Below are positions 1-64,000 of a stretch of DNA of 64,000 nucleotides, one piece after another (the first letter of the stretch is position 1; every line of letters begins with the position of its first letter). The notes below the pieces were generated by a model. That model saw only the letters and a program-made list of their open reading frames with translations. It made no database searches and was not told the DNA's origin. The DNA comes from Chrysemys picta bellii (lineage: Eukaryota), in assembly GCF_011386835.1 (NCBI RefSeq), contig NC_088795.1:91140001-91204000 (forward strand), in the 5' to 3' direction. The position numbers were made by a program, and so were the translations under genes.

Positions 1-1657
1 AATGGCATTTTGGTGGGGGTCTCTTTGTTCCCCTCAAGCCCTTGGAAGACCTGAGAATACAGTGATGCTTACTTCCATCCTGTCCTTCCTCCCCAATGCT
101 ACCCTCCTGCTTGCTCTCTCATCCTTGGGGAAACTGTTCTCCCCTCTTAGTCTTCTTCCTCTGGGCTGCAAGTATTTCTTCCTCAGTCACATGCTCTTAT
201 TCCTTAGGCATTGAAGTCACCATCCAGTTGCCGCTGGGAGATTGGAGGGGTCCTTTGTGGTGCCCTGTCAGGACTCCCTTTATTGCATACATTACTCATT
301 GGGGCAGGCTCAGTGATTCATTTGCTGGACTGCGGGGTACATCTGAAGGGGCTGTCCCTTGGCCCAGCAAAGAGGAGTGTTAGGTGCCTCTGAATCCCAG
401 GAGGGCACCAGCCCCACCACCACCGGTGACCCTACTCATCCTGTTCCCCATCCTCTTTCCTCTTCAACATCCAGCAATCCTGTTCAGTGCAGAGAGTGGC
501 TCCCCAGTTGTGCCCAGCTGAGTGGGTGGATCCCGCCTCTGAAACCCACTGGGTGGGGCTCGGGTGTGGGGGTTGAGGCGATCTGAGGGAGCCAGGAAGA
601 GGGCCCATCTCAGGGGGAGATCATCCCTTCCCCTGTTGTCCTGTCCCCACTTGCTCCAATTGCCGTTCTATTACCCTTGTGTATTGAGCCTACCCCTGCT
701 CAGTAACAACACCAATGAAGTCTGGGTGCTAGTAACAGGGCAGTAAGCTCAGCAAATGCAAGTCATGGGCCCAGGACCTCCCTCTTGACCCAGGGAAGGG
801 CAGAAGGCTTCTCATATGTCAACTGGTGGAGGGGGTGTTGCTAAACTTACTTCCTCACCACCTCCATTTCTGTTTTCCTTAAGTGGTATGTTACCATGCA
901 AGGATAAGGATTTCCACTGAAATCAGTGGGACTACTACTATAATTTTGGTTGATCAGGTACTACTCCAAATAACGAGGATGCCAGAATTGTGCTCTTAAT
1001 TAGGAATGTTAAAGCTTACACAAATTTTAAACCACTACCAGTAATTAAAGGAGCCACAGGTAAGTTTTATTAAAACCCATGGCCTTCCCATTTCTTAATT
1101 TTAAACTGAGGTGGTGAATATTTATTTTCTACTCAGTTTCTTTAGGAAAGAATTGGAACTTCAAAGATTTTAATAATTGAAATCTATCATTTCCTCCTTC
1201 TCTTTCTACCCTTCATCCTTTTTCCTCTTCCCTCTCTCCAATTTTCTGTGCCTATTATTATTTTCTCCTTTCTTCAATCTCCATTTTCCCATTTAGCACT
1301 ATCTTGCTTCCTTGTCATCCCATGTTCTTTTTTAAAGACTAAAATTCTAGTAGGGTAGGGGTGGGAGAAGAGGGAAACAAACCTGCCAATAGTTAGATCT
1401 ATCTCCTAGCTGAAGTTTTGTAAATTATAGATGGCTTTTTGAGAACACAACAGTATGAAAAATTATAATGGTAAAGCTGATATAGTACAAATAATATTCA
1501 AAGGTGTTAGTGATAACACACGCTCCCATTGTTTTTAGAGTAAGTAAAATGAAGTCAATCTAGCGTTCATTCTTAAGTTAAATATAGATTTTTTGATTTG
1601 TCATGTGCATTGTACTGTGTTCCTTTTCATTTAACTGCCCATTATGTTTAATTTCAG

Positions 1658-1747
1658 GCTCTTGATGGTTTTTTTTTAGCAATCATGACAGATGGAAGTA
1701 TAATATATGTGTCTGAAAGTGTAACTCCCTTACTTGAACATTTGCCA
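1658..1747 (+). CDS. CLOCK: CLOCK exon (PAS-A: [30 protein letters not shown])
   Basis: tttcag|GCT...CCA|gtaagt, 90 nt. Confidence 0.97.
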
Positions 1748-4700
1748 GTAAGTATGAACTGCTTCCAGTAAGATATCAGCGTTAGTCTATGGACTAGGTT
1801 TTGCTGCAAGCACTATTAACCTTCCACCTCTCAAAGCACTTGGAGCACAGACAATGTATGTTCTGTCCTGAAACCTCTGTTTTTCCTCTAAAACACCTCC
1901 CCCCCCCTTGTTATTGATGTGTCCCCAATCTTAATCTCCTCAATTGGAAAAGTGGAATAAACACTCTCCTCAAATGCCACTGTTACTATTATTCCATTAC
2001 TCATCAGCTGAGACTGCTAAAGAGAAGCATGCTTGGTACTCTTGAAACTACTGTCCACTGATCTTTAATTACCCTGGTCACTTCCCAAACTCGGGACTCA
2101 CCAGGAACAAATATGCTGTTACTGCTTGACTGGGCTGACTCTTATGTCATATTTGTATTGCATCTCATTCATCTTTATTTGTACTGCTAATCTCATTGAT
2201 ATATTTACTCTCTAGTCCATGCTAGTATAGGTGTCACCTGGGAGTGTTACTCTTCTGAAACCAAAGCTAATAGTATTTTAAAGTGAGAACAGTGCTTTTA
2301 TAAAATTCTTTATCAATTATAAACCTGAGGCGGAAAAAATGTGTCAATCTGAAACTGATTTATAAATGTCTATAAAATGTATCCACATTGACTAGAAATT
2401 TCTTACCTATGGTTCTGCAAAGCAAAAAGTTAATCTCTGAACGGGGTTAGAATGAGAACTTGTCTTAAAATGAGAAAATGTAAATGGCTCAATTTTCCAG
2501 CTAAACCAGATTAACATTTCCTCAACTCCAGAATGTTTGTTCCAGAGGGACAACTTTTAAGTTCGATTTTTTTCTTTTTAAAACATATCTTCTGTGATTG
2601 TTTTCTTTGGAGATTTTGTTCATGTATTTGTGCATATAAACAGTATCAATAATACTTTGTTGTTATCTAAGAAGAGCTCTGTGAAGCTTGAAAGCTTGTA
2701 CCTTCCACCAACAGAAGTTGGTCCAAGAAAGGATAATACCTCACCTACCTGGTCTCACCTCTATTTTTGTTTTTCAAGATGAAGATTTTAAATCTTTGGT
2801 GCCACCAAGAGGCAAAAATGTGTACTGATATTTTAAATCAACAGTACACAATTTGATTCCAATGCTTCACTATTTGAAGTTATCAGAGCAAAGGAAAGAC
2901 AGTAGGTTCCAGTATGCTTTTACATGTGTATCTGTGTTGTGTTTACAGTAACATTTATTTCTTTTTCAAGTAGTGTCCCTGTCGGTGATTCACGTCAGGG
3001 GCACCTGCCACTTGATTGGAGATTTTTTATACTAGTGTCTACTGCCATGCCGAGGCTACATGGGGCTGTGTGGGCCCTTCTCAACTGCCTTCAGCCTGAG
3101 ACAGAGTCTACTGTGTGCCTGTTTGCTCTATAATTAGTTAATCATCTTATAGTCTGTATAGTTGGAACAGCTGTTCCTTTTATTTTCATTTCCTTTAACT
3201 AACTAACTATTTAAAAAAAAAACATTTTATTACTATGTAGTTAGATACCAGTTAATAGCTTTCCCCTTCTAGAGGTCATTTTTTATTATATTACTCAGGA
3301 ATGCCACGCTCTCCTGAGTTCAAATGGTGCCTCTCCTGCAGTGAGGTGATTACCATTCAGTGACTGACATTCCCCGTGCCTCCACTGTTCGGGAAATAAC
3401 ACATATCCCCAGTAAGTGCAAGATCAAGTTTAAACTCCTGGTGATGAAGCAAGCTTTGTGCCCATCTTTGGATTCTAGGGCGAAGGACCATCCTGTACGT
3501 AGACCTTCCCTGTACGTAGATTAGCGTAGTACTGCTAGTGCCCTGTCCACATCAGGACCTTGGTCATTGGAGACTGCTACAGATGTAGGCGGTACCATAG
3601 CACTAAGTATATCTAAGGTACCAAAATCCTCAGTAGAGGTAGCCTTGATATCTGCCTGTAAGCAGAAGGAGGTAAGGAGTAAATCTCCAAGAAAATCTCG
3701 GTCACTGACCCATAAGAAGACTACGGAGACTTCAGGTCCCAAGGGGAGTTACATGCAAACTCCAGGTGATGCTAATACTGCAAAAGCAAAGAGGAATTGG
3801 ATGTCTAATGCAGTGTTGTTGTAGCCATATTGGTCCCAGGATCTTAGAGACAAGATGGGTGAGGTAATATCTTTTACTGGACCGACTTCTGTTGGTGAGA
3901 GAGACAAGGTTTTGAGCTTACACAGAGCTTTTCTTCAGGTCTGGGAAACTAACTCAAAGTGTCACTGCTAAACTCAAGATTTGAACAGATTGTTTAGCAT
4001 AAGTAGTTAACGCTTATTTTAAGGGACCAGTCAAGATGATTGTTAACACACCTCCAGTCATAGGCAGGAAAGGTGGGGAGGTTGTTAGTGGGTTACAGAT
4101 GATTCAATAAGCCATAATCAGTATCTCTATTCAGTCCATGATTTTTAGTGAGTAGCAAAGTTATGAATTTAAGCTCCTATTCATAACTTTTCTAAACACT
4201 AAAAATCATGGTCTGAATAGACACCGGATTTATGGCTTATTGCAACAATCTGATATGTTGCACACTTTGACATCTTTGAGGATCACCAGTCCAGTTGAAG
4301 CCCATTAAGACTGTTTAGCACTGTGGTAGCTGTGGTTTCCCTGCCAGGGAATCAGGGTTTCTATTTTTTCACCCAGCTCCAGATTCTCTAGTAGTGGAGG
4401 CTGTTAATGAACAAGACAGACATCATGGCTCGAAGTCCACCCCACAAGTAAGGGCCACAAGAGACTATCTTTTTGGTCACAAGTCTTACTCTTCCGCCAT
4501 GCTTCCGAGTAGCAAACCATCACGTGCTCATGGCCAAATAGAACTATTTAAACAACAAAGAGTCTGGTGGCACCTTAAAGACTAACAGATTTATTTGGGC
4601 ATAAGCTTTCGTGAGTAAAAACCTCACTTCTTCGGATGCATAGTCTTTAAGGTGCCACCAGACTCTTTGTTGTTTTTGTAGATACAGACTAACACGGCTA

Positions 4701-7700
4701 CCCCCTGATACAGAACTATTTAAGTTACAACAAATTTAATTTGTTTATTGAGCACTTGCCAGAGGAACATCATGAACAATTTAAGGCAAATGTAAAAGGG
4801 TCAGCTCCTGGCAAAGACATTGCGTTAGCTGCTGCAGATATGTCATCATGGTCTATATCCACTGGAGTGGTCCTGAGAAAAGCATCTTGGCTTCAGCTGT
4901 TGGTTTCCCCAAGAGAAGTCCAAAGTACCATTGATAACCTTCCTTTTGATGGTGGCAAGCTCTTTGTGGACTTGATGGATACATCTCTCCACACTTTAAA
5001 GGACTCGAGAGCCATGCTGTTATCCTTAGGGATTTATATTTCTGTAATAGAAGGAGATGTAATTGGTCTCAGATGGCACAAAAAGCATACCCAGTCCTGT
5101 GTTCAACTTATCGTAGGCCATCTGAGCCCCCGGCTGAGAGACCAAGATATTCTAAGAAGAAACCTTTCAGCTACAGCCACATCTTCTCAGCCATGTACGT
5201 CCTCCAAGCAACAGTTTTGATGGTGTGGTCGGGAGCATCAGACAGAGGTTTATACCTGCAACCTCCTACCCCTCCCTTCTCTCAGATGTCATCTCTCCCC
5301 TTTTGGAGACTGTATGGGTTTTGGAAGCCATAACATCTGGTTAAACTATCCATTTCAAATCCATCCCTTGTACCCATTCCTCCTCCCCATCCTTCTTCAG
5401 GAACCCTTCTTGCAATCAGTTGCTGGTGCAAGGTGTTACCTCTTTTGTGTTTAGGAGCGATAGAACCAGGTCCTGTACTAGCACAGGGCAAGGGGATTCT
5501 AATCAAAGTACTTCCTGATCTCCAAAAAGAATGGTGCCTGGAGGCCAGTTTTACATCTCATGTCTCTCAACAGATATGTAAAACAGCAGATATTCAGGAT
5601 GATGACCTTCGCAGCAATAATTCCCTTGTTATATATAGGGGATTGGCTTGCAACTCTCGACCTACAAGGTGCATATTTTCATGTTGCTATTCACCCTTCA
5701 CACAAGAAAGTTTTTTGTTTTCTAATCAACAACGAGCACAATCAATACAGGGTGCTCCCTTTCAGCCTATTTCTGCCTCGAGGGTATTCTCAAAGATTCT
5801 GGTGGTAGTTGCTGCCCATCTATGTCATCTGGTTATAATCATTCTCCCATATCTGAATGATCAGTGCAGATCATTTTAGGAAGTCTTGGCAGTAGTAAAG
5901 ATGTGTTCTCTTTTTCACAGCCTGAGACTTCAAATCAACCTTGATTTTTGATTCCAATACAGCGCCTAGACTTCATAGGAGCGTCCCTGTATGCAGCGAC
6001 TGGCAGCGCCTACCTCCTGTCCAGCAGATTTCTCACACTAATGACTCTCATCTCAGGGATCAGGACAGACCTCAATTAACAGGAAAAGATTGTCTTCAGA
6101 TGCAGGGACATATGTCAGATTGCGTTTTTGTAGTGCAACATGTCAGATAATATCTCTGAGGTCTACAGGAGTGGCTTTGAACAGTTTGAAGAAGTTTACA
6201 AATCAAGCAAGCACTGCCTAGGAAGATTGGGGGACTGACAGTAATGGGTTCTGCAGTCACTCATCAGTGTAGGTGTCCCATTCTTTCAGAATCCCCCTAC
6301 CATAGTGATAACATTGACGCTTCACTTTTAGGTTGGGGGGCACATCTGGGACTAATAAGGTGCAAGGCAAATGGTCTCTACAAGAGCAGCTTCTTCACAT
6401 CAATAATTTGAAATTGAGAGCAGTCAGAAATGTTTGTCTACGCTTTCTGCCTCTAATCAGATCCAAGTCAGTAAAGATAATGACAGACAATGTGACATGC
6501 ATGTATTCTATCAACCATCAGGGAGCATGTTCCTATTTTTCTGTGCCAAGGTGATAAAACTCTGGAATTGGTGTATAGCCAATCAGATAGTTTTCTCAGC
6601 TTCTTGCCTCCCAGGTATACTGAACATCATGGCAGATGACCTCAACAGACATTTCTTTCTAAATTACAAATGGGAACTGGACTCTTGAGATCTCCACACA
6701 ATAGTCTTAGCTTCGGAATTCCCCGAGGCTGATCTGTTTGCCACTGCAGCCAACACAAAATACATCAGGTATTGCTTCAGAGGGGGTCTCAATCCCCAAT
6801 TGCTAGGAGATGCTTTTCTCCTCTCATGAATGAAGGGGCTTCTTTGTGCACATTCACTGACGCCGTTATAGTTAAAGTTCTCAACAAGATCAAACAGGAT
6901 TGGGCCAGAGTTGTACTGATTGCACCAAAGTGGCCAAGATAAAATTTGGTATTCCTATCTAATCAGACTCGTCTTATGCTCTCTGTGGTGACTTCCATTC
7001 ATTCCTTGTCTACTGACTGAGGATGCCAGTCAAACACTTCACCCCACCCTGCAGATTCTGAGGCTCCAAACATGGCTCCTTGGTTCTCGAGAATAGTGGT
7101 ATCCTGTTCATCAGCGATACAACACATAATGTTAAGTAGTAGAAGAGACTCCACAAGAAATACTTACCTTCAGAAATGGAAAAGATATTCTCTTTGGTGT
7201 AACAGCAGTTGTCAGATTTTGTCAACTTGATCTCTTCCTAGGGTATTGGATTACCTGTTGGAATTGAAAACATCAGCTCTTTCTATGAATTCCATTAGAG
7301 TACACTTAGCAGCTCTTCCATTAGGTACACTTAGCTTTTCGCACACCCATAGGTTTTTTTTGTTCTTCACTGACCCAACCATAGCAAAATACCTAAGAGA
7401 TTTGTTGAATCTTTCTCCACAAATCAGAGATCCTACTCCTAGCTGAGACCTTAACCTAGTCCTTAATTACCTTATGAAACATCCTTTTCTGCCATGAGCT
7501 CTGTGTTGTTTATTAGATTTACCTATGAAGACAGCCTTCCTGGTAGCCATCACTTCTGCCTGAAGGGTTTGAGAATTGGGGGCTTTAATGGCAGACCCCC
7601 ATTTATGGTCTCACCAGAAACAAAGTTTCGCTATGGGCCCATCCAATATTTTTACCTAAGGTGTCCTCAAAATTTCATATTAATCAAATCATTCATCTCC

Positions 7701-10700
7701 CATTTTTTTCTCCAAAACAACATGGGACTAGTCATGAAGCTATATTCCATACACTAGATGTCAGGAGGGCATTACTCTTTTATCTAGAGAGAGGACCAAA
7801 CCATTTAGAAGATCTCCTAGACTGTTTGTATCCACTGCAGACAGAAACAAGGGTTTGGTCATTTCAAAATAGAGGTTATCAAAGTAGATCTCTGTATATA
7901 TTAAAATCTGTTACAACTGAACTCATGTTCAACCCCTTTGAGAGCAATAGCACGTTCCACAGGAGCACCAAGTACTTCTGTAGCCTTACTTAAGGATGTA
8001 CTGGTTGCAGTGGCAACTTGGTACTCTGTTCATGGTTTCTAATCATCATGCCTTGGTGTCTGCAGCTAGATCAGATGCTGCTGTAGGCAATGCAGTTCTC
8101 TTCTGTATTGGACTCTGCTCCAAATCTCCTGCCTCCTTAGGGGGGATATTGCTTGGGAGTCTCCTGAAGTGGAGCACCCATAGGAACACTGCTTGAAGGA
8201 GGAGAGGTTACTCACCTTGTTCAGTGACTGCGGTTCTTCAAGGTGGTATGTCTCTATGGGTGCACCACTGCCCACCCTCCTTCCCCTCTGCTTCTGTGGG
8301 ACTTCGTAGTGTTGAAGGAACTGAGGGTGGTTCACCCACACAACCCCGTATAGCCTTGGTACGGACATGAGGATCTGTGGGACACATGCGTGGGCTGAAT
8401 GGGCAATGCTACCAAAAAAATTTTGATCAAAGGTTCAGGATGCAGGCACACCTGATGTGGAGCACCCACAGGGGGACACATTTCAAAGTTCTCCAGTTAC
8501 TGCACAAGGTAAGTAACCTCTCCAACAGTGTCAAAAATCTGTGCAATCAAGAGGTGATCACTTCTTGCAAAATGGTATTTTGTTCCTCAGAAGTTGCTTT
8601 TGCTGAATCTATAATGTTTTTGTATGTTTGTTTTCTCATCCCTGACCTCTTTAATTACTTTACATTAAAACAATGGGCTTTGCAAAGATGTCATGTCTTG
8701 CATTATTAAAATGTTTCTGAAATCTTTTTTTCTTTTTCAGTCTGATCTTGTGGATCAGAGTATATTTAATTTTATCCCAGAGGGGGAACATTCAGAGGTT
8801 TATAAAATACTGTCTACTCATCTGCTGGAAAGTGATTCATTGACCCAAGAATATTTAAAATGTAAGTTGTATTGCTAAAAAATCTGGTAGATGTGGGAAT
8901 CTTATCATAGAGTCTTTATATGGGCAACTCAGTTTCAGTGGAAGTAAATGCTTATGGGATTTCAGGGTGAAACGTATAGGTCTTAAAGGAAAAAGATGAG
9001 TCATTTTATTCTCTGAAGTAAATCAATATTTTATTTTAAAATTTCCCAATGACCAGAATAACATTGCATGTCATAAACATTTCCAAAACACAGGGAAAGT
9101 ATTTCTGTTTATAATTTATTGTCACATAATCATAGCAGCTGGAGAGAATAAAGACCTATTATGTCATACACCATTGGAATCATACTTCCAGGCACTTCCC
9201 ATTAGGCAGCTGTCCATGGAAACTTCCCTAGTAGGAGTTCCGCTCTTCTGTAGCTTCTCTGCAAAGCTGAAGTATGGAGAGTGAGTGCTGCTGAGCCTTT
9301 CCAAACACAAATCCCATAGTTTCCTCTCCACTATGTTGGGTAATTCCATGTTGGGGAAAAAATAAATGCCATAAGCCATTTTTCTCCATTGCAGCATGTA
9401 TATTAAATTTTTTATTAAATATGTTGTTTGTGGTAGTGTTGTTGCCATGTTGGTCCCAGGATATGAGAGAGACAAAGTAGGTGAAGTATTATCTTTTATT
9501 AGACCAACTTCTATCAATGGAAAGTTCAAGCTTTTGAGCTATACCAACCTCTTCTTCTGGTCTAGGAAAGGAAATCAGAGTGTCTGAGCTAAATACAAGT
9601 TGAGGACAGATTGCTAAGCATAAGGGAAAAGGGGTAAGGCATGTTGTAGGAAGCCACTTGAAAGGAAATCTGCAACTGAGGATTATATTGTTATGCATAG
9701 GGGGTTTGAAGAAGGTGATTAGGGATAGTATGCGGTGGGGTGTGTTACAAATTATTGTAATGAGTCCTAAAACTAGTGTCCCTATTGCATCTATAGTTTT
9801 TAGTGTCTAGCAGATTTATGAATGTAAGTTCCCAGGTTCAGTTTTGAAGGTGCTATGCAGGTTTCCTTTGAGGATGAGTTTTGAAAGATCAGATAGGGAG
9901 CGATTGCTTTGTGAAAAGTTTCTGTCCACAGGTGATATGGTATTTTTATCTTTTATAATTTTTCTGTGTGAGTTCATTTAAAACCATAGTGATATCTGGT
10001 TTCACCCACAAAGTTATTATTGAGGCATTTGATGCACTGGATGAGGTACACCACATGTTGTGATAAGCATGTTTAGGACCCATGAATTTTGAAAGGTATA
10101 TTGTGCGGGGTGTTGATCATTGTAGAAGTGATGATATGTCTGCAGGTTTTGCATCTGTTGTTCTCGCAGTCTGGTGCCAGTTTGAGTTGGTGAGTTCTGG
10201 TTTGTAGGGAGCTTGCTTCAGATGATTAGCTTGGTGAGATTGAGGGATTGTTTGAAGATCAGAAGAGGAGTTCAGGAAAAATTTATTTCAGGATATGGTC
10301 CCCATCAACTATAGGTGTAATTGTTTGATGGTACCCCTTATTGGTTCCCGGGGGAGGGGGGGTGGTAGGTGAGAGCTAGGGGTGTGCGGTCAGTGGGGTG
10401 TGTTTTTGTTTGTTTGTTTTTTTGCTGTATTGGAGCAGGTTCTCTGGGGGATTTGGATGGCCCTTTCCATGATGCAATCTACTTCTCTGATGGAGTGTTC
10501 TTGTTTAGTAAAGGCAGTTTTATGTGTATTTAGGTGAATATTCTGGACTTCCTCTTCAGAGCAAGTTCTGTGGTATCTGAGTGGCTGGCAGTAGATAACA
10601 GATTTTTTGGTGAGTCTGGGGTTGTTTCTAGATCTTTGGAGATCAATATGGTGATCCCTGGGTTTCTTGTGGATAACTGTTTGTAGGATTCCATCGTTGA

Positions 10701-13700
10701 ATCTTTCAGAGTAGCATCCAAAGAAGTGGGCTGTAGTCCACGAAAGCTTATGCTCCAATAAATTTGTTAGTCTCTAAGGGTATGTCTACACTACGAAATT
10801 TATCGAATTTATAGAAGCCGGTTTTATTGAAATCGGTTGTATACAGCCGATTGTGTGTGTCCACACATAAAATGCTCTAGGTGCTCTAGTCGGCGGACCG
10901 CGTCCACAGTACGAGGCTAGCGTCGATTTCCGGAGCATTGCACTATGGGTAGCTATCCGACAGCTATCCCACAGTTCCCGCAGTCTCCGCCGCCCCTTGG
11001 AATTCTGGGTTGAGATCCCAATGCCCGGATGATGCAAAACAGTGTCGCGGGCGGTTCTGGGTACATGTCGTCAGGCCCCTCCCTCCCCCGTCACAGCAAC
11101 GGCAGACAATAGATTCGCGCCTTTTTACCTGGGTTACCTGTGCAGACAACAGGGAGCCCGCTCAGCTCAGCTGAGCTCACCGTCACCATATGTCCTCTGG
11201 GTGCCGGCAGACGTGGGACTGCATTGCTACACAGCAGCAGCTGCTAACTGCCTTTTGGCGGTAGACGGTGCAGTAGACTGGTAGCCTTCATCGGCGATCT
11301 GGGTGCTGGCAGCCGTGGGGCTTGCCTTTTGGCAGTAGATGGTGTATTACGACTGTTAACCGTCCTATTACAAGTCGGGTCATCGCACATTAGCAGAGTC
11401 TTCCCCGAGCAGCCGATCGTGCAATAGGCCTGAAGACCATCGTCATACACTAACTGCCAAGCGCCCCGTATTTGCTGCCAAGCACCCAGAAAGATGCCGA
11501 GGGCTATCAGTCACGCTGCACCGTCGTCTTAAGATGTAAAAAATAGATTTGCTCTGTATTCATTTGCTTCCCCCTCCCTCCGTCAAATCAACGGCCTGCT
11601 AAACCCAGGGTTTTCAGTTTAATCTTTGGGGGGGGACCATTCTGTGTGACAGTTGTTTGTGTTTCTCCCTGATGCACAGCCACCGTTCTTGATTTTAATT
11701 CTCTGTGCCTGTACGCCATGTCGTCACTCGGCCCGCCCTCCCTCCTTCCCCTAGTCCGTCAGATACTACTTTCGCGCCTTTTCTTTGAATTCTGGGTTGA
11801 GATCCCAATGCCCGGATGATGCAAAACAGTGTCGCGGGCGGTTCTGGGTACATGTCGTCAGGCCCCTCCCCCCTCGTCACAGCAACGGCAGACAATAGAT
11901 TCGCGCCTTTTTACCTGGGTTACCTGTGCAGACAACATACCACGGCAAGCATGGAGCCCGCTCAGCTCAGCTGAGCTCACCGTCACCATATGTCCTCTGG
12001 GTGCCGGCAGACGTGGGACTGCATTGCTACACAGCAGCAGCTGCTAACTGCCTTTTGGCGGTAGACGGTGTAGCATGAGTGATAGCTGTGGGGCTGGCAG
12101 CCGTAGGGCTGCATTGCACCAGCCCCTTGCCCTTTGGTAGGCGATGGTATATTATGACTGGTACCCATCGTCGTCATACTGGAGTGGCTGTCAATCATGG
12201 CCACCTGGGCAGACATGTTTCGATGATGATGGCTACCAATCGTAATATACTATTTTCTGCCAATTGCCCAGTATTGTCTGCTAAGCACCCAGAAGAGGCC
12301 GAGGGCGATGCTGGGTGCTGGCGGACGTGGGGCTGTCAGACGTGGGGCTGCATTGCTACACAGCAGCAGCCCCTTGCCTTTTGGCAGACGATGGTATATT
12401 ATGATTGGTATCCATCATCATCGTACTGGAGAGGCTATCACTCATGCTGCACCGTCGGCTGCCAGCTTAAGATGTAAAAAATAGATTTGTTCTGTATTCA
12501 TTTGCTTCCCCTTCCTCCGTGAAATCAATGGCCTGCTAAGCCCAGGGTTTTCAGTTTAATCTTTGGGGGGACCATTCTGTGTGACAGTTGTTTGTGTTTC
12601 TCCCTGTTCCTGTACCTGTACGCCATGTCGTCACTCGGCCCTCCCTCCCTCCCGCCCTCCCTCCTTCTCCTGGTCCATCAGATACTACTTTCACGCCTTT
12701 TTTCTGACCAGGCGCCATAGCTAGCACTGGGATCATGGAGCCCGCTCAGATCACCGCAGCAATTATGAGCACTATGAACACCACGCGCATTGTCCTGGAG
12801 TATATGCAGAGCCAGGACATGCCAAGGCGAAACCCGGACCAGCCGAGGAGGCAATTGCAGCGCGGCGACGAGAGTGATGAGGAAATTGACATGGACATAG
12901 ACCTCTCACAAGGCACAGGCCCCAGCAATGTGGAAATCATGGTGTCACTGGGGCAGGTTCATGCCGTGGAACGCCGATTCTGGGCCCGGGAAACAAGCAC
13001 AGACTGGTGGGACCGCATCGTGCTGCAGGTATGGGACGATTCCCAGTGGCTGCGAAACTTTCGCATGCGTAAGGGCACTTCCATGGAATTTTGTGACTTG
13101 CTTTCCCCTGCCCTGAAACGCCAGGATACCAAGATGAGAGCAGCCCTCACAGTTGAGAAGCGAGTGGCGATAGCCCTGTGGAAGCTTGCAACGCCAGACA
13201 GCTACCGGTCAGTCGGGAATCAATTTGGAGTGGGCAAATCTACGGTGGGGGCTGCTGTGATCCAATTTGCCAGGGCAATGAAAGACCTGGTGATAGCAAG
13301 GGTAGTGACTCTGGGCAACGTGCAGTCAATAGTGGATGGTTTTGCTGAAATGGGATTCCCAAACTGTGGCGGGGCCATAGACGGAACCCATATCCCTATC
13401 TTGTCACCGGAGCACCAAGCCACCGACTACGTAAACCGCAAGGGGTACTTTTCAATGCTGCTGCAAGCCCTGGTGGATCACAAGGGATGTTTCACCAACA
13501 TCAACGTGGGATGGCCGGGAAAGGTAAATGATGCTCGCGTCTTCAGGAACTCTGCTCTGTTTCGAAAGCTGGAGGAAGGGACTTTCTTCCCGGACCAGAA
13601 AGTGACCGTTGAGGATGTTGAAATGCCTATCGTGATCCTTGGGGACCCAGCCTACCCCTTAATACCATGGCTCATGAAGCCGTACACAGGCAGCCTGGAC

Positions 13701-16700
13701 AGGAGTCAGGACCTGTTCAACTACAGGCTGAGCAAGTGCCGAATGGTGGTGGAATGTGCATTTGGACGTTTAAAAGCACGCTGGCGCAGCTTACTGACTC
13801 GCTCAGACCTCAGCGAAAAGAATATCCCCATTGTTATTGCTGCTTGCTGTGCGCTCCACAATATCTGTGAGAGTAAGGGGGAGACCTTTATGGCGGGGTG
13901 GGAGGTTGAGGCAACTCGCCTGGCCGCTGATTACGCGCAGCCAGACACCAGGGCGGTTAGAGGAGCACAGCAGGGCGCGGTGCGCATCAGAGAAGCTTTG
14001 AAAACGAGTTTTGTGACTGGCCAGGCTACTGTGTGAAACTTCTGTTTGTTTCTCCTTGATGAACCCTCCAAACCCCCCCCCCCCCCGACCCGGTTCACTC
14101 TACTTCCCTGTAAACCAACCACCCCACCCCACCCTCCCCTCCCCAATTCGAGCACCGCTTGCAGAGGCAATAAAGTCATTGTTTTTTCACATTCATGCAT
14201 TCTTTATTAGTTCCTCACAGAAGTAGGGGGATAATTGCCAAGGTAGCCTGGGATGGGTGGGGGAGGAGGGATGGAAAAGGACACACTGCATTTTAAAACT
14301 TTAACTCTTATTGAAGGCCAGCCTTCTGATGCTTGGGCGATCATCTGGGGTGGAGTGACTGGGTGGACGGAGGCCCCCCCACCGTGTTCTTGGGCGTCTT
14401 GGTGAGGAGGCTATGGAACTTGGGGAGGAGGGCTGTTGGTTACACAGGGGCTGTAACGGCGGTCTCTGCTCCTGCTGCCTTTCCTGCAGCTCAACCATAC
14501 ACTCGAGCATATCAGTTTGATGCTCCAGCAGACGGAGCATTGACTCTTGCCGTCTGTCTGCAAGCTGACGCCACCTATCGTCTTCAGCCCGCCACTTGCT
14601 CTTTTCATCCCGCCATTCAGCCCGCCACCTCTCCTCTCGTTCATATTGGGCTTTTCTCATCTCCGACATTGACTGCCTCCACGCATTCTGCTGTGCTCTA
14701 TCAGCGTGGGAGGACATCTGCAGCTCCGTGAACATATCGTCCCTCGTCCTACGTTTTCTCTTTCTAATGTTCACGAGCCTCTGCGAAGGAGAAACATTTG
14801 CAGCTGATGGAGGAGAAGGGAGAGGTGGTTAAAAAAGACACATTTTAGAGAACAATGGGTACACTCTTTCATTACAAGGTCGCATATTTCGGCTTGCAGG
14901 CAGCCATGGTAGGCCACAGTGTTTTGGCTTTTTTAACCTTTTTAACATGCGGGAAAGGTTGCAAACAGCAGCGCATTTCACATATCAAGGATGAATTGGG
15001 TTGTCCATTTAAAATGGGTTTTCAATGTAAAAGGAGGGGCTGCAGTTTCCCGGTTAACATGCGGCACAAACACAAGTAAACCACCCCCCCCACACACACA
15101 CACGATTCTCTGGGATGATCACTTCACCCCTCCCCTCCACCGCGTGGTTAACAGCGGGGAACATTTCTGTTCAGAAGAGCAGGAACGGGCGCCTCTGAAT
15201 GTCCCCTTAATAAAATCACCCCATTTCAACCAGGAGAGCTTTCTGGAGATGTCCCTGGAGGATTTCCGCTCCATCCCCATACACGTTAACAGACTTTTCC
15301 AGTAGATATACTGGCCGCGATTGCCAGGGCAAATTAATCATTAAACACGCTTGCTTTTTTTTTGTAATGTTTACAAATATTTACAAAGTTACACTCACCA
15401 GAGGTCTCCTGTGTGCCCTGAGGGTCTTGGGTGAGTTCGGGGGTTACTGGTTCCAGGTCCAGGGTCACAAACATATCCTGGCTGTTGGGGAAACCGGTTT
15501 CTCCGCTTCCTTGCTGCTGTGAGCTACCTACAGTACCTCCATCGTCATCTTCCTCGTTCCCCGAACCGTCTTCCCTGTGTGTTTCTCCAGTGAGAGAGTC
15601 ATAGCACACGGTTGGGGTAGTGGTGGCTGCACCCCCTAGGATCGCATGCAGCTCCGCGTAGTAGCGGCAAGTTTGCGGCTCTGCAAATATCGTCCCTCGT
15701 CCTACGTTTTCTCTTTCTAATGTTCACGAGCCTCTGCGAAGGAGAAACATTTGCAGCTGGTGGAGGAGAAGGGAGAGGTGGTTAAAAAAGACACATTTTA
15801 GAGAACAATGGGTACACTCTTTCATTACAAGGTCGCATATTTCGGCTTGCAGGCAGCCATGGTAGGCCACAGTGTTTTGGCTTTTTTAACCTTTTTAACA
15901 TGCGGGAAAGGTTGCAAACAGCAGCGCATTTCACATATCAAGGATGAATTGGGTTGTCCATTTAAAATGGGTTTTCAATGTAAAAGGAGGGGCTGCAGTT
16001 TCCCGGTTAACATGCGGCACAAACACAAGTAAACCACCCCCCCCACACACACACACGATTCTCTGGGATGATCACTTCACCCCTCCCCTCCACCGCGTGG
16101 TTAACAGCGGGGAACATTTCTATTCAGAAGAGCAGGAACGGGCGCCTCTGAATGTCCCCTTAATAAAATCACCCCATTTCAACCAGGAGAGCTTTCTGGA
16201 GATGTCCCTGGAGGATTTCCGCTCCATCCCCATACACGTTAACAGACTTTTCCAGTAGATATACTGGCCGCGATTGCCAGGGCAAATTAATCATTAAACA
16301 CGCTTGCTTTTTTTTTGTAATGTTTACAAATATTTACAAAGTTACACTCACCAGAGGTCTCCTGTGTGCCCTGAGGGTCTTGGGTGAGTTCGGGGGTTAC
16401 TGGTTCCAGGTCCAGGGTCACAAACATATCCTGGCTGTTGGGGAAACCGGTTTCTCCGCTTCCTTGCTGCTGTGAGCTACCTACAGTACCTCCATCGTCA
16501 TCTTCCTCATTCCCCGAACCGTCTTCCCTGTGTGTTTCTCCAGTGAGAGAGTCATAGCACACGGTTGGGGTAGTGGTGGCTGCACCCCCTAGGATCGCAT
16601 GCAGCTCCGCGTAGTAGCGGCAAGTTTGCGGCTCTGCCCCGGACCTTCCGTTTGCTTCTCTGGCTTTGTGGTAAGCTTGCCGTAGCTCCTTAATTTTCAC

Positions 16701-19700
16701 GCGGCACTGCTGTGTGTCCCTGTTATGGCCTCGGTCCTTCATGGCCTTGGAGATCTTTTCTAATACTTTTCCATTTCTTTTACTGCCACGGAGTTCAGCT
16801 ATCACTGCTTCATCTCCCCATATGGCGAGCAGATCTCGTACCTCCCGTTCGGTCCATGCTGGAGCTCTTTTGCGATCCTGGTACTCCATCACGGTTACCT
16901 GTGCTGATGAGCTCTGCGTGGTCACCTGTGCTCTCCACGCTGAGCAAACAGGAAATGAAATTCAAACATTCGCGGGTCTTTTCCTGTCTACCTGGTCAGT
17001 GCATCTGAGTTGAGAGTGCTGTCCAGAGCGGTCACAATGAAGCACTGTGGGATAGCTCCCGGAGGCCAATAACGTCGAATTCCGTCCACACTACCCCAAT
17101 TCCGACCCGCAAAGGCCGGTTTTATCGCTAATTCCCTCGTCGGAGGTGGTGTAAAGAAACCGGTTTAAAGGACCCTTTAAGTCGAAAGAAAGGGCTTCGT
17201 TGTGTGGACATGTCCAGGCTTAATTCGGTTTAACGCTGCTAAAGTCGACCTAAACCCGTAGTGTAGACCAGGCCTAAGGTGCCACAAGTACTCCTGTTCT
17301 TATTGTTGAATCTGATCATGCTGTCCAGGAAGTTGATGCTGGTGTGGAAGCGTTTTAGAGATAGTTTGATCAATGGATGGTTCTGGTTGAAGTTGTGGTG
17401 AAAATCTATGAGGGAGTTGGATCTTCTGTCCAGAGTATGAAAATATCAATATATCTGTATCTCAGGTATATTGTTGGTTTTGTGGTGCATTTTTCCAGAT
17501 ATTCTTCCTCAAATGGGTCCATGAAAAGGTTGGTATATTGGGGAGCCATGCTAGTACCCATGACTGTTCCCACAGTTTGGACAAAGTGTTTGTTGTTAAA
17601 TGGGAAGTTGGCCTCATTGACGTAGTCATCACGTTTAAGGACTACAGCAACTCCCCCTTTGCTGGTTTGATCACTATCTGGTAGTTGGATTTTAGGGGCA
17701 GCATATCTGTCCTTTTGGTGATAGGAAGACTGTGGTGATGTAATGTTTGTGGAGGATTTCATTGTATCTTTTCATGAAGCAATTGATGTAATGATCCAGT
17801 GTTGGTTTCATCCACGGGGAGGGCCGGGGGGAGGGTGAGGGTGTCCAGTCAGATTCTTTTTTCTTATGACTGTCAGTGGGATTGTGGTAGTTGTGGGTGG
17901 CAGTGTTTTAATTGTGAAAGAATTCCTTGAGGAGGTGCATGGGTCTTACACATGCCTATCACGTGTGGTGTATTCATTCAGTGCATCAAAGCCCCAATAA
18001 CAGAGTGAAACAGACAATCCTGCTCTCAAATGAACTCACACAGAAAAAAAGATAAAAACACCCTGTCACCTATGGGCAGACCCTTTTCACAAAGCAGTTA
18101 CTCGGTATCTGATCTCTTAATACTTGTCCTCAAAGAAAACCGGCACAGTTCAAAAGTGAGCCTGGGAACTAAAATTCATAAGCCTGTTAGACATTAAAAT
18201 CCTGGACTCAGCCGGGACACTGGTTTTTTGGCTTATTACAACAATTTGTAATGCTCCCACATCACACCCCTTATGCATCATAATTTAACCCTCAATTGCA
18301 CAATTCTTTTTCAAGTGACTTCTTTCAACGTGCTTGCCCCTTATGCTTAACAATCTATCCCAACTTGTATCTAGTTCAGAGACTCTGATTTCCTTCCCCA
18401 GACCTGAAGAAGCGCTCTGTGTATCTCAAAAGCTTGTACCTTCTACAACAGAGGTTGATCCAATAAAAGATATTACTTCACCTATCTTGTCTCTTTTATG
18501 AAATATATATGCTAATTATTATTGCTTTTATATTAATCTCTATTGGTGCATGTTTCATCATGTAAGCCGCCTTTTCATTATATTGTTTCAGCAAAAAATC
18601 AATTAGAATTCTGTTGCCATATGCTGCGAGGAACAATAGACCCGAAAGAACCACCTACATATGAATATGTAAAGTTTATAGGAAATTTCAAGTCTTTGAA
18701 TAATGGTAAGAAATGCTTCACTGTAATGTGGCCAAAATTAAAGGCACTTTCCGAAGATTTATACATTAGGAAAGGTTTGTGAAAACTTAGTGATAATATT
18801 TAAAATATTTTGGTATTTATTTTGAAAGATACTAGACTATGATACAGGTTGTGTTGTTTATACTTAGCATTACTGAAAAAATAATACTTATTTATATATG
18901 GTATTATATTGTAAACAGTAATGTCTGAGCAGGTGAAAGTAAAATAAAAATAGTACCTTGCAGCTCTATAACACCTTCCATTAAAGAGTGTTAATGTTTG
19001 TAAAACACTTTAATAAACATTTTACACAAGAGGAGACGTGAGGTAAGGAAAAAAATAGGCCAGTGTTTTTAAGTGCCTAAATCCATATCTAGGTACATTA
19101 CTAATTAACGTGATTTTTTAGAGTTACTGAATACCTGCAGCTGTCATTGGCTTCCAGTGGGTTCAGAATTAGAACCTACGTCTCCACCTTACACTCAGTC
19201 CTGTGCTTTAATCAACAATTATCCTTCATAGAACACTCAGAACAAAACCACAGCAGCTGTTGTTTTTTTAAATATGGTATCAGAAGGGCAGGGGAATTTA
19301 TCTCTTAACTGCATGGTTTTTCCTGCAGAGTATGAGATAAATTGAGCTCTCAAAGGATAAATGTGTGGCTGAGGCTGCCTAAATTGTTATACGTTTTGTA
19401 AGCAAATAGAATGTTATAAATATTCTGCATTTGGAAGACAGTACAGGAGATAGAAAAGTCCTAAATGCTGTAGAACTTACCAGTTTTGACATGAAAATTA
19501 ACATAAAATATTCCATTAGGATATATTGTGTAACCCAGGTTATATTGGATTGGTATTATGTAGGAAAAAGATTTCAAGCAATGACGTTCTATAGGAGTGA
19601 CTTATTTGTTCTCTACTGGCTGTCTATACTTGATCATGTAGGAGGATTAGTGGGCCCCTGCGTTGTTCCATCAATAAACTGGGTGATGTTATCTTGAGCT

Positions 19701-22700
19701 GAGCAAAGTCTAGAAAAGAAAGCCTTACCTAAGGATTCAAGAGAAAAAGGTTACTGTAATACTTTTCTCTCATGACTTCATTGGGGCTAAAAATGACAAA
19801 ACCTGATGAAAAATTCAGAAATTTAAAACCATTTGTTAACAAGTAGTCTAAAATAATCTAATTAAAATAGGTATTAAGAAGCAATGCTATAGCTTTTATT
19901 GGTTTCCTAAAACCATCTGTTGTCCATGACTGTATTTAAGTAGCTGGACTCTAATTTTAGTTGTTAGAGAAGTCCCTTGCTGGTTTTGATAACATGGATA
20001 TGACTAGTACTATTAAATTATATGCCACATGTTTGTATTTTTAAATGTAGCTTTGCTCATAATTCATAGTAAATTTATAGTATCTTACAATAAGTTAATG
20101 TTGGGGGTTTTGCCAACTTTGTGCCGTCATGCACATTTTGTAACTAAGGCTATGTCTACACTACCACTTACATTGGTATTACTTATGTCACTCAGGGGTG
20201 TGAATAAGCCACCAGTGACCTAAGTGCCGGTGTGGACAGCACTATGTCTGTGGGAGAGTTTCTCCTGCCAACATAGTTACTGCTGCTCATTGGGGGTGGA
20301 TTAATTAAGTCTACGGGAGAGCTCTCTCCCATTGGCCTAGAGCAGCAACGCTTGAGAGCTTACAATGGCGCAGCTGCATCGATGTAGCTGTGCTGCTTTA
20401 TGGTCTCTAGTATAGCCATAGCTTAACTCTTCTCCCTCTCCATCTTTCCCCCACCCCATCTCCTTCAGTCCCCAACTCAGCGCACAACGGTTATGAAGGA
20501 ACTATCCAGCGGCCCCATCGGCCTTCATATGAAGACAGAGTTTGCTTTGTAGCTACAGTTAGGTTAGCTACACCTCAGTTTATCAAGGTACGTTTGGGAT
20601 TTTCCTCTGCACAAGTGAAAACAAGTGTTTACGACACTTGGTAAACACTTAAGTGTGCTTAGGTCATGAAACTTTCAATGTGACTATACCACTTTAAGTA
20701 CTGCTACAAACTTTTGATCCAAAACAATGCAGACATCTGGTCTGCACTGCTTTCACCTAGGAGTGTCCTCCACATTGCTGACAACATCAGAGAAGTTTTT
20801 TGTAGTTCATTACAGTTTGAAATAACCTCAAAAGCCATTGATTTCAGTGCATATTCCAGTATCATTAATATTGGGTTTGATTTTGATCTCACACCAGCAT
20901 TACTCATTGAAGTCAGTTGAGTTATGCCAGTTTAGAGCTAGTGCAGTTGAGATCAGATTTTGGCTCAGTCTGCTTTAAATACATAAAACAATGAAAGTGC
21001 CTAAAAAATAACTTTTAAAGCTACGTTCTTGTGGATTTATCAGCCTACTTTGAGTAAGTCTGAATTTCATAAGAGCTTCTAAATTAGAATAGAGCAGATT
21101 TGAGAGACTTGTTTGTTTGTTTTTTAGGAAATGTGCACTGTTGAAGAACCCAATGAAGAGTTCACATCTAGACATAGCTTAGAATGGAAGTTCCTATTCT
21201 TGGATCACAGGTGCCATTCCTTATAATAAAGTAGTACATAGTAGCATTCTGGCTGTAATCTTTAGAATACGCTAATCAGCACTGACTATTCATAAACTGA
21301 GTTGGGATTTGTGTGGGTTTTTATTATTATTTTGGAGAACATGTTGTAAACATGAACTAGAATGAGACTGATTTTATTGTTTTTATATGTAAAAATAAAG
21401 TAACATTAACTTCTATATTAATTAGGGCACCTCCAATAATAGGCTATTTACCATTCGAAGTTCTGGGGACATCGGGCTATGATTACTATCATGTAGATGA
21501 CCTAGAAAATCTGGCAAAATGTCACGAACACTGTAAGTAAATGTCAAAACTCGGTGCTACAAAAACCATCCTCAATGAAACATCTGTACGTTATGTGAAA
21601 GTCTTCTTAATTATACTGAATTGTGTGGAGAAGGCAGGATACTTACTGAAATCCTGCATCACTCAAGTGATATTTTCTGTGGCAAGACCACAGTTTCCTG
21701 CTACAAAATGTTTATGGTTCATTTATATACAGGCACCGGAGACGTGGTCTCATACCACAGCCTTCTATTATAAAGAAATTACAAAATCATGGCTGCTGTA
21801 GCTGAAAAAATTTGTAATATAACTTATTGAAAAGCCTTCTTTTCCATTGTTTGTAGTACTTGAAATAGAAGTTCCTCTTTTTCTTATCTTGTTTTTAGTC
21901 ATTATCCTAGTGTCAGTCAGATTCAGGTGAAGATCTCTTAGTTTAGATTTAGTGAATAATATAAATAATTGAATTACTACTGCGTCACAGAATTCACATA
22001 ACATGTGAAAGCAAAGAAGTCTTATTCTTTTTTATCTTCTAGTAATGCAATACGGGAAAGGGAAGTCATGTTATTACAGGTTCCTGACAAAGGGGCAGCA
22101 GTGGATTTGGCTACAAACACATTACTATATTACTTATCATCAGTGGAATTCCAGGCCAGAGTTTATTGTCTGTACACACACTGTAGTAAGGTAACAGTTG
22201 TTTTTTTATTAATTTTAGAGAAGCTCTCTTAATTGGCAACTGTATTGCTGATTTTTTAAAACATTGGAAAGATTTAACTAATAGTAGTTTGCAAAGACAT
22301 TGTGAAGCCTCTTGAGTGTTTATACCCTTTATTCCATGAGCAAAACAGCATGTCTGAGGAGGTCACATTTCAAGACATTATTGTAAAAAACATTTAGATG
22401 AGATATAATAAATGTGGTTTGTTCTTTTATAGTTATGCAGAAGTTCGAGCAGAAAGAAGGCGAGAACTTGGTATTGAAGAGTCTCTTCCAGAGATAGCAG
22501 CAAATAAAGTGAGCTTCCTAACTTTTTTTTATTATATGGTGTCCCTTTGTACTGCTGTATATTTGATTTTTTTAATCAAAGGTAGGAAAGTTTTTATCCT
22601 CTGCTGCTACAGCTAATGCGATGCTTTTTAACTATGAAATATTATCCCATGACTAAGAAGATGTAGGAAAGGTGACTGCTTCACAACGTACGACCTTGGA

Positions 22701-25700
22701 GTTCTTCTTTATTATTTTTAGGTTTATTAATGTATTACATAGCATACAGAGGCCCCAGTTAGGATTGGGGCCCCAAAGTGTTAAATACAGATACAAAGAT
22801 TGATGTAGTCCCATCCAGCTGAAAAAACAAGGAACAGATAAAGTAGGGAGAGGGAGGGAAATCAGCAGAAGGGGACAGCATAGCTCCATCACATGGCCTC
22901 CACCCACTTCTCAAGAGCATCCAGAAGTCTTTCTGGATGAATACCCTCCCGATGAGACTCTGAAGGTGTTCAGGATATTGGGCCTCAGAAAGGTAAGTCA
23001 GGGGCAGGCACTCATGATGTGCTCCCTTGGTAGTCTGGCAAATTTCCCAGTGGAAATCTGCTGCTTATGGCACAACTAACTATGCCTGCATGGCTTCTCG
23101 CTCCTCCGAGAGAGAGTGAGTTAACAGCAGTAGGAAGTGAGTTATGTTGCTGGAGAGGAAAGGAAGTCTGTGCAGCAGCACAGGACTGGCGCAGAACTCA
23201 GAGTTGCAGAATTTGCCTGCATATCTTTGGACTCTGGGTTTTTATGGCTTTGTCTCGCCTTTCTTTACATGTTACGAACCCTATAAATGGAAACTCCATA
23301 AACTTAAACTTGTAGAGTATAAAAGGACAAAACTTTTTCTGCAGATTTATCTGTCAGGGGGTTGATTGGCCCAGATGTTTTACTTTGCTAAGCTGTGTTT
23401 GCCAACTGAAATATTTATTGTCTATGTGCTGAGCCATCAAATAAAATGATTTTTATTTGTACCCCTTCAGAATCAGGACTCCGGATCTGATAATCATATA
23501 AACACAGTCAGCCTCAAAGAAGCATTGGAAAGATTTGATCACAGCGGTACACCTTCTGCTTCCTCCAGGAGTTCGAGGAAATCTTCGCATACTGCAGTCT
23601 CAGATCCATCATGTAAGTGCTAACCATTGAAAACGTAATTGCCTTATAAGAGGAGACTGTATCTGTCCTTTTTTACTGTGTTTTTATTGAAATAATGCAT
23701 TTTAAAACTTTTAAAATATTTTATTAATAATATATCTGAATGAAACACTGAATTTAAAAATGTCCCTCTCGATGGCTTAACTACCAGTAGTGCAGCAGCC
23801 TGAGGGCACCAGGTTTATCCAGAGAGTTCTACATTTAAATCTTGCCCAGTAGAAACCCATTGAAACATCTGATATTAAAATAAAATCTTATTTCATACTA
23901 TCAGGCCTATACAATTGATAAAAATGTACTTTTGAAAAATTTGCCTGAAGCTTTCACTCAGGCAAAACTCCTTTTGACTTCTTCGTGTATGGAGTTACAG
24001 GATCAGGCTTATCATTATTATTATTAACAAAATGTGTTTTCACTTTTACATTGATCATCATTAGCAACGCCAACAAAGATGACAATGGACACTAGCACTC
24101 CTCCAAGACAAAACTTATCTGGTCATGAAAAGACTGCACCAAGGAGGTCATCACTTAGTAGTCAGGTAACTCTTCAAAGGAGAGCCTCTGTGTAAAATCC
24201 ATTTATTTCACTTGTAAATGAAAATGTTTAAATCTACAGTAAACTTTACATTTTTTTCCTTAAAGCATAGAGTTTGAACTGGAAGTGAAAACATTTTCAG
24301 TCTGGCTACTTGATTGCTAAGATTGCATGATCAAGGTTACTTACACAAACGCTTATGCAGGTGTTTAATTTTACATGCTAAACTAAATGTGACTACTCAC
24401 ATGCATATAGTTAGGGTCCTACCAAATTCATGGTCCATTTTGGTCAATTTCATGGTCATAGGATTTTTAAAGTAGTCAGTTTCATGGATTCAGATGTTTA
24501 CATCTGAAATTTCACAGTGTTGTAACTGTGGGGGTCCTGACCCAAAAGGGGGGTCATGGGGAGGGGATCACGGGATTATCATCCTTACTTCTGTGCTGCT
24601 GCTGCTGGCAGGGGTGCTGCCTTCAGAGCTGGGCGGCCAGAGAACAGCAGCTGCCGACTGGGAGCCCAGCTCTAAAGCCAGCGCCGCCGTCAGCAGCAGC
24701 ACAGAATTGAGGGTCGCAGGGTATGGAGGGGGCTGTCGCTTTTGGAGGGTGCAGGACCAGCCTTATCGGTTGGCTATCGCCCAGGGCCCCATGGTCAGGG
24801 GGGCGCTGTTCCTCCCACACACACACAGCCAGCTCAAGGCCCCTTTAGCCCCTGAGCACTGTGCCTGGAGCTGGGGAGGGGCAGGACTGGGGGCACCACC
24901 GCCGGGGTCTCCTACTATGCACTGGGCTCCAGCTGCTAGTCCTAATGGGGCTGAGGAGGGATGGGACTTCCCCTTCCCCTTCCTGAGGCCAGGTCAAACC
25001 CACCTCCAGGAGTGTGCCACCCTTACTTCAGCACTGCCTTCAGAGCTGGACTCCCAGCCAGCAGCTGTGGAGCTTCCTGCAGCCAGGGGAGGTTCCCAGA
25101 GGTGGGTCTGACCCAGCCCTGGGGCTGGCCCCTGCAGGGAAAGAGGAAGTCCCAGCCCAGCCAGGACTAGCATCTGGAGCCCAGCACACAGTAGGAGCCC
25201 GCCTTCCCTACAGTAGCCAGATTTCTTGGGGGAAATGAGATTGCATGGTCCATAATGCATTTTTCATGGCTGTGAATTTGTTAGGGCCCTACATATAGGC
25301 CCCTACATGTGTTCATTGGGTGGTCACCTGCCATAACCCCCATCAGGGCCTTCGGGCAAGCCTGAAATTGGACCCCTGCCTCAGTGTCCCGTTTCAAGGA
25401 GCTTCTTGAGTAAGTCTCAAACACTTTTGTCTATTCATATGCCTCCTCAGGGTCTGGTTTATTAATTTTATTTTGAATGTTTATTAATTTATCAAGTCCT
25501 TCCTCAAGTTCATTGGTTTACCCCATTATCAGGTCACTTCCAGACCTTTCCGACCTGTAGTCTCAATCCCCAAGTTCCAGGTTTCTCTGATGGAGCCTAC
25601 TTGTTCCCAGCAGTCTCTCTAGTGCATTCTGGTCTCCCTGAGAATTCTCGCTCTGCAGTTTTCTGCTGCATTTTTATAGGTGAATGAGCTGGTCCTTGCT

Positions 25701-28700
25701 CAGGTGTGCTTCCTTATTAACTAGGGTTGACTGTCTCCAGACTCTAGCCCTTAAAGGGCCAAGCCACCCTGTTACAACATGCATAAATCTGTGCTTTCTT
25801 TCTCATACAATTTTTCACAAACTAGGTATAACCCATCCAATAACAAAGTTATGGAATAGTTTCATATTGTTCTTGAAATCCTGATAATATTAGAAAATCC
25901 CATATATGCCCTCTGCTATGAGCTATTCATTGACTGTGATTTGAGGTGGGTTTATTGTTGGTTCGAGATGATTAGTAGAGGAATAAAAAGATGCTGTCAA
26001 CTTAAAAATGTTTGAAAACAAGTATCTTTACTTACTAACACCACCTTTCAAATTATTACAGTTCTGAAATTCCCATTTCCCTTTCACTATTTGTATTCTT
26101 TATTTATTTCTGACATATATCATAACTTGAACAAAGATACACCCCATGTAATCACTTGTACCTGCATGTTCACAGTGCTGCAATATTTCGGTTTCAGACA
26201 TCGCAGGGAGTCTTTAAGCAAGTAAATGCTATTATCCCCTTGAAATATTAAAATAAATGTAGACACATTTCTGTTGGCCTTGTGTTATATAAAAGTGTGT
26301 TTTAACAAAATGTACTGTTGTGCCATCTTGGAATTGACAGTTTTTCTTAAATAATTTAGTTATATCTAGTGTGAGACAAGTTCTGTTGGATAATTGTGGT
26401 ATGCTTTTAAATCTTAGTCCTTAAACGCCCAATCTGTTGGACAACCATTAGCACAGCCAATGATGTCTCAACCTGCAACTTTGCAGATCCAGCCAGGCAT
26501 GTCCCAGGTATGGATTAGTTTTGTATATTTATTGACTGGCTCTTTCAGCAAATAACCCCATTTAGGAATAGGGCATTAAGGACTTTCTCATTAACTGAAC
26601 TGTGTGATGGAAGTTTATTTTATGCAAAGTCATCTTTACTTGCATTCTCTCTTGTGCCTAATTAAGGTAAACTTCTTCTTAAATGTCCACATGACATAAA
26701 TTGTCACTGTTAAGTTAAAATCCGTTTTAAAAATCCGGACGTAAGTATAAAATCAGATTAATATTGAATTCATGCTCTGGCGGGAAGGAGGGGAGATGCA
26801 CAATGTACTGGCATGGCAATGGGGATCTGTAGTAGCCTATATGGCTTTTGTCCTGGTTAGCTAAGAGACTGTATCCTCCATGCCCTGTCCTGACAGTTGA
26901 AGTAAGCTTATGCTGACGGTCCCTAGAGATATACAGCTGAGTTTTTGTGTCTTCAGGCCACATTGTAAACCCATCTAATTGCTCAGCTTTTTGCTTAGAG
27001 GCTGACCTGGGTGCAGGGCAGTTGTGTGTTTGTGTGTGTCTTTTGTTTGTTTGGGTTATTTTGTTGAGAGTTCTCTAAACATTAAATGTATGTGTCAATC
27101 TCAGAACTTTTCACAACTAAATAATTGTGCCTACAGCAGTGCTCCCCAAACTGTCAGATGTGCCCCCTCCTGGGGGGCAAGGGCGGAGAAACGTTTTGGG
27201 GGGGCGTGTGGTAGGGCCCTGCACGGGGTGGTGGGGGTGGGGCACCACCCAGCCCTGTTCTGCCCCCAGACCAGCTTCAATCCCAGCCACAGCTCCACTC
27301 TGCTTCCCGCTCTGCCCTCTGCTTCATCCCCAGCCCAGCTCCGGCCCCAGCTGCAACTCCACTCCGCCTCCTGCCTTGCCCCCAGCCCAGCTTCAACCTT
27401 AGCCACAGCTCCGCTCTGCCCCCAGTTCTAGCCCCAGACGCGCCATGCTCTGCCCCCAGCTCTGCTCTGCCCTCCCCTCATTCCATCTCCGCCCCCCAGG
27501 CCAGCTCCCCTCAAGCTCCAGCTCCTCCCCTATCCTCAGTTATGCCCCAGCTCCACCTTCAGGCCAGCCTCCTCTGGTGAGCCAATTGTGCAGTAATGGA
27601 GGGGGCACAGACAGGTTCCATTGGTGGTAAGGGGGGGTGCGAGAGGAAAAGTTTGGGCACCACTGACCTAGAGACTGTGAGAAACATCATGCTGTAGCAT
27701 GTTACTAGATAGGGCTTGGTTACCATTGCTACTATGATGGGATGATTTACCTTTTGTAGGTCAAGTTTGTCTGTTTCTGATTCAAACTCTTTTAACCTAT
27801 ACATGGCTCTGCAGCCTATGTTCCAGTTCTCAGCCCAATTGGGAGCCATGCAGCACCTAAAGGACCAGTTGGAGCAAAGAACACGAATGATAGAGGCAAA
27901 TATTCATCGGCAGCAAGAAGAGTTGCGTAAGATTCAAGAACAGCTTCAAATGGTCCATGGTCAAGGGCTTCAGGTGAGTTACAGTTGGATTAACACTGAC
28001 TTCTTAGTAGGGACTTAAATGACTTTCTGTGTGCTGAACTGCACCAATCTAGTCAAAATGGATGATATTGGTAAAGCCCTGCCTTATAGATTGTTGCTAC
28101 AGACAGTCAATTTCCGGGGAAGAAATTATGTATAGTATTTGGATCTGTCAGTTATAAGATTATTTTCCCATCATTGACTTCATTTCACTAAACTGCTGGA
28201 GATACTGGAAAGAGAAACGCAGTTTCTAGTTAATGTTGTCTTTTTCAAAATTTTGTACAAGTTGTCTTTGTGCTTCTGTTTAAATGCAAACCTTAAACTA
28301 AATATGTAGGGATCTAATTCTCTTCACACCAGAGTAACACTACTGTATCTCTGTTAAATATTGAATGGCGTTATTACAGAACGAAAGAGATTTTAATCGT
28401 GCATTATCCATTGCTTATAGTACATCCATAAAGCCTCTGACACCTACAATTAAACAATATTTCTGTCTTTAATTGTTTTTCAAAGGTATTGTATTAAGAA
28501 TTTTTAGTAATACTTTAAACAATCAATAGTTTGTTTTAAAAAAACTAATTTGTGGATTTTTTTAAAGATGTTTTTGCAGCAATCAACTCCTGGATTAAAC
28601 TTTGGTTCTGTGCAGCTTACTTCTGGGAACTCTTCTAACATTCAGCAGCTTACATCAATAAACATGCAAGGTCAAGTTGTTCAGGCTAATCAAATTCAAG

Positions 28701-31700
28701 GCGGAATGAACACTGGGCATATTAGTACTCAGCACATGATACAGCAACAGCCTTTGCAGAGTACAGCAACACAGGTAAAGTTTGTCATAAGTACCTATGC
28801 TAGGTAGTATAATCACACGGTACCAAAATTGAAACCCATTATGGGCCTGCCTGATCCTGCAGTGATTCTATATAGAGAATTTCCATTGAAGTCAATGTAA
28901 ATTTGAATGTGCAAGAAACACAGGTTCATGCCCTAAATGTTTAGGGTTGAAATAGATTTTGTTTTCTCTTTCAGGAAAAGGCTTAGATTTTATAGTCTTC
29001 TCTTGATAGAAGAATTATCAAGTGTAAATGATGAGCAGTGAATAACAAGTAGTTCTTGTGGAAGGACCCAGCTGTGACGGGTTGGATCACAGAAACCCCC
29101 TTGGGAGCTGCCTCCCAATGTGCCAAGACTACTTCTACCCCTGCTTACCCTGCCAACTCGGGACCCCAGCACCGTCTTGCTGAGCCAGACACTCCCATCT
29201 ACTCCAACACAGACCCAGGGTCTGAATTACTTGCCCCACTGCCAATGGGGTCTAAACCCAAATAAATCCATTTTACCCTGTATAAAGCTTATACAGGGTA
29301 ATCTCATAAATTGTTCACCCTCTATAACACTGATAGAGAGATATGCACAGTTGTTTGCTCCCCCAGGTATTAATACATACTGAGTTAATTAATAAGTAAA
29401 GTGATTTTATTAAATACAGAAAGTAGGATTGAAGTGGTTCCAAGTAGTAACAGACAGAACAAAGTAAGTCACCAAGCAAAATAAAATAAAATGCGCAATT
29501 CTGTGTCTAATCAAACTGAATACAGATAAGATCCTCACCAGTTCCAGAATGCTCCCTTTTACAGACTAATCTCCTTTTGCCTGGGTCCAGCAATCACTCA
29601 CATCCCTTGCAGTCACTGCCCTTTGTTCCAGTTTCTTCCAAGTATCCTGGGGAGAAGGGGGGGGGAGAGGAGAATATCCCTAGTTCTTTATTCCTACCAC
29701 CCTCGAAAGCCTTTTGTCATGGTGACCTATGTTGCCTTCAGTCCCAATAAAGTGCCTTCATAGAGCTCACTAAAGCTGATTGGACGTGCTCTCTGTCTTC
29801 CCCTCACCCCAATACTTCCAGGGACTGAGCATGCTTACACCTGCAGTTCTGCCTGGCCCATCATTCCACCTTCTTGTGCAGTTCTTCTAATTTTATAAGA
29901 GTTTTGGAAGAGGAGCATGGGACTGGGAGTGAGAAACTCCTGGATCCTAATCCTGGCACTAACACTTACTCACTGCATGGTCTGGGACAAATAATTTAAC
30001 CTTTGTTTGCTCATCTGTAAAAACTGGGATAATATATATTTACATAACTCACAAAGATGTTGTAGGACTGGATTAATTATTTTGTACCGTGTTTTGAGAG
30101 TATAAATCATATATAAGAACATTTAGTATTAGCAATAATTAACTATTAGTGTACAGCATTGTTATTTATGCCCGCAAAGCAAGCTGTGCCTTCTCTGTGT
30201 TTGAAAGGGGAGTTTATTTTTACAGCTGCATTCAATTAATTTATTACATATTTTTCTTTCTTAGCATACTCAGCAAAATATACTTAGTGGGCACAATCAA
30301 CAGACTTCTCTTACCAGTCAGTCACAGAATACACTTTCAGCCCCCTTATATAACACTATGGTGATTTCCCAGCCAACGACAGGAAATGTGGTCCAGATTC
30401 CATCTAGTTTACCACAAAACAACAACCAGAGTGCTGCAGTAACTACTTTCACCCAGGACAGACAGATCAGGTAAATATAAAGGAGCAATATTCATTCAGA
30501 TGATTTTGCTAGAGCTTTCTGTGCTTTAGTAGTCACCAGATCTTATGGAAAAGGAGACAAAAGTTAAACCAAAAATTTCATGCAGTTTTACTTAGTGTAG
30601 GCATGTGCACGTGTTGTAGTCTGAGGACCAAACTTGTGAAGAGATACTCCTGTAATTCCATTAAAACTCATGGTGTTGAGGCACTGGTGGAGGGGTGGGC
30701 CTTTGAGGGCAATATGTAGCCCATTGTACTTGAATTTGTTTAGTTTGTATTAAGCAAAGGAAAAATTGGTTTGTCTTGAATGGCCCAGTCAGTGATAAAC
30801 TGGCACTTACCTAATCAGATTGATATAGGAAAGTTCATCCAGTGTATCTGAAGCAGAATTTTTTTTTCCAAACTAAGCTGATAGGACCTTCTGATGTCTT
30901 TTTTCCTTTGACAGATTTTCTCAAGGTCAGCAGCTTGTCACAAAATTAGTCACCGCCCCTGTAGCATGTGGAGCGGTAATGGTCCCAAGCACTATGTTTA
31001 TGGGGCAGGTGGTGACTGCCTACCCCACTTTTGCTGCACAACAGCAGCAGCCACAGACATTATCAATAACGCAGCAGCAGCAGCAGAGTCAGCAAGAGCA
31101 GCAACAGCAGCTCAGTACGGTTCAGCAATCGGCTCAAGCTCAGCTGACGCAGCACCCGCAGCAGTTCTTACAGGTAATGCAGCGCTGTCTCGAAATCTGT
31201 CAGATTGCACAAACTTTCAGATAGTGACGTAAACCAGTTCAGTATATACTGCAAATTTGATGACTGAGAATGTTATTTAAATAAGCAACCTTGTTAATCT
31301 CAGACAAGCGATGTGCATGGGAGGAGGTTCTTTCATCAACCTTATTTAAAGTCTCTTGCAATCTTTATTGTCAAGTTCACAAATAAGAACTGCACTTAAA
31401 TAAATCTGTTTCCCAGCCTATGGGCATTAGAGTACACTAGGAGTGGGACATGAAGAGAAACAATGGGGACAGGAATAATTGTCACACTGGGTCCACCTCA
31501 TCTCACCATAAACATGCATGCGTGCGTCTAAGTAAAGGGGCAGGCATCTCTTTGTAAACCTCTCACTTTCCCTCCAGTTGCCATGGTGGCCCACAATGCA
31601 ACAAGGTGTGAGCTGACTCAGGAGGCAGCATGCCAGCCTAAGGCCTGGTCTATACTACCCGCCTGAATCGGCGGGTAGAAATCGACCTCTCGGGAATCGA

Positions 31701-33035
31701 TTTATCGCGTCCCGTGGAGACGTGACAATCGATCCCCGAATCGGCGCTCTAACTCCACCAGCGGAGGTGGTAGTAAGCGCCGCCGACAAAAAGCGGCAGA
31801 AGTCGATTTTGCCGCCGTCTTCACAACGGGGTAATTCGGCTGTAATACGTCGAATTCAGCTACGCTATTCACGTTGCTGAATTTGCGTATCTTAAACCGA
31901 CTCCCCGCTGTAGTGTAGATGTACCCTAAGTGTCTTTTCTCTGCTTCTGTGTAGCTGCAGGAGCACATGCTGCCTGGACCTCAGGGAGATCCCAGTGGAT
32001 GTCTGAGCAGCAATAGCCGTCCCATGAGTAAGGAGAGAAGAAGCCACCATGCGGGAGAGGAGAGATTGGATCAGAAAGAAAAGAGAGGGTGCAGGGAAGG
32101 AGGAACAGATTGAGAATAACAAAAGAGCAAAAAAGAAAATACGTACTAAAAATAAGAAATCAAAAAAAGACTGAAGAGGGGGAAAGAGGAGGTAGAATGG
32201 ACTAGTGAAAGGAGAGGCAGCAGTGACCTTGCAAAACTAGTGTACTGGAATGTGTCTCACAGGAAGGCCTAGGGAAGGGGGCATGTCAGTTGCCAGCCCA
32301 TTAGAGGGGCAATCTGCTACAACAAAAACTTTGGGAACCACTGAAGTAGAGACACAGTCAACCTATTTGGACCTGAAATTTTGCCTTCTTTTAAAGGAAG
32401 ATAATCCCTTACAGCATCCCTAACTAGTTTTTGTATATATGTGTGGGCATTCTGTTAAAAGAATGTTAAAATTGCAAATCAGATTCTTGAAATGTCGAAG
32501 TTCAAGTTGGCTGCTCAACCTTAACTATACTCAGATCATTAGGGGTCTGTGCTCTTATAAAGCCTTTAATTACAATTGCTGTGTCTCTCTGCCTCTAACT
32601 ATTGCCATAGTTCTCCTAGCCATTGACATCACAAACAGAGATCCAATAAGTTGCTTTACAGTTAGTCAGATGCTGAAAATATTAATACTCTGTAATTAGC
32701 TATTTTGTTCTGAATGAATCTTCACTTTGTGCAATCGTAAGTGAAAGTAGTCATGGTCCTATTGATGTTTAACCTCATGTGAGAGTTTTAAAATATAACC
32801 AGACCTGCATTTTCATAGTGTGGGCAATAATCCTCTTTTATTTATTTCTTCTTAGACATCCAGGCTACTTCATGGAAATCAATCAACTCAGCTTATTCTC
32901 TCTGCTGCTTTCCCACTACAACAAAGCACTTTTACTCAATCACACCACCAGCAGCATCAATCTCAGCAGCAGCAGCAACTCTCACGACATAGAACTGACA
33001 ACATGATTGATCCTTCCAAAGTTCAGCCACAGTAG
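1658..33035 (+). CDS. CLOCK: CLOCK (bHLH-PAS circadian transcription factor), 16 spliced coding exons from PAS-A to the stop; 5' exons lie upstream of the window
   Basis: Exons 1658-1747, 8741-8861, 18592-18705, 20469-20587, 21128-21210, 21426-21532, 22043-22190, 22433-22508, 23471-23612, 24065-24165, 26418-26507, 27815-27973, 28568-28774, 30265-30470, 30915-31173, 32856-33035. All have AG/GT boundaries with matching phases and translate to recognisable CLOCK ending in ...DPSKVQPQ*. Confidence 0.98.
2667..2757 (+). mobile_element. PLE terminal fragment (family 1) with decayed hammerhead motif
   Basis: aagaagagctctgtgaagcttgaaagcttgt...acagaagttggtcc...tcacctacctggtctc matches copies at 3846, 9464, 18395 and 44615. 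Confidence 0.7.
3812..4255 (-). mobile_element. PLE 3' fragment (family 1) with inverted 5' end, inserted in the DIRS
   Basis: Terminal repeat with mutated hammerhead (3901-3945, GAAA->AAAA); imperfect inverted duplication, about 4107-4168 vs 4180-4241. Confidence 0.7.
4552..4711 (-). mobile_element. Short PLE-derived insertion (family 2) with 12-bp TSD and 34-bp inverted repeat
   Basis: TSD AGAACTATTTAA at 4540-4551 and 4712-4723; perfect inverted repeat 4551-4584 / 4641-4674. Confidence 0.85.
4599..4639 (-). ncRNA. Minimal type I hammerhead ribozyme motif (PLE-type)
   Basis: - strand reads GCAU-CCGAAGA-A-GUGAG(GUUUUUA)CUCAC-GAAA-GC-UU-AUGC: 4-bp stem I, 5-bp stem II, palindromic AGCU stem III. 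Confidence 0.65.
8741..8861 (+). CDS. CLOCK: CLOCK exon ([40 protein letters not shown])
   Basis: tttcag|TCT...AAA T|gtaagt, 121 nt. Confidence 0.97.
9432..10704 (-). mobile_element. Penelope-like element, 3' part (RT C-terminus, GIY-YIG endonuclease, terminal repeat), decayed
   Basis: - strand remnants [19 protein letters not shown] and HVVYLIQC...FVGET; family-1 terminus at 9464-9570. Confidence 0.8.
10705..10777 (+). mobile_element. Family-2 PLE-derived short insertion, left half (right half at 17275-17301), split by the Harbinger
   Basis: Reads tctcTAA|Harbinger|TAAggtgccacaagtactcc; own TSD AT(C/T)GTTGAATCT at 10693-10704 / 17302-17313; hammerhead at 10714-10753 with G5->A. Confidence 0.85.
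11000..12702 (+). repeat. Diverged tandem duplication in the Harbinger 5' region (about 11000-11782 and 11787-12702)
   Basis: gaattctgggttgagatcccaatgcccggatgatgc at 11000 and 11787; both units end agatactactttc(g/a)cgcctttt; several indels. Confidence 0.9.
12735..14036 (+). CDS. Harbinger (HARBI1-like) DDE transposase, 433 aa, uninterrupted
   Basis: Motifs GAIDGTH (D 13380-82), ILGDPAYPL (D 13644-46), [16 protein letters not shown] (E 13752-54); AATAAA at 14169-14174. Confidence 0.93.
   Translation: MEPAQITAAIMSTMNTTRIVLEYMQSQDMPRRNPDQPRRQLQRGDESDEEIDMDIDLSQGTGPSNVEIMVSLGQVHAVERRFWARETSTDWWDRIVLQVWDDSQWLRNFRMRKGTSMEFCDLLSPALKRQDTKMRAALTVEKRVAIALWKLATPDSYRSVGNQFGVGKSTVGAAVIQFARAMKDLVIARVVTLGNVQSIVDGFAEMGFPNCGGAIDGTHIPILSPEHQATDYVNRKGYFSMLLQALVDHKGCFTNINVGWPGKVNDARVFRNSALFRKLEEGTFFPDQKVTVEDVEMPIVILGDPAYPLIPWLMKPYTGSLDRSQDLFNYRLSKCRMVVECAFGRLKARWRSLLTRSDLSEKNIPIVIAACCALHNICESKGETFMAGWEVEATRLAADYAQPDTRAVRGAQQGAVRIREALKTSFVTGQATV
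14301..16889 (-). CDS. Harbinger Myb/SANT-like DNA-binding partner; exons 16352-16889 and 14301-14803 (346 aa if spliced directly)
   Basis: [20 protein letters not shown]...[10 protein letters not shown] trihelix motif. Phase-1 donor TCT G|gtgagt joins in frame to acceptor catcag|CT GCA...[14 protein letters not shown], followed by a coiled-coil-like C-terminus. Confidence 0.85.
14734..16637. repeat. Near-identical 953-bp tandem duplication inside the Harbinger Myb gene
   Basis: 14734-15684 vs 15687-16637, period 953 at both ends; 3 substitutions seen by eye. Confidence 0.95.
17302..18495. mobile_element. Penelope-like element continuation: RT on - (17302 to about 17810) and inverted GIY-YIG/terminal piece on + (about 17880-18495)
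   Basis: [17 protein letters not shown]...[13 protein letters not shown] on -; family-1 terminus ccagacctgaagaag...ccaataaaagatattacttcacc on +. Confidence 0.75.
18592..18705 (+). CDS. CLOCK: CLOCK exon ([38 protein letters not shown])
   Basis: tttcag|CA AAA...AAT G|gtaaga, 114 nt. Confidence 0.97.
20148..20423. mobile_element. Harbinger MITE
   Basis: TAA TSD at 20145-47 / 20424-26; termini ggctatgtctacacta ... tagtatagccatagct. Confidence 0.8.
20469..20587 (+). CDS. CLOCK: CLOCK exon ([40 protein letters not shown])
   Basis: cttcag|TC CCC...AAG|gtacgt, 119 nt. Confidence 0.96.
21128..21210 (+). CDS. CLOCK: CLOCK exon (PAS-B: [28 protein letters not shown])
   Basis: ttttag|GAA...CAC AG|gtgcca, 83 nt. 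Confidence 0.97.
21426..21532 (+). CDS. CLOCK: CLOCK exon (PAS-B: [35 protein letters not shown])
   Basis: aattag|G GCA...CAC T|gtaagt, 107 nt. Confidence 0.97.
22043..22190 (+). CDS. CLOCK: CLOCK exon (PAS-B/PAC: [49 protein letters not shown])
   Basis: ttctag|TA ATG...GTA AG|gtaaca, 148 nt. Confidence 0.97.
22433..22508 (+). CDS. CLOCK: CLOCK exon ([26 protein letters not shown])
   Basis: ttatag|T TAT...AAA|gtgagc, 76 nt. Confidence 0.97.
23471..23612 (+). CDS. CLOCK: CLOCK exon ([47 protein letters not shown])
   Basis: cttcag|AAT...TCA T|gtaagt, 142 nt. Confidence 0.96.
24065..24165 (+). CDS. CLOCK: CLOCK exon ([34 protein letters not shown])
   Basis: cattag|CA ACG...CAG|gtaact, 101 nt. 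Confidence 0.93.
24412..25291. mobile_element. Non-autonomous hAT-like element
   Basis: TIRs tagggtcctaccaaattca / tgaatttgttagggcccta; 8-bp TSD catatag(t/g). Confidence 0.75.
26418..26507 (+). CDS. CLOCK: CLOCK exon ([30 protein letters not shown])
   Basis: tcttag|TCC...CAG|gtatgg, 90 nt. Confidence 0.93.
27137..27665. mobile_element. Non-autonomous hAT-like element
   Basis: TIRs cagtgctccccaaact / agtttgggcaccactg; imperfect 8-bp TSD gcctacag/acctagag; internal GC-rich short repeats. Confidence 0.65.
27815..27973 (+). CDS. CLOCK: CLOCK coiled-coil exon (orthologue of mouse exon 19): [53 protein letters not shown]
   Basis: ctgcag|CCT...CAG|gtgagt, 159 nt; an alternative in-frame acceptor lies 12 nt downstream. 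Confidence 0.93.
28568..28774 (+). CDS. CLOCK: CLOCK exon ([17 protein letters not shown]...[11 protein letters not shown])
   Basis: ttaaag|ATG...CAG|gtaaag, 207 nt. Confidence 0.95.
29073..29660 (+). mobile_element. Probable LTR fragment (solo or truncated)
   Basis: Abrupt start TGTGACGGG... with a compositional shift; no matching TSD or right TG..CA end found. Confidence 0.45.
29900..30090 (+). mobile_element. Old MIR/CORE-type SINE remnant
   Basis: ctcatctgtaaaaactgggataata core-like segment preceded by a tRNA-like head. Confidence 0.5.
30265..30470 (+). CDS. CLOCK: CLOCK exon ([13 protein letters not shown]...TTFTQDRQI)
   Basis: tcttag|CAT...ATC AG|gtaaat, 206 nt. Confidence 0.93.
30915..31173 (+). 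CDS. CLOCK: CLOCK Q-rich exon ([28 protein letters not shown]...QQFLQ)
   Basis: tgacag|A TTT...CAG|gtaatg, 259 nt. Confidence 0.96.
31642..31926. mobile_element. Harbinger MITE (285 bp) with termini like the full-length element
   Basis: TAA TSD at 31639-41 / 31927-29; GGCCTGGTCTATACTAC ... GTAGTGTAGATGTACCC; CpG-rich. Confidence 0.9.
32856..33035 (+). CDS. CLOCK: CLOCK last coding exon ([23 protein letters not shown]...DPSKVQPQ*)
   Basis: tcttag|ACA...CAG TAG, 180 nt. Confidence 0.97.
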
Positions 33036-36000
33036 CACGGGGATTCACTTCTTCTAGAAGCAAACAGCAGGGAGGAGCTGCTCCATAAACAGTTGCACTG
33101 ATGATAGTAGAGGTAGAAGTCCAAAGGCTTTATAAAGTACAGTATTGAGGTCTACTTCTAACTTCTGGGAATCTGTTTGCAGAAGAAACTACTACAAAAT
33201 GTTGTGGAGGTACCTTAGATACAAACAGCAAAAAGATAACAGGGACATGGCCAACTTTGACAGTCTTTTAGTTGTCCCAATTTCTGTGTTCTAAAGGATG
33301 TGCTACCACGTAATAACTTGTCCAGATCAAGTCTCAAACCCTCAATGAACCAAAAAGGGTTCTAAAAATGTTGGTATCTTTAGCAGTCCTGTAAGTTTGT
33401 CAAATGTGACCATGGACACACAGTTGCTCACAATAATGCTACAAATACAGTCCAAAAGACATTTAATTTTTTTTTTCAGATGATTATGGGACAAGTAAAT
33501 ATTTTCAAAATGTTGTGTGGAATCAGATTCTGTATTGTACAGATGTAAAATAATGTGTATATGTCTGGATAAAAGGAGAGAGAGCAAAAATATTTTATAT
33601 GATGCATGAAAATGTAATCTTGTTGTTTGTAGGTTTGAATGTTTCCCTAAATTCTCACACCATGCGCCGACTAATATTTTCCTCTGTTCTACCCTTTTGT
33701 TTACAACATGATGCATCATAATTTTCACCCTTAATGTGGGCACAAGTCTCTTGTTTGTGCTTTGTCTGCGATGTCACAGTTTGTTCAGTGAGGTATAGTG
33801 TGCTGGTTAGTGGATTTTTTGGGGTTAAATTATTGATGAAACTGTTTGAACTGATGGTCACGCATCAGGATCCAAGACATTCAGATTTCAGAAATATCAT
33901 CCATCATTTCACAATTATTCATTGTTTTTTGATTGAAAAATAGGAATTTGCACTGCTTTATTGTGGATGGTTTGGAATTTTACTCCCCAAAGCTATCTTT
34001 TGATATAGATCATAGTTGGAAATATTTATGTAAAAGGTTTTAAAAAAACTACATGAAAGTAATTTTCAAGAATGTGTCAGTTATAGGAGTAATTTGCACA
34101 ACAATATATTTACACTTAATAACATTTTAGGCACTTTTTAACCACCTTCTCTGTGGTGAGAATTGTAACTTTTTAAAATATGTTGGAATCTTTTTATTGT
34201 CCTTTAAAAATTAGATCTTTCTTTAGTCAGAACTGATTCAGGGTCATTTTAAAACAAAAAAACAAGAAACCCATAGTGCCTTGATTTTAATTCAGGTGAT
34301 AACATTGAACATCTTGAATTATGTTGTCTTGAATCTGTTACGATTTTACAATTTTGAAGTCTTAGTACAATCTCAACAAAATGTGTTTCTACTTCAGAGC
34401 TATATCTTGTTTGTGTTCATATATTACAAGTATTTTAACAATCGTCTGAGTTGAGATCATGAGCATTTTTTAAAGGAGTGCCTCTCCCCTCAAACACTAA
34501 AATGGAAACAGGTATCTAATGATTTACCTGTAAAGTGTTCAGAGAATAAGAAGTAGCGCTCTTTAGTGGCTCCAAAACACAGATTAGTCATTTGGGGGGG
34601 GGGGGGGGATTAATCTGACACTTTTTAATCAGATCAAATCCAACTTTACTTTATTGATTGGAATTTAATGGAAAAATAAAGAGGGGATTAGGACTGCATG
34701 TTTAACACTCTGAGTATTGACTTAAAAAGGGATACCACTAAACTAAGACTTCAAAAGGCAACCTCACTTTATAAAGATAATAAAAAGTTCCAACAGAAAT
34801 GATTTCCTATTTTTAAATGTTCAGTAGATTTCTATGGTACTACTTTGTACAGATCACATCTGCAGAGCAAAATGAGCTAATACCAAGGTAGACTTGGTAG
34901 TTAAAAAAGAAAATTAATTAAAATTAACACTGAGGAGGGAAAGTTTTTAGTCAAGAAGCTGAATTAAGTCAGAGTATTAGGGAGGAGCTGTATGAATGTA
35001 ACCAAATTGTGGTGGAATATTAAATATTAGGAACAGTTTGATTGTATTATTGGGTGACCAGAGCTGACTGAAAGGTAGTGCTAAGTTAGTGAACACTAGA
35101 TGCAGTTACCTTTTGAGGCTTCTTCCTAAAATGAGCTTTGGCCTCTCCACTGTCATCTCATCAGATTAGCCCCTCACCTCCAAACCATAAAGCAACAGGT
35201 CAACAGTGGATCCTGGGAGAATCACAGTGGAAAAGGGAGGAGGGCATAAGAAGTAAAGAACCAAAGAGAACTGGGTTGGTTTCTGTTCCAGGAAGTCTCT
35301 TGCAACAAGGAGTAGGAACAGATACAAATATTAAACATATCCAGGAAACTTTCCATTTCTGTGCTCTTTAAAGGCATTTCTGTCATTCCCTGAACCAATA
35401 TAATTGTCAGAAACATATATTTTTTTTAAGTTTTAGAAAAGCAAAACTCCATTGACTTCCCCGCCCCCCCCCCCCCCCCCCCATATTGCCTTGCCTAATC
35501 CTGCCATACCATTCCACCTGTATCCAAAATTTAAGATGCATTGACCAGAGGTCCATTCCATAAAGACTTTTAGTGGGAAATAGACTTGTTAGGTAAAGGT
35601 TTTAACCTAATTACAATAATAAAATAGCACTAAAGAAGAAAATTGGGAGAGCTTTAATATTACTCTTAGAAATATAGTGTGGTGGTAAAACCAGCCGATA
35701 AACTGTAGCAGTTGCAGCTACAGTAAATGCAGAGCATAACCAGCAGACAGCTGAGAGAGTTTTATATATAAGCTTCATTCAAACCCCTTCTATCAACCAA
35801 AAAAATACTTTGGTGTGCTGTTGTAGGTCAGACAATAAAAAGGCAGCCTAACTTAGGTGTGAGAGGTTTTTATATAAACATAGCTATTGGAAGAGGACTA
35901 AGAGGAAAAAATCTGTCCTTTGATCAAGAAGCCTTCCATAAGCTCAGAGGGGAAAGTCATCCAAAAATGAAGCTACACTTTACCTGCTAGCTGATAAAGA

Positions 36001-36070
36001 GAAGAGGGGGAATTCTAAGAGACTGGAAAATTATTACATACATTTGAAAAGCTTCTGCCACAATTCCGGC

Positions 36071-36112
<42 letters not shown>

Positions 36113-38345
36113 AGAAAAAGCACACCGTATTTCACTGACTCTAATTGGCGTGGATGCTCTGCTTCTCTTTCACTGACTATTAAAGGATTTGTGATCAAAC
36201 AAGGCTCACTTCTGCTCCTATTAAAGTCAATTGCAAAACTCCATTGACTTCTGTGGGAAGAAAATTGGGCCCCAGTCTCTCTCTCTTCTAATCAGCCTTA
36301 TGCTTCTGGCCAGCTTATTCACTGGTGTGGCAAACCTGTTGTTTGTGACATCCCAATAGATATCACAGCAGCAAATGCTATGATGTTTAATGTTACAGAA
36401 TGACTCTGACAGGAGTGAGGAAGTTGGATAAGAAGGAGAAAATGTTGTATTATGGATAAATGCCTTGGTGACATACAGTTAAGAAAAATATCATGCTGTA
36501 TTTTCTTAATAGAGTTTTGATGAGAAAATTAGTAAGTTTGCCTGGGTTGGGTGAGAACTCAAAGAAAAGCCTCAGAATTTCAGAGGGAAAAGAAATATAG
36601 CTATTTTTATATTATATTTAATATATGTTATATTTGTATATAAATATGAAAAGATTATAGTAAGAACTCTCCATATGCCTTCCATTTTATCTAAACGTTT
36701 ACCTCCTGGTGCTATGGCTCCAGTGTATCACCATCTTTGTAGGCATTATGCCTGTTGCCAACCAACATCAAAGTTAATGTTCCAATATCCTTACAACAGA
36801 TAGGCCCCAGTTCAGCAGTGTGCCTAACCTGAAGCATGTAAGTTAGTCCAATTTAAGTGAATGCTGACATACTGTGCTGAATAGGGTCCTCAGTTCTCCT
36901 CAGTGCCCATGCTGGCAATTTTTCATGGGAAAAGGAGAAACCCTCGCAAGACTCGAGTAGCGCAGTTTAAAAAAAGGTTTTGGAATAATGATAAGCACTT
37001 TACTGAAAAGAACTATTCGGAAAACAGTTAATTATTTTAGGCAATGGAACGGTTCAAAAGTGGCCCAACGGGATTCGAATGTAGAAAACTGTCAAAGAGG
37101 CATTTCTGGAAAATGTTTCTAAATGTGGTGATCCTTTGAGGCTCTAAGTGTGAGATTAAAAAGGCATCTAAAATTGGTTGATTTTGTTTTAATATGGCCT
37201 TAGGAAAGGCTAAATCTACATAAATACTAGCTTCTTTTGAGATTTCTTTTAAAATTGCACAATTGCCTGTGAGAAAGAAATGATCAGTAGGCTTATTAAC
37301 CTGTTCAGTAATTCTAAACGGCCCTTGGGATTATAATTTGCATTAAAATATGTGTAGAGGGTTTACAGATGTGGCCTTTAGTAGACTGTTGCAGTCCCCA
37401 AATCTAGAATAACTAGTATTCTTAGAGATAAAACCAGATGTAGTTATGAGTACATTTTAAATGCCATGGCATCATGCAATGTCAGCACATGCATGTTAGA
37501 TTCGTGTCTCCCTTTGAAATCATTCTTGAAACAAGATACTCATTGAGAAGGGCTGGGGAAATTATTATTTTTGGATAAAAGGGAGAAAAAGACCAGCATA
37601 GTACTGAATCTTCTTTTTTTTAATCCTCCCCAGTGGAAAAAGTTAAAAACTATTTGAAACTCATTGGGATAAAGAATTTTGTATCCAGTATATTTGAAGT
37701 TGAATGTTAAATGGCTCATAGTACATGAGAGAAACTTTGAGAGATTTTTAAATTAAATCTGGTTGTCCATTAGAACTTTTTTTTAATATCCTGATTTTAA
37801 CACTACATTCCTTGTTTTTTTCTTTAATAAACAAGTAATTTACAGGCTCTGTTTGCTTCATGCTTTGTCATCTGCATGGGTTTGGCCAGCATGGTATGCT
37901 AAATTGTACCTATAAATAAAAAGGGAAAAACAAAACACTGTGTATGAACAAAATACTGAATTGCCTGATATGGAGATCCCAGCCAAGACTGAGAAGTGCT
38001 GCACTAACAGACAATCAAAATGGGTGACTATTTATGAAAGACTTTGGGGAATGATCTTAAAGAAGTAACTGCTTTGAAAGCAGTTGGTTTTTTTTTTAAA
38101 TAAGGTAAAACTATTTATTTTAAAATATATCAATTGGATTGAATTTTGAGTTTTTAAGCAGTGTTGAATTCACAGTGTCTTGGGTTTTGGTTTGGTTTTG
38201 TACTTTCTAACTGGCATTAGAATTGTATATGTAGAAAACTAGTGCCACTCATACTGACGTCAGGAAATGTAGATACAGTTTCCTGGTGTTCATGTGACCA
38301 TTACTAACTGTCAATTTTTTAAATTGAATAAATGTAACTCATTTG
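33036..38345 (+). other. CLOCK: Probable long CLOCK 3' UTR (end uncertain)
   Basis: AT-rich, TE-poor sequence after the stop, with AATAAA at 37826, 37915 and 38327; mammalian CLOCK has a multi-kb 3' UTR. Confidence 0.55.
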
Positions 38346-39963
38346 AAATTCTACTTCTTGTAGCTTCTAAGGTTCTGGTAACTTTTCTGATTTCACTTTT
38401 ATATCCTACAGGGTTCCATAGTTAAAGATCTCTTAACATTTGAACAAATATACCAAAGGCACTTCCTTTCTTCCATACCCTGACAAAGAACAGTGATATG
38501 GCAAATGAGGGTAGAGCTATATTTAAAATGTATATTGCACTTTTTCTTGCCTACTTTCTGTATCGCTTCATAAAATGATGGCCTGTCCTGAAGATTACAG
38601 AGATGTCAGTGTTTCTTATATCTGGTATTGTTTTCAGCCCTTGTGTAAGGGATATAAGACAGATGGCAGTCTCTGTTTTAGTTAAAATAATCTAATGCTT
38701 TCAAAGAGTAGTATTATCTGTTCAGATTATGCCCTTGGATATATCTGTGTATTCTTCATGATGCGTAGGTGTAACAGAAGGCAGAATTTGACCTAATTTA
38801 TGTGTCTTCATTACTATCTTGAAACTGATCAAGCCAGTCTTGTTTGAATATGTACTCTTTGCAACTAAAATGTTTTAATAATGAAGTGTAAAGATTTCAT
38901 GCCTTCCTTACATTTGCATGGTGACATAAATAGTTCTGTATGCAGCACTGGGGCAGCATATAACCCAATGTGGTGGTTTAATTAAACAGACTGGGCCAGA
39001 TCCTGCTCTCACATTGAAATAACTCCATTGACTTCTGGTTGGCTTTGGTGGCGTTACCCTGGAATGTGGAATTGGATCTAAAAGTGTGCCCTGTAACTCA
39101 AGATAATGGGAATGTGGCAAATGTGCTAAAAGGTTTGTTTTTGTTTTTAATTTCTGGGCAAACTATGACATCACTTCATTGTCAGAACGCTGATCTTTTC
39201 ATGTTGGGAGTGAGATTGTACTAGTGCAATCCCATTGCTGGCAATGAGTGCAAAGTTAATGTAGAATTAGCCATACAAATTCTTTAGCTGAAAAAACAAA
39301 TCTGCACCAGATGATGGTGTCTTTTTATAAAAAGACAGTCCGTTTTCTTAAAACAGAACTTAGGGAAATATCAATGTATTTTTCCATATACTTATCAACC
39401 AGAAGAGCTATAATTCAAACTGCTGATATAACTGAAGCAGTGTTGTTCAATTACATTTCACTGTTGTGCAAGTTTGGGAACCAGCACCTTATTTAGACAA
39501 GACCATAACTGTTTAATATTTGTAAAGATTAAAAATTGAAAGTCTAGTTAACAAAGCACTTTTTTCTGCCTCAAAGGGCTAGTGGAAAATAGAAGTTTAA
39601 TTTTTGTAAATTTCCTATTGTTGACATGGAGTAGTAGTTGAAACAACATCAATGAATAATTTTTCACTCTTACTAGTGTGCTGTACGGAGCTAGGGATGC
39701 ACTGTCCTTTCCATTACTGTCACTACTGCTTGGCTCCTGAAATTAATTGGATCAATTTAGTTAATTTGGGGGAAAATCATCATCCTAGTCAACTAGAGGA
39801 AACTAAAAAAAATTATGGTACATGCTAAGTACAGATAGGTGACACGTGAGTGAATGAAAAGCTGTTTTTCCTTCCCCAAGAACGCTGCTGGTGTTGCAAA
39901 CGCTGCCTACGCTAGCAAACTTCGTAGCTGTAATTCACCACTGATGGAACTATTCTGGTATTA

Positions 39964-40258
39964 GGGTATGTCTACACTTACCATGGATTGACGCTGTGGC
40001 GATCGATCAACCGGGGGTTGATTTAGTGGGTCTAATGAAGACCCACTAAATCGACCAAAGATCACTCTCCCGTTAACTCCAGTACTCCACTGGAACGAGA
40101 AGCCTAAGGTAAGTCGATGGGAGAGTTTCTCCTGTCGACCCAGCGCAGTGTAGACCCCACAATAAGTCGACCTAAGCTACATCGACTCCAGCTACGTTAT
40201 TTACATAGCTGGAGTTGTGTAATTTAGGTTGACTTAACCCCATAGTGTAGACCTGCCC
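39964..40258. mobile_element. Harbinger MITE
   Basis: tta|GGGTATGTCTACACT ... AGTGTAGACCTGCCC|ttt (TSD one mismatch). Confidence 0.75.
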
Positions 40259-41861
40259 TTTGTGTAGACAAGGCCAAATAGTGACTTTAGCTTGTGAGAC
40301 TTGGAGGCCACAGATGCCAAGAATGTGAATAACAGCACTGAACAGATTTAATTTCATTATTTAATCTCCCACAACATGAGCCGAGATTTTGGTTAGGATG
40401 AGACCCTATATTAACCTGTGTAGGGTGAATGGCCTAAGCCACAAAGGTCCAATCTTGCACCTTTATTCATGTGAAGTCAGTGGGGCAACTCGTGAAAAAG
40501 GTCTGCAGGATGGGACTATATTGGAACTTTGACAGGAGGGGTTTCAGCTGGACTGATTACTGACGGGAGTAAGGGATCCAGAATCCAGGCCTCAAACTGC
40601 TGCAAAATCTAGCATGAGCTGCATTTAGGAATAGACTCTGAGGTTGATACTGGCTGGTTTTCAGGTATAATTGGAGGCCAGTTCAGCTTGTACAACACCT
40701 CGTTCTAACCTGTGCAATCAATCACTGACTCTCACGACCACAAAATTTACATTTAAATGCCATAAAGTAGTCATGCTTCACAACTATAAGCCCATTAGCA
40801 GGCTTTTTCTGGAATATATCCAACACATTCACATTGCTCTCCTGATACTGTGTTTTATTAGTGTTGAAGATTGTACCTGTACTTTGTTTTTGCCCAGTTT
40901 CTATTGAAAACTTTGTACTGGCAACAGAGCAAACCTCATGTTTAAAAGTCTGGTGGTAGCTTAATCTCCCCTTAGTATTCTTTAACATATAGAGAAATTA
41001 AATGAGACAAAGAATTTTGTTTTACCAAGTTATCTTTAATTTATGCTGATCTTTGTACAGCTTTAAAGAGATAAGCAAGCTTGTACAAATACTCTGTTCT
41101 TTTTCCCATTTGAAATACTATAACTGATGTCTCCAGAATTACATTTCATCCCAACAGATCCAAGCAGTAGCAGCTACCCTCGGGGCTGCCTTTTTTTGCT
41201 TCTACTGTTAAAGCTCGGAAATAAAACATACCTCACGTGTTTTTCCAGGTGACTTACATTGCAGGTTGGGTTTTGGTTGCACTGAAGCCTGAATACAGTG
41301 TTCACCACCTCAGCATTGCACTATAGTTTTATGGGCAAATTGGCTATTAAGCGAGCTGCTTAGTCAGTGATGCAGCTTCACATTTGTTTACATTCACTTG
41401 GCCCCAATATTACATCTACATCTGTTTCCTTCCCATGAACCCAGGAGGAGATCCTATTAACCGTGTTACGTAGAAATCTGTCATTGATTATGTTCTTAAA
41501 GTAGCCTTTATCTGCAAGCCCCATGGGCCTTCTCCAGATAACTGCTTATAATATCCGTTCAATGAGGGTAGAGGACTACAGAACTCTCATTTAGCACTAT
41601 GTATTCATATAGTACAAGCATCAGTCTGGAGCCAGGAAAACATATGGCAAGCAGTGGGACAAGGCTAGAACAAGTGGGGGAAAAAAAACATCACTTGCTC
41701 TTTCCTAAAGTGTTTCAGATGTCAGTTGCCAACTCCAGAACACAGCTTAATGTATGTTACAGCCACTCATAGGGACCATCAGTGTTACTCAGGCTTTCTA
41801 CAGAAGAGCTATTTAACGTCACTGGAAAGGCTCAATGCAACCTTTACATGTTAATCAGTAG

Positions 41862-42315
41862 TGGGGCTCCGTGTTTGTCACGGAGGTTGCAGAAGTCACC
41901 GATTCCGTGACTTCCTGTGACCTATGTGACTTCTGCAGAGGCCAGCTGCTCAGGCAGCCCTGGGGACAGCCACACCCGGATCTGCAGCCAGCCGCACCGG
42001 TCGCTGCTCTGGCAGTCCCGGGCACCTGGCCTTGGGGACCACCTGCGCAGCGGTCCCGGTGGTGGTGGGAGTTGCCGCAGCTTGACAGCTCCTGGCGGCA
42101 GTGCCAGGCGGCTGGAGGAGCAGCTGGCCCTGGGGCTCCCATCCCCAACCCCACCGTTGGTGCTGTAGGCTACTCTCCCTGCCACCTCCCAAGATTCAAT
42201 CATGGGTATTTTTAGTAAACGTCATGGACAGGTCACAGGCTATGATTTTTTGTTTCTTGCCTGTGATCTGTCCATGATGCTTACTAAAAATACCCATGAT
42301 TAAATTGTAGCCTTA
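41862..42315. mobile_element. Non-autonomous hAT-like element
   Basis: 8-bp TSD atca(g/t)tag at 41854-61 / 42316-23; subterminal gtcacgg/ccgtgac repeats. Confidence 0.65.
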
Positions 42316-44589
42316 ATCATTAGGTAAGTAGATCAAAGGGTTAGCTGGAAACTGGATAATTTTGGGGGGGAGGGGAGGAGTGGTAACCATGGAAGGGAAG
42401 ACGGGAGGCACAGATCACCTTGAGAGCTCAGGCGTGGGAGGCTCATATTTTCCATCCAAAGAGATATTTCATTGCTTATTACCCAATACTAGGAGCCTGG
42501 GGCAGAGGTGCAGGATGGGGGTTCCGGGCTGGGGCAGAGTATTAGGATGCAGGAGGGGGTATGGGGTACTGCCTCTGGGGCGGGTCAGGGCTGGGGGTGC
42601 AGGAGGGAGTTTGGGTGCTGGCTCTGGAAGGGGGCTCAGGGCTGGAGGTTGGGGCACTTGCACCTCCGGCAGCTTCTGGTCGGCGGAGCAGTGGGGCTAA
42701 GGCAGGCTTCCTACCTGCCCCTGCCCCTGCCCCACTCTGGCACATCGGCACCTCCTTTCCATCATGAGCTGGGCCACACCCCTACCCCCTGCCAGCCAGT
42801 AGTGCATTATGTGCCCACACTGCTCCTGGACCTGGGGGCGGGAGGGCATGTGGCACTGCCCCACAGCTCCCTGTTCCTGGCAAATGGGAGCTGTGGGGGC
42901 GGTGCTTGCAGTCAGGAGCAGGTGGAGACCCCTAGCCACCCCCCCCCCTCCACCCATCTCCCGACAGGAGCATGCTGGCTGCTTCTGGGACTGGCGGGGG
43001 AGTCCCCAGATGGTGACCAATGCCCTAGGGGCACGGAGGACAATCCCAACTAGTAATGTATAGCCTTGGTGCTGCAAAAGGGCTGAGGAAAATTATATGC
43101 ACAATTAGTGGGAGGAAGCAATTAGAAAGATGAAAATGAAAATTGGGAATTTAAGAAGAGTTTATTAGATGTTTAAAAGCCACAATTGTAAAAGAAAACA
43201 GCTCAGGGAGTAAACGCATCAATTGGCAATACTATTGTGTTCATAAACGGTGGGGGGAAATAGCAAGCAATATGCATTAGGTGTTATGAACTGACTCTTT
43301 TACCATCCAGCTTTAGCTCGATACAGATTTTACGTACGCTTCCTAATAAAGTGCCAGTGTCTTCACTGTAGCCTCAGTCAAGCATGGAGAAGGGCATAAC
43401 TCCGTTCTCAAACTTCGTTGCACCGCAACCTCCGTCTGACAATTAAAATTACCACACAGCCCCAGGAAGTGGAACCGAGGCCTGAGCCCACCCGAGCCTC
43501 ACCGCCTGTTCCCTTAGTCCCGCAACCCAGGGCTGAAGCCAAAGCCTGAGCCTCGCCGCCCAGGGCCGAGGCTTCAGCTTTGTCCCTGGGCCCCAGCCAA
43601 TCTAACGCCAGCCCTGATTAAAATGCGGTTGTCATCCACTTTGAGGTCATGACCCACAGTTTGAGAACTGCTGAGCTAGTGGCTGATATCCCATGAGAAC
43701 ATTCAGCAGAGGTTTTAGGATGGAAGTAAAAACTATTCCAAAGGTGTATAAATATTTGCTGGAACAGTAGGTCTAGATCTGGGCCTCCCACTTGAGTGCT
43801 GTACCCACCACATGAGCCACTGACTCACTTTTCCCTAACTCAGTGACTTTCTAATTATTTATCTACAGTGCCGGTGGGTCTCCAACAGGCTGGGTTAGAA
43901 AAGGTATGAGACCTAGCCGCCACCACCACCTGTTCTGACTCTGGTGGTTCTTACAAGAAATGGCTTAAGTTCCTGGCTCAGGGTTGCAAGCAGAGATAGG
44001 TGCCTCCCTCCAGTCTGGACTGTGGAAGAGGGGTTGGTTGTAGGACACACACCTCTCATCGTCTGCCATTGTAACACCCTGGTCATCGGTGGGTGGGATT
44101 GAACCTGGGACCTCTGGAACTTAGTGCATGAGCTAAAAGCCATATGGCTGTTTATCTAAGGCTGTAGAGCAGAGTCCTTAATCTCTAAGTGATCCCAATG
44201 GGACAGAACACCACACCCAGCAGGCATGTGGGTTATACCATGGCCTAGCTCAGGTGTCTCTCTGCTCAGCAGGCTTTTGTGAATCCTATTTCTTCCCAGT
44301 CATTGTATATGCACCTAACCAAGGCTTATATCCCAGTGATTTTTCTAGGCACCTAAACTGTAGGTATTTTGCTACAGCTTTAATATCTGAAGTCCCTTTA
44401 TGAATCTAGCCCAAAGTGTGTTCTGTGCCTTCACACTGCAGCACTGTTCCACTACCCTGGTCAGTTGAACCACATACTGACATCAACAGTGGCTCAGTTT
44501 TATAATACAAGTAAGCTACTGCCTAAGAGTTGTAGTGTTATGCAGTTTGAACAGATGTAAAATGACAATATGGGGAAATGTAGTGGTAG

Positions 44590-44722
44590 AGCTGTGCAGG
44601 TCCCAGGATATTAGAGAAGGTGGGTGAGGTATTAGCTTTTATTGGACCCACTTCTGTTGGTAACCTGAAGAGTTCTGGTGTAGATTGAAACCTTGTCTCA
44701 TCCACCTTGTCTCTCTAACATG
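44590..44722. mobile_element. PLE family-1 terminal fragment with inverted arrangement
   Basis: aggtgggtgaggtattagcttttattggacccacttctgttgg followed by cctgaagag...gaaaccttgtctc and ccaccttgtctc. Confidence 0.6.
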
Positions 44723-45368
44723 GGGGAAGGTACATCGACCTTGCAACTTAGCATTCCTTTTGCATATTTCACCTGCTGCACAGTCCCAGCATGGTACGCA
44801 GACCTAGCTTTATATGGCAAATTAAAGTATAGCCTTATTCGTAAGTGAAACATTACACTAGCATCAGCTCCCTCCAGTTCCTGTTCCTCACTGTATCAGA
44901 ACGTTCTCCACCATGGAAAAGTGTCCATGCAGTGATAAGCTGCAATTCCACAGCACGTGGTTGCTTTTACCCCTGTTCTGCATGTCACGCACTGGACAGC
45001 AGCTGGGGCTGGAAACTAAAAAACTAATTTAACGCAGGCAGTTTTTGAAATGTTGCTCAGTCTACTTTACACATAGCTTAAACTACTCCCTCCCTTACCT
45101 CAGGTCTTAATTTGGAGTTTTGCACTGAGGCTTAAGAGTTTGGCGCAGTTATGAAATACAGGAAAAAATTCACAGCTGGTGGTAAGGGCTTGGTTGTAGA
45201 TGAGACTGGGTGGGTGGTCCTCTCCTATTGTGAATTATCTCCAACTCAACCACTGCCACTAGCCCTTAGTGTAGAGTACACTAAAATCACCTAACTCTTA
45301 AGTAGCTTGCTGCCTAAGGGAGTTCTCAGTCCTAATTTAGACACTCAGGTTCCCCCTCCATTGTATGA

Positions 45369-45613
45369 GGCCAGGTCTATACTACAGAATTACATCAGTA
45401 TAACTACATTGCTCGAGGGGTGGCAAAAATCCACCCCCAAGTGCCCCAGTCATACCAACCTAATCCCCACTGTAGACAGTACTATGGTGATGGTAAAGCT
45501 TCTCCCATGGACCTAATCCACCTCCCTAGAGGCAGTAGCTAACTACACTGACAGAAGCGTCGCCACTACAGCTACACAGGTGCAGCTATAGCACTGTACA
45601 TGAAGGCAAGCCC
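45369..45613. mobile_element. Older Harbinger MITE
   Basis: ggccaggtctatactac left terminus; decayed right terminus ending ccc|taa. Confidence 0.55.
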
Positions 45614-46723
45614 TAAGAAAGGGATTCTCAGAAGCCAGCCAGCTGAATAGGAGCAAAATGCAGAGCAAAGGGGCAGGGCCAGCTCTTCAAAGGTATTTAG
45701 GCACTTAGTTTAATGGGAGTTGCAGCCCTAGGCACTTCACTGAGGGCCCAAAGGGAAACGTCACATGGTGTTCTGGCTTTTCAGCCATGAACATTCTTCT
45801 CCTGCAATTAGCTGCCCATGCAAGGGTAGGAAAAATGAGACACTCCCTTACAGGGTAGGGCACTCACTTTAGCTGTGGGAGAGCTGGCTTCAAGCCCTTG
45901 TTCTGGATCCCTAACCCCTCTAAATTACTGAGCACTCACAATTCCCCCAATGGTAGCTCAGCTGTCTTTTTGTGCAGGCGCCCATGCTCTAGGTGTGGTC
46001 AGGTCACATCTGTGGGACTGTTACTAGACCCTGGTGGGCATGTAGGCTAGGAAACACTTAGTTGAAAGTCACACTGGGACTCAGTTGTTGGGCGGCCTCA
46101 GGACTTAAAGAGCCACCACCTATTTAGACTAGTCAGATTCCCCATTTGTGATGTTGAAGTCACCACCAGAACCCTTCTGAAGTAGTAATAGGTATCGTGA
46201 TCTGGAGACTCTAGTGCCATTAGTAGGAGTTTGAGAATGGGAGGCTAAAAAACAGTAGTTTGATTCACTTTATTTCCATAACCTTACACAGATGTTCAGA
46301 CACCTTAAAAAGCAACTTAATCCAAATAAAATATGCCCAGGTTCATTTTTCTGGAAAGTTTGCTGCTGGTGTAACCCACTTTAACATTTACTTTAGTATA
46401 CGTGCAGTTCGTTGTTCAACTAATCTTTCTAAGAGGCACGTTAGAGGGGTGCATTTAGGTTTTTGTTGTTGGGGGTTATATGAAGGAACATCTTTGAGTT
46501 AGGATGCAGTGCTGGGTGGGAAGGCTATTACTACAGTTAAAGGTACAGTTTCTTTGGTACATACATACTATATAATCTGAGGGCAGCTAGACAATTGCTT
46601 TTTTGGTCAAGTTTTGCCTGCCCCAAGAAGTTTCAAGTTCAAGTGTTTCTGAAAGTTACACTTCAAGCCTACAACTATTCAAGTCTTCACTTTGTCAGAC
46701 TCAGTATTTATATTTGTCCTAGG

Positions 46724-47256
46724 CAGGGGTGAAAGTAAGTTAGGCCACTTACTGGTATGGGCCGGGGGGACGGCTCTGGCCCCCGGAAGGGACGGGGCCT
46801 CGGGTGGAAGGGATGGGGCTGGGGGCGTCAGCATCCCCTAACCAGCCCTTTCAGGCCACCTGGCCTGCGCTGCCTGGAGCTCCCAAGTTGATTTAAAGGG
46901 CCTGGGGCTCCAGACACTGATGCTGCACTAGCGGCAGCAGCGTCTGGAGCCCCGGGCCCTTTTAAATTGCCAGCCCCAGGGCAACTGCTCCCTTTGCCCC
47001 GCCCGTCGGAGGCTGCGGGGGGGGGGGGGGGGGGGGAGGAGGAGACGGGGTAGGGACATTAAGGCGCTGCAGGGCCCTTTTCCACAGCAGTGTTTTAACG
47101 TCGCTGCCCATCCCCCGTTGATGGCCCTGCCAGGATGGACCCTACCAGCAGGGCTGCCGACAGGGGAGGCAAAAGAGGCAGGGACATTAAAGCACTGCCA
47201 CAGCAGCACTTTAATGTGGGCTGCGTATGGGTCGGTGCAGCTCACTTTCACCCCTG
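46724..47256. mobile_element. Non-autonomous hAT-like element
   Basis: TIRs caggggtgaaagt / actttcacccctg; TSD gtcctag(g/a). Confidence 0.8.
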
Positions 47257-47609
47257 GTCCTAGAGCACCTGCTAAAGCCAACCATCATGGACTGCACTTT
47301 ACAGAAGTCTGCTACTTCATGTATTTCAGCTTAAAACACTGCATTATACGCCACGCACCTGGTGTGAATTCAGAAGCCAACTCCACATTGCATAAACGGC
47401 AGAGTGCTTACAGATATATTCCGGTAATAAAGCTGTGCAAAGTTGTCATGACATCTTATCACTCCAGCCACAAAATCAACATCGCTTCCCTTTTCAACCA
47501 TACCTGGATAAGAAGCGAGCCTCTCCCTCAGTGCACGCAAGAAGCCATTACCTCGCTCTCTGCTAAGGGAATTAAATGAACCACCATCAAAAAAGAAGTT
47601 GAAAGTAAC

Positions 47610-48462
47610 TAAAATGGAGACACCACTGTTTTATTTACATTCCCCCCATTACACTATTAAAGAAAATAACACATCTTAATCTGTAAGAATTGCATTATTG
47701 TTCAAATTTGGGAATGCAGCATTGTCAAATATTGACCATTTTATTACTATGATGTATATTATAAGTTTTCAACTTAATACAAAAAAGAATTGGTTAAGAA
47801 AAGAAAATCAGATCTAGCCAGATTGTCTGTTGTTGAAAACAGTACATCATGAGTCAGCACTTTTGTTGACTTCATACCAAAGGCCCCTGATTAAGATATT
47901 TGCTTTTTAAAAATTAATTCTAAACGTTTCAATAGGTGGTTCAGTCACTTAATGGCATGGGAACTGCCCTCAGGTTTCTTAGGCTACTAGGGTATCCTGG
48001 AAGTGAAGTGTGAGTCAATGATTTTCTCCCTCATACTGGCTATTGGGAAATTTGTAACATCATAAATGCCTGTTGGCAAGGCAGCTGCTCAATTAGCCAG
48101 ATGGATAAGCTCTAGAACAGACAGCAATAGTGATCATGTGGAACAGAGGAAGGAAGCCTCATGTTTGTGGATGCAGATCCTCAAAAGCCATCTGATCAGG
48201 TTCAGCAAGCAAGAAAGCGACTCAAATCCTGTGAGGCACCCAACCACCACTTAAATACACCTTGCAAACCAGACAGGAAGCAGATCTTCATGGCACAGGG
48301 TCCACGAATGTGCCAAACTGACAAATCATTGCTATAGAAGTGCAGTCTCTCATTTTCAGTGCTTGTTTAGCAACAATACCTGTACATTATATACAGCAAC
48401 ACACAAGGACAAGCTTGTTCCTCCCAATCCTTGCTCTTTTAAAGAGAATGAAAAAAAGCTTG
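47610..48462 (-). other. TMEM165: Probable TMEM165 3' UTR
   Basis: Follows the stop; AATAAA on the - strand at 47630-47635 and about 47740-47745. Confidence 0.55.
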
Positions 48463-48539
48463 TTAAAAACCAGACTCTGGGCTTATAAATAGTGCAGAGA
48501 ATGCAAACGCCAAGAAAACAATGCCTCCTATGATTGTCA
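48463..48539 (-). CDS. TMEM165: TMEM165 exon 6 (VTIIGGIVFLAFAFSALFISPESGF*)
   Basis: tttcag|TG ACA...TTT TAA, 77 nt. Confidence 0.97.
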
Positions 48540-51500
48540 CTGAAAAACAAAAAAGAAAAAAAGTTAGATGTTGTACAGGTAAAAATAGTTTTAAAACAAG
48601 TTGAATGCACTTCTACCATGCCTCATGAGGGGTCCATTTTCATGGACTTGACTTCCACATCAACATGCACAGTTCAGAGGTTAAACTGCCTGCACTGGAA
48701 GTTATTTCTGGCTCATGCAACACCCTGCCAAGGTGTGTCTATTGTCATCCTACTGGCTAGCTGCACAGATGTAAATAAGGATAAATTTTGACCCTTAAAA
48801 TGAAACCTGGTTTTAACTCTATTATACATAAACCAGAGTAAAGTGCAGCCTGCTCCCCTGGAATTGAGAAGTTTTGGCTCACAGGAGTAAGAAAAAAAAC
48901 CTACTTTATTCTACATTAAGGCAAAGGTGCAGTCACAAAGAGCAAATGTTGAGGAGTACTGCTAGCATAGTTCTTCAGATTATACCAGCACTGAAAATCT
49001 GACTTTAGAAACATTACAACTCCACCCGCAGTGACCAGAGAAATTGTATCATGATGCTTCTCAGCAGCATCTTAAGTCACTATTTGCTGATGAGATACTA
49101 ATGTTTCCTTGGCAGGTGTAAACAGGGGACTAAGTTTCATGAATAGTATTTACTTTTAAAATGTGTACACGCTATTGCTGCAGAAATGAATTTTCTTGAT
49201 GTGTCTTGTACCCTTTCTGGGGTCAAGAAAATAAGACTATTACATTTGGAACAAGCTGTGGCCTGCCTCCAAGATGGGCATATCCCTGTTAGTCAAAATA
49301 TTATAAAAACACCTGCTATGCACAGCAGATACTCTGAAAAGCAGTTGTTCCACATGTACAATAGCTCTGGGATTCTCTAACCCCCTTAATTCCTCTCCTT
49401 TGAAAGACCGAGCCTAAACTCCTAGAGGGTAGAATCTCTGCTGCTGTTTGCCAGACAGCATACTTTGCGTTTCTTAGATGCTTAAGATTTTCTTCCACCT
49501 CCATACCCCAGGAGCTAAATTATGTGCCTCATCTTAATTTACTTTTAAACCCCTGGTATTGGAATTCAATACCCACCTGAAACTCAAATCACAGTAAGAA
49601 AAGAAGAAAGAAAAGACTTGCTACATTACCAAACGTGATTATGATTGAGCTCCTGGACATAGCACCAACCAGCACTAAGTTGCAAGGAACGCACAATCTT
49701 AGCTTGGCTGGTTCTACTTGCGGTGGCATGTAGGCTATGCGTCGCTACATGCTACAGCGAAAAGCAGGCTGCGTCCACACTGTGGTGTGTAGCTCCACAT
49801 GTCGGGGATAGACTCTGGCAACAGGGAGGCAGTGTGAAAATAGCAACGTAGATGGGGGAGGCACTGCTTGGGCGAGGAGAGAACAATGCAGGGTACATAC
49901 CGCATGGCTCAAGTGTGTCTTCACTTTACTCACTTAGCCATGCTTCGACATCTACAGTGCTATTTATACCCATGCTGGCGCGCAGGTATGTACTCTACCT
50001 GCCACTGGAAGAAGTGTGCGGTGTAGCTATACCTGCAGGAGGTGCACTCATGTGAAAGGCAGAGGATTAAGTTTTCACAGGAAGGGTGTGAGGTGGAAGT
50101 GACAAGTGCTAAAGGCAACTATAAAAGCCTCCAGTGAGTTTGGCAGTGTGACAATCAAAAATTAAGTTAAACACACCGTTTTAAACTCCATCACATACCT
50201 TCTTTAGCATTAAAAACACTGCCTTTAACTGCACCCCAAGTGCACATACCATCATTTTCATTCCGATGGTCCCTGAAGCCAGCTATAGATGTATTGAGTA
50301 TTTCTTTTTCAGTTAGAATGAGATTTCACTTACCAGTCCTAACAGAAATTTTTTGTGCTATCATCCTTCCTCCAATAACTGCTAACCCAGTGCAAAGACA
50401 GTGTCCTACTGTTCCTCCCACTGCCACACCATAGGGATCCTATGAAACACAAAAGATCAACATTAGCACAGTTGAAAACCTACAAGGCTCAAACAGCAGT
50501 TTACCAGGAAAAAATTATGCTTTCTTAGTTTGCTGCAAGGCAAGGTAATCCCCAGAGAATATCGTCAACCCCTCTGAGGGGTTTTGCATGGCTTAATAGC
50601 AGTTGTTTCCTGCAACACTGAGGAACAGTCACAACAGAAAAAGACTTGAAATCTGATAAATCAGGAGCAGCCTATTAAACCACTTAAAGATGGTTGAAAA
50701 GTGCCATAACACAGACCCAGGATTCACTTTGTTTATCTACCACTGAAAAGCAGCCACTTCTAGGGTGGAGGCTGACAGCTGGCTAGAAGCAAAGCAAAAC
50801 TACACAATTAGAACACCACTAACTCAAAAGTTAAGAAATGTCAAACTGTAAAGAGAAATTTTTGGTAGTCAGAGCACATGCTAGTTACCAGAAGTATTCT
50901 GTCAAGGTTCATGAGGCCAATGCACCTTCTCTAAAAAGGCCACCCAAAGTAATATGAAATCAGAGGGACTAGGACTGGAAATATAGGTATCAAATTTTAG
51001 CCTAGATGGCAACTGTTATTCTATTCTAGGTTTACCAGCAGTCACAACTGTAACATCACTGGATGAAGTTTTCAACTGCATACATTTACTTATCCAATAC
51101 TTAAATGGATAGCTAAGATTTGCCTACAAAGCACTTTACAAAGTTAAAGGCTTTAGAGTTGCTATTTTTGTTAAAAAGGTTACTGGAAGGGTAAATAAAA
51201 AGACAAGAGACAACTGCTCTGCTATAGAGAACAAACACGGCAGTAAGTGTTACACAGCTTCTCAAGGTATCCTCTCCTTCTGTCTTACCTTCTTACAGTA
51301 GTCGGGATATAACTAACAATCCTAGACTGTGTTAACACCAACCATGACCTGGGGAAATCTTCAAAATGCAAAAGTAGCAGCTGGGTACCTAATTGTCATT
51401 TGTATTTTTGAAACTTTTTGTACTTCCTCTAGGAAGGAAAGATTTTAGACTCTCAACAGAAGGAAAAAGAAATGACAGTATTTCTTCCCTACAAGGAATG

Positions 51501-54500
51501 CATGGGGAAGGGGAGGAGGGTCTCTAGAAAGCAAAGAAGAAAAAGTCTATTCAGGGAAACATCAGACCCAGAAGGGGAGTAAATTGGGACTGGCTGAGCA
51601 AGGAGACTAGGACAACGATCCTTGGAGATGTAGAAAACAACTGATGTGACAGGGAGCCCAAGGTAGGGGAGACAGGTACTGGCTAGGCAAGGGAGAACTG
51701 GATTTGGGATGAGGAGCCATGGGTGCAGAAGAAAAAAGACAGGGAAAGGCTGGAGGAGACAAGGCAAAAAGGGGTCACATTTGGGGGGAGGGAATGGGCA
51801 GAAGGGACTGTGCTCACTAGAGCACACCCCTCCACAGACTGGTATGGAACCCAAAATTACTGAGTCTCATCAGTCCTGTGCTGTCAGCAAATCTGTGAAA
51901 CCCTCTGGCAAAATGTGATTCATACACAGCTAATGCTGGTACACAGAAGATGACAACCTACTATTGCTATCAGTTATTCTGCTAGCTCAAGTGGCAGAGG
52001 TTTGTGTGGAGGATCCAAAGGTTCCAACCCTGCTGATGACTCATGTGGGTGTCAATGTAATGCAACTCCCAAAATAAAAAGACCAAAATAAATAACTCAA
52101 ACCTGACATTTACAATACATTAAAAGTTCCAGAGTTGAACATTCAAAAGTTAGGAATGCCAAACTTCAGGTTGCCTGAGACACCTTAATTCAGCTTCCTG
52201 GTGCGTATGCATTATTATGTAACTACATACATAATCAGTCTAATTACACGATCACAGGATGCCTGCCTCTTTCAGTGCCCGGGATAGATAAGGTTCACTT
52301 AATGAGCAGCTACTCAATATTTTGTTTTCACCTCATTGTTCAAATACTATTTGAAAACTCCACACTATTCAAACCCTGGTCTGATGACAGAATTATTAAT
52401 TTTCTCATGTGCTTTTCTATGGCACTCATCACTACGGTATCCAAGTTATTCACAAACATTAACTGACTTACCCTTGCAACACCCCTGTGAGGTGAGGAAC
52501 TATAAAGCAGAGTGTGTGCAAGGTTAAAAGTATCCACTAATTTGGGGTGTCCAACTTGAGACTTCCCAAGACCTGATTAAACTTGCACTTCTGCAAATCA
52601 GACCCCAGGTCTCAAGAGGAGTACCTGGAAAGTTAGAAACACAATTAGTGACCACCTGTGAAAAGTTTTGTTTAAGCAATATGCCCAGCATCACACAGGA
52701 ACTCTGTACAGAGGCAGGGATAGAACCAAATTTTCCAAGAAATCACTAAATTGTCTTAACCAGGAGACCATCCTTTCTCTTCTGGCAGTCCCCTGCCTCA
52801 TTCACTATACTTCTTCCAACTTCTGCAACAGAGGAACCAAGACAACAGCTTCTTCCACTACACAAGCTTGAAGGTCTTGGGAGTCTCAAATTGGACACCA
52901 AATATTCATGGATACTTTTGATCTTAAACTTTCTGTCTCATAGCCCCTTGTCTCACAGGGGTGTTGTAAAGATAGTCAGTGTTTGTGAAATACTCATATC
53001 CAGGCCAGGTCCATCCTGTGCACTGAAAGGCCAGAGTCCTGTGGAAAAATAGTATGTAATGTAATTAAATACTATCATAATGCATATGCACAAAGAGGCC
53101 AAATTAAGGTTGCGCACACACAACCTTTATTGTGGCAGTTCCTACTTTCTGAATGTTTGATTTTGCAAGCATAATATTTGCGTGTGTAATATGAATATGT
53201 ATTAGGAAAGAGATATGCAGCATGTATGCATCTATCTAGAAAGATTATCTTTCCCCCTCCATTTCCAGCAGACCAGAAACTTAAGTGGATTCCCCTTTTC
53301 ATTGTCTTCCTTGCTTTAGCAGCAATGTTGATGTCAATCAATAGAAATCGTATTTTAATGCTTGTTTTTCAGAGCAGCTCACAATTAATAGTGGTACATA
53401 TAATAAGATAATGCATTTTGGACTCTAAGAAACAATCAGCTTTTAACAGTTTTAAGGATTGATCAAATTACAAGTTCCTCTTTAAAGCTATAAATAGTTT
53501 TAATAGCAATATCTGCTTAGCCTACATTTTCAAAAAGGTTTCTTAAATGATGGTTATTGCATGGAACAAAGTGACAAATCTTATACTGTACAGCTGAAGA
53601 GAGAAAACAGCTTTTTCCAGAAATGACACTTGCAGTCCCAAACCATGCAGTAAACAATATAACTATCTTTAGAGGGAGACTGTAACAGTAATAACACCTC
53701 AGGTATTGAGGATGCACAGAAATAACCACACTGCCTTCAGATTCATGCCTCCATATCCTCCCAACATTAACTGGGTATATCTAATAAACTACAAAGGAGA
53801 ATCTGAGAATTTGATGGGTTGATAAAGGATATACCATCTGTCTCTCTACATCATCTGTTGCCAATATTCAAAAACAGGACATAAGGACATTTTGTATCGA
53901 TCACACTCACCTCTCTTGCTGCCAGGACTATTGTTGTCAATTGAGAGCGATCACCCCATTCTGCTACGAACGTTAAAGTAAAAGCTTGAACAAAAATTGG
54001 AGAAATAAAATGCAGCCACTTCTTCTGAGGTATATTTGTGCCTGTCCCTGTTTCCACATCTCCTGGCCCATTTAATAGTTTTGTTCTCTGGAACTGGAAA
54101 CAAGAAGCCCATCAGAAGAACTGAAATATTATCCAAACATCCCAATACAAATAATGCTCAAATGTAAACCCAATAATTTAATACCCAGGACAGTTAGACT
54201 TTGAACAATAAACTTAGCTGTTGAATATTTAAGGTACTGCCTACCACCAAGGTTACCTACAATTTACATATCTACACTTACCCTTTCCCTCCAAGTAACT
54301 GTCTGCCTCAAAGCTGTACAATTGGACATTTAGACAATCCAAATATTTAGCTCCTACTACAAATGTGCAAAGTAGGCAGAAACATAGGATAAGCATTTTA
54401 AAGCAAGAAAAAGAGTTTATTTTAGAAAATGATATATGATAAGCTGTTATGCTATTTTTAATTATACTGAGAAGAAACTGAATGCATTATTATGGTGATA

Positions 54501-57500
54501 AACAGTGGTAGCTCTAGAGTTAGGAGAGGGGAAGACAGTAAAATTAGTGACAAGAATAATAAATGAAATAAAACTAATGCTCCAGAGAAACTGTATTAAC
54601 GGTATGCCTTATAGCTGCAGTATTTTGCTTAGGTTATGTCCACAAGGACACCTGCAGCAACACTAGCTTCAGTATTACTCTACCTCAGGAGTCGGCAACG
54701 TTCAGCACGCGGCTCGCCAGGGTAAGCACCCTGGCGGGCCGGGCCAGTTTTATTTACCTGCTGACGCGGCAGGTTCGGCCAATCACGGCCCCCACTGGCC
54801 GCGGTTCACCGTCCTGGGCCAATGGGGGCGGCGAGAAGCCGCGGCCAGCACATCGCTCGCCCGCGCCGCTTCTCGCCGCCCCCATTGGCCCAGGACAGCG
54901 AGCCGCGGCCAGTTGGCGCCGCGATCGGCCGAACCTGCCGCGTCAGCAGGTAAATAAAACTGGCCCGGCCCGCCAGGGTGCTTACCCTGGCGAGCCGCGT
55001 GCCGAATGTTGCCGACCCCTGCTCTACCTAAATGTTATAAATAAAAGCAGCAGCAATGGTAGCTGTCCACATTCTGGCTGGTAAAGCCCCAGGTGAAAGA
55101 TATATAGAATTCATGCTTGAAATATGAAGAGGCAGTTCACTTCTCTCTCCCACCTCAAAATGCAGTTATACAGCCGAGAATTACAGCCAGCTGTTAAAAC
55201 AGTCTCCAGGAAATTAGCAGAGGGGGCATTCTGTTATGTGGTCCATGGTGAAGAGGGGCATTTCTGTCTGTTTTCAGGTTATTGTTAACCACACATTTTT
55301 TTTGCATCAGACTCTTATTACACATATATACAGCTGAGCAACCCGCATGCACACGCTTCCTTAATTGTGCAACCTAACAGGACTAAGTGCTTCATTAGTC
55401 ATGACTTCTAAGTACTTTATGACTTACTTCTTCATCTTTTTTCTTGATTTCTGCTTGAACTTCCTCCAGCTCCTCCTGACCCTCATCTGGGCTCATCTTC
55501 AAGCCTTCCCGAAGCATTCTGATGCCAAAAATTGCAAACAGTGCAGTCGACGCATAGTATGTGTACACTCGGGGGATAACTGTGGTGGCATAGCCAAATA
55601 AAACTGAAAGAAAATAAGTTACGTTATATGTTAAATGATACCAAGATGACCACTGATTATTACTATTTGTAAGTGCTGCTCCTTAGCAAAGTTCACTGTT
55701 CAGAGATCTATTACAGAACAAACACTTTGTTTTCCTGTATTCTGAGCTATAGAGCATCACCATGGTAAATTGCGGCGACAGCAGCCTTTGGAGCTGCTCT
55801 AACTTATACTGAGGGCAGTGCCACCCCAGAATCCCAGAGATGTCTAAAGCTACCTTCCCCTCCCAGACCCTGGCTACTTTTTCTGCGTACTGCACAGAAA
55901 AAGCATCACAGAACCTGGCCCTTAATCTCATTTACACTTACATAGCAGTATGTAAGCAAAAGTCCAAGACAGTCCAATTTATATCAATATACATGTCACC
56001 TCTGAGTGCCCTCTGTCTTCAACTAATGAATGAAGTTATACGATCCCATTGCATTTACTTTGAATGGCATAAAATGTATATGATAAGAGACTACCAAAAA
56101 AAAAAAAAAAAAGCTAGTAGCCCTTAACGCTATATAGAAAAGAATTAATAATAAATCCTGCATACCTGCTGCATTCATTTTCACTTTGGTTAAGATTTAA
56201 GGATAACAGACTATACGCATTTATTTAATCCGTGAATTCTGAGAAAGGCAGCAAAGAGTTCTAACCTGATAAGCATGTCATCAGTCCTAAGGCAAGCATG
56301 GCACCAGCCATTACAGTCAAACGATTATAACGCATTGCCATGATGGCTGCAATAAAGAAGGTCTTATCCCCCAGTTCTGACACAATGATGACTGATATGG
56401 CAGCCACAAAAGCATGAATAAACCCCAAATTAGTTTTATCAGCAGATTCTTCACTGATAAGATGAACTGGAGGAACTGCCGTGGGCCATTTCTGTAAAAG
56501 AAGAAAATGATTGCTTAAGGTTGAACATTTAACTCCCAAAAGAATGCAACTCTAGTTTTCTCCTATTGCAAACCATTACGGTCTAATACTTATTAGAATA
56601 TTTTCAAGAAGGATTATTGAAGTTTTCCTTCAATCAGAATCTTTTAACTACTACTGACTGCCACCCATCTGGGACTATAGTGATCAGTCATTAACCTATG
56701 ATATCCTGCTATGATTAATAATGAAATACCTTTGTACAGATATTACTTAGGTATAGCGATCACTATCACAGTAAATGGAAGGTACATTCAAGTCATGGCA
56801 ATACTGCAATTTACAATACATGGCTCTTTCTATTATTTTGGAAGATCAGTGAAGCAAGCAGTTTTCAGGTTACTGTATTACATCTAAAAAAAGAACAGGA
56901 GTACTTGTGGCACCTTAGAGACTAACAAATTTATTTGAGCATAAGCTTTTGTGGGCTAAAACCCACTTCCTCAAATGCAGATTCATTAGCATGTAAGCAA
57001 ACACGCTGTCATCAGATTAATGCTTTCAGACTGTCATCTTACTTTTCGTGGCCAAGTTTTGCTGTTCATTTTATCAAATGCCAAATCCCCAGCTTAATGT
57101 CCCATTTTCGGTAGACCAATTTCTAGCAAATAAAATTTCACCCTATATTTATCTCTCCTCCCCAGCCTGCAGGCTCCTTTGTTGCATCCCATGATCATCC
57201 ATCACTTGTCAATTCTTACAGAAAGAGCTATAGCAGAAATAGTCTCAACTCTCAAGTGAATTATGGTGAACATAAAGTACCTAATTCTTTAGAGATGCAT
57301 TAACAGATTTAACTTGAAAATCAAGATTAAAGAGTCAAGTTTTGTAGGCTAAAGGTTCTAGTTTCTTGCATACTGTTTCTTTCTTAGCATACTGTACGTG
57401 CCTCTGCCTGTCAGCCCCACATACCAATGAATATGAAGTCAACAACTGGAGGTGGAGACAAGGAGCAAAGTGAAATTTTTCTGGAGTTAAGGAAAATGTT

Positions 57501-59481
57501 TACCAGCAACATACTTAGCATTATTTAGACTGCTATAATGTCCAAAATATACTAGACACTTCCTAAACACCACCCTATTCTGTGCCCTCAAGACAGTCCA
57601 GTACAAGGTACTTAGGGAGATTTTCAGAGGCACAAATGGGAATTAGGTGCCTAACTGCTCTTTGTGCCATTGAAAGTCTCCCCTTTCAGAAGTAAATGTT
57701 GACAAACCTAACAACTGATATCCCTGTACAGATTCAGGTTTTTCCTAATGACAGATTAACATTACCTCAATAACCTATTCCTTCTTAGGCTCCAAGATTC
57801 CCATAAGAGTTGCTTTAAAAAAACACTGCTGTTCAGCCAGATGGAAATAATTACTTTCCATTTCTGAAAGCACTACTGTATAGTCAGAGAGACTTGATAA
57901 GTCTGGGAAAGAATAAAAGGCCAGATGATTGAGATAACAAGCCATGACCAGAGGTCTGGGTCTAAAGTGACTCCTCAACAAGCTCTAGGTGAAAGCTTCA
58001 TTAGCTCTTGCAGGTCTTTGGGCAAAGTTAAATAGTTGGGGGAGTGGGTTGGCTTTAAACTTCTATTAGGCTAGGAATACAATAAAGACAGTATTTTTCC
58101 ATTCATGTTTCATTCCTCACTAGCACTTACTCCGGTCTTCCCAATCTCATCACCTCTATCCACTTTGCTGCGTCAACTGTTTTCCTCTTGCAGTTTGGTC
58201 TTGCTCCATGCCTTCCGCTCTACATTTTAGCCTACACTGCTCATGTTCTCTCTGCTTCCCTTTTTTTTCTGCCCTCACAGTGTCAAGTATGGAAATACTA
58301 AAGGGCTTCCACAGTTCCTCCTAAAGCTTATGGTCAAAGTGTTGCAGCAGCATTCCCTAACATGGGGACCCACTAAGGATTAATGTGCTTGATTAATTGA
58401 TGGCCCGTATTAAATGATCCGGAACACTTGGAAAAAACATGACACATTTCAATAGTTAAAGTATAAGACACCAGTATGTTTGCATGAATGTTGTTCATTT
58501 GTAGCCATTAGAGCTTTGCTTCAACATACATGCTGGGATCTAGTTAACCAGCCTATCCCCTCAGGAAGGTGAGCCACGGTCATTCTTTATTCAGAGAGGA
58601 ACAAATCCACTTTTAATTCAGTTCTGTGCACAGGGTATCAATTTAAGATTGCACATGCCTCTCTATCCACTGCTGGACTCCCCACTACGTCAATGGGAGG
58701 TTTGCATAAAGGCCAAGGGAATACAGCCTTTAACGCTGCAATTAAGTTTAATTACGTGTTATTAGTTAGGTATTATATAAATCAAGGTTAACTTGGCAGC
58801 CATGTGGGCTAAACACCTTTTCTTTTAGATTAAAGCTTGGACTCTGCAGAGCCACCCTAGGTCACATACCCAGGAGAAAAAACAGGAGTACTTGTGGCAC
58901 CTTAGAGACTAACAAATTTATTAGAGCATACCTTAGTCTCTAAGGTGCCACAAGTACTCCTGTTCTTTTTGCGGCTGCTACTCTGATACCCAGGAGCGCT
59001 CAACAGGCGGGGGAGGAGACACCAAGCCACAGCAAGCTGGAGACACCCGACACTCACCCCCAGGCGGGGTGTCTGCCCCCGCCGCAGCCCGCCCACCCCG
59101 ACCTCATCCGCCCCGTGCCGGGTGCTGTGCGACAGGCGGGCCCGCCCCGCCCAGGACGCTGCCATGGGGCTCCGGGCTGCGGCCCCTGTGCACCCGGGGG
59201 GACAGAGGAGAAGGAGCGGGGGACACACCCCAGCACCACACACAGACACACGGCCCCCGCCTCACCTCGGCCCGGGCCGGATCTAGCCCCTGCACCGCGG
59301 GCTGCGGCTGCTGCTGCTGTGGCGGCGCCGGCGGCTCCTTGTTCCTGCCGGTCTCTTCCTCCAGGGCGGCGCGCAGCCCGGCGGGCGCGGCCAGGAGCAG
59401 CAGGAGCAGCAGCGCGGCGGCCCGGCAGGACGCTCGGCCTCCCGCTGCCTCCGGGCCCTGCCGGCCGCCCCCCGGCCCCAT
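48463..59481 (-). CDS. TMEM165: TMEM165 (GDT1/UPF0016-family Golgi Mn2+/Ca2+ transporter), 6 exons, 327 aa
   Basis: Exons 59266-59481, 56266-56491, 55428-55603, 53911-54093, 50334-50439, 48463-48539 (984 nt), all GT-AG. Both ExGD(K/R)(T/S) motifs are present (SELGDKTF, AEWGDRSQ). Signal peptide in exon 1; C-terminus FISPESGF*. Confidence 0.97.
50334..50439 (-). CDS. TMEM165: TMEM165 exon 5 (DPYGVAVGGTVGHCLCTGLAVIGGRMIAQKISVRT)
   Basis: tcatag|GAT...ACT G|gtaagt, 106 nt. Confidence 0.97.
51980..52050 (+). mobile_element. tRNA-derived SINE head remnant
   Basis: A-box-like TAGCTCAAGTGG and B-box-like GGTTCCAACC. Confidence 0.45.
53911..54093 (-). CDS. TMEM165: TMEM165 exon 4 (FQRTKLLNGPGDVETG...AEWGDRSQLTTIVLAARE)
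   Basis: ttccag|TTC...GAG|gtgagt, 183 nt. Confidence 0.97.
54686..55021. mobile_element. Palindromic hAT MITE (336 bp)
   Basis: Perfect 8-bp TSD CTCTACCT at 54678-85 / 55022-29; the whole element is an inverted repeat. Confidence 0.92.
55428..55603 (-). CDS. TMEM165: TMEM165 exon 3 (VLFGYATTVIPRVYTYY...EEVQAEIKKKDEE)
   Basis: tttcag|TT TTA...GAA|gtaagt, 176 nt. Confidence 0.97.
56266..56491 (-). CDS. TMEM165: TMEM165 exon 2 (KWPTAVPP...TNLGFIHAFVAAISVIIVSELGDKTFFIAAIMAMRYNRLTVMAGAMLALGLMTCLS)
   Basis: ttacag|AAA...TCA G|gttaga, 226 nt. Confidence 0.97.
56886..56979 (-). mobile_element. PLE family-2 terminal fragment with decayed hammerhead
   Basis: aagaacaggagtacttgtggcaccttagagactaac...gcataagcttttgtggg...cccacttcctcaaatgc. 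Confidence 0.75.
58877..58985. mobile_element. PLE family-2 short fold-back insertion
   Basis: 11-bp TSD ATACCCAGGAG at 58866-76 / 58986-96; 32-bp perfect inverted repeat 58881-58912 / 58933-58964. Confidence 0.88.
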
Positions 59482-60250
59482 CCCGGCCTGCGACTCGCGG
59501 AGCGGCCCCGGCTCGACCCGACCCCGCAGGGAAACCTAGCGGCGCCGCGCCATGGCCGCTCCCGGGTGAGGCCGGGCCGATCTCCGCAGCCGCCGCCGCA
59601 ACCGTCTCCTGCACCGGCCGCCACCGAGTCCCAGCGCGCGGGTGGAGGGAGGGCAGGAAGCGCTCACTCAGAAGCCCCGCCTCCAGCGCGCAGAGCAACC
59701 GAACCCGCCCCCACCAGCCCGCCCTGCTCCCGCAGCCGCGCCCCTGATTGGCTGCGATCGCCACCACGACGTGCAGGCGTGAGGGCGCGGAGCTGACAGG
59801 TTAGGCTGAGCCACGCTGCTCCCCTCCAGGCTAAGGAGGAACCGGCGTTGTCTGAGAGGTGAAATCTTGTGACCCCCGATGCCCCGCCTCCTTCCTCCTG
59901 TAGAAGCTTTACGTGTCCTTCCCATGATCCTGCTGCCTAGCAACGCGCTGCCCAGCCCCTGTGCCCCGTGGGAAGGGAGGGGGAGGGGCGAAAGGCCAAG
60001 GCTCCCGAGCGCGGGCACCCGCAGCCCGGCGCGTTACAGCCCCTCGCGCGGGGCCCGCGGCACTGACCCCGTCTCAGAGAGCAGCGCGGGCCCTGCGGGA
60101 GTCACCCGGCGGGGGCGGGCAGCGAGAGCCCGAGGGAAGAAGCCGGCTTTGTAGAGAGTTTTGAATCCCAGCGCGGGAGGGAGTGAGACGCCCCAGGTCA
60201 AGGCAGCTCATGGCCCCGCTGCAGGTGCCGCTCCACGTGGCTAGGGCGAG
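59040..60250. promoter_or_regulatory. CpG island / TMEM165 promoter
   Basis: Very GC- and CpG-rich around exon 1. GC box at 59704-59711, CCAAT box (- strand) at 59747-59751, CCACGTGG at 60233-60240. Confidence 0.85.
59266..59481 (-). CDS. TMEM165: TMEM165 exon 1 (MGPGG...LLLLLLLAAPAGLRA...NKEPPAPPQQQQPQPAVQGLDPARAE)
   Basis: ATG at 59481-59479, GAG|gtgagg donor, 216 nt. Confidence 0.9.
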
Positions 60251-60633
60251 CTGGCTCCAGAGTCCGGGGTCAGGACATTGGCTTCATAAACCAGGCTTTA
60301 CACGGCCAAGCTGCCATAGCAGCAGTTTCTGGATGGGCCTCTTAGTGGCTCCCTGCCTGACCCTCGCGCCCATCCCTGTTTCCTCATTTGTTGCCTCCTA
60401 GAACTGCTTGAGATCTGGGTCCTTAGGCTGGGAGAGACGCCTTTAAGATTGGGGGGGGGGGGGCAATAGGTCTACAGGGCCCAGCAGCTGCAGCCAATGC
60501 CATTGGAACCACCAAGAGCATTCAAGGGACCAGCCAGGAACTGGCAGGGGCCTTAGTGTTAGCAGCATCCCAGAAAACCAAGGACAAATGCACTCCATTT
60601 ATAAGAATTACTGATATAAGCATCAGCCACATA

Positions 60634-61773
60634 CAGTGATCAAAACCACTGGGACAAAACCATTCCTATACTAACCCTGCTAACATACTCCAATTTTAAG
60701 AATCAAGCAGTCCACATTTAAGGATCATTTTGGGGCAAACTGACTATTTGTAATACAATAATCAAGTGCAAGGACACATAAAAAGCCAATAAACTGTTTT
60801 GAATTTGATGACATCTCACATTACTAGGCACGTAGCGTGTCTGAAGTATAATCCCAGTGTAGAAACAAGGTGTGCCATTTATGTGTGAGTCAACATGGCA
60901 GGAAAAAGAAAGATGGAAAATGCCACCTTCTAGAGTCCCACCATAGTTTTCCCAAAACCTGCCAAAGAGAAGCAGCTCAGAAATTGGGCAGTCCACAACC
61001 TACATTGTCTAAGATTCTCAAAGCCAGGGAGAGCATCATACAAAATGAAGGAGACAGAAAAAGAATGAGGTCAGGCAAGGGCATCTACGGTTGAGGTGGC
61101 GCTTATAAAGCGGATCAGAAATTCCAGAGAGAAATGCCCTCTAAGTGGACCGTTGGTGATGCAAAAAGTAGAACTGGCAGCAGCCCTGGGTGTTACTGAC
61201 TTCAAGGCCAACACTGGCTGATTTGAGCTCTTTAAAAAACAAGAGGGGATTGTTTTTAAGAAAATGCCTGGAGAAGCCAAAGATGCAGACATTAGGGTAC
61301 ACAAAGAATGGTTAGAAAACGAGCGGATTGAACCAAGACAGGACTCTGCTGAAGAAGACATTTGGAATGCAGATGAAAGTAGAAGAATTTACTTTCAAGC
61401 CCTGCCTGATGGCACTTTTATGGTTAAATCAGACAATAAAAAAGGAGGAAAGAAGTCTAAAGAAGGAATTACTGGTCTGTTCATCTGTTCCATGATTGGT
61501 AAGAAAAAGGACCTCATCATCAGGAAAAGTCAAAATCCACAGTGTTTGAAAAATGTGAGACATCTTGCAGCCACCCTGCTGCCAATGCATCTGCTTGGAT
61601 GACAGGCTATCTATTCAGTGAGTGGCTGAACGACTGGGATCAAAAGTTGGGCCTGGAAAGGAGAAAGATTTTGCTACTTGTGGACAACTGCACAGCCCAT
61701 GTGACGAAAGATGTAGCACTGAGGAATATCCGACTTGAATTCCTCCCAAAGAACATAACTTCTATCCTTCAGC
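60634..61773 (+). pseudogene. Tigger/pogo (Tc1-mariner) transposase relic, interrupted by CR1
   Basis: psq-HTH (REAAQKLGSPQPTLSKILK), CENP-B-like HTH and DDE_1 motifs (IWNADE, ASAWMT, ILLLVDNCTAH, LEFLPKNITSILQP) spread across frames with stops; left end tentative (TA|CAGT). Confidence 0.8.
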
Positions 61774-64000
61774 CATAGAATCATAGAATCATAGATTATA
61801 GGACTGGAAGGGACCTCGAGAGGTCATCGAGTCCAGTCCCCTGCCCGCATGGCAGGACCAAATACTGTCTAGACCATCCCTGATAGACATTTATCTAACC
61901 TACTCTTAAATATCTCCAGAGACGGAGATTCCACAACCTCCCTAGGCAATTTATTCCAGTGTTTAACCACCCTGACAGTTAGGAACTTTTTCCTAATGTC
62001 CAACCTAGACCTCCCTTGCTGCAGTTTAAACCCATTGTTTCTGGTTCTATCCTTAGAGGCTAAGGTGAACAAGTTCTCTCCCTCCTCCTCATGACACCCT
62101 TTTAGATACCTGTAAACTGCTATCATGTCCCCTCTCAGTCTTCTCTTCTCCAAAGTAAACAAACCCAGTTCTTTCAGCCTTCCTTCATAGGTCATGTTCT
62201 CAAGACCTTTAATCATTCTTGTTGCTCTTCTTTGGACCCTTTCCAATTTCTCCACATCTTTTTTAAAATGCGGCGCCCAGAACTGGACACAATACTCCAG
62301 CTGAGGCCTAACCAGAGCAGAGTAGAGCGGAAGAATGACTTCTCGTGTCTTGCTCACAACACACCTGTTAATGCATCCCAGAATCATGTTTGCTTTTTTT
62401 GCAACAGCATCACACTGTTGACTCATATTTAGCTTGTGGTCCACTATAACCCCTAGATCCCTTTCTGCCGTACTCCTTCCTAGACAGTCTTTTCCCATTC
62501 TGTATGTGTGAAATTGATTTTTCCTTCCTAAGTGGAGCACTTTGCATTTGTCTTTGTTAAACTTCATCCTGTTTAACTCAGACCATTTCTCCAATTTGTC
62601 CAGATCATTTTGAATTATGACCCTGTCCTCCAAAGTAGTTGCAATCCCTCCCAGTTTGGTATCATCCGCAAACTTAATAAGCGTACTTTCTATGCCAATA
62701 TCTAAGTCGTTGATGAAGATATTGAACAGAGCCGGTCCCAAAACAGACCCCTGCGGAACCCCACTCGTTACGCCTTTCCAGCAGGATTGGGAACCATTAA
62801 TAACAACTCTCTGAGTACGGTTATCCAGCCAGTTATGCACCCACCTTATAGTAGCCCCATCTAATTTGTATTTGCCTAGTTTATCGATAAGAATATCATG
62901 CGAGACCGTATCAAATGCCTTACTAAAGTCTAGGTATACCACATCCACCGCTTCACCCTTATCCACAAGGCTCGTTATTCTATCAAAGAAAGCTATCAGA
63001 TTGGTTTGACGTGATTTGTTCTTCACAAATCCATGCTGGCTGTTCCCTATCACCTTACCACCTTCCAAGTGTTTGCAGATGATTTCCTTAATTACTTGCT
63101 CCATTATCTTCCCTGGCACAGAAGTTAAACTAACTGGTCTGTAGTTACCTGGATTGTTTTTATTTCCCTTTTTATAGATGGGCACTATATTTGCCCTTTT
63201 CCAGTCTTCTGGAATCTCTCCCGTCTCCCATGACTTTCCAAAGATAATAGCTAGAGGCTCAGATACCTCCTCTATTAGCTCCTTGAGTATTCTAGGATGC
63301 ATTTCATCAGGCCCGGGTGACTTGCAGGCATCTAACTTTTCTAAGTGATTTTTAACTTGTTCTTTTTTTATTTTATCCGCTAAACCTACCCCCTTCCCAT
63401 TAGCATTCACTATGTTAGGCATTGCTTCAGACTTCTTGGTGAAGACCGAAACAAAGAAGTCATTAAGCATCTCTGCCATTTCCAAGTTTCCTGTTACTGT
63501 TTCTCCCTCTTCACTAAGCAGTGGGCCTACCCTGTCTTTGGTCTTCCTCTTGCTTCTAATGTATTGATAAAAAGTCTTCTTGTTTCCTTTTATTCCCGTA
63601 GCTAGTTTGAGCTCATTTTGGGCCTTTGCCTTTCTAATCTTGCCCCTGCATTCCTGTGTTGTTTGCCTATATTCCTCCTTTGTAATCTGTCCTAGTTTCC
63701 ATTTTTTATATGACTCCTTTTTATTTTTTAGATCGTGCAAGATCTCATGGTTAAGCCAAGGTGGTCTTTTGCCACATTTTCTATCTTTCCTAACCAGCGG
63801 AATAGCTTGCTTTTGGGCCCTTAATAGTGTCCCTTTGAAAAACTGCCAACTCTCCTCAGTTGTTTTTCCCCTCAGTCTTGATTCCCATGGGACCTTACCT
63901 ATCAGCTCTCTGAGCTTCCCAAAATCTGCCTTCCTGAAATCCATTGTCTCTATTTTGCTGTTCTCCCTTCTACCCTTCGTTAGAATTGCAAACTCTATGA
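61774..64000 (-). mobile_element. CR1 LINE 3' portion, extends beyond the window
   Basis: (ATTCTATG)n-type tail at 61774-61796; ORF2 open from the window edge to TAG at 61869-61871. Confidence 0.95.
61869..63998 (-). CDS. CR1 ORF2 reverse transcriptase (partial, uninterrupted)
   Basis: The reverse complement of 63942-63944 onward gives MDFRKADF...; motifs [26 protein letters not shown]. The track strand label (+) is wrong. Confidence 0.93.

Follow-up and report, generated by a model that had tools for sequence, protein, structure and literature searches.

The locus raises the question of whether a two-gene Harbinger transposon, which occupies 6497 bp (positions 10778-17274) of the 64,000-nucleotide stretch of painted turtle DNA that was analysed (the window), is able to move by itself. 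The initial annotation regarded it as potentially autonomous. In our opinion it is quite probable that the element is a young NuwaII-type copy that has decayed neutrally, is probably non-autonomous and, with its ends intact, could be mobilised in trans. Because of a private duplication in its Myb gene and the neutral decay of its transposase, the copy in the CLOCK intron is probably not self-sufficient. Since the ends are intact, the earlier suggestion that it may still be mobilisable is plausible provided that the proteins are supplied, but not on the strength of its own partner gene, which is disrupted.

The features of PHIS membership, i.e., a DDE_Tnp_4 transposase with D-D-E, a second gene of the Myb/SANT/trihelix type, terminal inverted repeats (TIRs) and a 3-bp target-site duplication (TSD) of the form TWA, were all present, and their positions are listed in Table 1. 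Both termini and the TAA duplications were found as first annotated; the inverted ends are imperfect over 17 nt (13 of the 17 positions agree), share the core GTCTACACTAC and both begin with GG. Each unit of the 5' tandem region holds one copy of the transposase start, ATGGAGCCCGCTCAG. Minus the duplication, the element would measure 5544 bp. The two genes are convergent, as had been proposed, and the many surviving CpGs were reflected in an observed to expected ratio of 0.64 within the element vs 0.28 elsewhere in the window.

Table 1. Positions in the window of the Harbinger element, its parts and its surroundings
Feature	Position	Strand	Remarks
Upstream CLOCK PAS-A exon (presumed)	8741..8860	+	approximate bounds; suggested by a motif
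Left TSD	10775..10777	.	TAA, C before
5' TIR	10778..10794	+	GGGTATGTCTACACTAC
Inner inverted repeat, left arm	10956..10975		pairs with 17044-17063; 20 nt, 90% complementary
5' tandem region	10996..12734	+	about 2.2 diverged units of 790-940 bp, 79-89% identical
Transposase ORF	12735..14036	+	433 aa, DDE_Tnp_4; open, D216/D266/E340 present
Candidate internal splice donor	13026..13034	+	CAG/GTATGG after codon 98; suggested by P0138, P0140
Convergent intergenic spacer	14037..14300		AATAAA at 14169 (+) and 14203-14208 (minus strand)
Myb-like exon 2	14301..14803	-	166 codons and stop, entered in phase 1; 14803 to 14304 = 500 nt
Tandem duplication, copy 1	14729..15681	.	953 bp; breakpoint within 14729-14734, microhomology
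Remnant of extra, putatively BEN-like exon	15234..15305	+	in Myb intron; 23 codons and stop; 225 bp missing
Chimeric exon	15399..15756	-	358 nt, made of the first 75 nt of exon 2 and the last 283 nt of exon 1; lies between the two exons
Tandem duplication, copy 2	15682..16634	.	99% identical to copy 1
Second remnant of extra exon	16187-16258		within duplication copy 2
Myb-like exon 1	16352..16889	-	16889 to 16352; 538 nt, 179 codons and 1 nt; donor G/GTGAGT
Inner inverted repeat, right arm	17044..17063		pairs with 10956-10975
3' TIR	17258..17274	-	reverse complement GGCCTGGTCTACACTAC
Right TSD	17275..17277	.	TAA, G after
Downstream CLOCK exon	18579..18704	+	approximate bounds; PDB 6qpj/4f3l CLOCK, E=6.4e-21
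Nearby MITEs	~20151-20416; 31644-31924; 39966-40258; 45372 onward		

The host gene is CLOCK, as first annotated, with plus-strand exons on either side that match CLOCK chains in the PDB (E=1.7e-31 and 6.4e-21). The element sits in an intron of this gene and is nested in a Penelope-like repeat. When the flanks were rejoined with a single TAA, exact matches were found at 56904, 58891 and 58933 in the rest of the window, for which the chance expectation was 0; these are paralogous empty sites. The 6.5-kb insertion triples the length of the CLOCK PAS-A intron, and the element lies in the sense orientation.

GCA_011386835.2 holds six full-length sister copies (L001-L006) at 97.7-98.3% identity, all with separate 3-bp duplications. 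The target is flanked by C before and G after in all seven copies. Three sister duplications are TAA, one is TTA and two are TTG; thus, five of the seven fit TNA and the two TTG are off pattern. The 5' TIR is the same in L001, L002 and L006 and has a C at position 6 in L003-L005, while L002 carries one additional 5' tandem unit. Han et al. (2015; PMC4482050) described NuwaII elements as having the target C/TNA/G, ends that start with GG, TIRs of 13-46 nt and two ORFs, and counted 15 NuwaII families with two ORFs in Chrysemys picta bellii (Table S7). With C/G flanks in 7/7 copies, GG ends, a 17-nt TIR and two ORFs, the element is a NuwaII-type PIF/Harbinger of a kind already catalogued for the painted turtle, any match to a named Repbase or NuwaII family being judged from features and not from a sequence alignment. 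By its listed features, NuwaII-15_CPB from the same species (Repbase Harbinger-2D_CPB; PMC4482050, Table S7) resembles it in a TIR of about 17-18 nt, a 433-aa DDE_Tnp_4 transposase and a Myb_DNA-bind_4 protein of about 350 aa, and the likeness to NuwaII extends to the target C/T../G in all seven copies, the GG ends and the hundreds of copies. However, NuwaII-15_CPB is listed at 5036 bp, compared to 6497 bp here (5544 bp minus the duplication), its Myb protein has 353 aa rather than 346 aa, and the TTG duplications of two sister copies depart from TNA. Intact copies had been called uncommon in amniote genomes, an opinion that this genome contradicts: at least seven distinct 433-aa ORFs share one 90% protein cluster, two-gene sisters occur and 15 families have been published. 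The private divergence of the CLOCK-intron copy is at most 0.52% (28/5387 sites, 10 of the 28 being of the CpG-decay type), and this value, together with the perfect target duplication, supports the proposed recent insertion. Variants private to this copy include those at 13081, 13089, 13527, 13612, 14807 and 17210.

The transposase agreed with its first description as an uninterrupted 433-aa protein with D, D and E: it covers positions 1-158 of the 158 of Pfam PF13359 (DDE_Tnp_4; E=1.9e-35), and D216, D266 and E340 fall within conserved motifs. Its score of 122.3 bits is 1.4-3.5 bits under those of the sister copies. Nine private substitutions were counted, seven replacements and two silent changes, against a neutral expectation of 77% non-synonymous sites, which is a neutral pattern. 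The catalytic triad is kept. Three private replacements, F116S, H265N and G293E, affect positions that are conserved in 54-55 of the 57 turtle homologues. H265N adjoins the catalytic D266, and N at 265 occurs in none of the 57 homologues. Singleton and shared transposase variants did not differ (Fisher p=1), and the comparison therefore failed to show selection inside the subfamily. Of the seven copies compared, the CLOCK-intron copy has one of the more decayed transposases; with an open ORF, an intact triad and a Pfam score close to those of its sisters, it may still work.

The spliced 346-aa Myb/SANT partner of the initial annotation was confirmed in part. Both exons, which were searched and translated one at a time, are open and together make 346 codons (538 + 500 nt), and exon 1 matches PF13837 (Myb_DNA-bind_4, E=4.5e-19) on the minus strand; however, a 953-bp tandem duplication inserts a frameshifting chimeric exon between them. 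The duplication is absent from all six sister copies and hence private to the CLOCK-intron copy. The sequence at its junction is new, with microhomology and an irregularity of one base, and its two copies differ at three internal sites (14807/15760, 15169/16122 and 15556/16509), at each of which one of the two has a derived change when compared with the sister elements. The chimeric exon is bounded by an acceptor and a donor identical to the authentic ones, and because of this identity its inclusion is the default expectation. If it is included, translation shifts the frame and reaches a stop after 51 codons, giving a 231-aa protein that is predicted to retain the Myb domain and to lose the C-terminal 143 residues, and the mRNA would be a likely target of nonsense-mediated decay. 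We infer such inclusion and the resulting loss of function; the 346-aa protein would arise only if the chimeric exon were skipped. Han et al. reserved the term "potentially active" for elements with both ORFs intact in one copy, while the Myb gene here has a frameshifting exon.

Splicing in the family is visible in RNA. The joint 14803/15399 was present in the RNA-type runs X15 and X19 and absent from the DNA runs X1 and X4, and the Myb intron of the family is thus spliced at exactly the predicted sites. The runs were examined as Logan contigs of 70-120 nt, and the family is very high-copy; among the pieces listed none bridges 15681/15682 or the right boundary of the element. The shares of words found in the runs (0.83 vs about 0.72) do not tell whether the element is present, since one and the same sample gives 0.83 in one run and 0.74 in another. 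A 461-nt contig from run X15 that ends at 17275 was considered as an empty site and rejected, as it ends there and runs past the right end of the stretch that was compared.

The Myb intron also holds remnants of an extra exon, the core of which was lost in the CLOCK-intron copy and in four of the six sister copies. The 104-aa plus-strand ORF at this place (14991-15305) gave neither a Pfam match nor, in itself, any relatives in the databases; relatives turned up solely for its longer form in L001/L002. The AlphaFold models of the extra-exon ORF were poor (pLDDT 37.5 and 46), and a language-model search gave BEN clusters (score 0.94), a lead that it may be BEN-like. Two predicted proteins from other turtles, P0138 and P0140, have the transposase N-terminus fused to the extra exon, and this joint would use the donor after transposase codon 98 (13028 to 15234).

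These observations can be arranged into a possible history. A 6.5-kb NuwaII-type copy would have been cut and pasted into the Penelope-like repeat in the CLOCK intron at most about 0.5% divergence ago; it would then have decayed neutrally, with the 953-bp tandem duplication arising within the Myb gene and making an extra exon that shifts the frame of the message, and with the transposase gaining seven amino-acid changes. The presumed role of the Myb protein is to attach to the ends and carry the transposase into the nucleus. Mobilisation in trans would fall to better-preserved sisters, if the family is still active. Full autonomy would instead require that the chimeric exon is often skipped and that the transposase withstands its seven changes, which we consider unlikely. 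The open 433-aa ORF with its triad, the intact ends and target duplication, the two open Myb exons with 346 codons in total, the barely lowered Pfam score and the high CpG content are what would be expected of an autonomous copy, but the chimeric exon shares a genuine acceptor and donor, the 7:2 ratio reveals no selection on this copy, and the asparagine beside D266 has no counterpart in the homologues. With a broken partner gene, a neutral ratio and changed conserved residues, the claim of autonomy was not supported.

An assembly error or a variant of one haplotype would give the true element an ordinary two-exon Myb gene, and the lack of a listed contig across the 15681/15682 junction fits this explanation; nevertheless, a junction of the kind seen in real repair or slippage, three differences each derived in one copy and the absence of N runs within the window make it very unlikely. 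That the element is a domesticated host gene pair such as HARBI1/NAIF1 can practically be dismissed. The homologous protein domains, the open transposase ORF and the spliced Myb-like transcripts of the family would suit such a pair, and several turtle copies are named "putative nuclease HARBI1" in NCBI and UniProt, but HARBI1 and NAIF1 are host genes present in single copy and lacking both ends and TSDs, whereas the turtle element has inverted ends and a TSD, occurs at unrelated loci in many near-identical copies with separate duplications, lies at an intronic site inside another repeat and has a neutral substitution pattern (seven replacements vs two silent changes). A bolder reading, which we also hold to be improbable, is that the family is still jumping in living painted turtles, with the CLOCK-intron copy segregating and moved in trans or via exon skipping, and with the transposase N-terminus and the BEN-like exon forming a third, regulatory protein.

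The neutrally decayed, probably non-autonomous copy can be placed among known systems. Harbinger transposition depends on both proteins, as the initial annotation had stated, according to PMC9392472, which cites Sinzelle 2008 and Hancock 2010. The same paper describes the reconstructed zebrafish Harbinger3_DR (Sinzelle et al. 2008), which likewise has two genes and a 3-bp AT-rich duplication and in which the Myb/SANT/trihelix partner binds the ends and imports the DDE transposase. The activity of Harbinger3_DR was shown experimentally, whereas the turtle family is known here from sequence, and the long 5' tandem repeats and the extra BEN-like exon of some copies set the turtle element apart. 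In the rice Ping/Pong and mPing system (Hancock et al. 2010, PMC2836001), a Myb-like ORF1 and the transposase are also both required, and related MITEs are mobilised in trans via shared ends; this plant family, however, is naturally active, while the turtle MITEs share only 10-15 terminal nt with the element. MITEs do occur near the insertion, but no subterminal similarity between them and the element was found, and the idea that it supplied them is weakly supported.

The CLOCK-intron copy is not the best candidate for a genetic tool, as it has a broken partner gene and one of the more decayed transposases among the seven, and copies that retain both genes are found elsewhere in the genome (L001, L003 and L004). 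Few cut-and-paste transposons are naturally active in amniotes; a turtle Harbinger that works would therefore be useful as a tool, and it would also be informative on the slow-evolving genomes of turtles.

Window 10778-17274 is a complete DNA transposon whose terminal inverted repeats are identical between the two ends at 13 of 17 positions. Its flanks are the two halves of a single Penelope-like repeat, and the 22-nt rejoined flank site (with one TAA) has three further exact matches in the window against a chance expectation of 0; because these paralogous empty sites exist, the target duplication is proven. The window has no N bases. The transposon occupies 6.5 kb of a ~9.7-kb CLOCK intron with a PAS-A exon on either side, its transposase gene has the same orientation as CLOCK, and two CLOCK exons matched solved CLOCK structures (E=1.7e-31 and 6.4e-21). 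The initial annotation, which had described both termini, a TAA duplication and a location inside CLOCK, was mostly right in its observation. The subterminal 200 bp (10778-10977 and 17075-17274) have a CpG o/e of ~1.2 at both ends, and in both the TIR-like motifs GTCCACA(C) and AAACCGG recur, to which the Myb-like protein may bind. The 5' region (window 10996-12734; compare L002:2961-6000 in a sister copy) is built from diverged tandem units, each 790-940 bp long and each with a decoy for the start codon and first five codons of the transposase; copies differ in the number of units, L002 having one extra.

Features of the element, of its CLOCK surroundings and of the extra exon in sister copy L001 (window positions unless a locus is named)
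Feature	Position	Strand	Description
Element 5' end	from 10778	+	begins GGGTATGTCTACACTAC
Element 3' end	to 17274	-	reverse complement of GGCCTGGTCTACACTAC
TAA target duplication	10775-10777 and 17275-17277		both sides of element
CLOCK exons, located with short motifs	~1673-1750, 8741-8860, 18579-18704, 21128 onward, 21361 onward, 22009-22191	+	
Transposase ORF	12735-14036	+	433 aa, spans whole DDE_Tnp_4 model, E=1.9e-35
Transposase F116S			F in 54/57 turtle homologues
Transposase H265N			adjoins catalytic D266; H in 55/57 turtle homologues, N in 0
Transposase G293E			G in 55/57 turtle homologues
Transposase M310I			M in 46/57 turtle homologues
Myb gene exon 1	16889->16352	-	179 codons + 1 nt, full Myb_DNA-bind_4 domain
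Myb gene exon 2	14803->14304	-	166 codons
Tandem duplication	14729-15681 / 15682-16634		953 bp, from within exon 2 across intron into exon 1
Chimeric exon	15756->15399	-	358 nt, created by duplication, genuine acceptor and donor at edges
Extra coding exon	L001:8500-8793	+	antisense within Myb intron
Window remnants of extra exon	15234-15305 and 16187-16258	+	

The family has been described before. Within the PIF/Harbinger-ISL2EU-Spy (PHIS) superfamily, Han et al. 2015 (PMC4482050) set up a NuwaII group, marked by the target C|TNA|G, ends that begin with GG and a pair of ORFs. For C. p. bellii, Table S7 of that paper gives 15 NuwaII families, matched to Repbase Harbinger-1 to -5_CPB, with 265-434 copies each, transposases of 411-535 aa and Myb_DNA-bind_4 proteins of 231-370 aa; in NuwaII-15_CPB (Harbinger-2D_CPB), the transposase has 433 aa and the TIR 18 nt. 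Our element fits every testable feature of the group, the named consensus being compared by its listed features only. The database relatives of the transposase numbered 1564 at E<=1e-10, and the 120 best matches listed all came from turtles. Its 90% protein cluster has 23 members, of which the 15 listed are all named painted turtle or diamondback terrapin and which include at least seven distinct 433-aa versions from C. p. bellii; the exact protein of the window has no entry in this collection.

Six full-length sister loci were retrieved (L001-L006, all from GCA_011386835.2), which differ from the element by 1.7-2.3%, within a range of 0.6-3.1% among all seven copies. Their own 3-bp duplications are TAA in three, TTA in one and TTG in two, with C before and G after in 6/6. 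The TTG duplications (L001:4038-4040 and 9817-9819; L006:4012-4014 and 9496-9498) fall outside both the TWA of PIF/Harbinger and the TNA of NuwaII, with the flanking C and G retained. Private substitutions of the element were found at 28 of 5387 aligned sites (0.52%), ten of them of the CpG-decay type. If turtles are taken to accumulate ~0.5-1 x 10^-9 substitutions per site and year, such divergence would put the insertion at no more than about 5-10 million years, and the 953-bp duplication at roughly one third of that age. Over its left two thirds the element is nearest to L001 (98-99.4%), and over the Myb exon-1 region (15278-16730) it is nearest to L003-L006 (98.8-99.6%) compared with only 98.0% for L001, a mosaic that points to recombination between subfamilies or to template switching between them.

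The spliced 346-aa Myb/SANT partner that had been proposed stood in part. Its two exons, which were handled one by one and not as a joined spliced model, sum to 346 aa, the annotated products of the sister copies have 346-347 aa, and the splice joint 14803|15399 (GT..AG, minus strand) occurs in two RNA-type runs and not in two DNA runs; the splice sites are genuine for the family. The part that failed concerns this copy, in which the chimeric exon, if included, shifts the frame and leads to a stop after 51 codons, so that the predicted product has 231 aa, keeps the Myb domain and lacks the C-terminal 143 residues. Since this stop lies ~200 nt upstream of the next exon junction and the usual rule for nonsense-mediated decay is 50-55 nt, the message with the chimeric exon would be a decay target. 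The microhomology at the duplication junction and the three sites at which its copies differ, each a derived change in one copy, argue that the event is genuine and not of the most recent origin; the duplication was found in 0/6 sister copies. The 264-bp spacer between the convergent genes has two poly(A) signals, one per strand.

The Myb intron of L001 and L002 has 225 bp extra, which on the + strand extends an ORF to 224 aa. The extra segment has protein relatives in other turtles (58-77% identity); in two predicted proteins it comes after the transposase N-terminus, with the joint at ...RIVLQ, and in one it terminates a RAB3C isoform. A matching donor, CAG|GTATGG, is present in the window at 13028|13029. 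The 225-bp core is absent from the window copy and L003-L006, i.e., the youngest copies sampled are without it; the missing stretch starts directly after the acceptor AG and ends at an AAG, and its two edges share AGG microhomology. A Pfam search of the ORF gave no match and its structure models were poor; a language-model search returned BEN-domain clusters (score 0.94), a lead that gives partial support to a BEN-like third coding piece.

Four short elements (MITEs) in the window share the end type of the transposon and have TAA/TTA-like duplications. Their similarity to it stops after 10-15 nt; cross-mobilisation is possible, with support from the termini only. In the MITE at ~31644-31924 (~281 bp, TAA duplication), the unlike ends match the left and right ends of the family at 15-16/17, and the CpG o/e of 1.55 is unusually high for the painted turtle genome. 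In the run data, which are short contigs throughout, the family has a very high word depth in the DNA runs, and joints at single-copy depth in two of these, X1 and X4 (window 11500-17499), mark internally deleted derivatives. The joints 13687->17258 and 14444->17253 are common to two differently labelled organisms, which implies old shared insertions or very close taxa.

According to PMC9392472, which cites Sinzelle 2008 and Hancock 2010, Harbinger transposition needs both proteins, the Myb-like one binding the ends and importing the transposase. The described 433-aa transposase with D, D and E was borne out, as D216, D266 and E340 are placed in conserved motifs. Its ORF has nine private changes, seven replacements and two silent, a ratio expected from neutral drift because ~77% of its sites are non-synonymous; private residues were compared against 57 turtle homologues. 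The Pfam domain score is just 1.4-3.5 bits lower than in the sister copies, and a loss of activity is for this reason no more than plausible. With the chimeric exon and these seven replacements in a neutral pattern, the autonomy proposed for the element is not supported. L001 and L003-L005 have one or two private transposase replacements per copy, and the Myb gene is also kept in L001, L003 and L004; better candidates for autonomy therefore exist among the sister copies, and the element in CLOCK is probably a non-autonomous family member that could be mobilised in trans.
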